Source of the DNA: Candidatus Pelearchaeum maunauluense
Lineage (GTDB): Archaea > Thermoproteota > Nitrososphaeria_A > Caldarchaeales > Caldarchaeaceae
Assembly (NCBI GenBank): GCA_030059675.1
Contig: JANVYQ010000002.1
Coordinates: forward strand, 18,260 to 82,259
Direction of reading: 5' to 3'
Length of the DNA stretch: 64,000 bases
Part shown: piece after piece, positions 1-64,000 of the stretch
Layout: each line of letters begins with the position of its first letter
Numbering within the stretch: position 1 is the stretch's first letter
Position numbers and translations under genes: made by a program
Notes under the pieces: model-generated
The model's database searches: none
What the model saw: only the letters and a program-made list of their open reading frames with translations
What the model was told of the DNA's origin: nothing

Positions 1-383
1 TCTGCTACACAAACTATGCCTGGCTCTTCCCACATCTTCTAGACCTAAGGGCTGAGATAGTCTCAATATCATGCTCCAACGCAGACACCCGCGAGCTTGG
101 TGTTGCCGACACTAAACGGCCTGGGTTTAGGGTTCTCTCAATATTCCGCGAGCAGGGAGCAGAGTTTAAGGTGGCGCCTGGTGTTGTGGATGTGCATACC
201 GACTTTATAGAGCCGCCCGAGCTTGTGAGGGATAGGCTCCTCTACTCAGCCAAGGTGTTGGGCGATGATGAGAAGGTTGTAGCGTGCAACGATTGTGGGC
301 TACGTACGCGTAGGTGGGAGGTTGCGTATGAGAAGCAACTGAGCCTCACGCGAGGCGCCGCGCTGGCGCGCAAAACCATGTAG
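1..383 (+). CDS. 5'-partial (window edge) MetE-like cobalamin-independent methionine synthase C-terminal domain protein
   Basis: Frame is open from the window start to the stop at 383. The C-terminal segment VVACNDCGLRTRRWEVAYEKQL resembles the conserved DCGL region of MetE-family C-termini. Confidence 0.45.
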   Translation, partial: CYTNYAWLFPHLLDLRAEIVSISCSNADTRELGVADTKRPGFRVLSIFREQGAEFKVAPGVVDVHTDFIEPPELVRDRLLYSAKVLGDDEKVVACNDCGLRTRRWEVAYEKQLSLTRGAALARKTM

Positions 384-388
384 AGACG

Positions 389-844
389 CTACTCTGTCTT
401 TCTACGCGCAACGCCTACTGGACCGCCTTTCCTCCCTGTAGTTCTAGTTCTCTGGCCACGCACTTTAAGCCCAAGCGAATGCCTAACGCCCCGCCAGCTC
501 TTTATACGCATCTCCCGCTGTATATCCTCCTTTATGGCCAGCTCAAGCTCAGCACCGTAGAGCTGCAAATCCTTGCCCGTGACTGGGTCAAAGCGGCGAT
601 TAAGCATCCAGCTTGGTATCCCATACTTTGTCGGGTCTTTGGCGACTTCCTCAATCTTTCTCAATTGCTCGTCGGTGAGCATGCCGATACGTAGCTCTGG
701 GTCAATGCCTGCCACACGCGCTATGGCGTATCCCAGGTTGACGCCTATGCCCTTAATCTTGGCAAGCCCGTAAGGTAGCTTGAGCGAGCCATCAATGTCT
801 GTGCCAAGTATCCTGACTATGTAGCGAAGCTCCTTGACCGCCAT
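389..844 (-). CDS. rps13: 30S ribosomal protein S13 (uS13)
   Basis: 151-aa ORF with the characteristic uS13 sequence (ILGTDIDG...KIKGIG...) and a basic C-terminal tail. Confidence 0.9.
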   Translation of the reverse strand: MAVKELRYIVRILGTDIDGSLKLPYGLAKIKGIGVNLGYAIARVAGIDPELRIGMLTDEQLRKIEEVAKDPTKYGIPSWMLNRRFDPVTGKDLQLYGAELELAIKEDIQREMRIKSWRGVRHSLGLKVRGQRTRTTGRKGGPVGVARRKTE

Positions 845-924
845 ATTTTCCGACGCCTAGCGTGATGGATGTTCAGCTCTATATATTGTTATACCTCCTC
901 CAGGGGCTTTGTACCTCATCGCTT

Positions 925-945
925 AAGTAGAAAAACTTAAAACAT
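925..945 (+). promoter_or_regulatory. candidate TATA/BRE element for rps3ae (divergent from rps13)
   Basis: A-rich TAGAAAAACTTAAAAC sits ~25-35 nt upstream of GTG 966. Confidence 0.3.
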
Positions 946-965
946 GAGCCTTAATTTGGGCTTTC

Positions 966-1601
966 GTGTCTAGGAGAGCTGCAGAATCCAAGAAGCCAAA
1001 ACAGACTTACGTAGTCTATGCACCTCCATACTTCGGAGGCCGCGAGCTGGGAACTACCATAGCGGCAGACCCAAACCACGTATTGGGCCGCGTTCTCCGC
1101 ACTAGCCTATACGCCCTCACAGATGACTTCTCCAAGCAGTATCTCCTGCTTAAGTTTAAGATAGTAAGATTGAAGGATAGTGTTGCTGAGACGATCTTCT
1201 ATGGTCATGAGTATGGGCGTGAGTTTCTACGCAGCCTGGTTAGGCGCGGAAGTACGCGGATAGATGGTATCTTTGATGTTAATACGCGGGATGATTTCGC
1301 TATGCGCATAACTGCTACGGTCTTCACCATCTGTAGGGTTTCCACAAGCAGGCAGAAGGCTGTTAGGCGCGTGATGCGCGAAGTTATTGAAGAAGCCGCA
1401 ACACGGCTAACCCACGACCAGCTGGCGCAGGAGATGGTTATAGGAAAGACGGCATCAGACATCTTCAATGCTGCTAAGAAGATAGTCCTCCCACGCCATG
1501 TTGGGATTATAAAGTCTAAGGTGCTTAAACTGCCCAGCTGGGTTTATGAGAGAAGTGTTGAGAGTCAGGCTGTTGAGGAAGCTGTTCCAGCCAGCAGCTA
1601 A
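966..1601 (+). CDS. rps3ae: 30S ribosomal protein S3Ae (eS1)
   Basis: 211 aa, GTG start. The motif YVVYAPPYFGGRELG...LKFKIV is typical of the S3Ae family. Confidence 0.85.
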   Translation: MSRRAAESKKPKQTYVVYAPPYFGGRELGTTIAADPNHVLGRVLRTSLYALTDDFSKQYLLLKFKIVRLKDSVAETIFYGHEYGREFLRSLVRRGSTRIDGIFDVNTRDDFAMRITATVFTICRVSTSRQKAVRRVMREVIEEAATRLTHDQLAQEMVIGKTASDIFNAAKKIVLPRHVGIIKSKVLKLPSWVYERSVESQAVEEAVPASS

Positions 1602-1641
1602 CCTTTATACACTACGCCGTACAGTATAATCACGACGCTCC

Positions 1642-1977
1642 ATGCCTGAGTTTACGGTTGATGAGCTTCGTAGAATGTTTCCGCATCTCTTTCAGGAGAT
1701 ACAGAGTAGGAGGATGGCTCTTAGATTTAGTGGTATGCGTTCAAGCCCTGAAGCGGCTGAGCGTGATGCCGAGGCTCCTCTACCAACTGCTGTGGGCTAT
1801 CTGAGGCGCTGTTATACTGATGAAGAGGCTCGCGACGTGATAAGATTCCTCAGGCAGCGGGGGGAGATAAGCGATGAGGAGGCGGAGAGGCTGGAGAAGC
1901 AGCTGGAAGAGCATGGCGTAAGAAGCCTCGGCAGCAAGAAAGAGCCTGGTTATTACTTACAGAACCCACCACGTTAA
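1642..1977 (+). CDS. hypothetical protein, Glu/Arg-rich C-terminus
   Basis: 111-aa ORF in a coding-dense region. No family recognised. Confidence 0.4.
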   Translation: MPEFTVDELRRMFPHLFQEIQSRRMALRFSGMRSSPEAAERDAEAPLPTAVGYLRRCYTDEEARDVIRFLRQRGEISDEEAERLEKQLEEHGVRSLGSKKEPGYYLQNPPR

Positions 1978-2081
1978 GCCGTGCTAATAATCATTATCAC
2001 CCATCCACTTAAAGCATAAGCTTTGGCTAATAGTGGGAAATATTTACTATTAGGTGATATGATGTTTCAGATGTAGGGTGA

Positions 2082-2384
2082 TGTGGGCTGGCTGAAGATA
2101 GGGAGGATGTTGAACGTTTAGCAAGAGCCTTCGCAGCTCTGGGAAACCCCGTAAGGCTTAGAATATTACGAATACTCTCAACATCTGATAGGCCGCTTCA
2201 CATTAAGGCAATAGCAAAGCTCACCAAGACACGTTATAATGCCGCCTATAAACATGTAAAGATGTTGGAGGAAGCTGGGCTGATTAACATCTTTGAGGTT
2301 GGGCGCTCGCGTGTTCTCTCTATTAGGTCGCCTCAGCTTGTCGAGCAGGTGTGGAGTTTCGGTAAAAACTTTACCGAAAGGTGA
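2082..2384 (+). CDS. ArsR-family winged-helix transcriptional regulator (no canonical start codon in frame)
   Basis: Manual translation gives ...ERLARAFAALGNPVRLRILRILSTSDRPLHIKAIAKLTKTRYNAAYKHVKMLEEAGLINIFEVGRSRV..., the ArsR HTH signature. The frame is open only from 2082 (after TGA at 2079) and contains no ATG/GTG/TTG before the conserved helix. Confidence 0.55.
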   Translation, partial: CGLAEDREDVERLARAFAALGNPVRLRILRILSTSDRPLHIKAIAKLTKTRYNAAYKHVKMLEEAGLINIFEVGRSRVLSIRSPQLVEQVWSFGKNFTER

Positions 2385-2459
2385 TAATAATATTCTAAAA
2401 AATTGTCAATAACTTTAACCATGTAAAACTTTAATTAGCAGATAAATCCATTTATCGTC

Positions 2460-3092
2460 ATGAATTTAGGAAAACAAGTTGCTGGGGCCTCAGCCCTAGC
2501 GGCGGCAGCCTACGCGATGGCGCTGATGAAGCTCGGAGTAAGTTTCCCCATACTCCCGTTCCTCAAGTTTGACTTCGCCGAGATACCCGACACGCTGAGC
2601 TTCCTCCTCTTTGGATGGAAGATGGGGCTACTCACAGCAGTAGCGCACTGGCTGGCTCTCCTCATAAACCTCTCCCAACTCACACTAGCACCCCCAGGAG
2701 TTCCACAACTAATGAAGCTCCTCGCGGTACTCTCAATGTTCGTAGGACTGGCAGCAGCCCAGAAACTATTCGCAAGACTTCATGACGAGAAGAAAAAAGC
2801 AATAGGCTACACTATACTAGGCGCGATAACACGAACCCTCATAATGGCACCCATAGTCTTTGCTCTCTACTACATACTCCTGCCAACAGTCTATCTACCC
2901 TTCGCCAAGAAGATGCTCACCGCGGCAGGTTTCGCTGTTGAGGGAGACTTCCTGATAGCTAGCATGATGACGCTGCTAACCAGTATATTCAACGCTCTAC
3001 ATGCAATACTAATAATCCCGATAAGCTACTCGATAAGGGCGGCTGTTGTTCGTGCAATCAGGCCCTTCGTCGCGCAGCCACAATCGAGATGA
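2460..3092 (+). CDS. integral membrane protein, function unknown
   Basis: 210-aa ORF with 5-6 predicted hydrophobic helices. TATA-like AAACTTTAATTAG lies ~25 nt upstream. Confidence 0.5.
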   Translation: MNLGKQVAGASALAAAAYAMALMKLGVSFPILPFLKFDFAEIPDTLSFLLFGWKMGLLTAVAHWLALLINLSQLTLAPPGVPQLMKLLAVLSMFVGLAAAQKLFARLHDEKKKAIGYTILGAITRTLIMAPIVFALYYILLPTVYLPFAKKMLTAAGFAVEGDFLIASMMTLLTSIFNALHAILIIPISYSIRAAVVRAIRPFVAQPQSR

Positions 3093-4266
3093 CATCATGA
3101 GACTTGAGCTTATAATCGTCTCCCAGCCTCATTCCTGTTTTTGCGTCAATAGCATATAGGAAGCTCTCGCCCAGGTCTGTGTGTATCTTGTATGCCAGGT
3201 CGCGGGGTGTGGAGCCGCGCTGCACGAGATAGACGTCAGGCAAGACATTACCTTGATGATCGGTTAGCTTATCTGGGTCTTCAACAGGGAAGACAGGTAT
3301 ATAGCCCAGCTTCTCAACATAAGCCTTGTCTATTACCTGTTGCACCCCTGTCCCTCCCCAAGGCTTCAAGACGCGCTCGCGTATGTTTTCAAGTGCGCGC
3401 AGCTGCTGCTGTGTTAGCCGATGACTATCCACAATCTCGAAATCACTGTCGCCAGGGATGTATTTTATCAAGCCCTTCTCAACAGCCAGTCTTAGAACCC
3501 GCTCAGCCTCAGCTGAGCATGGAACAACGTCATAACCAGCGCTCTTCAGACGGGTAATGCCATCATGGGCTTGTTTCATATCCGCCTTATTGGCGGCAAC
3601 TACTATCGGCTTAGTAGCTCGTCTTATCGCTGTAGCAAGCTTGGCCAGCTCTTCGTCACCCCATCTAGTTGGACGCGCCTCGTCTAGACGTAGCTCGTCA
3701 AGAACTGCGTGGATGTGGTTCTCAGATACCCCCAGACCTGAGAGCTTCCGCGCAAGCTCAGCCCTGAGATTCAACTGCCTAGCCTCAGCACCACGCGAAA
3801 TACGCGGCCAGTCCCGTTTTATCAAACCAGCTATCCAAAGATCTATCTCTCGTTCTACAATCTCAACATCAAGTAGGGGATCATGGGTTGATGGCTCCAC
3901 AGGTGTTCCATCATCAGCAGTAGCACCAGCAGCGTCGCATACAATAATGAGCGCAGACGCCTGCCTAATATCATCCAAGAACTGAAGACCAAGACCACGT
4001 CCAGCATGAGCGCCTGCAATAATCCCAGGGCAGTCTATAACCTGTATAGGCACAAGCCTTATACCATCAACGCATAAAGAGTTGCGAGGATTATCCTGCA
4101 CACCCAAGCTCTTACATACGCAGGGAGTTCGTAGATGCGTTACACCCACATTGGGCTTGGTTGTCGTGAAGGGGTAGTTAGCCACCTCAACAGGAACTAG
4201 GGTAAGAGCCGAGAAGAACGTACTCTTACCAACATTTGGTTTTCCAACTATCCCCGCAAGCTCCAC
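3058..4266 (-). CDS. YchF/Ola1-family (Obg-like) GTPase with C-terminal TGS domain
   Basis: G1 motif GKPNVGKSTFF, NKAD G4 motif, and a C-terminal TGS-like segment (DDYKLKSHDVISIV). 402 aa. Confidence 0.7.
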   Translation of the reverse strand: MELAGIVGKPNVGKSTFFSALTLVPVEVANYPFTTTKPNVGVTHLRTPCVCKSLGVQDNPRNSLCVDGIRLVPIQVIDCPGIIAGAHAGRGLGLQFLDDIRQASALIIVCDAAGATADDGTPVEPSTHDPLLDVEIVEREIDLWIAGLIKRDWPRISRGAEARQLNLRAELARKLSGLGVSENHIHAVLDELRLDEARPTRWGDEELAKLATAIRRATKPIVVAANKADMKQAHDGITRLKSAGYDVVPCSAEAERVLRLAVEKGLIKYIPGDSDFEIVDSHRLTQQQLRALENIRERVLKPWGGTGVQQVIDKAYVEKLGYIPVFPVEDPDKLTDHQGNVLPDVYLVQRGSTPRDLAYKIHTDLGESFLYAIDAKTGMRLGDDYKLKSHDVISIVAARRRA

Positions 4267-4323
4267 AATAGCTTATAACAAATAGAACGTTAAGTATTTT
4301 GTCAATGGTGTTTGTGTTGATAA

Positions 4324-4797
4324 TTATCTCAGGAGTTTGGGGCTGAGGCTTAGGTTTGTGTCGTTTTTGATTGCTGGGTGGTGTGGGTCTACAGCTATTA
4401 CCTCAAACCACTTGTATAGACTATCGTATGCGAGTGGATACGCACCTAAGACATGCAGGTTTGGATAGCGTTTCCTAACCTTATTGATGGCCTCCTCCTT
4501 CATGGTGACATTTACCTTGTGCTTTACTACGCCTATGGCTTTTGGCCTCCTTCCGGCTCTTGGCCTAGGTTTCTGGAACCCTCCCTTCCTGACACGCACC
4601 CTCAGTACTACTACGCCCTGTTTAGCGCGATAGCCCAGTTGCCGCGCCCTGTCTATACGCAGTGGCCTCTCAACCCTAACTATAGACTTCTCACGCCTCC
4701 ACTTCATTAGCCGCTTCTTCATCAGCTCCCTAAGCTCTTCTGGCCGCTTCCTCCACATCTGCTGGAGCACACTGTACAGAGATGTCAAGGCCTCCAC
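4324..4797 (-). CDS. rpl15e: 50S ribosomal protein L15e
   Basis: 157 aa. The RPKAIGVVKHK...YPNLHVLGAY... pattern is typical of L15e. Confidence 0.85.
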   Translation of the reverse strand: MEALTSLYSVLQQMWRKRPEELRELMKKRLMKWRREKSIVRVERPLRIDRARQLGYRAKQGVVVLRVRVRKGGFQKPRPRAGRRPKAIGVVKHKVNVTMKEEAINKVRKRYPNLHVLGAYPLAYDSLYKWFEVIAVDPHHPAIKNDTNLSLSPKLLR

Positions 4798-4901
4798 TCT
4801 CCCTATGCTCCATGACTCTCTTCTATCCGCCTCTTAAACCCTTATCCCGCCTCCCTTGCCATGCATAAAGCCCTAAAACCCGCCTCTCGCCCCCTCTCTA
4901 G

Positions 4902-5342
4902 ATGTTGGGAGCCGCCATGCTCAGTTTTAGACTTACAGCCCTCCGCGCGCGTGTCTTATGCTACTCAACGGAGAACCCCACTAAGGTTAGGAGAGCGCTG
5001 AGCAATCTGCTAGGCGATACAAATCTACAACTCACCTCAAAGAAGGTTGAGGGATACTATGGAGACCCCATATACATAATAGAATACCGAACCAGCGATT
5101 CTAGGATTATTGATAGAGTTTTTTCAGGTCTCTTACGTGGGCTTGGAGGGCTTATGAGGCTGGCCATCGAGGAAGGGCTTGAAATGACCTCTAAAGAGCA
5201 TGGAAGGATACATCTAAGACTGGATAAGCAGGCAGCTTACCAGGGTAGGTATGAGTTGTGCGACGCTGATGCGGTGAAGCTGGAGTTCAGCTTTGAGGGA
5301 GACCCGCGCGAAGTGTTTGAAGAGGGGGGCCAGCAATCCTGA
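4902..5342 (+). CDS. DUF54/COG1325 protein (predicted RNA-binding protein of the archaeal exosome/RNase P superoperon)
   Basis: 146 aa. Its position between L15e and Rpp30 matches the conserved archaeal superoperon order L15e-COG1325-Rpp30-Pop5. Confidence 0.5.
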   Translation: MLGAAMLSFRLTALRARVLCYSTENPTKVRRALSNLLGDTNLQLTSKKVEGYYGDPIYIIEYRTSDSRIIDRVFSGLLRGLGGLMRLAIEEGLEMTSKEHGRIHLRLDKQAAYQGRYELCDADAVKLEFSFEGDPREVFEEGGQQS

Positions 5343-5980
5343 GCAGGCGTTTCATAGACTTCTGGGTCAAGGCTAGAACCCTTGAAGAAGCTGAGAAGCT
5401 ACTGGAGAGACTCTCGTCCCTGGGCTTCTCCGCTTGCTGCCTAGAGACGGGAATGGAAGGTAAGGAGTACAAAGAAGTGGCTGAAGTGGGAGTAGCTTAC
5501 AAGATGGAGGTTGTCCGCAAGAGGGTTGTGGAAGCGCGTAGCAGGATTGATGTGCTCCAAGCTCTGAGGAAGAAAAAACCAAGCGAGATATGCGCAGTAA
5601 CTCCAAGGACACGCGAGGCTTTCTTGGTGGCTGCGCGTGATGAAAGGGTTGATACTATAATAATACATGAGGAGCTGGTGGAGTTGGATAGGCATATTCT
5701 AAAAGTTCTCAAGAACTTTCTAGAGCTACCGCTGGATACGGTCTTTAAAGCAATTGACGACAGTACTGTGCTTACCCGCCTGGTTAATGTCCTCCGAGTA
5801 GTAGCTGCGGTGGAGCTTCCCCTTATCATATCAAGCGGCGCATCCCTGCCTGAGCGTTTACGCTCACCACGTCAGCTTGCAGCAGTACTTAACGCATTTG
5901 GGATAGAGCAGGTGAAGAGCCTTGACGCAGTATCCAACATACCTGAACAAATACTGGGTAGGTGGAGGGCGGTGAAGTGA
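5339..5980 (+). CDS. rnp3: RNase P protein component 3 (Rpp30). Only the 3' part (5453..5980) begins with ATG.
   Basis: The frame is open from 5321 and encodes a conserved Rpp30-like N-terminus (FIDFWVKARTLEEAEKLLERL...) ahead of the first ATG. The C-terminal signature IISSGASLPERLRSPRQLAAVLNAFGI matches the Rpp30 ISSDA...RsP motif. Confidence 0.7.
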   Translation: MSRRFIDFWVKARTLEEAEKLLERLSSLGFSACCLETGMEGKEYKEVAEVGVAYKMEVVRKRVVEARSRIDVLQALRKKKPSEICAVTPRTREAFLVAARDERVDTIIIHEELVELDRHILKVLKNFLELPLDTVFKAIDDSTVLTRLVNVLRVVAAVELPLIISSGASLPERLRSPRQLAAVLNAFGIEQVKSLDAVSNIPEQILGRWRAVK

Positions 5981-6309
5981 GTGAGCGCGTCTTAAGACTT
6001 CGGCGGAGGTACGTGGCTGTCTGCTGCTATCCTAATGAGCGGCAGCCTGAACAGCTATGGGATGCGGTTAGGCTAGTCTTTGTAAAACTATTCGGCGAGC
6101 TGGCACTAATTGAGTCAGGTTTACGCAAAGTTAGGAGCAGACACCATAAGGACTTGCTGATAATAGCGTGCTATCATTCATGGCTTCCTAAAGCCCTCGC
6201 GGCCATCACGTTGGTAAAGAGTGTCAACGGAATGGATGTCTCGCTGGATGTTATCACGGTCTCAGGAACTATAAGGGCGTTGAGGAGGAGAATTGTTGCC
6301 CAGAGATAA
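5962..6309 (+). CDS. rnp2: RNase P protein component 2 (Pop5)
   Basis: 115 aa, overlaps the rnp3 stop. Pop5-like LRRRYVAV...DLLIIACYH pattern and operon context. Confidence 0.7.
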   Translation: MEGGEVSERVLRLRRRYVAVCCYPNERQPEQLWDAVRLVFVKLFGELALIESGLRKVRSRHHKDLLIIACYHSWLPKALAAITLVKSVNGMDVSLDVITVSGTIRALRRRIVAQR

Positions 6310-6937
6310 TAGAATGTTAGCGGCTCTCTTAGCATGGGCTCTGGCTCTTTTGGCTCTCAACCTTTCAGCCTACATACCTGGGGAAAACGAGCTTCTCCTC
6401 TTTATAAGGCCGCAGGTTGCTCTAGCATTAGTTGCCATTCCACTAGCCCTAGGCAGCAAAGAATCGCGCAAGACGTTCCGCACATTTACTAAAAACACGA
6501 CAAAGAAGATAGCGCCGATAACAATCATCGCTATCGGCGCTGCGCAACTCGTGGGAATATCTACACTCCTATTATACCCACCAGATACATACTACATAAA
6601 TATCCTTAAGCAATTAGCGCCTAGCGATGCATGGGACCTGATGATTAAGCTGGCGCTCACCTGGGTTGTTGTGGCGCCTGTTGAGGAAATATTCTTCAGG
6701 GGAGTAATTCATACTTGGCTTAGACAGGTTCTCCCATCTCGTCCATCGGCGGCTTTCTCAAGCATCATATTTGCGGTGAGCCATCTAGACCCCTGGAGGT
6801 TCCTCCCTACTGTAATAATCGGCTACGCGACTGCGGTGGTGCTTGAACGAACTAAAACTATCATGAGTAGTATAGTTGTGCATGGTTTAAACAATAGCGC
6901 GGCTCTCGTCTTAGCTCTGTTTTGGCTTTACCCCTGA
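6293..6937 (+). CDS. CPBP-family (CAAX/Abi-type) intramembrane metalloprotease
   Basis: Multi-TM protein with motifs EEIFFRG, FAVSH and HGLNN, matching the CPBP EExxxR / FxxxH / HxxxN signature. Confidence 0.7.
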   Translation: MLPRDNRMLAALLAWALALLALNLSAYIPGENELLLFIRPQVALALVAIPLALGSKESRKTFRTFTKNTTKKIAPITIIAIGAAQLVGISTLLLYPPDTYYINILKQLAPSDAWDLMIKLALTWVVVAPVEEIFFRGVIHTWLRQVLPSRPSAAFSSIIFAVSHLDPWRFLPTVIIGYATAVVLERTKTIMSSIVVHGLNNSAALVLALFWLYP

Positions 6938-7830
6938 GCGCGGCCGCAGTTAGGGCAGAACTTTTCACCCTCTTCCATGGCCTCACCGCAAAACTTACAC
7001 TTATACGATTGCTCTGGATTTTCTCCAGGGTTTTCCTTTGCAAGAAGCTGTAGCTCCGCCTCGCGACGTTTCTCAAACTTCCTAGCTATTATTACCGAGA
7101 GCTCAAGAAGCAGGACTAGAGGGAGGAAGAGAACGCTATTACCGACGAGCCAGCCATCAGGGGTTATTAGCGCTATAATTATGTAGAGACCACCGTAGAT
7201 GTAGAGCCTATTCTTTCTGAATAGCCTCGTGCTCACTACGCCAAACCTCACCAGAACCACGAAGACAGCGGGAGCTGTGAATACCAACCCGATTAATAAT
7301 ACGGTAGTAAATACGAGCGCGTAGAAATCCATTAGGAGGACTAGAGGTTCTGCCCCGGTGAACTCAAAGAAGATGAGCATCGTTCTAAATATTAGAGGCG
7401 CGGCGACGAAATAGCCGAAGGCCACACCTACTAGAAATAACCCTGTAAATGCTGCGACGAATCCATAGATTATCCGTCTCTCATGTGGGTAGAGTGCTGG
7501 GTCTATGTAGGCGTAAATCTCGTACGCGATTATTGGTGAGCTGGTAATCATGCCTAGGAAGATGGCTCCTAGGAAGTAGAGCTCCAGAGGTGATGTTATC
7601 CTTCCCGCGATTAGATTGACCGCATCGCCAGCTATGTCTGTCTTTACCTTCTCTATGAGAACCGAGATGAAGGGCCTGTAAAGCCCTGATATTGGGTCTA
7701 TGTTTAGGTCTGCGGGGAACGCGAGCCAAAAAATCGTGCTTATTATGAGCGCTAGAAATATAACCTTAACTCTATCCCTAAGCTCGCGTATATGCTCTAT
7801 AAATGGCATCTCCTTATCTTTAGACCGCAT
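6928..7830 (-). CDS. tatC: Sec-independent twin-arginine translocase subunit TatC with C-terminal Zn-ribbon extension
   Basis: The N-terminus FIEHIRELRDR is the TatC signature and there are 6 TM helices. The C-terminal ~40 aa carry CKFCG...CPNCG. Confidence 0.8.
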   Translation of the reverse strand: MRSKDKEMPFIEHIRELRDRVKVIFLALIISTIFWLAFPADLNIDPISGLYRPFISVLIEKVKTDIAGDAVNLIAGRITSPLELYFLGAIFLGMITSSPIIAYEIYAYIDPALYPHERRIIYGFVAAFTGLFLVGVAFGYFVAAPLIFRTMLIFFEFTGAEPLVLLMDFYALVFTTVLLIGLVFTAPAVFVVLVRFGVVSTRLFRKNRLYIYGGLYIIIALITPDGWLVGNSVLFLPLVLLLELSVIIARKFEKRREAELQLLAKENPGENPEQSYKCKFCGEAMEEGEKFCPNCGRAQG

Positions 7831-7861
7831 CGGCCCCGCCTACGCAGCTATCCCGAAATGC

Positions 7862-8110
7862 TTATTGCGTGGATTTAAGCTTCTTCCGAATCTCTTCCAC
7901 GATTTCGTCCTCGCTCCTGCATTCCACATCTATCCCTAGAGCCTCGGCAACCTTGTATATGTCGCTACTAGACTTCTCCTCTCTAACACTTTCGCGATAC
8001 TCCCTGACGAGACGCCCCATTGAGCGGCCGAAGTCGGAGAGAAGCTTGGGTTTAAAGAATATAATAAATAGTATAACCAGTAGAGCTATCTCAAGCGGCC
8101 CCAGTGGCAT
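7862..8110 (-). CDS. tatA: twin-arginine translocase subunit TatA/E
   Basis: 82 aa: N-terminal TM helix followed by F-K-P-K and an amphipathic helix (LGPLEIALLVILFIIFFKPKLLSDFGRSMG). Confidence 0.8.
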   Translation of the reverse strand: MPLGPLEIALLVILFIIFFKPKLLSDFGRSMGRLVREYRESVREEKSSSDIYKVAEALGIDVECRSEDEIVEEIRKKLKSTQ

Positions 8111-8120
8111 GTTCGTTTTT

Positions 8121-8450
8121 TCAGCCCTGCTTCTGCTGTGCCTTATTCACTATCTCTCGCGCTATCTCATCGCGCGTCTTGCCCTCTGTTGAGATACCTA
8201 AAGACTTGGCAACCTCCAGTAGCTTATCATCGCCCGCCTGGGCTGCTGCTACACTACCAGAGGATGTGGAGATTATAGACGGCTTCACTACACTTGACGT
8301 TTCCTCTTCTAAAGCTTTTGACGCCTTCTCAAACTCTCTCTTCGCCTGACCTATGGAGCGGGCTATCTTCGGAAGCTTCTCAGGACCCCATAGCAGCAGG
8401 ACTATTATAATCACGCCGACGACAATCCATTCAATACCGTATATCGGCAC
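8121..8450 (-). CDS. tatA: twin-arginine translocase subunit TatA/E (second copy)
   Basis: 109 aa. WGPEKLPKIARSIGQA is the TatA hinge/amphipathic signature. Confidence 0.8.
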   Translation of the reverse strand: MPIYGIEWIVVGVIIIVLLLWGPEKLPKIARSIGQAKREFEKASKALEEETSSVVKPSIISTSSGSVAAAQAGDDKLLEVAKSLGISTEGKTRDEIAREIVNKAQQKQG

Positions 8451-8581
8451 GGCACTAACACACTCCGAAAATCCCTTCTCAGCTAGCTATATATAAGGTT
8501 TGTCAAAAACCTCGCAACACCATAGTAGGTAAGAAATGGTTAAAGGCTCTGAAGGGAAGGCTACTGGCTGGTGCGTGAAGG

Positions 8582-9049
8582 ATGCCCGAAGTAGGTGATA
8601 AAGCGCCAGACTTCAGCTTAGTAGACCAAGAGAGGAAGCCAAGAACATTGAGCGAGTTTCGTGGAAAGAAGGTTGTCCTGGCATTTTTCCCAGGTGCTTT
8701 TACTTCTGTATGCACTAAGGAGATGTGCACGTTCCGCGATAATATGGCTAAATTCAACCAGCTTGATGCTGTTGTTCTGGGTATAAGCGTAAACGACCCG
8801 TTTACGCAGAAGGCTTTCGCAGAGGCCAACGATCTTGGATTCCCATTATTGTCTGACTATGCGCGAGAGGTTGTTCGTAAGTATGGTGTGTACCACGAGA
8901 ACTTCGCTGGTCTTGAAGGATACACGGCAGCAAAGCGTGCAGTGTTCATACTTGATGGCGAGGGAGTGATTAAGTATAAATGGGTGAGCGACGACCCTAC
9001 AAAAGAACCCAATTACGATGAGATAATCTCTGCGCTCTCAAAACTTTAG
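8582..9049 (+). CDS. bcp: peroxiredoxin, Bcp type (thiol peroxidase)
   Basis: GDKAPDF...FFPGAFTSVCTKEMC is the AhpC/TSA Bcp catalytic motif. 155 aa. Confidence 0.85.
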   Translation: MPEVGDKAPDFSLVDQERKPRTLSEFRGKKVVLAFFPGAFTSVCTKEMCTFRDNMAKFNQLDAVVLGISVNDPFTQKAFAEANDLGFPLLSDYAREVVRKYGVYHENFAGLEGYTAAKRAVFILDGEGVIKYKWVSDDPTKEPNYDEIISALSKL

Positions 9050-9387
9050 GCTGTAGCGCCTAATCTGGCGATAAGCTTCTTAAGAGCTGAGGCAAGGTCA
9101 ATTATTTCTTCATCAGTCCGCAGATGCTCGCGAAGCGCATTAATCATACGCTGCTCAAGTATCTTCGCACCCGCTCCAAACATCTCTCTGAGAGCTGCCA
9201 AGAATTCCTCAGGCTTATACGGTATGTCGCGCCGGGATACGTTATACCTATTCGCCAAGTGCCAGAAAATAACTCTCTTGGAAGTCTCGCCTAACGGCTC
9301 TAGGGCCTCGTCTATAATATTTAGAACTACTGTTATGAGGTTGTTGTTTTCCGTGTCTTTGTAGGCTGCTGATTGTCTGGCTGCCAT
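9046..9387 (-). CDS. hypothetical protein
   Basis: 113-aa ORF. No recognised family. Confidence 0.35.
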   Translation of the reverse strand: MAARQSAAYKDTENNNLITVVLNIIDEALEPLGETSKRVIFWHLANRYNVSRRDIPYKPEEFLAALREMFGAGAKILEQRMINALREHLRTDEEIIDLASALKKLIARLGATA

Positions 9388-9496
9388 TTACCGTAATTCA
9401 TTTGATATTCCACAGTACTATAAAAACATATCCAAAGGCGCTATATTGGCGGTCATAACAGAATAAACAATGGCCAAACGTTTAGCATGAATAACT

Positions 9497-10255
9497 TTAC
9501 CGCATAACAGCGCCGCCGTCAATTATTATTGTTTGGCCGTTTATGAATGAGGCCTTATCGGAGCAGAGGAAGGAGACGACAGATGCAACTTCGCGCGGCT
9601 CGCCCCACCTGTTTGCTGGCGCCTCTGCGGCTGCTGCTTTAAACTCCTCCTCGCTCAACACGCTTATAGTTGGTTTAGTCTTTATGTTCCCAAGCGCTAG
9701 GGTGTATGCTCTTACGCCATGCTTGGCGTATTCATGCGCTATGTGCTTGGTCAGGCTTATGAGCGCTGCCTTTGCGAAGGTATATGCTGCCCCATGGCTC
9801 TGTCCAGTAATAGCGGGTGTGGAGCTGATGTTTATCACGACTCCCCCACGCTGTTTAACCATCACGGGAATGGCCCTAATCGCACAGCGTAGGCTCCCTA
9901 GGAAATCAACCTGCATGACGGCTAGAACCTCTTCCTCCCTAACCTCATGCAGAGGTTTAAACCACAAATCCCTATTCATGGGATAGCCAGCTACATTAAC
10001 CAGACAATCCACCCGTCCAAACTCTCCCAGAACCATGTTGAAGAAATTATCAACGCTGGAAGAGCTTGATACATCAAGCTTTTTCACGCGAATCTTATCG
10101 CTGGATAAACGCTCTGCGAGCTCTCTGAGCTTATCCTCACGTCTCGCCCCTGCGCATACTATAGCGCCCTCGCTGACCAGCTCCTCAACCACCACGGAGC
10201 CTATCTCACCGCTTGCTCCAGTAACTATACATACACGACCATCCAGCAACGGCAT
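9497..10255 (-). CDS. short-chain dehydrogenase/reductase (SDR) family oxidoreductase
   Basis: N-terminal TGASGEIGS Rossmann motif and a YTFAK catalytic Y-x3-K. 252 aa. Confidence 0.8.
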   Translation of the reverse strand: MPLLDGRVCIVTGASGEIGSVVVEELVSEGAIVCAGARREDKLRELAERLSSDKIRVKKLDVSSSSSVDNFFNMVLGEFGRVDCLVNVAGYPMNRDLWFKPLHEVREEEVLAVMQVDFLGSLRCAIRAIPVMVKQRGGVVINISSTPAITGQSHGAAYTFAKAALISLTKHIAHEYAKHGVRAYTLALGNIKTKPTISVLSEEEFKAAAAEAPANRWGEPREVASVVSFLCSDKASFINGQTIIIDGGAVMR

Positions 10256-10297
10256 ATTACATTGCTGCGAGTCTAGGTATAATAAATTAATCGCTGG

Positions 10298-10543
10298 TTA
10301 GCTGTTCATAGTTTTCGCAGTCTGCTCAGCTATCTTGGCCATGCTGAGTATATCATCTATCGTCGCCAGCAGGCTTTGTAACGATCTCCGACAATATACC
10401 TTGAATATAACGCGCTTTCCCTCCAGCTCTGCGTTTACCTCAAGCCCTGCTGGTAGAGGCTTATTGTCGGGAAACAGGGCTTTGAAGACTACCTCAGCTA
10501 CATGCTCATCCTCAAACTCCATCTCAACGCGCGCGTTGCTCAT
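10298..10543 (-). CDS. pcc1: KEOPS complex subunit Pcc1
   Basis: The conserved core ARVEMEFEDEHVAEVVFKALFPDN...GKRVIFKVYCRRSLQSLLATIDDILSMAKIAE matches Pcc1. The likely start is the internal Met (MSNARVE) just downstream of the recJ-like stop. Confidence 0.6.
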   Translation of the reverse strand: MSNARVEMEFEDEHVAEVVFKALFPDNKPLPAGLEVNAELEGKRVIFKVYCRRSLQSLLATIDDILSMAKIAEQTAKTMNS

Positions 10544-10544
10544 C

Positions 10545-11984
10545 CTAGCCTGCTGCACGTAGAGCCTCACCCACCATCCTGTCAAGGTCTGAGAGGAAGC
10601 GTAGTATTCTCTCTGCAGGTATATCAGCCCCGGCGGCCACGTTATGCCCGCCGCCTCTGCCTCCATACTCACCAGCTAGTTTGGAGAGTATAGCGCCCAA
10701 ATCAAGGCCGCGCTCCACAAGCTCGCGCGAAGCACGCGCAGATATCTTAACCGCAGCGCCCGCATCAGCTATAGCTATCAAAGGCTTATCACGCGGTAAC
10801 ATTCCAGAAGACGAGAGTATTGAGGCAACAGAGCTTACCTGGCGTTCATTTATGACCTCACCACCCTTAAGAACGACTATGTTATCCATCTGCTCTATAA
10901 CGCCTGGCTTGGCTACGTATTCTATGCTCCGCGCCAGTTGGGCGCGGTAGTTCTCTAATACGCGTTGTGTTTCTTCTAGAACCTCGCCGCGTGCTCCCAT
11001 GGCTACTGCTATCCCCAGCCAGGCGTTATCTGTCTTCCCGCACGCGTTGAGTAGCGTAGCAAACTCACGTCCATCACGGAGATACGTCCAGGGGTCTTCG
11101 CGCACAAGCTCATAGACTGTTCCTACAAGCTCGTTGGCTATGCTTGAAGGTAGGTTACGTGCAACCAAGTATTCAATTAAGCCGTTAAAGAGCTTCTCTT
11201 TCTCCTCGCTGGTTAGGTCTGAGAGCACGCGCCATTGTTCTCCATTCTTCACGGGTATTCCAAGTGATGTTAGGAAGTTGTAGCACGCGCTTTCTTGGCC
11301 TGATAGTCCTGGTATGTATGGGCTGGTGGTGCTTGCTAGTGCTAGATGCACTGGCCTGAAGTTCCTGCCGTATAGTATGAGATCGTCGTAGGTGGCGAGT
11401 AGGCCGTTCTTCACAGCGTCGTCCACGATTAGCGCGTTAAGCCCTCTGAGGGAGCGTTTGGAGTCCTTATCCTGCAAATCTCCTAGAGCGCCTACTATCG
11501 CTATAGGCGAGTAGCTAATGTTCTCTTCGTTCATGGCTTTAGCGACGAAGTAGGCCACGCCAGATGCGCTTATCTCGGTAGCGCCGTCAAACCCGTGTTG
11601 ATGCGGATTTACATGAGACCAGCCGTATGGCAGCGCCTCCTCCGCTGGGGCATGGTGGTCTAGGATTACGATCTCCTTACCGCCTATCCTCCTCTTAAGC
11701 TCAGGCAGGTAGCCGCTTCCCATATCCGTGAAGAGTATGTATTCAGACTCCACATACCCCTCGTCCAATAGCTGGAAGAACTCCTCTATGCGCGGAAGTG
11801 AGCGCGCCTTGAAGGCTGCATCCTCGCGGCGCAGCGCTCCAGCTATTATGCCGCATGAGGACAGCGCATCCGCGTCGTTATGTGTGAAGATATGTATGTA
11901 AGCGCCTTCCTTAACCCATTGCCTAATTCTCTCGGCCGCGTCTTCCACTACTTGCATGAATGATTCTAAGCTACCGCTCAACAT
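10545..11984 (-). CDS. DHH-DHHA1 phosphoesterase, archaeal RecJ/Cdc45-like (GAN-type)
   Basis: DHH motifs (IFTHNDADALSSCGII, ILDHH) and DHHA1 GGGH (GGRGGGHNVAAGA). 479 aa. Confidence 0.75.
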   Translation of the reverse strand: MLSGSLESFMQVVEDAAERIRQWVKEGAYIHIFTHNDADALSSCGIIAGALRREDAAFKARSLPRIEEFFQLLDEGYVESEYILFTDMGSGYLPELKRRIGGKEIVILDHHAPAEEALPYGWSHVNPHQHGFDGATEISASGVAYFVAKAMNEENISYSPIAIVGALGDLQDKDSKRSLRGLNALIVDDAVKNGLLATYDDLILYGRNFRPVHLALASTTSPYIPGLSGQESACYNFLTSLGIPVKNGEQWRVLSDLTSEEKEKLFNGLIEYLVARNLPSSIANELVGTVYELVREDPWTYLRDGREFATLLNACGKTDNAWLGIAVAMGARGEVLEETQRVLENYRAQLARSIEYVAKPGVIEQMDNIVVLKGGEVINERQVSSVASILSSSGMLPRDKPLIAIADAGAAVKISARASRELVERGLDLGAILSKLAGEYGGRGGGHNVAAGADIPAERILRFLSDLDRMVGEALRAAG

Positions 11985-12026
11985 GCATCACGCTCTCCAG
12001 CGGTGAGCAGGTCTCCAGTCTCCTAC

Positions 12027-12461
12027 TTATGCGAGCTGGAGCTCCCAGTTCTGGGGCAGAACGCCTTCCCGCTTATAATACTTCACTAACCGGCTAATCT
12101 TAGACTCAACCAGCTGTAGCCTATGAACATTATACCTATCAGACTTGAAGCGCTTTAGGTGTAGGCGCATACGCCGCGCCCGCTCCAGTAGGCTGGCGAG
12201 GTCTTCAGGTATCGGCGGGGCTAGGTTATTCTCCCTAAGTATCTGGAGCACGGTCTTTCCTGTTACAGCCTTAACCAGCGGCACGGCATACTGGTCGCGG
12301 AGAATTACTCCTATCATGCTTGGTGGGTGCCCCTCTTTTGCCAGCTTCACGACCAGCGCCTCAACCTCTTCGGGTGTTAGCTTAAACCATGCGGGAGAGA
12401 TTTTGCTTATCGGCCGCGTAGAGTTGGACTTTCCGCGCTTCCTAGCGTGCATCCTGGCCAT
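12027..12461 (-). CDS. rps15: 30S ribosomal protein S15 (uS15, S13e)
   Basis: 144 aa. N-terminal MARMHARKRGKS and the S13e/S15 fold signature. Confidence 0.85.
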   Translation of the reverse strand: MARMHARKRGKSNSTRPISKISPAWFKLTPEEVEALVVKLAKEGHPPSMIGVILRDQYAVPLVKAVTGKTVLQILRENNLAPPIPEDLASLLERARRMRLHLKRFKSDRYNVHRLQLVESKISRLVKYYKREGVLPQNWELQLA

Positions 12462-12533
12462 GTCTTCAGACCTGCTAGGGCTTCTGGCGGGGCTGATTTA
12501 TAAAGGTCGTGCCGTCCAACATAGGGATTAACG

Positions 12534-13088
12534 CTACCTCGGCTCTTGGAGCCATGCTATGAGCTTGCGGGCAGCCCTGCCGCGGTGGCTCACGACGTTC
12601 TTCTCGCTACACCCCATCTCTGCAAACGTCTCGTCCCTACCCTCTGGTATGAATATTGGGTCAAAGCCGAAGCCGCTTGAGCCACGTGGCTTGTCAGCGA
12701 TACGGCCACGACACTCTCCGCGGAATACGCGCATACCATGCTCAGGGCTGTAGAAGGCTATCACAGACTCAAACCTAGCGTCGCGCGGCCTGCCAGCAAC
12801 TAGGCGGAGAAGACCATCAACACCTATGGTTCTATAGGCGTAAGACGAGTATGGGCCTGGAAAGCCGTTTAGAACCTCTACGAATAGGCCAGCATCTTCT
12901 ACGATGACGGGCTTCTTTAGTATATTATAGGCTTGTAGGCAGCTGAAGACAGCTATCTCCTCTAGGCTGTCTGCCTGAATCTCAACGGTTCTCAGCGGCT
13001 CTACTTCCAGCTCAAGCCCATGCTGCCGGAAGAGTTGCTGGAACTCCCGCGCCTTACCCGGGTTTGAGCTTACCAAGACAGGCTTCAA
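12534..13088 (-). CDS. non-canonical purine NTP pyrophosphatase (Ham1/ITPase)
   Basis: The motifs SSNPGKAREF, FVEDAGLFVEVLNGFPGPYS and GFGFDPIF are Ham1-family signatures. Confidence 0.85.
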   Translation of the reverse strand: MKPVLVSSNPGKAREFQQLFRQHGLELEVEPLRTVEIQADSLEEIAVFSCLQAYNILKKPVIVEDAGLFVEVLNGFPGPYSSYAYRTIGVDGLLRLVAGRPRDARFESVIAFYSPEHGMRVFRGECRGRIADKPRGSSGFGFDPIFIPEGRDETFAEMGCSEKNVVSHRGRAARKLIAWLQEPR

Positions 13089-13720
13089 GCCCTTTCTCTC
13101 ACCACATACCTACCGCGCATCCTTATCTCCCTCACCTTCTCCAAAACCCTACCAGCATACTCCAGCCCCACCACAGAGCTGTAGCCGCGCATGAAACTAG
13201 CCATGAATGCCTTGCGTAGGTTGGGGTACGTGCTCTCTAAAGACCGCTCCAACAGATGGATATCTACGGCATAGTCCTCCATGTCTTGCGTGAAGGAGCT
13301 TAAGCCGAAGTCCGCTATCCAAGGGCTATGCAGTTCATCTATTATTATGTTGGAGAGTGTTAGGTCGCCGTGTGCTATTCCGTCGCTATGCATCTGCGCG
13401 GTTATCCTGCCCAGCTTCTCTGCAACATCCCCAACTCGGTGTAGCTCCGCGCTGGAGAGGTATGAGCGTAGCTCCACCCCCATTATGCGCTGCATGTAAA
13501 GAGATGAGCTGGCCAGGTCTATGAAGAAGATTACCGGAACAGGAACCCCTATACCATGAAGCCGCCTAATTATACGAGCTTCATGCGCTGTTCTCTGCCG
13601 CCTTATCTGCTCATCTATCTCCCTACGCCTATAGCGTTTAGGCGCCCTCTGTTTCAGAACCAGCTCCCTGCCACGCCACTTTACTGCCTTGACGACAGAC
13701 TCGGCTGCTATTCGTATGAT
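13085..13720 (-). CDS. bud32: KEOPS kinase Bud32 (PRPK). The conserved N-terminus precedes the first ATG at 13495.
   Basis: The ATG-initiated ORF (13085..13495) holds the catalytic loop HGDLTLSNIII and DFGLS. Manual translation upstream in the same frame gives LDIIRIAAESVVKAVKWRGRELVLKQRAPKRYRRREIDEQIRRQRTAHEARIIRRL (Gly-loop and VAIK-like motifs) with no ATG/GTG/TTG. This frame overlaps the kae1 3' end by 30 nt in the -1 frame. Confidence 0.65.
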   Translation of the reverse strand: MIRIAAESVVKAVKWRGRELVLKQRAPKRYRRREIDEQIRRQRTAHEARIIRRLHGIGVPVPVIFFIDLASSSLYMQRIMGVELRSYLSSAELHRVGDVAEKLGRITAQMHSDGIAHGDLTLSNIIIDELHSPWIADFGLSSFTQDMEDYAVDIHLLERSLESTYPNLRKAFMASFMRGYSSVVGLEYAGRVLEKVREIRMRGRYVVRERA

Positions 13721-13737
13721 GTCCAGCTCCTCAAAGT

Positions 13738-14724
13738 CTAGGGACTCCAGCGCACATCCACCTCATCAATACGCGCCCGCGGCCTAACACGGCTCTCCTC
13801 CAGGCTTATCGTCATGCCTGCCGTGTAGTAGAGTAGCCCGGTCCAGGCTATCATGGCGCCGTTATCGCCTGCATACTCGTCTGGAACTATGTGTAGCTTC
13901 GCCTGATGGTCTTCGCACATCAGCCTTATCATCTCAACGAGTCGCCTGCTCCTGGCTAAGCCGCCCACGAGGAGAATCTCACGCTTCTCCAAATATGCTA
14001 ACGCTCGTTCAAGGACCTCCACGAGCATGCTATACACGGTCTCGGTTATGCTGAGCGCGGCATCAGCCACCGCTGCGCCCTCCTCCAGAAGACGCTCTGC
14101 TGCTGTCAGCAGCCCTGAGAAGGATACATCCATCCCCTTAACCTTATAAGGGAGGCTGTGTATCTTCTTCCCTTCCCGCGCGATTATTTCTGGCTGGGGC
14201 ATAGGGCCTATTCCAGCGGTTATGCCGAAGGAGTCTAGACAGTTTCCAGCAGCTATGTCCAGCGTTTCCCCCAGTATCCTATACCGCCCCTCCACCAGGG
14301 CTGTTATGAGCGTATTCCCACCAGCTACATAGAGGACAACAGGGTCGCGGCAGCCAGTGGCTAGCTTACCAACCTCAATATGCGCTATGCTGTGATTAAC
14401 CCCCACCAGCGGTTTGCCTAGTGTTGCCGCTATAGCCCTCGCCACAGTTGCGCCTGTCCTTAAGCATGGCCCCATCCCAGGGCCTATGGAGAACGCTACG
14501 ACGTCAATATCGCTGGGTTTGAGTCTTGCTTTCTCTAATGCTTCCCTAACCACCTCAAGTGCGTGTTTAGCATGGTGCTGCGACGCCTCGCGCGGGTGTA
14601 TCCCTCCTTTCTCAGGCTTATACACCCGCATGGCGTTGGAGAGTATGCTCCCATCTGACCGCGCTACCCCGACGCCGAATGTATGCGCCGTTGATTCTAT
14701 GCCAAGGCAGACGACATGCCCCAA
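13738..14724 (-). CDS. kae1: tRNA N6-adenosine threonylcarbamoyltransferase Kae1
   Basis: The conserved N-terminus [18 protein letters not shown] most likely begins at a TTG (14724). The listed ATG ORF adds a ~130-aa low-complexity extension antisense to infB. Kae1 HxxH and metal-binding motifs are present. Confidence 0.8.
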
Positions 14725-14824
14725 GGAGATGCCCCTTCCAAGAACGCTAGAACAGCTGAGGGAAGGTATTAGTGTTGCGAGTAGAGATGGGCCCGGTAGA
14801 GGAGAAGACGAGAGGCGCCTGGAT

Positions 14825-16600
14825 ATGCGGCTCAGACAGCCGATAGTCGTGGTTCTAGGCCACGTAGACCATGGAAAGACATCTTTACTTGACACTATGC
14901 GCGGGACCGTAGTAGCTGCACGTGAGGCTGGCGGGATTACGCAGCATATAGGCGCTAGCCTATTCCCCCTAGATGCGATAGTGGAGACGTGTAAGATTCT
15001 CTTGGGTGAGGTGAGGGCGCGTCTTGAGATTCCAGGCCTGCTCTTCATAGACACGCCAGGCCACGCGGCCTTCTCTAACCTCAGGAGGAGGGGAGGATCG
15101 GTAGCTGACATGGCTATACTGGTGGTGGATATAACGAAGGGGGTTCAAGAGCAGACGAAGGAGAGCATACACCTCCTAAGAAGCAGAAAGACACCATTCG
15201 TAGTTGCTGCCAACAAGATAGACATGATACCTGGATGGAAACCAAACCCAGGAGCACCCTTCAAGCAGACGTTTGAGAAGCAAGCAGCGGGAGTACGCGA
15301 AGATCTGGAGAACAGGATATACACGCTCATGGGAGACCTATCGTTCTTCGGCTTCCGCGCAGACCTCTATACACGCGTAACCTCCTTCGCCACAACTCTT
15401 GCCATAGTCCCTGTGAGCGCCAAGACTGGCGAGGGAGTGGCAGATTTGCTACTCATACTCCTAGGCCTGGCACAGCAGTTCATGAAGGAGCAGATAGCGT
15501 ATCACGACGGCCCAGGCCAGGGAGTTATCCTAGAGCTGGTGGAGGAGGAAGGGCTTGGGGTTACTGCAAACGTCATACTGCATGACGGGGTTATCAAGGT
15601 TGGCGATAAGGTTGCATACGTTGGGCGTGAGGGGCCTGCGGTAACTAGGGTTAGGGCGTTGTTGATGCCCAAGCCCCTTGACGAGATGCGCGACCCGTGC
15701 GATAGGTTTAGGCATGCCGAAGAAGTTAGAGCTGCGGCTGGGGTTAAGCTTGTTGCCGACGAGCTGGATAAGGCTATTCCAGGCTCGCCTATACAGGCTG
15801 TCGCTGGTGATAATGTTGAGGAGGCTTTAGCTCGTGTTGGTGAGGAGCTTGGCGATTTCATGGTGAGGACGGATAAGACTGGGGTGGTGCTTAAGGCAGA
15901 TACCTTAGGCTCGCTTGAGGCTGCGGTAGCTTATCTACGCGAGCGCGGTGTTCAGATAAGGTTTGCAGACATAGGTGATGTGGTGAAGAAGGATGTTGTG
16001 GAGGCCGGGGTGGTGAGGCAGAAAGACGAGCTGAGCGGCGTAATCTTAGCCTTCAACGTGAGAGTTGACCCAGACATAGAGCGCGACGCCAAAAGTAGGG
16101 GGATAAGAATATTCAAGGCTGATGTACTATTCAGGCTTGCAGAGGATTATCTCAACTGGGTAGACGAGCAGACGCGAATGCGGCAGTTAGCTGAGTTCAG
16201 CTCTCTCGTGAAGCCTGGTAAGATTAAGGTGTTGAAGGGGTTTGTGTTTAGGAGAAGCAATCCCGCTATCTTCGGTGTAGAGGTCTTGGGAGGTGTGATA
16301 AAGCCTGGCGATAAGCTGGTCAATAAGAGCGGCAAGACGGTAGGCTCTATTGCGCAGATACAGGATAAGGGTGTGGCGGTATCAGAGGCGCATAAGGGTG
16401 CTCAGGTGGCTGTGTCTGTGAGGGAGGCGGTTATGGGTAGGCACATCCACGAGGACGAGATACTATACGTGGCCGTCCCAGAGCGCGACGCTAGGCAGCT
16501 CATCCAAAACTACCCCCACATGCTTGATGAAGACGCCCGCAAGGCTCTTGACGAGCTTATCGAGATAATGCGCGCCTCAAACCCGCTCTGGGCTAGATAA
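14825..16600 (+). CDS. infB: translation initiation factor aIF5B (IF2 homolog)
   Basis: G-domain [22 protein letters not shown] and NKID. The likely start is ATG 14825 ([13 protein letters not shown]). The listed ORF from 14414 is an antisense run-on through kae1. Confidence 0.8.
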
Positions 16601-16635
16601 ACGGAGGCGCAGCGATGGCCCTGGCTGGCGGGTCA

Positions 16636-16650
16636 TGATTTATAAATTCG
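16636..16650 (+). promoter_or_regulatory. candidate TATA box upstream of rps6e
   Basis: GATTTATAAATTCGC sits ~30 nt upstream of ATG 16680. Confidence 0.35.
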
Positions 16651-16679
16651 CCTGAGTTTGGCGTTGGAAGGGTTGTTGG

Positions 16680-17099
16680 ATGTCTCAGAAGACTGCCGCC
16701 GCTCCGCGGATGGTCGTGTCAGACCCGTCTACGGGGAAGGCTCAGACGGTCCAGCTTAACCCACAGCAGATGAGCCTGTTGGTGGGTAAGAGGATAGGCG
16801 AGATCATAGACGGAGCTCCCTTCGGCTTTAAGGGGGTCGTGCTCAAGATAACTGGTGGAACAGACCGCGATGGCATCCCGATGAGGCCAGACGTATCAGG
16901 GCCGCGTAAGGTTCGTGTCCTACTCTCTGGAGGGGTGGGCCTCCACCCGCGGGAGAAGAGGCCATCAAAGAGGAAGAAGAAACGTGCCAGAAGGCTTGTT
17001 AAAGGTCTGCGTAAGCGTGTAACCATTAGGGGTAATACGATAAGCGGGGCGATAGCGCAGATTAACGTGGTGATGTTGTCCAAGGAGGGAGGTGGTTAG
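16680..17099 (+). CDS. rps6e: 30S ribosomal protein S6e
   Basis: LKITGGTDRDGIPMR motif of S6e. TATA-like TTTATAAA lies ~35 nt upstream. Confidence 0.85.
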   Translation: MSQKTAAAPRMVVSDPSTGKAQTVQLNPQQMSLLVGKRIGEIIDGAPFGFKGVVLKITGGTDRDGIPMRPDVSGPRKVRVLLSGGVGLHPREKRPSKRKKKRARRLVKGLRKRVTIRGNTISGAIAQINVVMLSKEGGG

Positions 17100-17101
17100 G
17101 G

Positions 17102-17386
17102 TTGGTTAATTTTATTGAGGCGGGCCAGGTGTATAACAGGCTGATTAAGAGGCATGAGTTTAAGGCTGTCGTAGAGTATGAAGCAAGCCCGCCGACGCGG
17201 AAGGAGATGGCACAGGCAATAGCCCAGCGCTTCAACGTCCCAGAGAATAGGGTCGTGATAGTTAATATGCGGTGCATGTTCGGGGCTAGGAAGATGCGTG
17301 TCCATAGCCACGTATACGATAACGAGGAGGATGTGAAGAGGTTTGAGCGCGAGTATATACTGAAGAGGAATGGGCTGGTGCAGTAG
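17102..17386 (+). CDS. rps24e: 30S ribosomal protein S24e
   Basis: 94 aa. The S24e-like pattern [25 protein letters not shown]...VHSHVY. Confidence 0.8.
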
Positions 17387-17388
17387 GT

Positions 17389-17550
17389 ATGGGTAAATCG
17401 GAGCTTTGGAAGAAATACGCGGTGAAGGATGGTAAGACTGAGAGGAAGCTGGTCAACTGCCCGCGCTGCGGTATAGGCTACTTCATGGCAGACCACGGAG
17501 ACCGCTACGCCTGCGGTAGGTGCGGATATACGCAGTTCAAACAGGGGTAG
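17389..17550 (+). CDS. rps27ae: 30S ribosomal protein S27ae (eS31), Zn ribbon
   Basis: Manual translation gives [53 protein letters not shown] (53 aa), a C4 zinc ribbon. It is below the 60-aa cutoff of the ORF track. Confidence 0.75.
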
Positions 17551-18088
17551 CCCTAGCCAGCAACTCGCGTGCCTTCTCTCTAGTCTTCTCAGAAGCCCAA
17601 ACTAGGACGCATCCCTTCTTAGGCTGGCCATAAGCCAGAACTCCACCATCGCTTAAAGCTAGTATCGCGGGAAGTGCTAGTAGGTCTTCTTCCCCATCAA
17701 CGAGGATAGCAACACTCCTACGCGCCTCAACAGCATCCATAACCGCTTCAGCGGCTTCAGGAATTATAACACCAGCAGGATTCTTGACGTTTCTAACCTC
17801 GTATCCCCCAAGCTCATGCTTCCCGCCGAAGACACGACGCTCATATCTGCCATCTATTATTATAACGTCGGGCTTGACACCATGATTGACTAGGCTGCTG
17901 GAGGTTACATCACCTACAGCAACAACCATGGTTGGCTTGGAGCGTTTTATCTCCTCGGCAGCTCGTTTAGATGAGCTCTCCAAATCTCCCGCGATTAATG
18001 TTCCGAGGGGCTGGCGTAGTCTCTCCTTTAGCTCCTCAGAGAAGTATAAGGGCCTGCTGAAGATTTGCCTATCCGACTTTGACGGCAT
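17537..18088 (-). CDS. DUF359 protein (archaeal GTP-dependent dephospho-CoA kinase family)
   Basis: 183 aa with the conserved [29 protein letters not shown] block. Its position next to spt4 is the conserved archaeal context. Confidence 0.55.
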
Positions 18089-18269
18089 AGTGGCCTGGCT
18101 TCTTAATCTCCAGCGTCTCAGCTATCTTTGACTCCTCAGGAAGTAAAGCTATGAAGAGCCCCTGGAAGTTTGTTGTCAGGCTTGTTGAACCACAGTTATC
18201 GCATACGTTGCCAGATACTATCTTTCTACAATTCCTACAAGCGCGCTCGCGCGAGGACACAAGCAACAC
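18069..18269 (-). CDS. spt4: transcription elongation factor Spt4 (RNAP subunit E'')
   Basis: 66 aa. CRNCRKI...CDNCGS zinc ribbon followed by the NGT/FxG motif. Confidence 0.8.
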   Translation of the reverse strand: MLLVSSRERACRNCRKIVSGNVCDNCGSTSLTTNFQGLFIALLPEESKIAETLEIKKPGHYAVKVG

Positions 18270-18329
18270 CTCACACTATATCTTCCCACAAACTAAAACA
18301 ATCCTCTACTCTATTAACCTAAAACAACA

Positions 18330-18656
18330 CTAATATATTGTCTGGTCTCTTGATCTCGTCAGCGCAGTAGAAGCCCTACCCACTATTGTGACCTTTATGT
18401 TATACATCGTTGCCAGCTTGCTCGCCTGCTCCGTTATGCCTGGAACCTTAAGCTCGGCCTCCCTAATCCCCACATCAAGCATCTTTAGATAAAGTCGGAG
18501 AATATCATTCTCATCTGCCTCATATTCAAGCTGGTCAATAACCCTCATATCGTTCCCAACGCTAACTATCTCTGTGAATTCATGGACTATCCCCGACCGG
18601 CCTACTAGAGTAGGCAATAACCCCCACCTGTTTTCTTGCGTCAAAACTGTACGCAC
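18330..18656 (-). CDS. hypothetical protein
   Basis: 108-aa ORF between spt4 and the divergent ACT/V4R gene. No family recognised. Confidence 0.35.
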   Translation of the reverse strand: MRTVLTQENRWGLLPTLVGRSGIVHEFTEIVSVGNDMRVIDQLEYEADENDILRLYLKMLDVGIREAELKVPGITEQASKLATMYNIKVTIVGRASTALTRSRDQTIY

Positions 18657-18716
18657 CTAGTTGTTTTGCTGGCTTTTATATATTCTTTAATAAGTTAAGT
18701 CATAAATATATATAGA

Positions 18717-19511
18717 TTGATGGCTCATAAGGCCCTTAATATGACGCCGACACTCAAGAACGCTGGTTTAATGGCGCCTGAGGATGGGGAGGTTTATGAG
18801 CTCTTTATAAAGGCGCGCTCTAGGCCAGGTGTTTTGGGCGAGATAGCAACGCTCCTAGGGCGCTATAACCTAGACATACTGGGCGGCCACCTGCAGGTCC
18901 ATAACAGGGACTGGGGTGTAATCGCCCTCTACGTGGATGCATCCCAGTCGCGAGATGGGCTGGATAAAGTCTTGAAAGAGCTCCGCGGTCTTGATTTCAT
19001 GATAGAGGTTGACGCAAAAGCGATGAATGAAACATTCTTTGAGCATTTCTTCTTCCCCATAACGAGTGGAGGGCATTTCAGGATATTCATCATCTCAGCC
19101 GATGCGTGGATGGCGCTTGAGGAGATGCTTCACAAGACATTCGGAACAGCAGCCGCAACATTACTCTACCACAGCGGCGTTGCCCTTGGTAAGAGAATCA
19201 TAGACGAAATGAGGGAAAGAAAAACTCCTGTCAAGCTAACTGAAGCGCTACTCCGCGCCAACATAATAGCTATGCTCAGAGCATACGGAATAGGGATGGC
19301 AAAGATAGAAGATACAGCCCAGGGCTTCCATGTGGAGATAAGCGAGCCGATAATGGCTGAATGGGACGGGAAGATAGTCGACTACTTCACGATAGGGATC
19401 ATGGCGGGCTCTCTAGAGGCTATATACAACGTAAACCTAGTTGCGCGTGGTGTTAAATATGATTATGCCAAGAGGATTTTATCGTTTGAGTTGGAGAGAA
19501 AAACCGCCTAA
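18717..19511 (+). CDS. regulatory protein with N-terminal ACT domain and C-terminal V4R-like domain
   Basis: N-terminal VYELFIKARSRPGVLGEIATLLGRYNLDIL is ACT-like and the C-terminal ~120 aa resemble a 4-vinyl-reductase-type small-molecule-binding domain. TTTTATATAT lies upstream. Confidence 0.45.
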   Translation: MMAHKALNMTPTLKNAGLMAPEDGEVYELFIKARSRPGVLGEIATLLGRYNLDILGGHLQVHNRDWGVIALYVDASQSRDGLDKVLKELRGLDFMIEVDAKAMNETFFEHFFFPITSGGHFRIFIISADAWMALEEMLHKTFGTAAATLLYHSGVALGKRIIDEMRERKTPVKLTEALLRANIIAMLRAYGIGMAKIEDTAQGFHVEISEPIMAEWDGKIVDYFTIGIMAGSLEAIYNVNLVARGVKYDYAKRILSFELERKTA

Positions 19512-19524
19512 GCCTGTTGCTGCT

Positions 19525-20082
19525 TTACACAGGCTCAACAGCCTTCTGCTTCTCCTCCTCTATCCACTCCAGCTTCCCGAGCATAGGCTGCCGCGTAGTC
19601 AAGCCTATCTTGCCGCTAGTCCCAGATGATAAAGAGACAACAACTATACGCGCCCTAACATCATCACCAACCGTAAGCTTCCTACCAGTCTTCTTACCCA
19701 TGAGCATGTTATGCTTCTCATCATAGCTTATGTAGTCGTCGGTTATCTGTGATATGTGTAGAAGACCATCTAGAGGCCCAACGCGTACGAAGCATCCAAA
19801 CTCTGTTATCTCCACGACCTCCCCCAAGACAACTTCCTGAGACTTGGGCAAATACGTTATGAGCTTGAAGGTGCATCTATGGTATGTGGAGCCGTCGCGG
19901 GGCAGGAGATAGCCAACGGGGTCGACGTGAGCCTCGGCCACCAAGATTACATAGCCCAGCTCCTCATCAATCGTGCCCTCATACTGGCTCTTCAAGTTGT
20001 TTATCACTACCTCTTGGAGTGGCTTCCCAAAGTCTTTGGGGCTCACGCCGACAACATCCTGAACCTCAACGACCATAAACAC
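19525..20082 (-). CDS. rpoE: DNA-directed RNA polymerase subunit E' (Rpb7 homolog)
   Basis: 185 aa. N-terminal MFMVVEVQDVVGVSPKDFG and an S1-like GEVVEITEFGCFVRVGPLDGLLHISQ. Confidence 0.85.
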   Translation of the reverse strand: MFMVVEVQDVVGVSPKDFGKPLQEVVINNLKSQYEGTIDEELGYVILVAEAHVDPVGYLLPRDGSTYHRCTFKLITYLPKSQEVVLGEVVEITEFGCFVRVGPLDGLLHISQITDDYISYDEKHNMLMGKKTGRKLTVGDDVRARIVVVSLSSGTSGKIGLTTRQPMLGKLEWIEEEKQKAVEPV

Positions 20083-20160
20083 AGTTACAACACCGTATAG
20101 CGGCAGGGCTTGACCTTCTTAAGTATGCTCTCCTGAGCATGTAGTTTCATAATATAAGCA

Positions 20161-20547
20161 TTAGCGCGGCTCCAAGATTACGCGTGGCCTGCCAGTCTTC
20201 GAGAGCGTTACCGCTGGAATACCCTCGCCCCTAAGAGCTTGGAGAAGCTTGCGGTCAACCGTTAGGACTGGCAAGTTAAGCCTGCGGGCAGACTCCATCA
20301 ACGCATCATCGGCGCTCTTGCTTGGCTCATTCTCCACCACGCCAGCCTGCGACGCCAGCTTAAGCGCGACACGCGCAAGCCGCCCCAGCCTCCCCCTACG
20401 GCCAGAAAGGCTCCTAAGCTCGTCCAACACAGCTTGGGGAACAAGCAGCTCGACACACTCACCTAGATAATCCTCCAAGACGGCCACAAAATCACGCCCA
20501 ACATCAGCGCAGAGAATAAAAAAACTACTATCTACGAGGAGCTTCAA
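20161..20547 (-). CDS. PIN-domain protein of the conserved aIF2gamma-RpoE cluster
   Basis: 128 aa with acidic PIN residues (LLVDSSFFI...DD). Its position matches the conserved archaeal arrangement. Confidence 0.6.
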   Translation of the reverse strand: MKLLVDSSFFILCADVGRDFVAVLEDYLGECVELLVPQAVLDELRSLSGRRGRLGRLARVALKLASQAGVVENEPSKSADDALMESARRLNLPVLTVDRKLLQALRGEGIPAVTLSKTGRPRVILEPR

Positions 20548-20554
20548 CCCCCTC

Positions 20555-21799
20555 TCACGACACTATAGTCCCATACCCTATCAAACGCCACCCAGCACCA
20601 ATCTTACGCGAGATAGTAACCCTCCTCCCCTCCTCGGCGCAGACGGGGCGTGTAAGCTCAACCTGAACATAGTCCTGCGCCCTCTTACTCACAACACCGC
20701 TCGTAACGGCGGAGTAGACGTTTATTACTAGGGGCTCCTTCTCGGCTATGGGCTTCACTTCTATCTCCGCGTCAACCCCTAAGACGTGTTGGAAAAGCTC
20801 ATATTCTATCCTAAGACTGTTCCAGACAGGCGGGAGGGTTCCTGGCCTACCCGCCATATTGCCCACTAGCCCATCACTCTTGGCCAGGGCTGGGTCGAGG
20901 GTAGTCTCCACGCCTGTCAGGCCGCCTGACCATGCTTCGCCCACGCTCTTGCCCCCAGCCATGATATTGACAGCCTCAGTGTATAGCGGCTCGTAAGAGG
21001 AGCGCGGCTGCCCAGGCCTCGTGGGGACGCCTGGAGATATCTCAATCTCATCACCACGGCGTAGAACACCCTGCATAATGGAGCCACCTATTACCCCGCC
21101 CTTAATGCTCCGCGCAGGGGTGCCAGGCTGATTAACGTCAAACGACCTGATAATAGGCATCCTATACGGCTTCGAAACATCACGCTCAGGTGTCGGGATA
21201 TACTTCTCCATAGCATACAGGAGGGGCTCGATACCAATCCCATGCTGGCCAGAAACAGGGATTATGGGAACCCCGCCTCGCCCAAGCCGCTCAAGATGCT
21301 GCATAATCTCCTTATAATTCCTCAAAGCCCTCTCACGGTCTATCAAGTCAATCTTATTCTGCGCAAACACCATATTACTTATCCCTAGAATAACCGCCGC
21401 CTGCAGATGTTCGTTATCCTGAGGCTGGGGAAACCTCTGCCGCGAATCAACGACAAAAACAGCGCCGTCAAACAACGAAGCACCGCTAAGCATGGTAACC
21501 ATCAACGAATGATGACCAGGACAATCAATAAAACTAACAGCCCTAACAAACTCCGTCTCTACACCATGCAGAGGGCATCGCTCGCTAGTAGTATAGTTAA
21601 AAGGCTCCTCACAAACAGGACAGCGAAAAACACCCATATCGGCATAACCGATACGAATCGTAATCCCCCGCTTCAACTCCTCACTATGCCTCCCCGTCCA
21701 AACACCAGTCAAAGCCTGAACCAAAGTACTCTTACCATTATCCACATGCCCAAGAGTTCCGATGTTGATTTCTGGCTGTCTCGGCAATGGCTTACTCAT
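20555..21799 (-). CDS. eif2g: translation initiation factor aIF2 gamma subunit
   Basis: GTLGHVDNGKSTLVQALTG, zinc knuckle CPVCEEP...CPLHG and the domain II/III signature. 414 aa. Confidence 0.9.
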   Translation of the reverse strand: MSKPLPRQPEINIGTLGHVDNGKSTLVQALTGVWTGRHSEELKRGITIRIGYADMGVFRCPVCEEPFNYTTSERCPLHGVETEFVRAVSFIDCPGHHSLMVTMLSGASLFDGAVFVVDSRQRFPQPQDNEHLQAAVILGISNMVFAQNKIDLIDRERALRNYKEIMQHLERLGRGGVPIIPVSGQHGIGIEPLLYAMEKYIPTPERDVSKPYRMPIIRSFDVNQPGTPARSIKGGVIGGSIMQGVLRRGDEIEISPGVPTRPGQPRSSYEPLYTEAVNIMAGGKSVGEAWSGGLTGVETTLDPALAKSDGLVGNMAGRPGTLPPVWNSLRIEYELFQHVLGVDAEIEVKPIAEKEPLVINVYSAVTSGVVSKRAQDYVQVELTRPVCAEEGRRVTISRKIGAGWRLIGYGTIVS

Positions 21800-22221
21800 T
21801 CAGCACCTGCTAAACATATGTTACTTATATAGGTTGAACAACCCTACCGCGCTTAAGCTACTCTCTTCATACCCAGCTGATTAGCTCTTTAGGCGCTCTA
21901 ACTGCAATGTATTCTTTGGTATAACACATTCTCAAAAAGGACATATCTATTACTTTAATTTCATCATTTTTGGCATCTTCTCAATGTGATTTTTGGGGCT
22001 CTTAATGTTTTCAAGTAAAAATAAACTGAAAATTTACCTGCCATGCTAATAGTTAAACAAAACGAGGGATTCAGTTGTTTAAAACCAAAGGAATTTGATA
22101 ATGAGAATATGCTCATTTGTTGTGAGTTGGTGTTTCTGATATTTATGGTATTGAGTGGAGTTTGCTTGTTTTTGCTGTAGATTTTTATTTTGTTTGTTTT
22201 GTCTGTTGTTGGGTGGTTGCT

Positions 22222-23004
22222 GTGGGTAGGCTTGATGGGCGTGTTGCTGTTGTTACTGGTGGTTCGCGGGGTATTGGTCGGGCTGTTTGTCTTGCTTTGG
22301 CGCGTGAGGGTGCTGATGTTTGTGTGAATTATAATGCGTCGCGGGATGGTGCTCTTGAGGTTGTGCGTGAGATATCTGCGATGGGTAGGCGTGCTGTTGC
22401 TGTTCAGGGTGATGTGGGGGTCGCCGACGATGCTAGGGCTGTTGTGGAGAAGGCTATTGAAGAGTTTGGGGAGTTGCATATCTTGGTGAATAATGCTGGG
22501 ATTCTGCTGCGGGGTAGCTTTGAGTCCATCGGTGCTGAGGGGCTGGAGAGGATGGAGCGCATTAACGTTGGTGGGGTTATCCACTGCACTGAGGCGGCGG
22601 CTAAACACATGAGAGAGAAGCGCTATGGTAAGATAATCAACATAGCTAGCATCGCTGGTATAGGTACGGCGGTTGAGGGAACCACCCCATACGCTATGAC
22701 GAAGGCCGCTGTCATAATATTGACGAAACGCTATGCGTATGAGCTGGGCAGGTATAACATTAACGTTAATTGTATAGCCCCTGGCTATGTCTTAACAGAT
22801 ATGACCTCCGCTGGCAGGAGTAGGGAGGAGGTTGAGGAGCTGATAAGGACAGCTAGTCAGAAGAGTGTTTTGGGCCGTATCGGAAGACCTGAAGACATAG
22901 CTGGTGTTGTTGTCTTCCTCGCTTCCGACGAGTCGAGCTACATGACTGGCCAGACGTTGGTAGTTGATGGTGGTAGAGTAGATTTTCTAACGCACTCTCT
23001 CTAG
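22222..23004 (+). CDS. SDR-family oxidoreductase (3-oxoacyl-ACP reductase-like) with strongly G+T-skewed 5' third
   Basis: VAVVTGGSRGIGRAV Rossmann motif, NNAG, and Y-x3-K (YAMTKAA). The likely GTG start at 22222 removes the TTG-initiated hydrophobic leader. The first ~350 nt are almost devoid of A and C on the coding strand. Confidence 0.75.
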   Translation: MGRLDGRVAVVTGGSRGIGRAVCLALAREGADVCVNYNASRDGALEVVREISAMGRRAVAVQGDVGVADDARAVVEKAIEEFGELHILVNNAGILLRGSFESIGAEGLERMERINVGGVIHCTEAAAKHMREKRYGKIINIASIAGIGTAVEGTTPYAMTKAAVIILTKRYAYELGRYNINVNCIAPGYVLTDMTSAGRSREEVEELIRTASQKSVLGRIGRPEDIAGVVVFLASDESSYMTGQTLVVDGGRVDFLTHSL

Positions 23005-23420
23005 CTCTCCAGCTCCTCGCGCGCGAAGAATATTGCGTGCTCATACTCGTATGATTCGGTGCTGTCGCTGGCGTGTATCAGATTGTCTGTTATGTCTAGG
23101 CCATAGTCTCCCCGTATAGTGCCTGGCTCCGCCTTAACGGGGTCTGTAGCCCCTATGAGTCTGCGCACAACTTCTACCGCGCTTCTCCCTTCCCAGACCA
23201 TCAGCATAACCCTCCCTGAGGTTATCACGCGTATCAAATCGTTGAAAAAGGGCTTCCCTTCATGAACTTTGTAGAGACGCCGTGCCTCTTCTTGGCTTAT
23301 GTTACGCATCTTCGCCTGGACTAAGCGGAGTCCCTTCCTCTCCAGCCGTGCTATAACCTCGCCGATGAGGCCGCGTGATACGCAGCTAGGCTTTAGGATG
23401 ACGAATGTCCTCTCAACCAT
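23001..23420 (-). CDS. ndk: nucleoside diphosphate kinase
   Basis: ERTFVILKP...GLIGEVI...NLIHASDS (active-site His) NDK signatures. 139 aa. Confidence 0.9.
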   Translation of the reverse strand: MVERTFVILKPSCVSRGLIGEVIARLERKGLRLVQAKMRNISQEEARRLYKVHEGKPFFNDLIRVITSGRVMLMVWEGRSAVEVVRRLIGATDPVKAEPGTIRGDYGLDITDNLIHASDSTESYEYEHAIFFAREELES

Positions 23421-23460
23421 GAAACGCGGCTGGCGCTGCTACTATATGAATTGATATAAT

Positions 23461-23670
23461 TCAGGCCCGCCGTTCTTTCTTCCCATAGAAGGCTGTCCAC
23501 TTCAGCTTTCGCGCGTCCTTGCGCTGCTCTATCATGTAAATCCTGCATTTCCTGGAGCAGAACCAGAGCTGTGTACCATCATTCCTAACGTAGAGCATCC
23601 CCGTTCCATGCAGGAAGTCGCGGCCGCAGAAGGAGCACTTGTGGGTTGTTGGCATCTCCAAGACCACCAT
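23461..23670 (-). CDS. rpl24e: 50S ribosomal protein L24e
   Basis: 69 aa. [31 protein letters not shown] zinc ribbon typical of L24e. Confidence 0.85.
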
Positions 23671-23678
23671 GCCAGACT

Positions 23679-23903
23679 CTACCTTATCTTCTCAGCCTCC
23701 CTCTCAGTGTCGAGCAGCATTAGGATATCGCCAACCCTCACTGGGCCCTTCACATTCCTGGAAATCACGCGGCCCTCATCCTTGCCGCGTAGTATGCGCA
23801 CCCTGACTTGCGTAACCTCGCCTGTAACGCCTGTCCTCCCCACGACCTGCTCGACAACCGCTGGGACTGGTTCTTCAACCTTCGGGGGTGCCTTCTGGCT
23901 CAT
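23679..23903 (-). CDS. rps28e: 30S ribosomal protein S28e
   Basis: 74 aa. [17 protein letters not shown]...GPVRVGDIL matches the S28e OB fold. Confidence 0.85.
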
Positions 23904-23916
23904 TACGGCTCACCCT

Positions 23917-24294
23917 TTATTTCTGCTGCCTTATCTCCGCTATCTTCTTGACTATCTCCTCTAAATATCCCTTAGCCTCGCCTGGGTCTGTTATGGAGAC
24001 AGCGCTGGCTGCCACAGCTATCCCAGCGACCTCGCCCAGCTGAGCCTTTGAGGGAACGAACATGTAGGGTATCTTCTTCTCGTCGCAGAGCGTCGGTAGG
24101 AAAGCCACTATCTCGGGCGGGTCTACGTCGGTGCTTATGACGACGAACTTGGCTTGGCCGCGCTCTATGGATTTTATCACCTCATTAACGCCCTTCCTAA
24201 TCTTGCCCGATGTCCTAGCTAGTCTTACAGCCTCTAGAGTGGCGCGTGTTAGCTCTTCAGGTGGCTGGAAAGTTACGTAGTATGGATTGGGCAT
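23917..24294 (-). CDS. rpl7ae: 50S ribosomal protein L7Ae (K-turn binding)
   Basis: 125 aa with GKIRKGVNEVIKSIERGQAKFVVISTDVDPPEIVAFLPTLCDEKKIPYMFV. Confidence 0.9.
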   Translation of the reverse strand: MPNPYYVTFQPPEELTRATLEAVRLARTSGKIRKGVNEVIKSIERGQAKFVVISTDVDPPEIVAFLPTLCDEKKIPYMFVPSKAQLGEVAGIAVAASAVSITDPGEAKGYLEEIVKKIAEIRQQK

Positions 24295-24422
24295 ACGCCT
24301 TCATCTCCTCCTCTTGTGAGATGGAGCACGAGTAGGCGAATACTTAAACCTATGCCGCTGGGATTGGCTTGTTTCGGGCTTATGCCAAACATTTTAGAGT
24401 TGGGGGCTTGAGATGTGTGGTG

Positions 24423-26144
24423 ATGGCCGAGGACCTGCGTAGACTGGCTCTGAAGTGGGCTCTGAGGAACGCCGTTGAGCATGGTGGAAAAGCCGCTGTC
24501 GGGCCTGTTATAGCGAAGCTCGTGGCTGAGGCGCCTGAGCTTAAGCGTAGGATGGGGGAGGTCAAGGATACCGTATCGCGGGTTGTGGAGGAGGTTAACC
24601 AGCTCCCGCTTGAGGAGCAGAGGGAGAGGCTCGCCGAGATTGCGCCAGATCTACTAGAGCGAAGACACACACGCGAGGAGAAGAAGCTCCCACCCCTCCC
24701 AGGCGCTGAGAGGGGCAAGGTCGTCACACGACTACCTCCCGAGCCCAGCGGTCCCATGCACTTGGGCCACGCTATGAGCGGCTTGCTCAACGAGATGTAT
24801 GCCCGCCAGTATGATGGTAAGCTTTGGCTACGTTTCGAGGATACTAACCCGCGTAAGGCTAGGCTTGAGTATTACGAGGTCTTTAGACGCGGTTATCGCT
24901 GGCTTGGGATAGAGTGGCACTATGAGAAGAATAATAGCGATGATATGAAGCTCTACTATGAGTATGCGGAAAAGCTACTACGCGGGGGGCAGCTATATGT
25001 ATGCGCGTGCTCCGCCGACGAGCTGAGCACCCAGAGGAGGACGATGGAGCCTTGCAGGCACCGCAGCCAAGGCGTTGGGGATAATCTAGAGCTTTGGAAG
25101 CGTATGTTGGATGGAGACTTTAAGGAAGGCGAGGCTGCTGTAAGGCTTCGCGGCGATTTGAAGAGCAGCAACACGGCCATGCGCGACCCAGTGATGTTCC
25201 GCGTAGTTGAGCATCCACATCCACTAACAGGCGACGAGTATAGGGTATGGCCCACCTACGACTTCGCAGCAGCCGTGCAGGACGCTATCTGCGGTGTGAC
25301 ACATGTTTTGAGGAGTAGTGAGTTCGCTTTTAGGGACGAGCTCCAAAACCATATACGAAACTTGCTCGGAATGAGGAATCCCGTAATTATCGAGTATTCG
25401 CGTTTTGAGTTTAAGGGAACCCCAACATCCAAGAGGCTCATCACGCCCTTGATAGAGGAGGGCGTGGTGAGTGGGTGGGATGACCCCCGTCTAGCGACTG
25501 TTGAGGGGGTTAGGAGGAGGGGGATACTTCCCGATGCTATACGGGAATTCACGGTAGCTCAGACTGGCTTCAGCTATGCTAGGCGGGAGTATGACTGGTC
25601 TCTTCTCTACAGCATCAATAGGAAAATTCTCGACCCGCGTGCTAGGCGGCTCTTCTTCGTTCCAAGCCCTGTTAGGCTGGTGGTGGCTGGCGCTCCCATG
25701 CTCTCGGTTGAGATACCTTACCACCCATCGCGCGACATGGGTAAGAGAATCCTAAGCGCGGGTGGTGTAATCTACGTTGCGCGGACTGATATAGAGAAGT
25801 TTAAGCCTGGAGACGAGTTTAGACTCAAGCAACTCATGAACGTCAGGCTAACTGGGGTTAAGGATGGCGAAGCCTATGGAGAGTTCCTGGGAGTTGAGCC
25901 TAAGCCTGATATTCCCATAATCCAGTGGGTCGGCGAGGATAATGTAGCGATTCGCGTTCTCAAGCCGCTCCCGCTCTATGACGAGGCTGGTGAGCTAAAT
26001 AGGAATAGCATGGAGACAATAACAGGCCTAGCCGAGCCCTCGGTAAGGGATGTGGCGGTTGATGAGATAGTGCAGTTTGAGCGCTTCGGCTTCTGTAGAA
26101 GAGACTATGGCGATGAGCTGGTCTTCATCTACGCGCATGAGTAA
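24423..26144 (+). CDS. gltX: glutamyl-tRNA synthetase (archaeal GluRS)
   Basis: Class I HIGH motif PEPSGPMHLGH and a KMSKS-like region (LITPLIEEG). The likely start is ATG 24423 (MAEDLRRLALKWAL) with TATA-like AAACATTTTAGAG ~25 nt upstream. Confidence 0.85.
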   Translation: MAEDLRRLALKWALRNAVEHGGKAAVGPVIAKLVAEAPELKRRMGEVKDTVSRVVEEVNQLPLEEQRERLAEIAPDLLERRHTREEKKLPPLPGAERGKVVTRLPPEPSGPMHLGHAMSGLLNEMYARQYDGKLWLRFEDTNPRKARLEYYEVFRRGYRWLGIEWHYEKNNSDDMKLYYEYAEKLLRGGQLYVCACSADELSTQRRTMEPCRHRSQGVGDNLELWKRMLDGDFKEGEAAVRLRGDLKSSNTAMRDPVMFRVVEHPHPLTGDEYRVWPTYDFAAAVQDAICGVTHVLRSSEFAFRDELQNHIRNLLGMRNPVIIEYSRFEFKGTPTSKRLITPLIEEGVVSGWDDPRLATVEGVRRRGILPDAIREFTVAQTGFSYARREYDWSLLYSINRKILDPRARRLFFVPSPVRLVVAGAPMLSVEIPYHPSRDMGKRILSAGGVIYVARTDIEKFKPGDEFRLKQLMNVRLTGVKDGEAYGEFLGVEPKPDIPIIQWVGEDNVAIRVLKPLPLYDEAGELNRNSMETITGLAEPSVRDVAVDEIVQFERFGFCRRDYGDELVFIYAHE

Positions 26145-27240
26145 GCTTGTTCCTAAGCTTTGGATGCTCGCGGCAACGCTGCTCAGCCCACTGTAATAAC
26201 GGGCCTAGTAGTATGAAATCCGCGGCCTTCAGCTTCTCTATGTCGCCGCTTCCTGTTAGGAGGAGAGCCGCCTTGAGTTCTGCCGCTATCTGCTTGAGCT
26301 TCGCGATAACGGCTTCTGCGCTTCGTGCTGCTGGCTCTAGTAATGGGTGCGCGAAGCCAACCATATCCGCGCCTAGAGCTATAGCCTTCGCTGCATCAAG
26401 GCCTGTTCTCATTCCGCCTGAGGCGACCACGTAGAGCGAAGTCGCTGCCCGCACCTCAAGTGTGGCGGCTGCTGTCGGTATTCCCCACTCAAGAAACGTC
26501 TCAGCAACCCTAGCCTTCTCTACGGAGTTCAGCTCCTCAGCCCTGATAAGCTCTATCAACGTCCAGTTAGTCCCACCTGAGCCCGCAACATCTATGGCGC
26601 TTGCCCCAGCTTCCTCCAAACGTCTTGCTGCGTCTCCGGAGATTCCGCATCCAACCTCCTTCACGATTATCGGCACATTAAGCTCTCTCCTCAGCTCTCT
26701 GAGCGCTCTAAGCAGCCCCCTGAAGTTCGCTAATCCATCTGGCTGGACAAGCTCCTGCAATGGGTTGAGGTGTATTGCTATAGCGTCTGCGTCTATCATC
26801 TCAATAGCCTTTATAGCCAGCTCTGGGCCATGCTCCACTAGTTGCACTCCGCCTATATTGGCTATTAGAAAGCCGTCTGGCGCCCTGTCGCGGGCAATCC
26901 TGAACGTTCGCGCCAGCTCAGGCCTTACTATCGCCGCCCTCTGGCTGCCTACGCCTGTAGGTATCTTGAGCGTGGCAGCGGCCTCGGCTAGGTTTCCGTT
27001 TATCTTCTCAGCCTCGGCAGTCCCGCCTGTCATCCCCTCAATAAGAAGCGGCATACCGAATGTTTTATCCAAGAAACGCGCCTCAAGCCTAAGCTCATCC
27101 TCACTAAGCTCTGGCGCAGCATTATGTACAAGCTCCACAAACTCAAACCAGCTGGTCTTCTCCTTGTACGAAACATCTTGATTGAGGCTTATCTTGATGT
27201 GGTCCCGCTTCCTAGCCTCTATCGACAAGCTCCCCCTCAA
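26125..27240 (-). CDS. fni: isopentenyl-diphosphate delta-isomerase type 2 (FMN-dependent IDI-2)
   Basis: 371 aa TIM-barrel with the IDI-2 signature blocks (LLIEGMTGG..., VASGGMRTGLD). Confidence 0.85.
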   Translation of the reverse strand: MRGSLSIEARKRDHIKISLNQDVSYKEKTSWFEFVELVHNAAPELSEDELRLEARFLDKTFGMPLLIEGMTGGTAEAEKINGNLAEAAATLKIPTGVGSQRAAIVRPELARTFRIARDRAPDGFLIANIGGVQLVEHGPELAIKAIEMIDADAIAIHLNPLQELVQPDGLANFRGLLRALRELRRELNVPIIVKEVGCGISGDAARRLEEAGASAIDVAGSGGTNWTLIELIRAEELNSVEKARVAETFLEWGIPTAAATLEVRAATSLYVVASGGMRTGLDAAKAIALGADMVGFAHPLLEPAARSAEAVIAKLKQIAAELKAALLLTGSGDIEKLKAADFILLGPLLQWAEQRCREHPKLRNKLTHARR

Positions 27241-28016
27241 CTCTTGGTGAGTCTGGTTCCTTTTACCTTCTCTCCTTTTACAGCCGCCTCAACCCTTCCC
27301 TCCACCAGGCCGTTCACGAATATTACATCAACCCCAGCTGCGACAGCTCCAAACGCCTCGTCAACCTTGCTGAACATCCCTCCGGTAACGTCGTTTACAG
27401 GGTGGTAGATTATTGAGGCGTGTCTTTTCTGGCCCAGCTCTTCAACTAGTTTCTTCTCCCCTGTGTTGCGGTCTGTCTCATAGATTCCATCCACGTCGGT
27501 AGCGAAGACGAGTCTCCTAGCCTTGAGCCTCTTTGCTAGATATACTGCTATCGTGTCGCCTGAGAGTATGGTGAATTTTCTCTCACGGTCAAATACTGCG
27601 TCGCCGCATGTTACTGGGATTACCCCGATATCCAGCGCCGAGAAGAGCGTATCCAAGAGGGCTGTCTCTATGGAGCCGTCGCGGGTAACGAAGAGGAGTG
27701 AGGCCGGCATCCCCACGGCGCCTATTCCCGTCTCTATTAGGGTTTGGACGATTCTGCTATTAAGCTCGCGCATGGCTTGGATTGTCTTTACGAAGCCTTC
27801 AAGCTGTCGTAGCTCGCGGTATCCCTGGGCTATTCCATATTCCCGCGCTATAGTGTGGCCGAATGAGCCTCCGCCGTGTATTATGAGGAGCGGCGTGGGC
27901 CAGCATCGGAAGACCTCCCTACCTATGCGCGCAACCACCTCAGACCTGTATGAGAATGGTGTCTTCTTATCGGTTATGACGGAGCCTCCCAGCTTCAGTA
28001 TTACTAGGTCGCTCAC
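27237..28016 (-). CDS. isopentenyl phosphate kinase (amino-acid-kinase fold)
   Basis: LVILKLGGSVITDK...IIHGGGSFGH motifs. Position between mvk and idi2 matches the archaeal mevalonate cluster. Confidence 0.8.
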   Translation of the reverse strand: MSDLVILKLGGSVITDKKTPFSYRSEVVARIGREVFRCWPTPLLIIHGGGSFGHTIAREYGIAQGYRELRQLEGFVKTIQAMRELNSRIVQTLIETGIGAVGMPASLLFVTRDGSIETALLDTLFSALDIGVIPVTCGDAVFDRERKFTILSGDTIAVYLAKRLKARRLVFATDVDGIYETDRNTGEKKLVEELGQKRHASIIYHPVNDVTGGMFSKVDEAFGAVAAGVDVIFVNGLVEGRVEAAVKGEKVKGTRLTKS

Positions 28017-29011
28017 CCTTCTTCCACCCTAACACCTGGCTCTGAGCATCTGGCAACCCATACGCGGGGGAAAGCCCTGCTGGTTCTTTCGCATATCTTC
28101 TCCAGCTCATCGTCCTTGGCTACAGCTATCACGCAGCCACCGCCGCCTGCTCCTGTGAGCTTAGCCCCATAAGCGCCGCTTCTCTGCAAAACCTCCACCG
28201 CCCGCTCAATATCCTTTGTGGAAACGCCTACTGCGCGTAATAGTAGTTGGTTAAGCCGCATAAGCTCACCCATACGCTTGAGGTCAAGCGCCTTAAGTGC
28301 CTCCAGGGCTTCCTTCACCAGCTCGTCATAAAGCGCCTTAAGCTCCTCAAATATCTCTCTATTCTCAGAGGCGAAGCGCGATACTTTTTCCACGAGCTTA
28401 CCCGTGCTCCTCCTCTCCCCAGTATCTACGACCAGCAACCTAAGGCTGGATGGCAGCTCTATACTCTCCCACGTATCTGGTCTCCTATATGCGAGCGTCC
28501 CACCTACCGTTGTTATATGCGGGTCTATTCCCGAAGGCCTGCCGTGTATCTCCTGCTCTGCCTTCATAGCCCAGCGCTTCACGTCGCTTGGCTGCAGCTC
28601 ATGCCCTAGAAGGGTTGAGAGCGCTTTTGCTGTGGCAGCGGATACTGCTGCTGAAGAGCCTAGCCCAGCTCCGCGCGGCATGTCGGAGCTGATAACAACC
28701 TCAACGCCAGCAGCTCCTCCCAGCTCAGAGAGTATAGACTCCACAAGCCCAATAAGGGGGTGAAGCGTCCTCCAGGCAGAGCTGCTGCTACACCTAACCA
28801 CGCCGTCCCGCTTGGAGCAGACTGCGCGGCCAGACCTAATAGACAGCCCCTCGCCAACGAGGCTACATACAACATCAACACGGCAGTCAATAGCAGTAAC
28901 TATCGCGGTGCTACCATGTACGACGAAGTGTTCTCCCCAGAGGATAACCTTCCCAGGCGCGGATGCCCTGACTCTCTCCCGCCTCATTCCTGCGGCAACT
29001 CTATCACGCAT
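28013..29011 (-). CDS. mvk: mevalonate kinase
   Basis: GHMP-kinase motifs APGKVILWGEHFVVHG and PRGAGLGSSAA. 332 aa. Confidence 0.85.
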   Translation of the reverse strand: MRDRVAAGMRRERVRASAPGKVILWGEHFVVHGSTAIVTAIDCRVDVVCSLVGEGLSIRSGRAVCSKRDGVVRCSSSSAWRTLHPLIGLVESILSELGGAAGVEVVISSDMPRGAGLGSSAAVSAATAKALSTLLGHELQPSDVKRWAMKAEQEIHGRPSGIDPHITTVGGTLAYRRPDTWESIELPSSLRLLVVDTGERRSTGKLVEKVSRFASENREIFEELKALYDELVKEALEALKALDLKRMGELMRLNQLLLRAVGVSTKDIERAVEVLQRSGAYGAKLTGAGGGGCVIAVAKDDELEKICERTSRAFPRVWVARCSEPGVRVEEG

Positions 29012-29841
29012 GAAGCATAGCCGACCACGCTGCTATAGTCCCCGCTGGTATCCCCGCTTGTTGCGTGCTTGATTATCTCAGCCCTGGAAGCTCCCAGTCG
29101 CTTGGCAGCGGTAATCACAGCAGCCATAGCGCCAAAACCACACATGGATATATCATGCTTGTACATCTCAGTGTAAAGACCACCGACATCAAGCTCTGCT
29201 ATCCTCTCAAGCGCTATAGCATCCTTCTTCTTCACGCTTTCATGCGGCTCGTAATGCGTAAAGTCGCTGGAGGCAACGAGAAGTATATCCCGCCCATCAA
29301 CAACACGGGCGAGAGCTTCACCAACCTCAACGCATGTTTCCTCAGACTGGTCAAGGACGCATATTGGGAGGAACGTGAAGTCGCCCAGCAAGTATTGGAG
29401 GAACGGGACCTGTACTTCTATTGAGTGCTCGCTGCGGTGGGAAACCTCATCCAGCGAGAATATATCCGACTCGCGCGCCAGCTCAGTGGCTAGAGCGTTA
29501 TCTATCTTTACAGCCCCCAGCGGTGTAAGCCACTCCCCGTCGGGAAAGATTGAAACAGCGGTGCCTATACCATAGTGGTTAGGCCCCACGACGACTACCG
29601 TAGCTGGCCTGCGCCTGCCCGCGAGCCTGATATAGCTATGCGCCGCCACTGGCCCTGAGTACATATAGCCTGCGTGGGGGCAGATTAGCGCTGGGAGACG
29701 CCTCTCCCCATGCTTTATCGGCGTCTCGGGAAGCGTTCCAGGCCCTATGCTGGATGTGAAGCACTCCTCTATCTGTTTAACCAGCTCTTCGCGCGTCCCA
29801 GCGTAGAACGCACCAGCTACTGCTGGCCTTCTCCTCCCCAT
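28984..29841 (-). CDS. MEMO1-family protein (AmmeMemoRadiSam system protein B)
   Basis: AGAFYAGT...ICPHAGYMYSG...SSDFTHYEP signatures of the Memo/UPF0103 family. 285 aa. Confidence 0.8.
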   Translation of the reverse strand: MGRRRPAVAGAFYAGTREELVKQIEECFTSSIGPGTLPETPIKHGERRLPALICPHAGYMYSGPVAAHSYIRLAGRRRPATVVVVGPNHYGIGTAVSIFPDGEWLTPLGAVKIDNALATELARESDIFSLDEVSHRSEHSIEVQVPFLQYLLGDFTFLPICVLDQSEETCVEVGEALARVVDGRDILLVASSDFTHYEPHESVKKKDAIALERIAELDVGGLYTEMYKHDISMCGFGAMAAVITAAKRLGASRAEIIKHATSGDTSGDYSSVVGYASCVIELPQE

Positions 29842-29852
29842 CCCCAGCTCAA

Positions 29853-30476
29853 CTACTGGTGGAGAGCGGGCTCGGTCATAAAGTCCTCAGGCCTTATCCC
29901 TGCCTCAGCCTCCGGGGTGAGCTGTCCCCGCTCGCTTAAGACCATCTTGGCCAGATACCAGAAAGCATACGGAAGAGAGGTCTTGCCGCGGTTGTTCATA
30001 GGAATAACTAGATCTACGTTGGCGCAGGTATTGTCGGTGCTGCACGTAGCTATGACGGGAATCCGCGCTATGGCAGCCTCGTCAACGGCCTGCGAATCAT
30101 ACCGCGGGTCTGATACAACAACTAGGGATGGCTCTATGTAGTTCTTCAACGTCCTATTCGTGAAGAGCCCAGCCTTCATCTTGCCCACAATAGGTATACA
30201 GCCCGTAACCTCGCAGAACTTCTCCACAGCCTTTATACCATACACATGCGTGGAGACGACGACCACCTTCTCAGGCGGGAAGAAGGATATCATCCGCGCA
30301 GCTATGTTAAGCCTCTCCACGGTCTTCTTGATGTCTATGAGATATACTCCATCAGGCCTCAGGCGGAATACGAAGGGCTCCATATGCTTGACCTTGATTC
30401 TCGACCCTACATGCACCGCGTTCCTGACGAAGAGCTCCAGCAGCTCCGCCTCCTTCTGTTCAGGTGTTGTAGCCAT
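29853..30476 (-). CDS. rps2: 30S ribosomal protein S2 (uS2)
   Basis: 207 aa. uS2 pattern VHVGSRIK...VVVSDPRYD...IPVIATCSTD. Confidence 0.9.
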   Translation of the reverse strand: MATTPEQKEAELLELFVRNAVHVGSRIKVKHMEPFVFRLRPDGVYLIDIKKTVERLNIAARMISFFPPEKVVVVSTHVYGIKAVEKFCEVTGCIPIVGKMKAGLFTNRTLKNYIEPSLVVVSDPRYDSQAVDEAAIARIPVIATCSTDNTCANVDLVIPMNNRGKTSLPYAFWYLAKMVLSERGQLTPEAEAGIRPEDFMTEPALHQ

Positions 30477-30482
30477 ACCCCA

Positions 30483-31745
30483 TCACGCTAAACGGCTTAA
30501 CCCAAGCCTCCCCCGCGATGACTCCCATATACGGAGGAGCTCGTTAGCCTTTGCTATTCGTTCCCCGCCCATTATGCCTGCCTTAATAAGGTTAGCGCCG
30601 AGGCCTACCGCTATATGGGCTAGAACGCCGTCGCAGGCCTCGCCCGACCTGTGTGAGACAATCTTGGCTATGCCGTATCTGGCAGCCTCCCGCACCGCGT
30701 CCATCGTCGCCGTGAGTGTACCAACCTGGTTTGGCTTAATAATCATGGCGTTAACCGCGCTGGCCTTCCCAGCCTCCCTAACAAGCTCCGCCCTAGTTAC
30801 GAGTAGGTCGTCTCCGCAGATTAGCGTCGTCTCGCCATAGCTCTTGCGCAGCTCCGCGAAGCCCTGAATATCATCCTCTTGGAGAGGGTCTTCAACATAT
30901 CGCAATCCATACTCATCTATGAGCTTCCCCACATACTCTATCTGGCCGCGCCTATCTAGGGTTTTGCCGCTGCGCTTGTGGTTGTATTGTTTTGCGGACT
31001 CGCTGTATAGGGATGACGCGGCCATGTCTATCCCCATTCTGAGCTGGACGGCCAGCTCGTCAGACACGTTCTCCACGGTCTCTTTCACTGCTGCCAAGGC
31101 TTCCTCATTAGTCATGTTGGGCGAATACGCCCCCTCGTCGCCGCGTCCCTTCGTGAACCCCGGCACGCGCTTTGTGAGCAGGGAGCCCAGCGCCTTATGA
31201 ACCGTTACCACGGCCTTCACAGCCTTTAGAGGCTCGTCAACAGATGCGGGGAAAACCAGAATCTCCTGGATGTCTGGAGCTCCCTCGCCAGCATGGCTGC
31301 CGCCTCCTAGTACGTTTCCCAGCGGCATGGGTATCTGTGGCGTTTGACCGCTTAGGGACGCGATATGCTCGTATGGCTGCTTCTCCATCAGCCGCGCGGC
31401 GAGAACAGCCGATGCGACTGACGTGGCATAGGCGGCGTTGCCCCCTATCCTCTCAAAACGCCCCGTCCCATCTATCTCCGTGAGGAGCTCATCAACCCCG
31501 CGTTGGTCTGCTGGATCTCGGCCTACCAGACGGCTGCTTACAACGCTGTTAAACACGCGCACAGCCTCGGCGGCGTTGTTATTCGGATAATACTCAACCT
31601 CACGCTTCCCACGGCTCTTGCCCGCAGGAGCGGCAACCCTAGCAGCGACTTTCCCAGATTGCAGCTCAACCTCTATAGTAGCGTCTCCCCTGCTGTCAAA
31701 GACCAGCCTAGCATGAGCGCTGTCTATCTTGAATGACTCCGCCAT
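30483..31745 (-). CDS. eno: enolase (phosphopyruvate hydratase)
   Basis: 420 aa. Enolase motifs including SHRSGE and GAPD. The canonical eno-S2 adjacency is present. Confidence 0.9.
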   Translation of the reverse strand: MAESFKIDSAHARLVFDSRGDATIEVELQSGKVAARVAAPAGKSRGKREVEYYPNNNAAEAVRVFNSVVSSRLVGRDPADQRGVDELLTEIDGTGRFERIGGNAAYATSVASAVLAARLMEKQPYEHIASLSGQTPQIPMPLGNVLGGGSHAGEGAPDIQEILVFPASVDEPLKAVKAVVTVHKALGSLLTKRVPGFTKGRGDEGAYSPNMTNEEALAAVKETVENVSDELAVQLRMGIDMAASSLYSESAKQYNHKRSGKTLDRRGQIEYVGKLIDEYGLRYVEDPLQEDDIQGFAELRKSYGETTLICGDDLLVTRAELVREAGKASAVNAMIIKPNQVGTLTATMDAVREAARYGIAKIVSHRSGEACDGVLAHIAVGLGANLIKAGIMGGERIAKANELLRIWESSRGRLGLSRLA

Positions 31746-31750
31746 AGTTG

Positions 31751-31969
31751 CTAACCCGTCCCATACTGGCTATACCTTGTGTAGAATTCCACTATTTCGT
31801 TGAATACATCAACGCCTGAGATGAACATCCTTCTGCAACAGTAGCGTTTTACCTTAAGCTCGTCCAGCACCTTGCCCGCATTCTCTCCAGCTTCAACCCT
31901 AGCCTTATACTCCTCCCACTTATCTGCTATGAGAGCGCCACAGCTAAAACATCTAATAGGGAACATCAA
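31751..31969 (-). CDS. rpoN: DNA-directed RNA polymerase subunit N (Rpb10 homolog)
   Basis: 72 aa. IRCFSCG...RYCCRRM zinc-bundle signature. Confidence 0.85.
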
Positions 31970-32053
31970 TGCTCCATCACACCTGGCCTAGGTTGTTTGG
32001 CGTGATTTTTGAGGCTTTCTCCTGGAAAATACATGAAAAGAGGGAAGTGGGGT

Positions 32054-32455
32054 CTAGCGGTAGCTCTTCTGCTTAAATCGCCTGGCGCTCCTCCTGTTGG
32101 GTTTCTTGGGCTCTGTCTGGCGAGGGTCGCCAGCTACCAATACTCGGTCGTATTGTATTATCTCCTGCTTGATTGATTGGCGTAGGCTTGAGAGGGCGCG
32201 TGCTATGGCGCTGGCTACCGCCTCGGCCAACGCTACACGGCCGCCGCCACGAACCTTGACCACAAAGTCATGCGACTTCCAGAAATCTGGAGCGAAGTGT
32301 AGGGGCGTTACAATCTTAGCCCGCGTTATCTCGTCGCCAAACTGCTCTAGGGGCGTGTTGTTGATTATCACATTCCCCTTACCTGGCCTCACTACTAGCC
32401 TAGCCACTGCTGTTTTCCTGCGTCCAGTGAATACTCCCAGAACCTTCTGCCTCAC
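32054..32455 (-). CDS. rps9: 30S ribosomal protein S9 (uS9)
   Basis: 133 aa ending in the basic tail ...RRSARRFKQKSYR. Confidence 0.9.
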   Translation of the reverse strand: MRQKVLGVFTGRRKTAVARLVVRPGKGNVIINNTPLEQFGDEITRAKIVTPLHFAPDFWKSHDFVVKVRGGGRVALAEAVASAIARALSSLRQSIKQEIIQYDRVLVAGDPRQTEPKKPNRRSARRFKQKSYR

Positions 32456-32931
32456 CCGCGGCCACCTCTAAGCTCTTTTGATACCTCGCCCAGCGTCATG
32501 TACCTGATAACCCTCCCAGACCTGCTAATAGGCTTGACGAGCTTCGCGTCCTCTATCTCCAGGCGGCGCGCCTCTGGTATGTTCTTAGCCCCCCTAAAGA
32601 CCTTAAGACGCCTAGCAGCCTCACGGCCCTTGGGCTTCTTCCTCGGTAGCATCCTAAGAATCGCGTAGCGTAAAATTCCCTCTGGGAGAGTTGGATACCA
32701 AACCTTGATAACCTTATGCGATGTCAGCTGTCTCCTGGAGCGGAGGAATAGGAAACGCTCCATTATCGGCTTCTTCTTGCCCGTTATCACGGCCTTCTCG
32801 GCGTTTATTATGAATACCCTATGCCCCTGCATGAGCATCTTCGCCACGTAAGATGCTAGACGACCAACCTTGTAGTTGGTCGCGTCTATCAGATACGTCT
32901 CTGGCTTTTGTAGAACCTCCACCTTAGCCAA
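32452..32931 (-). CDS. rpl13: 50S ribosomal protein L13 (uL13)
   Basis: 159 aa. Conserved uL13 pattern (LIDATNYKVGRLASYVAK...HRVFIINAEKAVITG). Confidence 0.9.
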   Translation of the reverse strand: MAKVEVLQKPETYLIDATNYKVGRLASYVAKMLMQGHRVFIINAEKAVITGKKKPIMERFLFLRSRRQLTSHKVIKVWYPTLPEGILRYAILRMLPRKKPKGREAARRLKVFRGAKNIPEARRLEIEDAKLVKPISRSGRVIRYMTLGEVSKELRGGRG

Positions 32932-33283
32932 TTATCCTCACCCCAGAACCGTCTGGGTACTTCTCCAAAAACTCCTCAAGAAGTAGAGCCTGACCACCTG
33001 CGCGCTCTATCTTGCTTAAAGCCTGTTTTGAGAAGCTGAAGGCGCCCACAGTTAGCTGGTGCTTAAGCAAGCCCGAGCCAAGGACCTTCCCAGGGACGAA
33101 GACCACCTCACCAGGCTTCGTGCTCCTATCCAGATGGTATACGTTAACTTCCCTACGCCTCCTATTACCCTTGGCCAGCTCCTCAAGCACTCTACGCCAA
33201 AACCTCCGCCTCCTGGCGTATGGCTCAAGGAGCCGCGCGGCCCTTGCCCTCCATAAACTAACTTGCTTCCTTGGCATCTGCAA
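32924..33283 (-). CDS. rpl18e: 50S ribosomal protein L18e
   Basis: 119 aa with L18e-like EVNVYHLDRSTKPGEVVFVPGKVLGSG. Confidence 0.8.
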   Translation of the reverse strand: MQMPRKQVSLWRARAARLLEPYARRRRFWRRVLEELAKGNRRRREVNVYHLDRSTKPGEVVFVPGKVLGSGLLKHQLTVGAFSFSKQALSKIERAGGQALLLEEFLEKYPDGSGVRIIG

Positions 33284-33914
33284 ACAGCACCTCGCACTCT
33301 GAAATCATATCATCAACCTTACGCCTCAATATATTGACAGCTTCCTTCAGCATTCTCTTGGCTGGGAGGAAGCCGAAGGACTCTATGTAGAGGAGGTTCT
33401 TCCCATCCTCCTCATATAGCGTAGCTATGCCGGCCTGCCACTTGGTATGCTTCTTACCCTGCCCCAGCCTTACGTAGAGCTCCAGCTCAATCCTCTGGCC
33501 AGGTGCAAGCATGGTTATTGGTATATTGCCGCTCACGGGCTTCACGGTGGTCTCTGGGTTCTCAGGCGTCATGTCGCGCGAATAAACAGTTATCGGCGCG
33601 TCTCCAGCCTCGGCTCTTAGGACGTATCTCACGACACACTTCTCACAGCCCAGCTTACTCTGGCAGCTACAGTGCTCAGGGAGATTATAGTTATCCATGT
33701 CGGAGACGAATGGTATGAGTGAGATTCTATGCGCTAGGATTTCGTTGGGCATCGCTGAGCTGTTCTCAATTATCAAGACCTCCTCAACGGCCATCGTGGG
33801 AACTTCGCGCAGTATCATCCTTCTTATGCCGTTGGCTATCGCTACAGGTACGTCGCGTAGCTCAACCCTAATCCACTCGTCGCCCCCGCTCTCTACGATT
33901 ACAAGCCTTTCCAA
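33258..33914 (-). CDS. rpoD: DNA-directed RNA polymerase subunit D (Rpb3 homolog)
   Basis: 218 aa. GIRRMILREVPTMAVEEV and the Cys cluster (CSCQSKLGCEKC). Confidence 0.85.
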   Translation of the reverse strand: MERLVIVESGGDEWIRVELRDVPVAIANGIRRMILREVPTMAVEEVLIIENSSAMPNEILAHRISLIPFVSDMDNYNLPEHCSCQSKLGCEKCVVRYVLRAEAGDAPITVYSRDMTPENPETTVKPVSGNIPITMLAPGQRIELELYVRLGQGKKHTKWQAGIATLYEEDGKNLLYIESFGFLPAKRMLKEAVNILRRKVDDMISECEVLFADAKEAS

Positions 33915-34082
33915 TCCCAGCTTCCCCAGCCATCCGTCAAGCGGCTGAGCCGCACTCCTCGGGGCTGCCTATTTAAGGTATAGCGTCCTCAACGGCCAGC
34001 TAAGACTCATTCCCAGGAGATTTTTGGCAGGAGGTCTCCTAATGCGTAGTTGCGAAAATTTAATTAGCCGAGGCAGCGTGGG

Positions 34083-34439
34083 ATGGGCATGACCATGTCT
34101 AAGGAGATTCAGCTTACAGTCACGGATAGGGCTGTGGAGAAGATTAGAGAGCTGATTAAGGCTGAGGGGAACGAGAACCTGGCTCTCAGGATTTACATAA
34201 CTGGCGGCGGGTGCTCAGGCTATCGCTACGGAATGGCGCTGGATGACAACATATACGAGGACGACATAACGGTAACGAAGGACGGCGTGAAGGTTGTGGT
34301 TGACTCATTTAGCGCCACGTTCTTGGATGGCTCAACAATAGACTATGTGGAGAATGTTATGGGCTCTGGGTTCGTGATAGACAACCCTAACGTGGCATCC
34401 ACATGCGGCTGTGGCCATTCGTTCAGCGTGAAGCAGTAG
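34083..34439 (+). CDS. iron-sulfur cluster assembly accessory protein (HesB/IscA/ErpA family)
   Basis: The three conserved Cys (GGGCSGY ... CGCGHSF) of A-type carriers. AAAATTTAATTA lies upstream. Confidence 0.85.
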   Translation: MGMTMSKEIQLTVTDRAVEKIRELIKAEGNENLALRIYITGGGCSGYRYGMALDDNIYEDDITVTKDGVKVVVDSFSATFLDGSTIDYVENVMGSGFVIDNPNVASTCGCGHSFSVKQ

Positions 34440-34449
34440 GGAGAGGGAG

Positions 34450-34905
34450 ATGCCGAAGGTCGGTGAGCGCGCACCCAGCTTCAGGCTTCCAGACCAAGAC
34501 GGGGTTGAGCGCGGCCTAGAGGAGCTACTGGCAGACAAGCGTTTTCTAGTCCTCTACTTCTACCCGCGCGACAACACTCCAGGATGTACCACCGAGGCTT
34601 GCAGTTTTAGAGACGCGCTACCAGACCTCCGCGGAGGTGGGGTTGAGGTCGTTGGGATTAGCACAGACCCGCCAGAGGCTCATAGGCGTTTCAGGGAGAA
34701 GTATGGGCTTACGTTCATCCTTCTCTCAGACGTTGAGGGGCGGGTTGCGCGTATGTATGGCGCCTTTAGAGAGGAGCGCGGAACATGCGCTAGGAAGACC
34801 TACGTGATAGACTCAAGCGGCGTAGTTAGGGCTGTCTTTGAGAAGGTCAAGCCAGACGACCATGCCCTTGAAGTTTTAGAAACAATAAGGAAGCTCTCAT
34901 CCTAG
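34450..34905 (+). CDS. bcp: peroxiredoxin, Bcp type (second copy)
   Basis: GERAPSF...FYPRDNTPGCTTEAC catalytic motif. 151 aa. Confidence 0.85.
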   Translation: MPKVGERAPSFRLPDQDGVERGLEELLADKRFLVLYFYPRDNTPGCTTEACSFRDALPDLRGGGVEVVGISTDPPEAHRRFREKYGLTFILLSDVEGRVARMYGAFREERGTCARKTYVIDSSGVVRAVFEKVKPDDHALEVLETIRKLSS

Positions 34906-35547
34906 CCCTGATCTGTTCCTTCTATACCATGCGCAGAACTCGTTGACTGGGCAGCGGGAGCACTTGGGGCGGGGTCTCCTGCATATCTCCTTCCCGAAGA
35001 GGACGAAGAGCGTGTTTATGAGCGGCCTATCCCATAGCGGCGTAAGCTCCTCTAGGCTCTTCTTCACAGCCTCATAGTCCCCATCCTCAGGGGCTACCCC
35101 AAGACGTTTTGCTACAGTCTCGACGTGGGTGTCTACGGCTATCTCAGGCTCTCCATAGGCGAATGAGAGGACGATGTCCGCTGTTTTTGGGCCGACACCG
35201 GGGAGACGCATGAGCTCTTCGCGCTTCCTGGGAACTTTACCGCCCAGCTCAAACGCTATTATCTGCGCCACCTTCTTGATTCGCCGTGCTTTCTGCCTGT
35301 AGAACCCCACTTCCCTTATCAGCCGTTCAATAGACCTAACATCAGCCCGCGCCAGCTCCTCTGGTGTTTTATATTGTTTGAAGAGCTTGGAGAACGCTGC
35401 GTCGGTCTTCTCATCCCGCGTCCTGTGCGAGAGTATAGTCCCGATGAGTGTTGCGAAGGGGTCTGAGGGCTGTATATGGAGCGGCTTCGTGAGCTTGTAG
35501 CGCTTCTTGAGACGTGTAAGAACCTCCATGAAGCTCTCGGAATCCAT
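34897..35547 (-). CDS. nth: endonuclease III-family HhH-GPD DNA glycosylase with 4Fe-4S cluster
   Basis: HhH-GPD core (LPGVGPKTADIV) and the C-terminal C-x6-C-x2-C-x5-C (CRRPRPKCSRCPVNEFC). The likely start is the internal Met (MDSESF). Confidence 0.8.
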   Translation of the reverse strand: MDSESFMEVLTRLKKRYKLTKPLHIQPSDPFATLIGTILSHRTRDEKTDAAFSKLFKQYKTPEELARADVRSIERLIREVGFYRQKARRIKKVAQIIAFELGGKVPRKREELMRLPGVGPKTADIVLSFAYGEPEIAVDTHVETVAKRLGVAPEDGDYEAVKKSLEELTPLWDRPLINTLFVLFGKEICRRPRPKCSRCPVNEFCAWYRRNRSGLG

Positions 35548-35632
35548 CACTCGGAATAACGTCGTTTCTACGTGAGCTAAAAAGTTGGATGGACGACAAC
35601 CTATAATTAAAGCCGCTATAGCTGTTGGATAC

Positions 35633-35875
35633 ATGAATGTGCGCATCGTTTACTGCGTCCCCTGTGGGCACCTCCCGACGGCTCTGGAGCTTTCGCAGCA
35701 GCTCCTCTCAAGGTATGGGCAGAGGCTTAACAAGAAGTTCTCGGTAACGCTAGACACTTCGGATGGTGGGACGTTTGAGGTGTATATTGACGGTGAGCGT
35801 GTCTTCTCCCGCCACGAGGCTAAGCGCTTCCCAACCGCTGATGAAATCGCAGCGCGTATTGAGGAGCGCCTCTAG
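35633..35875 (+). CDS. SelT/SelW/Rdx-family small redox protein
   Basis: NVRIVYCVPCGH...FEVYIDGERVFSRHEAKRFP fits the Rdx fold with a CxxC motif. Confidence 0.55.
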   Translation: MNVRIVYCVPCGHLPTALELSQQLLSRYGQRLNKKFSVTLDTSDGGTFEVYIDGERVFSRHEAKRFPTADEIAARIEERL

Positions 35876-36100
35876 GATATGGCCAAAGGTATATAGCTGG
35901 CCAAGCGGCACGTATTACTGAAGGGGGTTGGCCGAGGCCAAGTTAGACGAGTGCCCAAGATGCCACGCCGAGGTGCCGACTGACGCGATACGCTGCCCCA
36001 GATGCGGGCTATGCATAGCCTGCTCTAGCCAGTAATATCAAATATCCACCTCTTCTAGTTAAGGGTATTATTCTCGCCCAGCCTGGGGGGCGGGTAGCTA

Positions 36101-38749
36101 ATGACACAAGTCGCAGCCTACTCTTTCGTTGATAAGCCGTTTAGCGACGAGGAGAGTCTAGCGGCGCTAGAGAGCTACGTACGCGAGTGGTTTATGAGAA
36201 CCTTCAAGGAGCTTACGCCACCGCAGCGCTACTCGTTCAAGCTGATAGCTGACGGTCATAACGTTATAATCACAGCGCCGACTGGAAGTGGGAAAACCCT
36301 GGCTGGCTTCATGAGTATATTGAGCAAGCTCTTTAAGATGGGTGAGCAGCGCCAGCTCACCGAGAGCGTTTATTGCATCTACGTAAGCCCTCTCAAAGCA
36401 CTGGATAATGATGTAAAGAAGAACTTGATGCAGCCGCTTATAGAGATACGCGAGATAGCTGCGGAGATGGGGATAGAGCTGCCTGAGATAAAGATAGCAG
36501 TCAGGACGAGTGATGTAGCTGGCTCGGAGAAGCAGCGCCAGCTAAAGGAGCCACCCCACATCCTGATAACCACGCCAGAGAGTCTAGCAATCCTCCTCAA
36601 CGCCCCCAAGTTCGCGGAGAAGCTGCGTACTGTGCAGTGGGTAATCGTTGACGAGATACACGAGCTAGCTGGCAGTAAAAGGGGCGCTCACCTCTCGCTA
36701 AGCCTTGAGCGACTGCGGGAAGCAGTAGGAAAGGACTTCATACGCATAGGGCTGGGCGCCACACTACACCCGCTTGAAGAGGCCGCGCGCTTCCTAGTAG
36801 GCTACGACGACACAGGAAGACCAAGACCATGCAAGATAGTCGATGTAACATGGTATAAGCCGCTCCAACTGATGGTAAAAACACCTGTCAAGGATATTGT
36901 CCACGCATCGGCGGATGAGATTAACGAAGCCCTCTACAGACTCCTGGATAAGCTGATAACAAAACACAGGACGACGCTCATCTTCACCAACACCCGCTCA
37001 GGAACTGAGAGGGTCGTCTATAACTTGAAGGAGAGGTGGCCTGATAAGTATAATGACTCAACGATAGGCGCTCATCATGGCTCGCTCTCGCGCGAGATTA
37101 GGCTAGATATTGAGGATAGGCTGAAGCGGGGCGAGCTTAAGGCTGTTGTCTGCTCCACATCCCTTGAGCTGGGTATTGATGTGGGCTACATAGACCTGGT
37201 TGTTCAGGTAGGCTCGCCCAAGAGCATAACTAGGGCTGTTCAACGCATAGGGAGAAGCGGCCACCGCTTCGGCGACACCGCACGCGGCGTGATAATAGCG
37301 ATGGATAGAGACGACATAGTAGAGTGCGCAGTCATGCTAAAATGCGCACTAGAGAGGAGGCTGGACGAGATAAAAATACCAACAAACTGCCTAGATGTCC
37401 TGGCACAACATATAGTCGGCATGGCGCTCACACGCAAATGGAGCGTTGACGAAGCGTTCAGGCTGGTACGCCGCTCATACAACTACCGCTACCTAGACAA
37501 AGAAACCTTCATCAGCCTCCTCAAATACCTAGCAGGACATTATGCCGAGCTTGAGGATAGAAGCGTCTATGGAAAGATATGGTTTGACGAGAAAAACATG
37601 ATGTTCGGTAAACGAGGAAAATACACCAGAATAATATACTACCTAAACATAGGGACAATCCCCGACGAGGTTAAGGTTGATGTCTATCTCCTGCCAGATA
37701 AGCGCTACATAGGCTCCATAGAGGAAGAATTCTTAGAGCGTCTAAGGCCTGGAGACATCTTCGTCCTAGGCGGCAGGATGTATAGGTTCAGATATGCACG
37801 GAGCATGAGCTGCTATGTTGAGAAGCCACCCAAGGATAGCCTCCCGACAATACCCGCGTGGTTCTCCGAGCTACTCCCACTAAGCTTCGAGCTGGCGCTG
37901 GAGATACAGGACTTTAGGGAGGAGTTCAAAGCGACGCTACAGGCTGGGAAGACGAAGAAGGAGATAGTGGCGTGGCTTCTCAGAAGATTCCCAATAGAGA
38001 GACACACAGCCGAGGCAATATACAACTATTACAGGGAGCACTACAGATACACGGGTGGCAAGCTACCTGGACGCGATGAGATTCTAATAGAGACTACCTC
38101 AGACCTTCAGGAAAGGCGTTTCATAGTCTTCCACGCCCTCTATGGGCGGAGAGTTAACGACGCCCTCTCTCGCGCGGCAGCCATACTCACGTCAGACCAG
38201 ATAGGCAGGAACGTGGGGGTTATAGTAAGCGATAACGGCTTTGCCCTACACATACCGCAGGACGCTAGGGTTGACGTGGAGAGACTCCTTAGAGAACTAG
38301 CTTCATGCGACTTGGAAGAGCTGCTTAAGCGAAACATACGGAGAACGGAGATGATGAAGAGAAGATTTAGACACTGTGCAGCGCGTAGCTTCCTCATACT
38401 CCGAAACTACAAAGGATACAAGATAAGCGTAAGCAAGCAGCAGACAAACGCCCAGACCTTGCTCAATGTATGCGAAGAGGTCAATCCGAACTTTCCCGTT
38501 ATTGTGGAAACCTATCGCGAGATACTGCGGGACGTGATGGACTTGGAGAGGGCGAAGCTTGTCCAGGAATGGCTCAGGACAGGCAGGGTGAAGAGCATGC
38601 TAATCAAGACCGAGGTCCCCACACCCTTAGCGCATAACCTTATAGTCCTGGGAGACGCCGACATAGTGTTGATGGAGGATCGTAAGAAGAGGCTCCTCCA
38701 GCTGCATGAGGCTGTGATGAGGAAGATTAGGCTTGCGGCACGCTCTTAA
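36101..38749 (+). CDS. Lhr-family large ATP-dependent helicase (superfamily 2)
   Basis: 882 aa. Walker A ITAPTGSGKTLAGF, DEIHEL motif II, an HGSLS..R motif VI region, and a long winged-helix/domain-4 tail typical of the Lhr core. Confidence 0.85.
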   Translation: MTQVAAYSFVDKPFSDEESLAALESYVREWFMRTFKELTPPQRYSFKLIADGHNVIITAPTGSGKTLAGFMSILSKLFKMGEQRQLTESVYCIYVSPLKALDNDVKKNLMQPLIEIREIAAEMGIELPEIKIAVRTSDVAGSEKQRQLKEPPHILITTPESLAILLNAPKFAEKLRTVQWVIVDEIHELAGSKRGAHLSLSLERLREAVGKDFIRIGLGATLHPLEEAARFLVGYDDTGRPRPCKIVDVTWYKPLQLMVKTPVKDIVHASADEINEALYRLLDKLITKHRTTLIFTNTRSGTERVVYNLKERWPDKYNDSTIGAHHGSLSREIRLDIEDRLKRGELKAVVCSTSLELGIDVGYIDLVVQVGSPKSITRAVQRIGRSGHRFGDTARGVIIAMDRDDIVECAVMLKCALERRLDEIKIPTNCLDVLAQHIVGMALTRKWSVDEAFRLVRRSYNYRYLDKETFISLLKYLAGHYAELEDRSVYGKIWFDEKNMMFGKRGKYTRIIYYLNIGTIPDEVKVDVYLLPDKRYIGSIEEEFLERLRPGDIFVLGGRMYRFRYARSMSCYVEKPPKDSLPTIPAWFSELLPLSFELALEIQDFREEFKATLQAGKTKKEIVAWLLRRFPIERHTAEAIYNYYREHYRYTGGKLPGRDEILIETTSDLQERRFIVFHALYGRRVNDALSRAAAILTSDQIGRNVGVIVSDNGFALHIPQDARVDVERLLRELASCDLEELLKRNIRRTEMMKRRFRHCAARSFLILRNYKGYKISVSKQQTNAQTLLNVCEEVNPNFPVIVETYREILRDVMDLERAKLVQEWLRTGRVKSMLIKTEVPTPLAHNLIVLGDADIVLMEDRKKRLLQLHEAVMRKIRLAARS

Positions 38750-39506
38750 TAGTCTCACGATAATGGGCGTGGTGGAGCTGGTCGCGCCCTATCCAGCGAT
38801 ATACATACCAGAGATAGACACTCTAGCAATATCAGACCTACACCTCGGCTACGAGGGGGTTATGGCCGAGGAGGCTGGGCTAATGATACCGAAGACACAG
38901 TTCAAGAAGGAGATGCAGGCTCTCAGGGAGATTGAGAAGCGCGTCAAGGCAAGGAGGATAGTATTGAACGGCGACATAAAGCATGAGTTCTCCTCAACAA
39001 GCTACCACGAGTCAAGGGAGGTGTCGGACATGCTTGAGCATCTCCAGCAGGAGTATGAGGAGGTTATAATTGTTAAGGGGAACCATGATAACTTCATAGC
39101 AAGAATAACCTCGCGATACAGGGTTAAGCTGGTTGAGGAGTTTCTTGATGGCAGGTATTATTTTGTTCATGGCCATGAAATACCTGAAGGGTTCGCCTTA
39201 AAGGGCGAGGTTGTGGTAATAGGGCATGAGCATCCAGCAATAGCGTTATATGATGATGTGGGAGCTAAGGAGAAGATACCCTGCATACTCTATGGGGATA
39301 TGCTTGACGGTAGGAAGATAATAGTCCTGCCAGCCTTCTCCATACTTGCGCAGGGGAGTGAGGTGAATATGATACCCCGCGAGGAGCTTCTCTCACCAAT
39401 ACTCAGACAATACGTGGATGTGGATTCGCTAAACGTGATGAGCGTAGGCCCAGATGTTGGGTGCATCTCCTTTCCGAAACTCGGCCTGCTACGCGGCGTA
39501 CACTGA
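38733..39506 (+). CDS. metallophosphoesterase (MPE) partnered with Lhr
   Basis: Calcineurin-like motifs DLHLG, GDIKHEF, GNHD and GHEH. Overlaps the Lhr stop in the known Lhr-MPE operon arrangement. Confidence 0.8.
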   Translation: MRHALNSLTIMGVVELVAPYPAIYIPEIDTLAISDLHLGYEGVMAEEAGLMIPKTQFKKEMQALREIEKRVKARRIVLNGDIKHEFSSTSYHESREVSDMLEHLQQEYEEVIIVKGNHDNFIARITSRYRVKLVEEFLDGRYYFVHGHEIPEGFALKGEVVVIGHEHPAIALYDDVGAKEKIPCILYGDMLDGRKIIVLPAFSILAQGSEVNMIPREELLSPILRQYVDVDSLNVMSVGPDVGCISFPKLGLLRGVH

Positions 39507-39903
39507 AGAATCTGAATAGTGGAATTCTTCCAATATGCGTTGTTTAAGCCTTTTTGCAGGCATTCCAACCTTTTATGTGGAATGGAGTCTGAAACAGCCC
39601 CCCGATGCCGCGACTGCCACTAATGGCATCCCTACGACCTCCTGCCCTTCATGGGTGAGTGTTCCAACCCTTCCAGCATACGTTTCAAGAGCGTGGTATT
39701 CCAAGACAATATTGCTGGAAACTGCTTCACGGAGAGAAGCCTAGAATCGCTGGATTTCGTATGGTGCATGACATGCAGGAGAACCATACCACTAAACGAG
39801 CTCCCACTACATTCAAGCCATGAACTCTTCGTCGATGCCGCGCGGCTGCCTGTTGAGGATTTGTACGAGATGACATTTGCAGGCGACTAAGTGGGGGGTG
39901 TAT

Positions 39904-40424
39904 ATGTTTGAGCTGGTCTTCTACGGCAGGGGAGGACAGGGGTTGTTACTGCCTCTAGGCTCTTGGCTGAAGCTGCCCTGATTGAGGGGAAGTATATCCA
40001 GGCCTTCCCAGAGTTTGGGCCTGAACGCTCAGGCTCGCCAGTCAAGTCTTATGTAAGGATATCCGACCCCATGATAGAGACCCATTCGCTCATCTACAGC
40101 CCAGATATACTAACCGTGATAGACCGTAGGATAGCTTCCTCCCCTAATGTATTCTCGCTCTGCAAGGAGGGTGGTCTTGTGGTGCTTAACTCTGTGGAGG
40201 TGAGGAGTAAGCCGCGTCATGTTAGGTTGGCTCGTGTTGATGCCCGCGGAATAGCGGGCTCGCTGGGAAGTCTTAAGCTGGAGAACACGGCAACCTTGGG
40301 AGCCCTGGCAAGAGCTTCTCGTATAGTAGAGTTGGCAGCCTGGCTAAGGCGTTGGAAAGTAGGTTCGGTGGTGAGGTGCTTGAGAAGAACCTCAAAGCGC
40401 TACATGAAGGCTTTAGGGAGGTGA
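39904..40424 (+). CDS. porG: pyruvate/2-oxoacid:ferredoxin oxidoreductase gamma subunit, interrupted by a -1 frameshift in a GGGG run
   Basis: ATG 39904 encodes MFELVFYGRGGQG and then runs into a stop. The conserved continuation VVTASRLLAEAALIEGKYIQAFPEFGPERSGSPV... is in the -1 frame (ORF 39963..40424). The frames join at cagggg, 39937..39942. Confidence 0.75.
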
Positions 40425-40430
40425 TTATGG

Positions 40431-40727
40431 ATGAGCAGAGCTGAATTAGGTGAAATCCTGCCAGGAGGGGCTATAGCGGAGCCAGGCTCAACCGCCGAGT
40501 TCAAGACAGCAGACTGGAGAAGCAGCAAGCCAGTCTTGATGGATTTGGAGAAATGCACAGGCTGCCCGCTGTGTTGGATATTCTGCCCAGAGCCCGCTAT
40601 AGTTAGGAGAGCAGATGGGAAGATTGAGTTTGACTACTATCACTGTAAGGGCTGCGGCATCTGCGCCGCGGAGTGTCCCCTGAAATTGATTGTTATGGTG
40701 GAGGAGGCTGGTGACGGGGATGGCTAA
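40431..40727 (+). CDS. porD: pyruvate:ferredoxin oxidoreductase delta subunit (2x[4Fe-4S] ferredoxin-like)
   Basis: Two CxxCxxCxxxCP motifs (CTGCPLCWIFCP, CKGCGICAAECP). 98 aa. Confidence 0.85.
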   Translation: MSRAELGEILPGGAIAEPGSTAEFKTADWRSSKPVLMDLEKCTGCPLCWIFCPEPAIVRRADGKIEFDYYHCKGCGICAAECPLKLIVMVEEAGDGDG

Positions 40728-41889
40728 GGCTCTCTCAGGCTCCGAGGCTGTTGCGCTGGCTGTGAAGCAGGCTAACGTGGATGTGGTGGCAGCATACCCG
40801 ATAACGCCGCAGACAATAATAGTAGAACGCCTCGCAGAATACATAAATAACGGCGAGCTGGACGCAGAGTACGTACCCGTAGAGTCGGAGCACTCAGCAC
40901 TCTCAGAATGCGCGGCAGCCAGCATGACTGGAGCAAGGGTATTCACGGCAACGGCAAGCCAGGGACTAGCCCTAATGCATGACATGATGTACATAGCCGC
41001 TGGTCTTAGATGTCCTGTTGTAATGGCTGTAGCGAATAGGGCGTTGTCCGCGCCAATCAACATACACCGCGACCACTCTGATATTATGGGCTCACGCGAC
41101 TCTGGTTGGGTTCAGATATTCGTGGAGAATAATCAGCAGGCCTATGACATGACGCTGGAAGCGTTTAAGCTCGCTGAGGACCATGATATTCTCCTTCCCG
41201 TGACCGTCAATATGGATGGGTTCTTCGTATCCCACGCCGTTGAGGGTGTGGAGACGCTGGACGACTCTAGGGCGGCTGGCTTCCTACCTCCTAGAAAGCC
41301 GCTCCACTACCTAGACGCATCTAAACCCATGTCATTCGGAGCGCTGGCATCTCCAGAATGGTACTACAGGATTAGGCATCAAGTGGTGGAGGCGATGGCG
41401 AGAGTTGAGCAGAAGCTGGAAGAGGTTGAGCGGGAGTATCTGCGTGTGTCTAGAAGGAGCTACGGCGCCCTGGGCTTAAGCCAGGTTGAGAATGCGGAGA
41501 TTGTGATACTGTGTGCGGGTGCTGTTGCTGGTACTGCGCGCACAGCTGCTAGACGGCTGAGGGAGAGAGGCGTGAAGGTTGGCGTAGTGAGCGTGAGGCT
41601 CTACAGGCCATTCCCAGCAGAAAAGATAATCCACGCTATATCCAACGCTGAAGCCCTCTTAGTCATAGACCTAGCCATGAGCCCAGGCGCCCCATCGGCA
41701 CCGCTTGGACAGGATATTAAAGCGGCGCTCTTTGACGCTGGCGTTAGGCTGCCCGTATGGAATGTGGTCTGCGGGCTAGGGGGGAGAGATGTCTCCGAGG
41801 CTGAGATAGAGAAGCTCGCGACAACCCTCGCAGAAAGCACCACAAGCACACCGCGCGAGAGGATAACATACTGGGGTGTAGCTGTATGA
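40690..41889 (+). CDS. porA: pyruvate:ferredoxin oxidoreductase alpha subunit
   Basis: 399 aa. N-terminus GSEAVALAVKQANVDVVAAYPITPQT is typical of PorA. Confidence 0.85.
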   Translation: MLWWRRLVTGMAKALSGSEAVALAVKQANVDVVAAYPITPQTIIVERLAEYINNGELDAEYVPVESEHSALSECAAASMTGARVFTATASQGLALMHDMMYIAAGLRCPVVMAVANRALSAPINIHRDHSDIMGSRDSGWVQIFVENNQQAYDMTLEAFKLAEDHDILLPVTVNMDGFFVSHAVEGVETLDDSRAAGFLPPRKPLHYLDASKPMSFGALASPEWYYRIRHQVVEAMARVEQKLEEVEREYLRVSRRSYGALGLSQVENAEIVILCAGAVAGTARTAARRLRERGVKVGVVSVRLYRPFPAEKIIHAISNAEALLVIDLAMSPGAPSAPLGQDIKAALFDAGVRLPVWNVVCGLGGRDVSEAEIEKLATTLAESTTSTPRERITYWGVAV

Positions 41890-42856
41890 CTGTAGTTAAA
41901 GAGATAGTCTCCGCGAGAGACCTGTATGGAGAGGAGCTTGTGGCACCATGCACATCCTTCGACTACGAGGACTACGAGGTCATAGTAGTGGACGACTCAA
42001 ACGACGAGACGACCAGGAAGCTAGAAGCTTGGAGAGACCATCCCAAGGTTAAGATCATACATAGGAGTTGTAGAGAGAGCTGGAAGGGCACGACTTGAAT
42101 GCAGACGAGAACTGGATAACTAAGGCAACTAACATACTCTTCGCAACAACATACAAAGTCGAGCTAGAGGCGCGGAGTAGACTGAGGCTATTCATACCTT
42201 TGCTGGGAAGCGTATTCATGGTAAGGACAAATATACTGAAGGACTTGAAGTTTGAACATGACATAACAGAGAACTACAACCTCTCGGTGAGGATGTATCT
42301 AAACGGCTATAAAATAGTCTATGACTCGGCCATAGACGCGTCTGGAGAATGTCCATCAAGGCTACATAGGGTTGCTAGACAGGTTGCGAGATGGGCTGAG
42401 GGGACAACGAGGAACTTCAGGAAATATTTCTGGAAGGTGATGAGAAGTAACAAGCTTACCATGAGGGAGAAAGCCGAGTTCATGTTATCGGGGCTCTCAT
42501 ACCTCTCCGCTACCCTACTAGTCTTCGCAGTAATAGGTGGAGTAGTTGTGACGGCCATGATAGATTATGTTCTATCACAGCCACTAACTTACATAAGCGT
42601 CATGCTAGCAACGCTGGGCTTGCCAGCAACCATGATAATGCAAAGCATAGCAATAGCCAAGGAGGGAGAAATCAGAAGACTTACTTGGATACCATACGCT
42701 CTAATACTAGGATACCTAATAGCACCAGTATCGGCATACTACGCTCTAAAGGGACTAATAAGCAACAACGGAGAATTCCACAGAACATACAAGACAGGAC
42801 ACCTAGTAAACCGTAAATCAGCTGAGATAAGGACCTATTTAGAATACCCAAAATGA
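41886..42856 (+). pseudogene. family-2 glycosyltransferase (processive, QxxRW type) split into two ORFs with an internal deletion
   Basis: ORF 41886..42098 has the GT-A start (YEVIVVDDSNDET) and ends after ~70 aa. ORF 42095..42856 resumes at a DAD-like motif and carries QVARW (QxxRW) plus C-terminal TM helices. About 80 aa of the catalytic domain are missing between them. Confidence 0.6.
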
Positions 42857-42931
42857 TAAATAAAGCCATCAGCCATTATAAGTTGCTTCCGTCATGAAGT
42901 CAAAATCCGGCATTTATCAGGTGTAGCCTCC

Positions 42932-43768
42932 ATGGGCGAAGAGGTTACGAAGGCTTACGCAGTAAAGGTCGTCGGCAGGGTGCAGAGGGTTGGCTATAGA
43001 CGCCTCATTCTTGAGGCCGCTCAAGAGCTCGGCTTGGCTGGCTACGTTAAGAACGAGAGAGATGGATCGGTCACGGTCTTCGTTCAAGGCAGTGAGGAGA
43101 ACATAGCGAGATTCCTCAAGTTGATAAAGTCTCCTCCACCGCCTGCCGTAGTCAAGACATTTACGGAGAAGCTAACCAAGCCTAAGCCCCAGCTCAAAGC
43201 CTTCACGATAAAGTTCGGCACAATACAGGAGGAGTTACAGGAGGGCTTTGGCGCCATGCAGAGTATCTTCATGGACTACTGGGGGGAGTTCAGGGATTAC
43301 AGACAAGAGTTCAGAGACTTCAGGCAGGAGTTCAGGGGATTCCTGTCTGACTTCAGCGACTACAGACAGGAATTTAGGGACTTCAGGCAGGAGTTCAGGG
43401 ATTACAGACAAGAGTTCAGAGACTTCAGGCAGGAGTTCAGGGGATTCCTGTCTGACTTCAGCGACTACAGACAGGAATTTAGGGACTTCAGGCAGGAGTT
43501 CAAAGACTTTAGAGAGGAGCTCAGGGATTATAGGCAGGAATTCAAAAGCTTTGCATCGGAGTTTAGAGATTACAGGGAGGAGTTCAGGGAGTTCGCAAAA
43601 AGGACGAACGAGAACTTTAAGCTAATCCTCGAGAAATACGGCGAGATCTCCGATAAGCTAACAGTTATCCTAGACACGCTAGTGAAGGAGTCGAAGGAGA
43701 CTAGGGATAGGCTCGCCGAAGCAATACAGCTACTAAGACAAGCAATAGATAAGATCACTAAGGAATAG
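42932..43768 (+). CDS. acylphosphatase-like domain fused to a Phe-rich heptad-repeat (xFRQEFR) coiled-coil region
   Basis: N-terminus VVGRVQRVGYRRLILEAAQELGLAGYVKNERDGSVTVFVQG matches the acylphosphatase signature. It is followed by ~16 heptads DYRQEFR/DFRQEFR and contains a perfect 2x105-nt tandem duplication (43286..43390 and 43391..43495). Confidence 0.7.
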   Translation: MGEEVTKAYAVKVVGRVQRVGYRRLILEAAQELGLAGYVKNERDGSVTVFVQGSEENIARFLKLIKSPPPPAVVKTFTEKLTKPKPQLKAFTIKFGTIQEELQEGFGAMQSIFMDYWGEFRDYRQEFRDFRQEFRGFLSDFSDYRQEFRDFRQEFRDYRQEFRDFRQEFRGFLSDFSDYRQEFRDFRQEFKDFREELRDYRQEFKSFASEFRDYREEFREFAKRTNENFKLILEKYGEISDKLTVILDTLVKESKETRDRLAEAIQLLRQAIDKITKE

Positions 43769-44099
43769 ACTTATAATGGTACCAATGCAAAAGACCATTA
43801 ACCAATTCTTCAAAAACCACGATAATACATTCTATTATTCCTCAATATTCGGCACGGCCTTGACGTTGCGCTTAATCCCAGAGCTTAAAATTTATCCATT
43901 CCCCATAGGCTATGAAACTATAACGTACTATGCTCCTTTCTTGCAGCACGGCCCGACGAATTTTCAATCCATATTTTGGGATACATTACATACTGAAGGC
44001 CGAGGTGGTCTTAGGGTTCAGCGATTTCTCAGCACTCAAAGTGAGCGCGCCCCTCCTCAGACTTCCTCCTAAGCGATTCTTCCCAGTCTTTATTGGTTT

Positions 44100-44322
44100 T
44101 AACTGGCTCTCCAGTAATGAGGAGATACGAAGATACATTCTACAGGTGCTGGTCAATCCTGATCAAGTCCATTATGATGTTGAGAGAGGTGATGTAAGAT
44201 ATTTCCTGCGTAAGGTTAATGATAGGTTTCTCTGCGTAATAACTGTGGCCACGGAAGCTGTGACCGCATACCTTATGCGCGAGCGCAAGTACTGTAGATA
44301 TAAGGAGAGACGATGGCGCTGA
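44100..44322 (+). CDS. possible DUF4258-like (RelE/ParE-superfamily) small protein; start uncertain
   Basis: The C-terminal part of ORF 43930..44322 (VHYDVERGDVRYFLRKVNDRFLCVITVATEAVTAYLMRE) resembles the DUF4258 pattern that is also seen at 60874..61152. Confidence 0.3.
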
Positions 44323-44492
44323 CGATATTCAGCGAGGCCGAGAAGGTCAAGGAGCTGGTAGAGAGGCTGGAGGAGCAGAAGAAGGAGCTCGAGGAGAAGG
44401 AGAGAAGGCTTGAAGAGGAGAAGTTCCTGGAGATGGCCAGGGCCTTGGAGAGGATGCAGAAGGAGATAGACAGGCTGGCCAGGGGCGGTTGA
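44313..44492 (+). CDS. small charged coiled-coil protein (59 aa)
   Basis: Manual translation gives MALTIFSEAEKVKELVERLEEQKKELEEKERRLEEEKFLEMARALERMQKEIDRLARGG. Its ATG overlaps the preceding stop (ATGGCGCTGA). Confidence 0.4.
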   Translation: MALTIFSEAEKVKELVERLEEQKKELEEKERRLEEEKFLEMARALERMQKEIDRLARGG

Positions 44493-45250
44493 CGCGGCTA
44501 GGGCGTCGCACACATCTTTCCATTACCGCAGCGGTAATCGTTTTTCCTTGCCATTTTTTCACATATTGGGATCGTACCTTCCAAAATCTTGTTCCCACTT
44601 TATGGGTTTTGTTCGGCTAGCCGAAAAGAAATTACGATCGGTCGTAAAATCAAGCTAGCCTTTCCCCTCCTTCTTTGGAGGGGCTATCATCCCCACCTTG
44701 GCCAAGCCTTGAAGTATCTTCGTGTTGTAGTACCTCTGGAGCTGCCCTGGGTGAGCAGGGACATGAGCACGCGGTTGTCCGCTATCATTTCGTCCAGCGC
44801 GCTCTTCAGCTGATATGCTCCCTAGAGTTAAAACGCCAACGATTACGTTTTCACATAATCACTTTTCTTTAGAGCTTCCTCCACCACATCGGGAATCTCC
44901 ACAACCGCTACAGCCTCATACTTCAAAGCCTCACCTCCTACCCCCATCTCTAGGACCGATACTGGATTCACAATTAAGGTTTCCGAAGCATATGGGTGTC
45001 AGGCTAATCGTTCTTCCAGTATGCTTTAACACCTGTTCGCTTGGCAAAGAGCCCCACAACAAGCTCGTCCTAGCACCACCATCGGCGAGGGCATTGTTGG
45101 TAGAATAGTTGTTCCTCGTGCAGGTCAACCTAACTACCACCTTTACAAAACCATAATCTTACCACCATACTTTAGTAGATTTCTACATACGCTGTCTAGG
45201 CATCAACGTTTTATATCCTGGCTTGACCACTATATAGCTGGGGTAGAGCA

Positions 45251-45736
45251 TTGGAAGCGATCATGGTTACGTTGCCTGAGAGGGTTTTGAGGGAGCTGAG
45301 TAAGAAAGCTGAGTCCGAGGGTGGAACTTTGGAGGAGATCCTTAATGAAGCTGTTCTCAACTACTGCGACGTTAGGGATCCTGAGGTTAGGGCTGAGAGC
45401 CACTTAAAGCTTTCCGAGAAGTATCTCAGGGAGTGTGAGGAATTCTTAGCGAGGGGGGATTATGCTCAGGCCTCCGAGAAGGCTTGGGGAGCGGCGTCTC
45501 AGATGGTGAAGGCGATTGCCGCGAGAAGGGGGATGGAGATAAGGAGCCACGGGGAGCTACATAGGTTTGTCAAAAGGCTTAGGGAGGAGTTCAGAGATGA
45601 ACAGGTCTCAACATTTTGGCTATCAGCGGTGTCGCTGCACCAGAACTTCTACGAAAACTGGCTGCCTGAGGATATGGTTAGAGACGGGGTAGAAAACGTT
45701 AAGAAGCTTGTTGAAAGATTAAAGAGGGTTATCTAA
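45251..45736 (+). CDS. RHH (CopG-like) domain fused to PaREP1-family (HEPN-like) domain protein, paralog 1
   Basis: N-terminal MVTLPERVLRELSKKAESEGGTLEEILNEAV is ribbon-helix-helix. C-terminal ...GDYAQASEKAWGAASQMVKAIAARRG...SLHQNFYE is the PaREP1 pattern shared by the five tandem paralogs. A TATA-like CTATATAGC lies upstream. Confidence 0.7.
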   Translation: MEAIMVTLPERVLRELSKKAESEGGTLEEILNEAVLNYCDVRDPEVRAESHLKLSEKYLRECEEFLARGDYAQASEKAWGAASQMVKAIAARRGMEIRSHGELHRFVKRLREEFRDEQVSTFWLSAVSLHQNFYENWLPEDMVRDGVENVKKLVERLKRVI

Positions 45737-46612
45737 CAAATCATCTTAAGAGAATCCATAATAATTTAAGAACCCATAGAGTTACTTGAGAAGAGAAGGC
45801 AATTGCAGTTGCATCTCATTATAATAGAAGAGTTAGGCTCTTCAGGCTTAAAAGGCAGATAATCCTTTTTAACACGTAAGTCAGGCCTAAGTAATGTGTA
45901 GCTCAGGAAGACATTTTGAAAGTATAGATGATTCACGTGCTACTACTGTCAAGCGCTTTCGGAAGGAATAGTCCTATGAGAAAGCCTAAGACAATATAAT
46001 GAATCGAAAGCGTGATGATACGCCAGAGATCTCATAAGCTAAGAAATTCCTTAACTTTATAAGACTCCACATCGATACCACGTTAGGGTACGGATTGCCT
46101 AAGATTTGGCGAATATTAGGAATCGAGATGGAGGCCAAGTATTGGGGTAATAATCTTCATCGGCCTAGGGGTAACAATCGTGTCAACCATCCTCCTTATG
46201 GTGATGCTCACACCGATGGAAATTGACCTAATCATGCTGCTACTAGGGATTACAGGAACTTTCACATCAGCTTTAGCACTCACGATAGATGCAACGAAGG
46301 AGATTCGTCCAAGAACATGTAATAAATAACGTTCAAAACATCAGCAGAACACTCCAGCAACAAACGAAACCCTACAAAGAATCCTTAACACGCTACAGCA
46401 GATACGCGACAAACTATAAAGACTAAAAATAATCAACTCTGCGAGTCATGCTACTAATGTTAGCAAGCGCGACGCCTTCAATATCTATAATGCATTTATA
46501 AATCGACTATGATGTTAGCCAGTTTCTCGGATAGAGTTTATGTAAATCTTTAGGTTAGTTGGATCTACTCATTAGAGGGATAAAGAATAAATGAGGGTTT
46601 ATACCTTTTTTA

Positions 46613-46957
46613 GTGTGGAGAGGGTTGGGTAGGCTTTTAGAGAGAAACGTTAGGATTCTTGGCTTGTCTATGAAGCTGAAGCATTGGATAGCGGTGTTTA
46701 CGTTCCTAATTATAGGGATCTTGGGCTTCCTAACAGCTATACTGTTATCACCGCTCTTACTGGATTTGATAGGCGTAGCCATGGGGATAACGGGTATACT
46801 GCTCAGCTCCCTATCAGCTATATATGGGGCTACGAGCGCGCAGGTTGATACGTTTAGGCATGAATTTAGGGAGTTCAGGAGAGACGTGGTGGATGAGCTA
46901 AGAACGATTAGAATTACTCTAGACGAGGTGCTTAAAGTATTGAGAGGTGGCGGGTGA
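46613..46957 (+). CDS. small membrane protein with C-terminal FRHEFREFRR motif; truncated paralog at 46140..46330
   Basis: Two to three TM helices (LLDLIGVAMGITG) followed by DTFRHEFREFRRDVVDELR, which echoes the xFRQEFR repeats of the 42932 protein. The upstream fragment SIGVIIFIGLGVTIVSTILLMVMLTPMEIDLIMLLLGITGTF lacks an in-frame start codon. Confidence 0.5.
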   Translation: MWRGLGRLLERNVRILGLSMKLKHWIAVFTFLIIGILGFLTAILLSPLLLDLIGVAMGITGILLSSLSAIYGATSAQVDTFRHEFREFRRDVVDELRTIRITLDEVLKVLRGGG

Positions 46958-47024
46958 ATAGTCAGGAAAGGTTAAAGCTTTAAGAATGCCTTAATAACTC
47001 TTAAGAAACTGAGTTAATGGAAGC

Positions 47025-47513
47025 ATGTCTATTGTTCTGGAACTTCCTGATAGGCTATTGGTAAAGCTTAAGGAGTTATCGGATTCTAGGAATATTTCCT
47101 TAGAAGAGGCGATACTTGAGGCTATTTATGAATACGTTGAGGAGATGGATCCTGAGATGAGGTCGGAAATGTATCTTAAGCTATGCGAGAAATACCTTAG
47201 GGATGCTAAGGAGCTATTGTCTAAGGGAGACTATGTGCAGGCTGGTGAGAAGTTATGGGGCGCGGCCGCCCAGATAGTTAAGGCAGTAGCTGCTAGGCGG
47301 GGGATCGTGCTTGATAGCCACGCGAAGCTATGGGACTTCGTAGCCTCACTACGCGTTGAGCTGAACGACCCCGATATAGGCAGGCAATGGTCAGTAGCAA
47401 ACTCGCTGCATAAGAACTTTTACGAAGCTCAGGTCAGCCCTGAGTTAGTCAAGGACTACGCGGAAGACGTTAGAAAATTCGTAGATAAGCTGAAGCTATT
47501 AATAACGAAGTGA
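47025..47513 (+). CDS. RHH-PaREP1 family protein, paralog 2
   Basis: MSIVLELPDRLLVKLKELS... (RHH) followed by GDYVQAGEKLWGAAAQIVKAVAARRG...SLHKNFYE. Confidence 0.7.
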   Translation: MSIVLELPDRLLVKLKELSDSRNISLEEAILEAIYEYVEEMDPEMRSEMYLKLCEKYLRDAKELLSKGDYVQAGEKLWGAAAQIVKAVAARRGIVLDSHAKLWDFVASLRVELNDPDIGRQWSVANSLHKNFYEAQVSPELVKDYAEDVRKFVDKLKLLITK

Positions 47514-47630
47514 CTAAGCATAAATGGAAGATAATACTACTAAATGAGACTAGATGCATATTCAAGCTAACCTGGGAGGGCAAGCAGAGAAATACATTAT
47601 ATAAGGGCACGGAGTTCGTTGAAGTAGGTC

Positions 47631-48138
47631 ATGCCGTCATTCTCCGTAAGTATTCCGGAGAATCTAGCTGAGGGACTTCGTAGCAGGGGCGTCGATATAG
47701 ACTCATATGTAGTTGAGTTAATAATCAGGGAACTGCGATTAGATCCGCGGTCTGAGGCCGAAGCACACCTAGAACTATCTAGACGCTTCTTAAGGGAGGC
47801 TAGCGATCTTCTCAATAGAGATTCCGTCCAAGCTAGCGAGAAGCTGCATAAAGCGGCTGAAGAAGCCGTGAAGGCCCTAGCAGTAGCAATGAGCTTACAG
47901 GACTGATAAACAAGGCTAGGCAAAGGGGTAGATGGACTGTAACGGAGCTTGAGAAGGCCGTCAGAGAGATTTCTAAGACCTTAGGTGAGGATTTTAGGAG
48001 GTGGTGGGATACAGCTTGGGCCCTCCACGTATGGGGTTTCCACGAAGCTAAGCTAGACTTAGAAGCCGTGAACAGCAGGCTAAAGGACATAGAGAATATA
48101 GTTAAGAGCGTGGAGGATTTCATAAGTAAACAAAAGTA
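47631..48138 (+). pseudogene. RHH-PaREP1 family paralog 3, frameshifted near 47905
   Basis: ORF 47631..47906 ends ...AVKALAVAMSLQD*. The family continuation ...WWDTAWALHVWGFHEAKLDLEAVNSRLKDIENIVKSVEDFISKQK is found in the next frame up to 48138. Confidence 0.6.
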
Positions 48139-48283
48139 GTTTCCAAAATTCAAAGACTTGAGAAGTTCTAATTCAAATGAAGTAATAAAGATTGTTTCAA
48201 AGATTTTCTCTTAACAAAAGAAGATCATCTATTCTGGGAAAGAACAAGTATAGGTTTAAGGTTAAAAGAACACATAGACCGTA

Positions 48284-48655
48284 ATGTGCTCTCGGAGAAT
48301 CGTAGTTATTGGTCTAGACTCTGTTCCCTTGTCATTGTTATTTAATGAGCTTAGAGATGAGATGCCGACTATTAAGAGGCTGATCGAGCCCGGTCTTTAC
48401 TCGGTTTTGGAGAGCTGCCATCCACCCATTACTGTCCCTGCTTGGATGGTCATGATGACTAGCAAGAATCCTGGGAGACTTGGCATATACGGGTTTAGGC
48501 ATAGGAGGGGCAGCTCTTATAGTGAGATAAACATAGCTAATTCAACATACGTTAGGAGGGAGATGACTGTATGGGATATCGTCTCGAAGCATGGGAGGAG
48601 GTATGCGCGGCGACTTCTGCATCAACGAGTGGCTTATCAGGCACGCCAGAACTAG
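48284..48655 (+). pseudogene. alkaline-phosphatase-superfamily (nucleotide pyrophosphatase/phosphodiesterase or iPGM-like) N-terminal fragment
   Basis: IVVIGLDSVP...PPITVPAWMVMMTSKNPGRLGIYGF matches the metal-binding N-terminus of AlkP-family enzymes. The ORF stops after 123 aa and is cut off by the next PaREP1 gene. Confidence 0.5.
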
Positions 48656-48789
48656 CAATCTGGACCTTCAAAAACTCAGGCCTAAAATACCTAGCAATAG
48701 GAAACTGCCTCCTAAAAAGGAAGTAACAGGTCAAAGCACATTGAAAAAGCCTAAACACATCTTCGACAACGTTCAAAAAGAGCAAATAC

Positions 48790-49290
48790 ATGAGCATCAC
48801 CGTTCCTAAAGTAATAGTAGAGGAGCTGCGGAGAAGGGCGAAGAGAGCAGGAGCGTCAGTCGATGAATACCTGCTAGACCTTTTAACGAGGGACTCAGAC
48901 CCAGAGGAGGCTTGGAGAAAATACCTAGCAGGGGGCGGAGCAGCTCCTAGATCAGTCCGAGAAGAGCTGGGGAGGGGCGATCTCCGACAAGCGAGCGAGA
49001 AGCTATGGGGAGCGTGCGCGCTAGCGGTAAAAGCACATGCCCTAGCGAAGAAGGCAAAGAAAATAGAATCTCACGCAGAACTCTGGGAATACAAAGACCA
49101 GGTAGCCCAGGAGATAGGTGAGTGGATAAGGCCAGCGTTCAGGCAGGCAAGCCTAATGCACACAAACTTCTACGAAAACCAAGCAACGAAAAAGGACATA
49201 GAGGACGTGCTAAGAGAGGTCAAAAATCTAGTAGAGGCAATATCACAAAAACTGAAGCAGCGACAAACAAGCAATAACAAGCACGGCTAA
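48790..49290 (+). CDS. RHH-PaREP1 family protein, paralog 4
   Basis: MSITVPKVIVEELRRRAKRAGASVDEYLLDLL (RHH) followed by GDLRQASEKLWGACALAVKAHA...AFRQASLMHTNFYE, which contains an R-x5-H HEPN-like motif. Confidence 0.7.
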   Translation: MSITVPKVIVEELRRRAKRAGASVDEYLLDLLTRDSDPEEAWRKYLAGGGAAPRSVREELGRGDLRQASEKLWGACALAVKAHALAKKAKKIESHAELWEYKDQVAQEIGEWIRPAFRQASLMHTNFYENQATKKDIEDVLREVKNLVEAISQKLKQRQTSNNKHG

Positions 49291-49345
49291 AAACCAGACT
49301 ATTTCAGTAAAGCTATAAGCCAGGAGATAAGTGATTGCTTAAGGA

Positions 49346-58439: not shown

Positions 58440-58930
58440 GGAACTAGCTGGCAGATGACACTCGGCAGAAGGATAGCAGTATTTCCATCACCTGTCCAGG
58501 TTCTCCTCCCGTGTCTTCTCCAGGATACCCTCTACGCTGCCCCGTTCACCGCGTGCTCCAGGCATAGTTAAGCCCTTCACCGCACGCTCCAGGAAACAGT
58601 GTAGAAGTATCCGTTCACCGAAGACATGGGAGGATATCGGCCGTCATCTAGGTTCTGCATGCGGAGTATTGGCTCCGGGCCGGAACAGCCCTAGAAGCAC
58701 CCTTCACTACTTGGCTCCTGGAGTCTAGCTAAACCTCCTTTCACCACCAAGCTCCAGGCAACCCCTAGAGCTGACCAACCCTTCACCACCAATACACCCA
58801 CATGCAGCTCACCCATCAGGCCGACCTCCGTGAGGCTCAGGCTAAAACTCCCTTGAACATCAGGCGGAAGCCTAAGCCCCCGAGGCTCGGCACCATAACC
58901 CGACCACCCTCCGCCCGGACTCAAATAACT
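58440..58930. repeat. GC-rich degenerate tandem repeats (~35-45 nt units, core CCCTTCACCNCNNGCTCCAGG on + strand), noncoding
   Basis: At least six copies with irregular spacing (31-89 nt) and out of phase with any reading frame. Only short low-complexity ORFs overlap. Confidence 0.5.
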
Positions 58931-58997
58931 ATCCGGGCGTCACCCTATTTCAGGTGAGGACAGGAAAGAGAGAGGCTGGGCCGGTCGGGCTACTTAA

Positions 58998-59366
58998 CTA
59001 AACATAATATTCTATTGCTCTAACTGGTTCTAGCTTTCTTGTTATCGGATTTACTCTCAGCCCTAGAGTCTCTAACGTTGTTACGCCTATCAATGGTTTT
59101 TCGTTTTCGTCCGAGAAAGTTACTAGAACTGGTCTCCTGGTGTTGTTTATCTCTATATCCGCTAGGCCTGCGCCTCTGCTTATAACTCTTCCATCAGCAA
59201 GCTCAACCTCAACCTCGTACCTCTTCTCTATCCCAACGAGCTCGGTGACTTCCTTAGGAACCTTAGTAAAGGTCGCACCAGTATCGGCTACACCATCAAG
59301 CTCGTAAGAACACTTAGGCCCGTGTATTCTGAAGCGGACAAGCACCTCTCCCATGCTACCTCTCAC
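58998..59366 (-). CDS. retropepsin-like (clan AA) aspartic protease domain protein
   Basis: 122 aa with the DTG active-site motif (GVADTGATFTKVP) and flap-like topology, typical of the archaeal and bacterial retroviral-type aspartyl protease family. Confidence 0.65.
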   Translation of the reverse strand: MRGSMGEVLVRFRIHGPKCSYELDGVADTGATFTKVPKEVTELVGIEKRYEVEVELADGRVISRGAGLADIEINNTRRPVLVTFSDENEKPLIGVTTLETLGLRVNPITRKLEPVRAIEYYV

Positions 59367-59379
59367 CTATATTTTCTTT

Positions 59380-59728
59380 ACATAAGAATCTCTTTAGCTT
59401 GTCTATGAAGGCCTGAACTATTTCTGTCCCTCTCCTAACGAAGTCATCGCTAAGCCAGCCTTCATAGGAGTTCGTAGAGGCTGTTAGCTACGTGAAATGC
59501 GTCTACAAGCCCTTGCTCTGGATTCTCCCTATCAAGCTGTGAGACAAATTGGAATAGGCTTGCGTGAGTCCCCAGCGATATGCCCTTAGACGCGGCGACA
59601 GCCTTAACTGCTTCAACAACGGCTAACCAAAGCTTCCCCGACGCCTGCGCATAATCTCCATTCCTCAACATCTCCTCAGCCTCCCTGAGGAGCTTGCCGC
59701 TAAGCTTAAGACGTTCATTAACGCTCAA
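59380..59728 (-). pseudogene. PaREP1-family (HEPN-like) domain copy lacking the RHH module, frameshifted near 59465
   Basis: ORF 59462..59728 carries ...GDYAQASGKLWLAVVEAVKAVAASKG...HVANSLYELL*. The family continuation YEGWLSDDFVRRGTEIVQAFIDKLKRFL follows in the -1 frame. Confidence 0.55.
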
Positions 59729-60204
59729 AGACCTTCCGAAATCAATTTACTTAGCAACCCCTATATACACATGACGCCAGCCAAAGGCGATACGCCCACT
59801 CTTTGCATCATGCGGAGAAGAGGCAGGCCATTGATTACTGCTGTGTTAACAATAAAGCCGGGCGGAAGGCGCAGTATGCTGTAGGTCATCTAGACCCCCT
59901 CCTCAACTCCCATCACCCAGACATAGGGTCTTTTGTTTTGTCTGGGTGGGCCGGCCACTCTACCCCTCCCAGCCACCCACCCCCAGCATGGATGGCTTCT
60001 AGGGGCTATGGGCAGGCCGGACCAGCCCGCCAGGCCCATTAAGGCACGCCAATTAGGCGCCTGGGGCGGCTCTTATGAATCATCCCCGAAGAAGCCCCAC
60101 CCCCTCCGTCGCCGGAGAAGGCCACGCTCAGGACCCAAGCGTGTTTAAAGGGGCTCTTAATCGGGGACTCATGGTCCCAAATGGCTCACAGACAAACCTG
60201 CTTA

Positions 60205-60345
60205 TCCAAGTAACTTGAGAAGAAACCTGACCAGAAACTTGAGAACTAACTTGAGCAGAAACCTGAAACCAGCTGAGAAGGCTGTTTAAGCAGTAAAGGT
60301 ACTGGTCAAGTTTTTACTCAAGTTTCTACTCAAGTTACTTTTATA
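60205..60345. repeat. inverted set of short iteron-like repeats (3x AACTTGAG ... 3x CTCAAGTT) ending in TTTTATAA
   Basis: aacttgagaagaaacctgaccagaaacttgagaactaacttgagcag and ggtcaagtttttactcaagtttctactcaagttacttttataa. A related direct set lies at 61310..61368 (ctcaagtatctattcaagtttcttctcaagtttttggtcaagttatttttataa). Confidence 0.5.
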
Positions 60346-60676
60346 AACCAGTTCTCCATACGAGCCGGACACGAGTTGGTTCTTAGGCTAAATCATATAG
60401 TTTTCATGAGTGATGTTATCTTGCTTAGTAAAGAAAATATATAGACCGCACAAAGCTTATCAGCTGATAATTTTCCTCCTTATATTAATCCTGCCCTTAA
60501 GCTATTACGCGCTTAATCTAAATGTTGTGGTCTGAGATTAGGCTAGGGTTATTATGGAAGGGCTGTCTTCTATGACGTGTAGAGCTCAATTTCGCCCCCT
60601 AAACCGAGGCAGACAATACGGTGAGCGAAGCTTATAAGACCTATAGAAATCGGATTAAGGGCGAAGAGCGATATTA

Positions 60677-60889
60677 TTATATTGTTCCGGCAGTTATTTC
60701 CGCTAACTGTTTTAGTATTCCCCTCTTCTTTGCATTCCACACTTCTATTCCCATAACCATACCTCTATCGTCCCTCTCAACTATTATCCCATCCTCTAAC
60801 TCTTCAACCGACTCAGAAGGCCCGTCCCTCAAGTGAATGTATAGAATATCATTCTCATGATCGTAGCTAAATCTCAAGCCCTCACCCAA
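60677..60889 (-). CDS. DUF2283-family small protein (antitoxin-like partner of DUF4258)
   Basis: FSYDHENDILYIHLRDGPSESVEELEDGIIVERDDRGMVMGIEVWNA matches the DUF2283 pattern (YD.e.D.lyI ... G.ivGIEi.nA). Confidence 0.6.
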   Translation of the reverse strand: MGEGLRFSYDHENDILYIHLRDGPSESVEELEDGIIVERDDRGMVMGIEVWNAKKRGILKQLAEITAGTI

Positions 60890-61152
60890 ACACCCCTATC
60901 CACCTTTCTTCTTATAAGCTTATCTACGCTCGACGAGTAATAAACTGTCACAATTCTCACCATATCATCCCTTCTAGTAAAGACTATTACCAACATTCTC
61001 TGCCCTATAATCCCTATAGCTACCAATGTATCAGATTCAACGTCGCGGAATAGCATGTTAGGCCTACTAATAATTTGCAAGACGTCATTCATATCAACTC
61101 TTCTTACCCGTATCTTCTCCTCAGCATGCCTAGTTAGCTCAATCCTAACCAA
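60874..61152 (-). CDS. DUF4258-family small protein (RelE/ParE-superfamily toxin-like)
   Basis: ...HAEEKIRVRRVDMNDVLQII...GQRMLVIVFTRRDDMVRIVTVYY matches the DUF4258 pattern. Overlaps the DUF2283 gene by 16 nt in operon fashion. Confidence 0.6.
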   Translation of the reverse strand: MVRIELTRHAEEKIRVRRVDMNDVLQIISRPNMLFRDVESDTLVAIGIIGQRMLVIVFTRRDDMVRIVTVYYSSSVDKLIRRKVDRGVWVRA

Positions 61153-61619
61153 GCTATTAAAACAAACTTTGCCGATTAATTAAACATGCGAAGGATACTA
61201 AATTAATACCCTAGTCCTTGATTTTTAGAGTAAATAAGAGACCTGGGTTATAAGCAAATACACCACATACGGATTAAGAGCTAACTATTAATAATTGCGT
61301 TATTCTCCGGCTCAAGTATCTATTCAAGTTTCTTCTCAAGTTTTTGGTCAAGTTATTTTTATAAGCAGGTATTTTGTGTCTGTTTCTTTATATTTTTCAA
61401 TGCATAGGTCTTTTAGGGGGGTACATATTAGGTAGACCATAGGCTACTTGTAGTTGTTAGCAACGTGAGAATCGTGTGAGCGAGCTTTTTATCCTTATTT
61501 AATTAATTTCCTTTAAGGGGTAAGGGGATGGGGTTTGATTGTTCTTTTTGGGTATCGAAGGCGAGAGAGTCGGGATATCCTGTGTGAGGAGGATCTTGTG
61601 TTGATTATTTGAAGGAGAG

Positions 61620-61943
61620 TTGTGTGTAAAGAAACCTTCAGAGGCAAAGGAGGAAATCGTCTATACGCCTGCACCACAGCCTACCGAAAAAGCTGTGAAG
61701 GAAAAGAAAGAAGAAAAAACTGCTTTTGAAGAATACACAAGAATATATCTTAAATTAAATGTTCCCATAGGGCAAATATCTACTATTGCCAAAATTGTAA
61801 ACTACTTGAATGGCTTGTTCAAAGAATGTAAAGTGAGAATTGAGATAACTGCGCAAAACGGAAAAATTAGGGCTACTGATTACGAAAACAAAATAGAAGA
61901 AGCTCTAAGACAGGCGGGGGTTGATGTTGAAAGTAAAGAATGA
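61620..61943 (+). CDS. hypothetical protein
   Basis: 107-aa ORF in a low-GC segment downstream of iteron-like repeats followed by TTTTTATAA. Confidence 0.35.
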   Translation: MCVKKPSEAKEEIVYTPAPQPTEKAVKEKKEEKTAFEEYTRIYLKLNVPIGQISTIAKIVNYLNGLFKECKVRIEITAQNGKIRATDYENKIEEALRQAGVDVESKE

Positions 61944-63130
61944 AATTGCCGCTTGCCTAACAGCAGTTGTCCGAAATTGCAGGCGACAAGCTTGTAAATG
62001 TCAAAAAGGATTTAATACGAGAAGGATATTGTCCTAAACGTGATGGGAGGCTATAAAAATGAAGGTAGTTTCATTTACTTTTTGTAGGTTCGCTTGTATA
62101 TTTGCTGTATAACAAGACAATTTTAGGAAAGAATTTTACTCTATTTCCATTTAGGAAAATAATTCGTAAAAAATACTTAGAACAAATTAATAGACGATGA
62201 ATGGAGAGAATAATACGAGCACGTCGCACAACAAGCGGGTATCTGCCTTTGCTCACTTCGTTCGTTCCAAATTTGCAAGCTTTAATCAATTCTCGTGTTA
62301 GGTATATGCGTTCAGAAGACTTAAAAGCCTAATAGTCAGATTAATACTAAAGTTAAAGCTGAGATGGTAAAATGATCAAAGTTATCAGAAAAGGTAGAGT
62401 TTTAGAGAAAGTGCTTGCAAGAACGCCAAAAGAAGCAGCCTCCAAAATCTTAGGGATTAACCCAGCTAAGCTGAAGCTCATCAAGAAAACTGAGAGGGAT
62501 GACTATGTTTTGGATTCGAAGGGGAAAAATTGAAGTTTGGGAAGTTTTGCCTGCTGTGTGGGATTATGATATTGGACCAATAGCTCGATCCGTTTGACTA
62601 GAGATACCAGACCCAGAGACTAGGTCGAACCCCAAAAACCCGATCGCGTTCGTAGTTGGTGTCGTGGGTGCTCTGCTAAGAAGTATTCGGTTCCCTCCGT
62701 TTAGATTTCCTTAACAAGCTAACTACTTTACGAACTTGCTGAGGAGGATAAATGCAGACTCCAGCTTTCGATTTTGTCTGAGCATCGACCGCAGTAGGGG
62801 TGCGGGTGGAGCTGTATGCACATGGTTTGATCTTATAAGGCAATTCTTGATCACGCAATTCCGAAGAAATCGAGAAAAAATCGTGAACATAATTGCAAGT
62901 AGAATCGATGATACGGCAAAAGGAGAGCTTAGCAAGAAGCACGAATATTCAAGGGCAAAGAACGATAAGAGAAGTGGAGGTTGTATTGAAAGATGAGATA
63001 ATAGATAAGAAAGAGTATCAGGAAGACATGAGACTGAGAAGCTTAGCCCTTAATTTAAACATGGAGAAAGAGTAAAAGCCAGCGATCTTGCAGATGTTGT
63101 TCTTAAAATCATCAAGGACCCATTGAGCGA

Positions 63131-63352
63131 TTGAACGGTGTTGTTACTGATATTGCGAGAAAGCTTGGTTATACACCTTCCACTACTACTAACACTAGAC
63201 GTATGGGAGCATACGAGGCTGGGCGTATTGCCCCCTCGGCTCAGGCCTACTACCTCCAGTACAAGAACGACAGAGCAAGCTACGTTGACACTTGGTGGGT
63301 ACTGGTCAACTGGGACGATGTCGACAAGCGCTTCTCCAAGGCTAAAGCCTAA
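63131..63352 (+). pseudogene. duplicated 3' fragment of sod (includes the same 32-nt insertion, 63213..63244)
   Basis: 63180..63285 is identical to 57228..57333. Downstream it encodes [24 protein letters not shown], a diverged version of the sod C-terminus, followed by a similar 3' flank. Confidence 0.75.
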
Positions 63353-63425
63353 TTAAGTTCCCCGCACATATATTATATCCCAAATTTTATTTTTTTAAAA
63401 TATAGGAAGAAGTCTTCTCACAAAT

Positions 63426-63851
63426 CTAGACAATTCCTAATCTTTTTTCGAAGTCTTTCGCTTTCTGTTTTACTTCATAAAACTCTGTAACATCTTGCCA
63501 TGATAATATGCGAAATACATGCTTTAACTCGTGAAAAGATCCTTCAATCCAACGTTTCGCTTCCTCGATTTGGTCGTTGGTAGTTACTAAAACTGGGATA
63601 CTATTCCATAAATCAAATGCATGTTTTAACTTGCTCAAAGCTTCAAATATGTTTCCGCCTATTTGAACTTCAAATGCTACGCTCGGCATACTTTTCGGTG
63701 TTCTCCTCCAGATAACGTCTATTCTCTTGTTCTCTATAGTATACTCCGTCGCAGGAAAGCGATTCTGTATTTCCCCTATTTGGTATACGATTTTCTTTAT
63801 TAAATCATGATCAGGTTTTTGAACTACTATCCTTTCATTTTTAGCACGCAA
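63426..63851 (-). CDS. hypothetical protein, possibly PD-(D/E)xK nuclease-like
   Basis: 141-aa ORF in an AT-rich segment. The IDVIW...VAFEVQIGG pattern is only weakly suggestive. Confidence 0.3.
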   Translation of the reverse strand: MRAKNERIVVQKPDHDLIKKIVYQIGEIQNRFPATEYTIENKRIDVIWRRTPKSMPSVAFEVQIGGNIFEALSKLKHAFDLWNSIPVLVTTNDQIEEAKRWIEGSFHELKHVFRILSWQDVTEFYEVKQKAKDFEKRLGIV

Positions 63852-64000
63852 TATGTCAATAGTTTTCTTAACAGCATTATACTGTCCTTGGATGTTTTCA
63901 TCAACAAGTATTATAGACCATCTGTCAAACTTTTGACGGAAGATCTTGATTCCTAATGAGGCTAGTTCATCTTTGCGGATGGGTTCTATGTAGTCAAGCT

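Follow-up and report, generated by a model that had tools for sequence, protein, structure and literature searches.

Near-cognate start codons are known in prokaryotes, and CTG, ATT, ATC, and ATA are all included in NCBI translation table 11, with a few such starts shown experimentally in bacteria. In E. coli, infC has an AUU start that is tied to an autoregulatory loop of IF3. Other unusual arrangements of reading frames include the +1 programmed frameshift of prfB, which occurs at the site CUU UGA C, and the Kae1-Bud32 fusion proteins found in some Euryarchaeota, for example MJ1130 of Methanocaldococcus jannaschii. For the archaea, a 2020 review of initiation gives only AUG, GUG, and UUG as start codons (PMC7531240), and a literature search turned up no archaeal gene reported to start at CTG. 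Translation of neighboring genes can also be coupled by termination and reinitiation at overlapping stop and start codons, such as ATGA and TGATG (Huber et al. 2019, PMC6728339).

The DNA analyzed here, a stretch of 64,000 nucleotides referred to as the window, belongs to a MAG of Candidatus Pelearchaeum maunauluense, an uncultured hot-spring member of the Caldarchaeales (formerly Aigarchaeota). An earlier note had pointed to three frames in it, for an ArsR-like regulator, Rpp30, and Bud32, that lack a canonical start ahead of conserved residues and have a CTG within a few codons of the upstream stop. Both observations held. The first in-frame ATG/GTG/TTG is preceded by 60, 44, and 89 codons, respectively, with invariant residues and Pfam domains falling within these stretches, and the CTG is codon 3 (ArsR), 7 (Rpp30), or 5 (Bud32) of the open frame. 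Gene identities are supported by Pfam matches above the curated cut-off together with syntenic context, and two of the three genes are normally regarded as indispensable. From the sequence comparisons described below, we consider it probable, with good confidence, that translation starts at the CTG in all three and that the genes are intact and functional; most likely they are not broken or mis-sequenced.

The CTG starts proposed here would add a further case to a phenomenon that is known but rare. As with other rare near-cognates of prokaryotes, the mismatch is in the first base (as in GTG and TTG) and the genes are expected to have low expression; Shine-Dalgarno (SD)-like motifs precede two of the three CTGs. 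They differ in being archaeal genes, three of them within 12 kb, for which the support comes from positional homology and not experiment. The resemblance to infC is that a poor start codon would have been kept over evolutionary time in a conserved gene; here, the codon is CUG and no autoregulatory logic is evident. The first of the three genes has the following features.

2088..2384, + strand: ArsR/HTH_20-type regulator, 98 aa; proposed CTG start 2088-2090, stop TGA 2382-2384
2077..2082, + strand: SD-like GGTGAT, 5 nt ahead of the ArsR CTG; matches the anti-SD complement GGAGGTGATC over 6 bases

The regulator (PF12840, 43.3 bits, cut-off 27) lies in a frame that opens at 2082, after the TGA at 2079-2081, and the first canonical start is the ATG at 2262 (codon 61). 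Counted from the CTG, HTH_20 spans residues 18-67 and this ATG is residue 59. The CTG at 2088 is aligned exactly with the TTG starts of two orthologues, L066 and L067 (75% and 65% identical), and the 98-aa product fits orthologues of 96-101 aa that begin at the aligned position. Of the codons ahead of the invariant residues F17, A19, L20, N22, and P23, only the CTG is a near-cognate of the first- or third-position type. The SD-like motif is kept in the sister-species assembly L031, which also has an in-frame GTG eight codons past the CTG, a point that counts against a CTG start. The gene stands alone behind a 100-nt spacer, with no overlapping stop and start.

Rpp30 lies between the PF01877 gene and Pop5.

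4902..5342, + strand: PF01877 ‘RNA_binding’ (COG1325) gene; Pfam 1.4e-25, stop TGA 5340-5342
5324..5329, + strand: GGGGGG run, suspected of an indel; no indel, with GGAGGG at equal length and in the same frames in L001, L002, and L031
5339..5980, + strand: RNase P subunit Rpp30, 213 aa; proposed CTG start 5339-5341, NCBI annotates ATA 5354
5962..6309, + strand: Pop5/Rpp14 RNase P subunit; PF01900 7.6e-14 and operon context, GTG start overlapping the end of Rpp30

The Rpp30 frame (PF01876, 45.8 bits, cut-off 35; neighbors the PF01877 gene and Pop5) opens at 5321 and contains an ATC at 5336 and the ATA at 5354, with the first canonical start at ATG 5453 (codon 45). The RNase_P_p30 domain covers residues 12-199 counted from the CTG, and the first ATG is residue 39. 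In 26 orthologous loci of Caldarchaeales, which share the motif [start]-x-R-R/K-F/Y-V/I-D, the codon aligned exactly with the CTG at 5339 is in each case the start (13 ATG, 12 TTG, and 1 GTG). The CTG overlaps the stop of the PF01877 gene as CTGA, likewise in L001, L002, and L031, and the same overlap reads TTGA in L003. Its TG is fixed by the upstream TGA, and the sharing of CTG between two species is by itself no evidence of selection. The SD match is weak, with 4 nt at 10-13 nt upstream of the CTG. At the ATC (5336), an ordinary Ile codon, the sister species has GCC.

The third gene is on the opposite strand, directly after kae1.

13738..14724, − strand: Kae1 (TsaD family), 328 aa; TTG start 14724, stop TAG 13740-13738, PF00814 3.9e-74
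13759..13764, − strand: SD-like GAGGTG inside the coding part of kae1, 8 nt ahead of the Bud32 CTG; 6-mer anti-SD match
13085..13750, − strand: KEOPS kinase Bud32, 221 aa; proposed CTG start 13750-13748, NCBI annotates ATA 13717

The kae1 start was placed where homology sets in, with the help of the codon list. Bud32 matches PF06293, PF00069, and PF01163 (Kdo/Pkinase/RIO1) above the cut-off and has Kae1 and Pcc1 as neighbors. Its frame opens at 13762 and has its first canonical start at ATG 13495 (codon 90); counted from the CTG, this is residue 86 and the Kdo/Pkinase domain begins at residue 8 or 34. The overlap with kae1, given as 30 nt by the earlier note, is 25 nt for the open frame and 13 nt from the CTG, and the AAES codons that it had placed near 13720 are at 13708-13697. 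The gene order resembles that behind the euryarchaeal fusions; in the window and in each of the 13 other Caldarchaeales loci compared, however, bud32 forms an ORF of its own in the −1 frame, and its start overlaps the 3′ end of kae1. This start is canonical at the homologous place in 12 of the 13, and the thirteenth, L007, has CTG there. Comparing orthologue starts, which the earlier note had advised, placed the upstream CTG at the canonical start site in the other two genes and at the second codon in Bud32. Here, relatives read (ATG/GTG/TTG)-(CTG/TTG)-GAG-x-L-D-F, while the window and L001 have GCG-CTG-GAG and L006 has TGG-TTG, such that Bud32 of L006 can start only at the TTG aligned to the CTG at 13750. 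The sequences GAGGTGGA/GAGGTCGA likewise lie upstream of canonical Bud32 starts in relatives. The CTG is fixed by an overlapping Trp codon of kae1, and its conservation in two species is by itself no evidence of selection.

Three independent assemblies of a sister species were available for comparison: L001 (ENA), L002 (Logan), and L031 (GenBank WAQC01), at dS of about 0.35-0.5 from the window. The same CTGs and frames recur in all of them, and the start anomaly is not private to one assembly. The start-less stretches evolve as coding sequence and are under strong purifying selection: before the first ATG, dN/dS against the sister species is 0.035 in ArsR, 0.054 in Rpp30, and 0.064 in Bud32, with 14 of 16, 13 of 18, and 23 of 32 differences in third positions. 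Among 22 genes at 1-16.6 kb that were mapped against relatives, these three are the sole start anomalies; pcc1, a 23rd gene examined apart, has a canonical ATG start, and no further clear start-less gene was seen in the remainder of the window. The proportion without a canonical start near the homologous position (3/22) is higher than that in distant relatives (3/279 instances; Fisher p = 0.006), and the three distant instances all have CTG exactly at the start-homologous codon. As CTG makes up only 1.9% of codons in the window (ATA, 4.1%), to find it in each of the three genes at the codon homologous to the start is beyond chance. SD matches of at least 6 bases occur at 1.2% of background positions and are found upstream of two of the CTGs (ArsR and Bud32), with no 6-mer match upstream of the first in-frame ATGs of the three genes. 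Matches of at least 5 bases precede only about 15% of window genes.

Different explanations can be considered for these observations. One is that initiation occurs at ATA (or ATC/ATT), with the CTGs being mere Leu codons or untranslated. NCBI chose ATA for Rpp30 (P0001, 208 aa) and Bud32 (MDJ0269420.1, 210 aa), both codons (5354 and 13717) are kept in the sister species, the Pfam p30 model begins near residue 6, which is the Rpp30 ATA, and such downstream starts would retain most of the domain in both proteins. The ATAs, however, occupy conserved hydrophobic positions in the motifs F-[VIA]-D-x-W and [VIL]-[IVL]-R-[VI]; relatives carry GTN, GCC, CTN, or ATC at these sites, and the ATAs are therefore ordinary Ile codons. 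The residues between CTG and ATA (S-R-R-F in Rpp30, and the corresponding stretch of Bud32) agree with residues whose translation in relatives is certain, and the Rpp30 ATA has no SD ahead of it. In ArsR, the first ATH codon (2163) is inside the HTH, past the invariant residues, so ATA is unable to explain this gene. We regard initiation at ATA as unlikely, and the NCBI starts of Rpp30 and Bud32 are probably a few codons too far downstream.

Another suggestion is that ribosomes start at an out-of-frame ATG and then shift or reinitiate into the gene frame, which we judge to be very improbable. An ATG lies 7 nt upstream of the CTG in both ArsR (ATG 2081) and Bud32 (ATG 13757), within ATGTGNGCTG, and is accounted for by the SD-like GGTGAT/GGTGGAT followed by G; Rpp30 has no out-of-frame ATG of this kind. 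With frames derived by hand, the Bud32 mini-frame ends in CTT TGA G (13736-13730), similar to the +1 site of prfB, and a shift there would land in the Bud32 frame. Unlike prfB, this site is a by-product of conserved D-F-E codons and has no SD at prfB-like spacing, and the shift would swap out the clade-conserved L-E-x-L-D-F N-terminus. Rpp30 lacks a site of this type, and ArsR does not conserve one; in L031, the ArsR mini-frame closes with AGA TAA, where the context differs and no codon is prone to shifting. Reinitiation fits with the location of all three CTGs at most 10 nt from a stop codon of another frame, and is conceivable at the ArsR CTG, where the mini-ORF (MWAG-stop) ends 3 nt past it. 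Least credible are artefact or decay, whether by indels from sequencing or assembly, by a fusion to the upstream gene that depends on frameshifting, or by loss of gene function. Indel-type lesions do occur in this assembly, as evidenced by a real 1-nt frameshift in the G4 run of porG (39939-39942) and a split GT2 gene in the same window, and one extra G after 5329 would, as the earlier note had proposed, fuse Rpp30 in-frame to the PF01877 gene. The sister species has GGAGGG at unchanged length, however, so there is no homopolymer there and no indel. The underlying data are Illumina (PMC10547907), which counts against artefact. A programmed frameshift or fused gene was rejected, as the G-run is not conserved, no slippery X XXY YYZ heptamer is present, and the orthologues in other Caldarchaeales are encoded separately, each from a canonical start of its own in 26 of 26 Rpp30 loci and 12 of 13 Bud32 loci (CTG in L007). 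The identical frames in independent assemblies, the GGAGGG sequence, and the low dN/dS values together reject indels, frameshift fusion, and pseudogenization. Of the three options raised by the earlier note, non-canonical initiation stood, at the CTGs it had indicated, and the other two (frameshift-dependent fusion and homopolymer indels) fell.

Initiation at CTG would imply that, in the Pelearchaeum lineage, the start codon of three genes changed from the canonical codons of relatives (TTG, ATG, or GTG). Since TTG accounts for ∼31% of inferred starts in the window, a change from TTG to CTG offers a path of one transition. The CUG would most likely be read by the ordinary initiator Met-tRNA, its first-base mismatch tolerated as at GUG and UUG, and Met would be the first residue of the products. 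This weak codon is probably helped by SD pairing, with GGTGAT at 5 nt (ArsR) and GAGGTG at 8 nt (Bud32) upstream. Rpp30 and Bud32 each have a co-directional upstream gene with an overlapping stop and start (CTGA on the PF01877 stop, and a 13-nt overlap with the Bud32 CTG 10 nt before the kae1 stop), and, from this arrangement of the sequence, coupling to translation of the upstream gene probably contributes to CUG initiation at both. These overlaps, with SD-like motifs inside the upstream gene, are like those of termination-reinitiation pairs; they differ in that the shared tetranucleotide is CTGA, instead of ATGA/GTGA/TTGA, ArsR is alone behind its spacer, and the coupling is read from sequence.

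These genes are mishandled by gene callers. Prodigal-type calls are cut to the first internal ATG or GTG, so that catalytic or DNA-binding segments are missing from the predicted proteins (175 aa for Rpp30, 191 aa for Bud32 of the sister species, and 91 aa for ArsR), and NCBI put the start on ATA; mapping of starts that is anchored on orthologues gives a better gene model. It is possible, as a tentative proposal, that Pelearchaeum regularly uses CUG as a fourth start codon, with several percent of its genes, indispensable ones among them, starting this way, and that the codon serves sporadically across the Caldarchaeales, owing to laxer first-base discrimination at initiation (changes to aIF1/aIF2, the initiator tRNA, or the 16S P-site). 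The proportions given above (3/22 against 3/279), together with the CTG in all three distant instances, are in favor of this proposal. The comparative evidence suggests that, in an archaeon, indispensable genes (Bud32/KEOPS and RNase P) can keep CUG as their sole start over a substantial divergence (dS of about 0.5). This bears on the first-base strictness of initiation in archaea, whose machinery for it is similar to that of eukaryotes.

Reading and translating all three places bore out the claim of the earlier note that three conserved genes, encoding an ArsR-like regulator, the RNase P subunit Rpp30 and the KEOPS kinase Bud32, have no canonical start codon (ATG, GTG or TTG) in frame ahead of their conserved N-termini.

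Start-less frames and the CTG codons proposed as their starts
ArsR-like frame, + strand: opens at 2082, first canonical start ATG 2262; CTG 2088 is the 3rd codon
Rpp30 frame, + strand: opens at 5321, first canonical start ATG 5453; CTG 5339 is the 7th codon
Bud32 frame, − strand: opens at 13762, first canonical start ATG 13495; CTG 13750 is the 5th codon

The start-less lengths (60 codons for the ArsR-like gene, 44 for Rpp30 and 89 for Bud32) are conspicuous when all open frames are tabulated, and the Pfam domains of all three genes start well ahead of the first ATG. A product begun at that ATG would miss the whole HTH of the ArsR-like protein, the first ~27 p30-domain residues of Rpp30 and the entire N-lobe of Bud32. 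Of 22 genes from 1-16.6 kb whose starts were compared with those of relatives, these three alone have no canonical start at the homologous place; Kae1 (TTG 14724), aIF5B (ATG) and, in a separate check, Pcc1 (ATG) have canonical starts. No further clear case of a missing canonical start was found in the remainder of the window, where the remaining long frames of this kind are shadow ORFs, extend past the window's end or have an evident canonical start. CTG makes up 1.9% of in-frame codons in the window and TTG ~31% of inferred starts, so that one transition is enough to turn a common start, TTG, into CTG.

The genome is MAG 146_bin.21, obtained from Illumina data from a Mauna Ulu fumarole (PMC10547907). 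An Rpp30 search found an NCBI protein 100% identical to that of the window and labelled "Aigarchaeota archaeon", and by exact look-up the window Bud32 is MDJ0269420.1 of Candidatus Pelearchaeum maunauluense. Neither that NCBI Rpp30 protein (P0001) nor the PF01877 protein of the window led to a contig in exact look-ups. The nearest other sequences belong to a sister species with three independent assemblies, L001 (ENA), L002 (Logan) and L031/L005 (GenBank WAQC01, "Pelearchaeum sp. S146_89"), with protein identities of 86-96% and dS of ~0.35-0.5. Divergence from this species was measured over the stretch from each CTG to the first ATG.

Divergence of the window from the sister species
Rpp30: third-position differences 13/18; dN/dS 0.054 in the start-less part, 0.172 in the remaining gene
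Bud32: third-position differences 23/32; dN/dS 0.064 in the start-less part, 0.137 in the remaining gene
ArsR: third-position differences 14/16; dN/dS 0.035 in the start-less part, 0.103 in the remaining gene

The third-position bias and the low dN/dS indicate that the start-less stretches are coding and that the genes have been functional since the two species split; with start-less values of 0.035-0.064, a pseudogene reading was rejected.

Comparison with more distant relatives used a TatC-anchored scan, with one genome per species, which found synteny with window 1-18 kb at 26 Caldarchaeales loci. In the comparison of orthologous gene starts that the earlier note proposed, the starts fall at or next to the window CTGs, and not at the downstream ATGs. 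For Rpp30, codon-by-codon alignment with 26 loci of other Caldarchaeales, including L003 and L004, showed a canonical start in every one (13 ATG, 12 TTG and 1 GTG), followed by x-R-R/K-F/Y-V/I-D. Exactly at that start position, the window and three sister-species sequences read CTG-AGC-AGG-CGT-TTC-ATA-GAC. This CTG shares the tetranucleotide CTGA with the stop of the upstream PF01877 (COG1325) gene; the same junction in L003 is TTGA, with a TTG start. An ATC at 5336 was discarded as a start, the codon being GCC in the sister species.

Each of 13 other Caldarchaeales loci encodes bud32 as an ORF of its own, which lies in the -1 frame, overlaps the last kae1 codons and begins [ATG|GTG|TTG]-[CTG|TTG]-GAG-x-[LI]-[DN]-F. 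The window and L001 read GCG-CTG-GAG-TCC-CTA-GAC-TTT at this place; the first codon of the start dicodon is lost and the CTG (13750) alone is left. Among the relatives, L007 (GGG-CTG) resembles the window, and in L006 (TGG-TTG) the start must fall on the same second codon. The Shine-Dalgarno (SD)-like hexamer GAGGTG lies 8 nt upstream of the Bud32 CTG, within the conserved kae1 E-V-[DE]-V codons. A second candidate, CTG 13726, is CTC in L001 and was set aside. The N-terminal L-E-x-L-D-F of Bud32 (13735-13750 in the window) is conserved across Caldarchaeales and partly overlaps the variable kae1 tail; the target of selection at the overlap seems, from these alignments, to be the bud32 frame together with the kae1 Trp codon.

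Homologues of the ArsR-like protein are 96-101 aa long, and their start lies in the alignment column of the window CTG. DNA look-up of L066 (75% identity) and L067 (65% identity), both syntenic in the order S3Ae-DUF2095-ArsR, found TTG at this position with GGTG motifs ahead. The sister-species sequence L031 reads TGA-TGT-GCG-CTG, preceded as in the window by GGGTGAT; a GTG also occurs in it eight codons past the CTG, where the window has GTT. Ahead of the invariant residues F17, A19, L20, N22 and P23 the window has a single codon that is near-cognate by its first or third position, the CTG, and the first ATH codon of the frame (2163) falls within the HTH. On these grounds ArsR is, as judged by codon comparison, the cleanest of the three cases for CTG in particular.

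Three explanations had been offered in the earlier note, of which non-canonical initiation gains support from the homology of the CTGs with canonical starts, and homopolymer indels and frameshift-dependent fusion do not hold. At the Rpp30 junction, the GGGGGG run (5324-5329) corresponds to GGAGGG in the sister species, with equal length and identical frames, which leaves no room for an indel or a fusion. Fusion by frameshift, whether COG1325-Rpp30 or Kae1-Bud32, was rejected on the grounds that the orthologues are separate with their own starts and a slippery site is absent. NCBI annotates Rpp30 and Bud32 from ATA codons, and in an exact look-up of ten guessed N-termini only the ATA version of Bud32 was present; these starts are nevertheless improbable, as both ATAs encode Ile where a hydrophobic residue is conserved, the stretch from CTG to ATA agrees with residues that relatives translate, and ArsR is left unexplained. 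Initiation could also occur at an out-of-frame ATG, which ArsR and Bud32 both have 7 nt ahead of the CTG, with a prfB-like shift into the gene frame, and the end of the Bud32 mini-frame (CTT TGA G) does resemble the prfB shift site. However, Rpp30 lacks such an arrangement, that of ArsR is not conserved in L031, and the ATG is accounted for by an SD-like GGTGAT followed by G; taken jointly with re-initiation, this route is very hard to credit.

These comparisons best support a reading in which the normal initiator tRNA would begin translation at CUG, a first-base mismatch like those at GUG and UUG. One putative aid is SD pairing at the ArsR and Bud32 CTGs, ahead of which 6-mer matches to the anti-SD complement occur (background, 1.2% of positions); no such match precedes the first in-frame ATGs. 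Another may be the supply of ribosomes from an overlapping upstream ORF, through the CTGA of Rpp30 and the position of the Bud32 CTG 10 nt before the kae1 stop. Overlapping gene pairs of an archaeon and of a bacterium have been shown to use termination-reinitiation (PMC6728339).

Further features were observed in the window. The gene porG (pyruvate:ferredoxin oxidoreductase gamma subunit; 39904-40424, +) is frameshifted at the G-run 39939-39942: the frame from ATG 39904 gives MFELVFYGRGGQG, the remainder (VVTASRLLAEAAL...) lies in another frame, and one added G in CAGGGGTTG yields a protein aligning with orthologues from residue 1. An assembly error, a pseudogene or slippage might account for this; a metagenome scan with porA gave three loci, all distant. 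A family-2 glycosyltransferase appears split near 42085-42100 into two frames (41805-42098 and 42074-42856, +), possibly with a segment missing between the WKG and LNAD motifs. The protein at 42932-43768 (+) has an acylphosphatase-like N-terminus and continues as an extended array of DYRQEFRDFRQEF-type repeats. An integrated or mobile region possibly occupies positions 44000-64000, which have a GC content of 0.40-0.47 vs 0.49-0.56 in the first 44 kb and many small ORFs. Neither tRNA genes (ARAGORN) nor Rfam families at the gathering threshold were found in the 64 kb window.

Of 279 gene instances from distant relatives, three lack a canonical start near the homologous position, and in all three a CTG lies exactly at the start-homologous codon.

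CTG at the start-homologous codon in relatives
Rce1-like gene, L010 and L012: about 11487, − strand, with TGAGGAGCT ahead
Bud32, L007: about 12215, − strand

A canonical codon also occurs a little downstream in each, which makes these cases only suggestive. The excess of start-less genes in the window over relatives (Fisher p = 0.006) is indicative only, many of the relatives' genomes being closely akin to one another. The three instances in relatives hint that CTG starts recur across Caldarchaeales.

Automatic calls in sister assemblies cut the same genes to an internal ATG or GTG (Rpp30 175 aa, Bud32 191 aa, ArsR 91 aa).

Truncated calls in the sister species
L001 2097-2624 and 9734-10309; P0002 and P0011

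Translation table 11 includes CTG among its start codons, but as a rare one. For archaea, a 2020 review of initiation names no starts besides AUG, GUG and UUG (PMC7531240), start codons are not discussed in the Pelearchaeum paper (PMC10547907), and no account of an archaeal CTG start emerged from the literature searched. Gene models should begin at 2088 (ArsR), 5339 (Rpp30) and 13750 (Bud32). The CTG starts proposed here would stand as well-supported comparative cases, two of them in indispensable archaeal genes.

Follow-up and report, generated by a model that had tools for sequence, protein, structure and literature searches.

Known acylphosphatases (AcPs) are single-domain enzymes of ~90–100 aa. 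The AcP fold also forms the N-terminal part of the longer protein HypF, in which the AcP-like domain is followed by zinc-finger, YrdC and Kae1-like domains. Halobacterial GvpC (PF05465) consists of repetitive acidic/basic, aromatic-containing helical repeats with a period of 32–40 aa, and the engineered Phe-zipper variants of Lpp-56 (2GUV, with five chains, and 2GUS), which are designed, 56 residues long and use Phe only, carry aromatic residues at all a and d positions through a long run of consecutive heptads. To our knowledge, descriptions of unbroken aromatic a/d cores come mainly from work on designed peptides. A head joined to a repetitive stalk with a variable number of repeats has been reported for the DUF3782 stalks of prokaryotic PD-(D/E)XK endonucleases and for DUF1640 membrane proteins (Hartmann et al., 2016; PMC4786415). 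We found no description in the literature of an archaeal AcP fused to a coiled coil, and the Caldarchaeales MAG paper makes no mention of one. Here we examine an archaeal gene whose product joins an AcP-fold head to a long, predicted helical stalk of aromatic heptads.

The gene lies in a 64-kb stretch of DNA that was analysed as a whole (the window), and the ORF proposed for it in the first-pass annotation, with its ATG start and 278 codons for amino acids, was found as described (Table 1). Its product is 100% identical to an NCBI entry from Ca. Pelearchaeum named 'MAG: acylphosphatase'. A host in Thermoproteales, as first supposed, is wrong: the identical protein is deposited under Candidatus Pelearchaeum maunauluense, of the order Caldarchaeales (formerly Aigarchaeota) and the phylum Nitrososphaerota. 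The source is a metagenome-assembled genome (MAG), and the protein is present on a single contig only and makes up a database cluster of one. Its sequence has no visible signal peptide and no membrane segment.

Table 1. Features of the AcP-stalk gene and its surroundings (positions in the window; aa, residues of the 278-aa product).
Feature	Position	Strand	Basis and remarks
Candidate archaeal TATA-like box, cATTATAAG	42874..42882	+	~50 nt 5' of the ATG; from reading the sequence only
Possible ribosome-binding site of the AcP-stalk gene, GGTG	42920-42923	+	likewise from reading alone
Complete ORF, AcP head/coiled-coil stalk protein, 278 aa	42932..43768	+	ATG start; stop codon 43766-43768
AcP-fold domain, aa 10-93	42959..43210	+	Pfam PF00708, archaeal AcP PDB matches, AF2, Foldseek
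Phosphate-binding loop VVGRVQRVGYRR, aa 13-24	42968..43003	+	catalytic Arg23 retained; Arg replaces canonical Gly19
Second AcP signature GYVKNERDGSVTVFVQG, aa 37-53, including catalytic Asn41	43040..43090	+	pattern match
Family-hallmark junction from head to stalk EELQEGFGAMQSIFM, aa 100-114	43229..43273	+	conservation
Aromatic heptad array, 15 heptads, aa 115-219	43274..43588	+	consensus D-[Y/F]-R-x-E-F-R; predicted helical
Perfect tandem duplication, 105-nt unit (35 aa, 5 heptads), 2.1 copies	43285..43502	+	Tandem Repeats Finder and string comparison
Conserved C-terminal helical module EFAKRTNENFKLILEKYGEISDKLTVILDTLVKESKETR..., aa 220-278 (59 aa)	43589..43765	+	conservation and predicted helix
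Small two-helix membrane protein	46613..46957	+	NCBI start 46670; cytoplasmic tail opens with ~2 similar heptads, 46847-46891

The N-terminal acylphosphatase domain claimed from the first reading is borne out in its fold. The head matches PF00708 (aa 10–93; E = 8.3e-22; score 77.7 bits, cutoff 22.5) and archaeal AcPs in the PDB (E = 4e-12), is modelled by AF2 with a pLDDT of ~85–93 and has the β-α-β-β-α-β ferredoxin-like AcP topology, superposing in Foldseek on 2BJD_A with an rmsd of 1.0 Å, a TM of 0.95 and 36% identity. Relative to the stand-alone AcPs of Sulfolobus solfataricus (2BJD) and Pyrococcus horikoshii (1W2I), it shares the fold (rmsd 1.0–1.1 Å over 90 residues, 34–37% identity), the length of the catalytic domain, Arg23, Asn41 and an intact signature 2, but the window protein adds a 180-residue helix, replaces Gly19 with Arg and Phe22 with Tyr, and scores far below the NCBIfam equivalog cutoffs for acylphosphatases (best, 62.1 bits against 119; all 25 listed models are below cutoff). 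Like HypF, it has further sequence C-terminal to an AcP-fold module; it is nonetheless no HypF, since profile positions 1–82 alone of TIGR00143 match, at 42.9 bits where the cutoff is 466, and hydrogenase maturation genes were not found near the gene.

A canonical acylphosphatase signature had been proposed, and this holds for signature 2 (G-[FYW]-[AVC]-[KRQAM]-N-x3-G-x-V-x5-G, PROSITE PS00151) and not for signature 1 ([LIV]-x-G-x-V-Q-G-V-x-[FM]-R, PROSITE PS00150). The strict signature 1 pattern matches neither the window protein, because its loop, VVGRVQRVGYR, has Arg at Gly19 and Tyr at Phe22, nor 213 of the 215 family members. Arg23 is conserved in at least 90% of aligned sequences, and Asn41 is present in 211/215 members and invariant in alignment A1. 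Judged by these sequence features, the head most likely binds, and probably hydrolyses, an acyl-phosphate or other terminal phosphate group. R19, found in 201 of 215 members (93%), is an extra, family-specific arginine in the phosphate cradle; the G19R replacement there could abolish or redirect catalysis.

Behind the head, the ~16 heptads noted at the outset are confirmed as 15 full heptads counted from residue 115 and a transitional sixteenth (EFAKRTN), in a register with Phe at a, Tyr or Phe at d, Arg at e and Glu at g. Aromatic residues fill 30 of the 32 core positions: all 16 at heptad position 2 (7 Tyr, 9 Phe) and 14 of the 16 at position 6. Across 64 distinct family arrays, Phe occupies position 6 in 100%, Glu position 5 in 98% and Arg or Lys position 7 in 97%, with Tyr in 64% and Phe in 34% at position 2 (d). 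The proposal of Phe at both core positions thus stands as to an aromatic a/d core, which is nevertheless a mixture of Phe and Tyr, d being Tyr in 64% of family heptads. When all six frames of the window were searched for [FYW][RK]x[ED][FYL][RK], 11 of the 14 matches fell in this ORF, one in a small membrane protein and two elsewhere, a concentration far beyond chance. Occasional family heptads read G-F-L/V-x-x-F-S; like the Tyr hydroxyls at d, these could make the packing differ from that of all-Phe designs.

The stalk profile matches 2GUV and 2GUS with Phe in register, and the engineered five-stranded 2GUV is, by this comparison, its nearest solved sequence analogue; at E = 1.4e-3 this is a marginal match, which stems from composition and not from homology. 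Both have aromatics at every a/d over many heptads, but the array is natural, extends to 15–16 heptads, has Tyr at about two-thirds of the d positions and is strictly flanked by Arg and Glu. AF2 run on the monomer returned a single unbroken helix without fold-back both for the window protein (residues 98–277, ~180 residues) and for a 205-aa homologue (residues 89–204), with a modest pLDDT of 54–84 within the array in both runs, and the heptad periodicity with hydrophobic a/d expected of a coiled coil is present. An uninterrupted helix spanning aa 98–277 would be unstable as a lone chain, and it most likely pairs with identical chains, parallel and in register, to form a coiled coil. In its first part, Phe at a and Tyr/Phe at d would stack into a ladder, bordered by Arg (e, b) on one flank and Glu/Asp (g, c) on the other. 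A parallel homo-oligomer is favoured because Glu is at g and Arg at e, an arrangement in which antiparallel chains would set E against E and R against R; in the window protein, 11 of the 15 g(n) to e'(n+1) pairs join an acid and a base. The analogy of engineered all-Phe zippers suggests that the bundle probably has more than two strands, which would bring several AcP heads together at one end and the conserved C-terminal modules together at the opposite one. Taken as a whole, the explanation towards which we lean, with no great margin of confidence, is that of a cytoplasmic head-and-stalk protein in which an AcP head is carried on a parallel, in-register aromatic coiled coil that acts as an adjustable spacer.

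Alternatively, the long helix could be an amphipathic surface-binding one, as in GvpC, apolipoproteins or phasins, lying with its aromatic stripe flat on a surface to which it recruits the AcP head. The array does resemble GvpC in its repetitive acidic/basic, aromatic-containing helix; the window protein has sub-threshold Pfam matches to Apolipoprotein and Halo_GVPC, two relatives (P0011, 34.8 bits; P0101, 36.1) exceed the whole-protein Halo_GVPC cutoff of 22.4 with no single stretch passing, and apolipoprotein A-I is among the PDB profile matches. Against this, the period of the array is 7, not the 32–40 aa of GvpC, and its hydrophobic face is merely two positions (a, d) wide, which is coiled-coil-like rather than lipid-binding-like, with flanks of opposite charge, unlike those of class-A amphipathic helices. 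The apolipoprotein score (23.7) is far below the Pfam cutoff of 90, and gas-vesicle, PHA and lipid-droplet genes are missing among 148 flanking genes. We therefore regard surface binding as improbable. Identity as a gas-vesicle GvpC was rejected for the window protein, at 18.2 bits against a cutoff of 22.4 and with gvpA-like sequences absent from the window and 88 related loci.

The parallel coiled coil has also to be weighed against a compact protein in which the helix folds back, so that the array and the aliphatic C-terminal module form an antiparallel hairpin or, as a hairpin dimer, a four-helix bundle. The commonest members have arrays of 51–58 aa, close to the ~60 aa of the C-terminal module, the conserved RTDENF and KYGEIS motifs offer possible helix-capping or Gly break points, and AF2 confidence is low near the junction. 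Yet the helix is unbroken in both AF2 runs, including that of the short homologue, and antiparallel pairing would make like charges meet at e-e' and g-g'. Moreover, the array varies from 0 to 16 heptads next to a constant C-terminal module, so the two lengths cannot generally match, and we consider a hairpin very unlikely.

On either side of the array, the sequence is strongly conserved. At the junction, E101, E104, G105, F106 and G107 are invariant (n = 57 sequences), and the motif is retained in distant family members too. In the C-terminal module, Y236 and S240 are invariant, at least 90% of the sequences keep G237, and many further polar residues are near-invariant; as we read the register, its core is aliphatic and begins with a single 4-4 spacing (stutter). 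Distant members have the same head and tail with zero aromatic heptads, or other repeat types, between them, and comparison of these sequences indicates that the stalk segment between head and tail is replaceable.

The exact repeat reported within the array, 43286..43390 = 43391..43495, was confirmed by string comparison, which showed perfect period-105 identity from 43285 to 43502, and Tandem Repeats Finder gave the same extent with 100% matches and zero indels, enclosed in a 21-nt periodic array (43285..43594). The next 105 nt are just 66% identical, and are for that reason taken to be an older, diverged copy. In the 109 closest relatives whose two fixed anchors beside the array were both identified, the array length between these anchors ranges from 51 to 114 aa and equals 2 mod 7 in every one (109/109), and more distant members span none to ~16 heptads. 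Pairs of otherwise identical alleles differ only by indels of 14 aa (P0073/P0081) or 35 aa (P0065/P0019) with 0 mismatches, or by 7 aa with 1 mismatch (P0086/P0097), and independent assemblies have perfect multi-heptad DNA duplications of their own (63 nt x 2.9 in L022; 42 nt x 2 in L070 and L076). We propose that the aromatic array is a length-adjustable spacer. It would quickly gain and lose 21-nt units, always as whole heptads, when these units slip or recombine unequally, and the perfect duplication of 105 nt in the window would be one such event of recent date.

Both the duplication and the 16-heptad length might instead be artefacts of short-read assembly, the true gene having one or another number of the 35-aa copies. 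De Bruijn assemblers cannot fix from single reads the copy number of a perfect repeat that is longer than those reads, as would apply here because the 218 nt of perfect periodicity exceed a typical short read, and the protein comes from a MAG, on one contig and in a cluster of one. Nevertheless, many independent data sets contain alleles that are the same except for an in-frame length difference of 7, 14 or 35 aa, other assemblies also contain perfect multi-heptad duplications, another relative (P0011) likewise has a 114-aa array, and the duplication preserves both frame and heptad phase. We hence judge an artefact unlikely, though less so than surface binding. Phase-preserving change of copy number between otherwise identical alleles makes this a clean natural case of coiled-coil length evolution.

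The heptad grammar of DUF3782/DUF1640, x-F/L-K/R-x-E/D-M/F/V-K/R, is very similar to that of the array, but the DUF3782 proteins have a C-terminal nuclease in place of an N-terminal AcP and cores of mixed Leu, Met and Phe, and the likeness is confined to the repeats and their grammar; no PD-(D/E)XK nuclease domain was found in the window protein. In ~11 loci, a DUF3782-type gene is found no more than 3.5 kb away from the AcP-stalk gene. A DUF3782/PDDEXK_10 neighbour link, which appeared in 3 of the first 6 loci, was dropped when only 3 immediate and ~11 nearby cases were counted in ~83, and the 64-kb window contains no DUF3782-type stalk protein. These genes are multi-copy in thermophiles. More generally, no conserved operon partner emerged from the immediate neighbours at 74 loci, where no Pfam family exceeded 5 of 148, or from manual inspection of six loci, and so the neighbours back no particular cellular role. 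In the window, the AcP-stalk gene has a GT2 gene upstream of it, and epimerase and GT2 genes occur in L006 and L088; a link to glycosylation is unsupported by the neighbour census (2/148 each). Assignment to a known anti-phage defence system was also rejected, PADLOC giving only weak coiled-coil matches (LmuB, JetC and ZorA, E of 1e-4 or worse).

The small membrane protein encoded nearby in the window had been thought to end in the same FR-EFR-EFR motif. The motif, DTFRHEFREFRRD, is indeed present at 46847..46891, but ~30 residues follow it, and the similarity of this tail to the array is weak (tblastn within the window, E = 0.03). Just two homologues of the protein were found in 5.8 billion sequences, one of which (P0122) has four EFRxEMR-type heptads. 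The similar tail is accordingly real, but there is no shared family module. With only two homologues, the protein was rejected as a general partner, and it probably stands outside the AcP-stalk system.

A more specific role, as an accessory of RNA end-processing in the archease/RtcB ligation pathway, would have the AcP-like cradle, with its additional arginines, read a terminal RNA phosphate instead of hydrolysing metabolic acyl-phosphates, and the stalk join it to a partner. Full-length fusions of AcP, aromatic stalk and archease exist in four metagenomes at 66–78% identity (P0149/L089, L090, L091 and L092), archease, a SPOUT RNA methyltransferase gene and the AcP-stalk gene follow each other on the same strand in Caldarchaeum (L021, L074), a second paralog of the AcP-stalk gene lies immediately 5' of archease in L011, and the AcP fold shares its β-α-β-β-α-β topology with RRM domains. 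On the other hand, archease is nearby in only 5 of ~83 loci, all in one genus, and is absent from the window; RtcB was seen beside no family member; and the fusion may merely mirror gene order, since the same lineage also fuses archease to a glyoxalase-type domain (L103, L111). We attach little probability to this role. Still more speculative, and in our view a long shot, is a new class of archaeal stalked phosphate readers in which a natural four- or five-stranded Phe/Tyr zipper of freely adjustable length would cluster the AcP-like heads. The arginine-rich cradle of these heads (R16, R19, R23, R24) would recognise a terminal RNA phosphate instead of a metabolic acyl-phosphate, and the heads would act with archease/RtcB in RNA ligation or repair, the fusions being the covalent version of this pairing.

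The architecture is widespread. The repeat module had been taken to be lineage-specific, which it is not: AcP head and stalk occur together in >900 clusters of proteins and, in the species genomes of GTDB, at no fewer than 473 loci, across several archaeal classes (Nitrososphaeria, Bathyarchaeia, Brockarchaeota and others), all annotated just as 'acylphosphatase'. An absence of paralogs with the motif, which the first-pass annotation had named as counting against its reading, is clearly not what is seen: paralogs and orthologs abound. Similar heptad grammar is seen in unrelated bacterial and archaeal stalk proteins as well. Top profile matches in giant proteins (7009 and 1734 aa) were discarded as spurious, arising from 14-aa FGNVQxKFTDYDTS repeats. 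A search for a cultured host turned up relatives from MAGs or SAGs only, and one of these relatives lies on a 2.06-Mb contig.

Much of the archaeal phylum Thermoproteota, including relatives of ammonia oxidisers, Bathyarchaeia and Caldarchaeales, has an AcP head on a stalk with a nearly exclusive Phe/Tyr core. Should the stalk be an aromatic zipper of higher order, a design motif would have a natural and very thermostable counterpart, and the family would supply a built-in natural length series from 0 to 16 heptads. The label 'acylphosphatase' conceals both this architecture and the altered phosphate loop, and may mislead metabolic reconstruction of these uncultured archaea.

In the window protein, residues 10–93 match Pfam Acylphosphatase (AcP; E=8.3e-22) and also solved archaeal acylphosphatases (E ~4e-12), and this head is followed by a junction, an aromatic heptad array and a helical tail. 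Tandem Repeats Finder and direct string comparison revealed an exact period-105 repeat (43285–43502), confirming the coordinates of the duplication that the first-pass annotation had described (43286..43390 repeated at 43391..43495); its factual observations on the ORF, the AcP domain and the heptads were likewise borne out. The 105 nt after the exact repeat share 66% identity with the unit and are a far older copy of it.

Features of the AcP-stalk gene, its allele pairs and its neighbourhoods (window coordinates unless a locus of a relative is named)
Feature	Source	Position	Strand	Remark
AcP-head/stalk ORF	window	42932..43768	+	278 aa; ORF reading of window
Head–stalk junction EELQEGFGAMQSIFM	window protein	aa 100-114		short link before heptads
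Heptad array	window protein	aa 115-219		15 uninterrupted heptads, consensus D-[Y/F]-R-Q-E-F-R; then transitional 16th
Helical tail	window protein	after 16th heptad		59 aa
Allele pair	P0073/P0081			0 mismatches; 14-aa in-frame array indel
Allele pair	P0065/P0019			0 mismatches; 35-aa in-frame array indel, the unit size of the window duplication
Allele pair	P0086/P0097			1 mismatch; 7-aa in-frame array indel
Allele pair	P0007/P0010			1 mismatch; 14-aa in-frame array indel
Family-2 glycosyltransferase (GT2), first ORF	window	41886..42098	+	70 aa; matches N-terminal part of GT2 model
GT2, second ORF	window	42095..42856	+	253 aa; matches C-terminal part
Three small putative ORFs, overlapping/adjacent	window	43776..44492	+	98 aa, 130 aa, 59-aa charged coiled-coil-like peptide
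PaREP1/PaREP8 (HEPN-like) paralogs	window	45251..45736, 47025..47513, 47631..47906, 48790..49290, 49346..49831	+	47631..47906 truncated
Lhr-type helicase, calcineurin-like phosphoesterase, 2-oxoacid:ferredoxin oxidoreductase subunits gamma, delta (2x[4Fe-4S]), alpha, in this order	window	36101..39506, 39963..41889	+
DUF3782/PDDEXK_10	L001	8766-9395	-
DUF3782/PDDEXK_10	L003	3346-4020	-
DUF3782/PDDEXK_10	L008	6687-7382	-
DUF3782/PDDEXK_10	L008	7724-8428	+
AcP-stalk-archease fusion	L089	1098-2174
AcP-stalk-archease fusion	L090	2827-3942
AcP-stalk-archease fusion	L091	2813-3898
AcP-stalk-archease fusion	L092	480-1565
Archease/Methyltrn_RNA_3/AcP-stalk (Caldarchaeum)	L021	4534-6720
Archease/Methyltrn_RNA_3/AcP-stalk (Caldarchaeum)	L074	4139-6426
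Second-subtype AcP-stalk paralog and archease (Caldarchaeum)	L011	2076-4181		paralog 44 nt upstream of archease
Glyoxalase/VOC-type N-terminal domain fused to archease	L103	735-1559		same lineage as AcP fusions
Glyoxalase/VOC-type N-terminal domain fused to archease	L104	2605-3429		same lineage
Glyoxalase/VOC-type N-terminal domain fused to archease	L111	2593-3429		same lineage

Candidatus Pelearchaeum maunauluense, the source of a deposited and identical protein ("MAG: acylphosphatase"), is of the order Caldarchaeales (ex-Aigarchaeota; phylum Nitrososphaerota), so the host is not a member of Thermoproteales as first assumed, a guess probably prompted by the downstream PaREP1 genes. Nor is the protein built on a lineage-specific module: in a full-length search 901 protein clusters matched at E ≤1e-3 (the best 120 with 87–100% query coverage, 39–64% identity and lengths of 195–324 aa), and when each GTDB species was represented by one genome, relatives were encoded at no fewer than 473 loci, including ones in Caldarchaeales, Nitrososphaerales, Nitrosocaldus, Geothermarchaeota, Wolframiiraptor, Bathyarchaeia, Brockarchaeota and Korarchaeia-like MAGs. 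Relatives occur in Nezhaarchaeales too, and in some genomes the gene has two or three paralogous copies. All relatives seen are from MAGs or single-cell genomes, every named family record is annotated "acylphosphatase" alone, and the literature searched yielded no description of an AcP plus coiled-coil-stalk architecture.

Four parts recur in the family: AcP head, junction, central repeat region and C-terminal module. The phosphate loop reads G-R-V-Q-R-V-G-[Y/F]-R-R, with catalytic Arg23 and Asn41 retained (Asn in 211 of 215 members), and position 19, canonically Gly, is Arg in 201 of the 215, Gly being left only in a few distant members. The signature, initially taken as canonical, is so only in part: with the PROSITE patterns, the second signature matches but the strict first one fails because Arg replaces Gly19. 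The predicted head overlays Sulfolobus acylphosphatase with an rmsd of 1.0 Å, and catalysis by it is presumed. The junction ELQEGFGAM is invariant. In the C-terminal module (consensus RTDENFKxIxEKYGEISEKLTxILETLxKESKETRE), Y236 and S240 are invariant and many polar residues are conserved, which argues for a specific interaction surface and not simply a zipper. The family further includes a second N-terminal subtype and a second subtype of the C-terminus (…LRKDLxTILDERLARMERDIAEIKARLGL), which combine with aromatic heptads of the same kind.

Across 64 distinct arrays, heptad position 6 is Phe (100%), position 5 Glu (98%), position 2 Tyr (64%) or Phe (34%), position 7 Arg/Lys (97%), position 1 Asp (74%) and position 3 Arg (68%), giving a coiled-coil register with Phe at a, Tyr/Phe at d, Arg at e and b, and Glu/Asp at g and c. 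In the window protein, 11 of the 15 g to e′ pairs join an acidic to a basic residue, a classic fit to parallel, in-register association, whereas an antiparallel one would be repulsive. AlphaFold2 with family alignments predicted a high-confidence AcP head and then a single continuous helix without hairpin (H98-277 in the window protein; H89-204 in a homologue of 205 aa that has just seven heptads). Since a 180-residue helix (~27 nm) is unstable by itself, self-association is the natural reading. The few PDB matches of the stalk profile include 2GUV (an entry with five chains) and 2GUS, with Phe in register; both are engineered phenylalanine-zipper Lpp-56 variants, designs that form five- and four-stranded parallel bundles, and their likeness to the stalk is analogy, not homology.

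Array length, defined between the EGFGAM and RTDENF anchors (both found in 109 of the best 120 homologues), was 51–114 aa and equal to 2 modulo 7 in all 109, the window protein and homologue P0011 having the longest arrays among them. Several allele pairs, four of them tabulated, differ only by in-frame array indels; tandem DNA repeats, with periods mostly of 21, 42 or 63 nt, were detected in 76 of 87 gene copies; and independent assemblies (L022, L070, L076) likewise contain perfect multi-heptad duplications. Distant members keep head, junction and tail, with the aromatic heptads absent or swapped for other repeats. From the phase-kept lengths, allele indels and swapped repeats we conclude that the central region acts as a spacer in which helical phase alone matters and which expands and contracts over short evolutionary times; the exact 105-nt duplication is therefore biologically plausible in this short-read MAG, where copy number rests on assembly. 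The protein centre is a general hotspot of repeat turnover. P0155, P0163, P0169, P0197, P0208 and P0248 keep head and tail, but other tandem repeats take the place of the aromatic heptads or are added to them; these repeats include 11-mers (RTDxNFKxLGx), heptads (VNEVKxS, GDxGGLR, IKEMKDD) and one 25-aa unit.

The grammar x-F-[K/R]-x-E-[M/F/V]-[K/R] is common among unrelated bacterial and archaeal stalk proteins. Much like the AcP-stalk array in this respect are the stalks of the typically multi-copy DUF3782/PDDEXK_10 PD-(D/E)XK proteins, which have been described as coiled-coil stalk endonucleases (Hartmann et al., 2016; PMC4786415). A first lead from gene context is that their genes lie ≤3.5 kb from the AcP-stalk gene in ~11 loci, directly adjacent in three; of the adjacent proteins in L001, L003 and L008, two match PADLOC model C3a181 (E=1e-26 and 2e-10). 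None, however, occurs within the window. P0233, P0240, P0243, P0264, P0269 and others are ~240–270-aa bacterial proteins (Anaerolinea, Saprospiraceae MAGs) with long DFKDEMR arrays, a conserved WGELANKMGT…ED and a ~130-residue C-terminal domain that might be akin to PD-(D/E)XK nucleases in its DVIA…E.K-type motif; they gave no Pfam match at E ≤1e-3. The top stalk-profile matches (E=3e-127), P0123 (7009 aa) and P0127 (1734 aa), were discarded as unrelated, sharing Phe/Tyr periodicity alone; they are giant, otherwise uncharacterised proteins of 14-residue repeats (FGNVQxKFTDYDTS).

The small membrane protein at 46613..46957, said by the first-pass annotation to end in the same motif, does contain ~2 heptads of array type (DTFRHEFR-EFRRDVV), but its tail continues beyond them as an ordinary aliphatic coiled coil. 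It has only two homologues in a 5.8-billion-sequence collection, and since one, from a Thermoprotei MAG, carries four EFRxEMR-type heptads, a tail of this sort is real. Such rarity, against >900 clusters for the AcP-stalk family, led us to reject it as a general partner.

No conserved neighbour emerged, no Pfam family occurring more than five times among 148 genes directly flanking 74 distinct loci. In the window, the gene sits between a split GT2 glycosyltransferase and small unknown ORFs plus PaREP1 genes. The two GT2 ORFs overlap in different frames, owing to pseudogenisation by frameshift, an error in sequencing or programmed frameshifting. The three small ORFs directly 3′ of the AcP-stalk gene lack Pfam matches, and several of the five PaREP1/PaREP8 paralogs have a ribbon-helix-helix-like N-terminus. 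Some synteny with Geocrenenecus (L008) is kept, because there too an Lhr helicase lies upstream (~4.6 kb) of the homologous AcP-stalk gene.

A tie to RNA end-processing with archease is hinted at by full-length fusions in four metagenomes (66–78% identity), comprising AcP head, EELQEGFGAM junction, a variable number of aromatic heptads and a full archease domain, and by Caldarchaeum genomes, where archease, a SPOUT RNA methyltransferase (Methyltrn_RNA_3) and the AcP-stalk gene follow in a row on one strand. The lead carries limited weight, however, because this synteny is confined to one genus, the fusion lineage also joins archease to a glyoxalase-type domain, and no RtcB neighbour of family members was seen. 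In L089, a separate glyoxalase gene lies just upstream of the fusion.

For the family as a whole, we consider a parallel homo-oligomeric stalk the likeliest mechanism; it would cluster the phosphate-binding heads and set them at an adjustable distance from the conserved C-terminal interaction module. The analysis establishes the fold, the conserved residues, the periodicity and the length polymorphism, and it is by inference that we assign oligomer state, orientation, catalysis and cellular role. The AcP-stalk proteins form an uncharacterised family, widely distributed in archaea and more general than first supposed, in which an AcP-fold head with an altered phosphate loop is borne on a helix of hypervariable length whose core is all aromatic. 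To coiled-coil specialists, a Phe/Tyr zipper occurring in nature would be notable.
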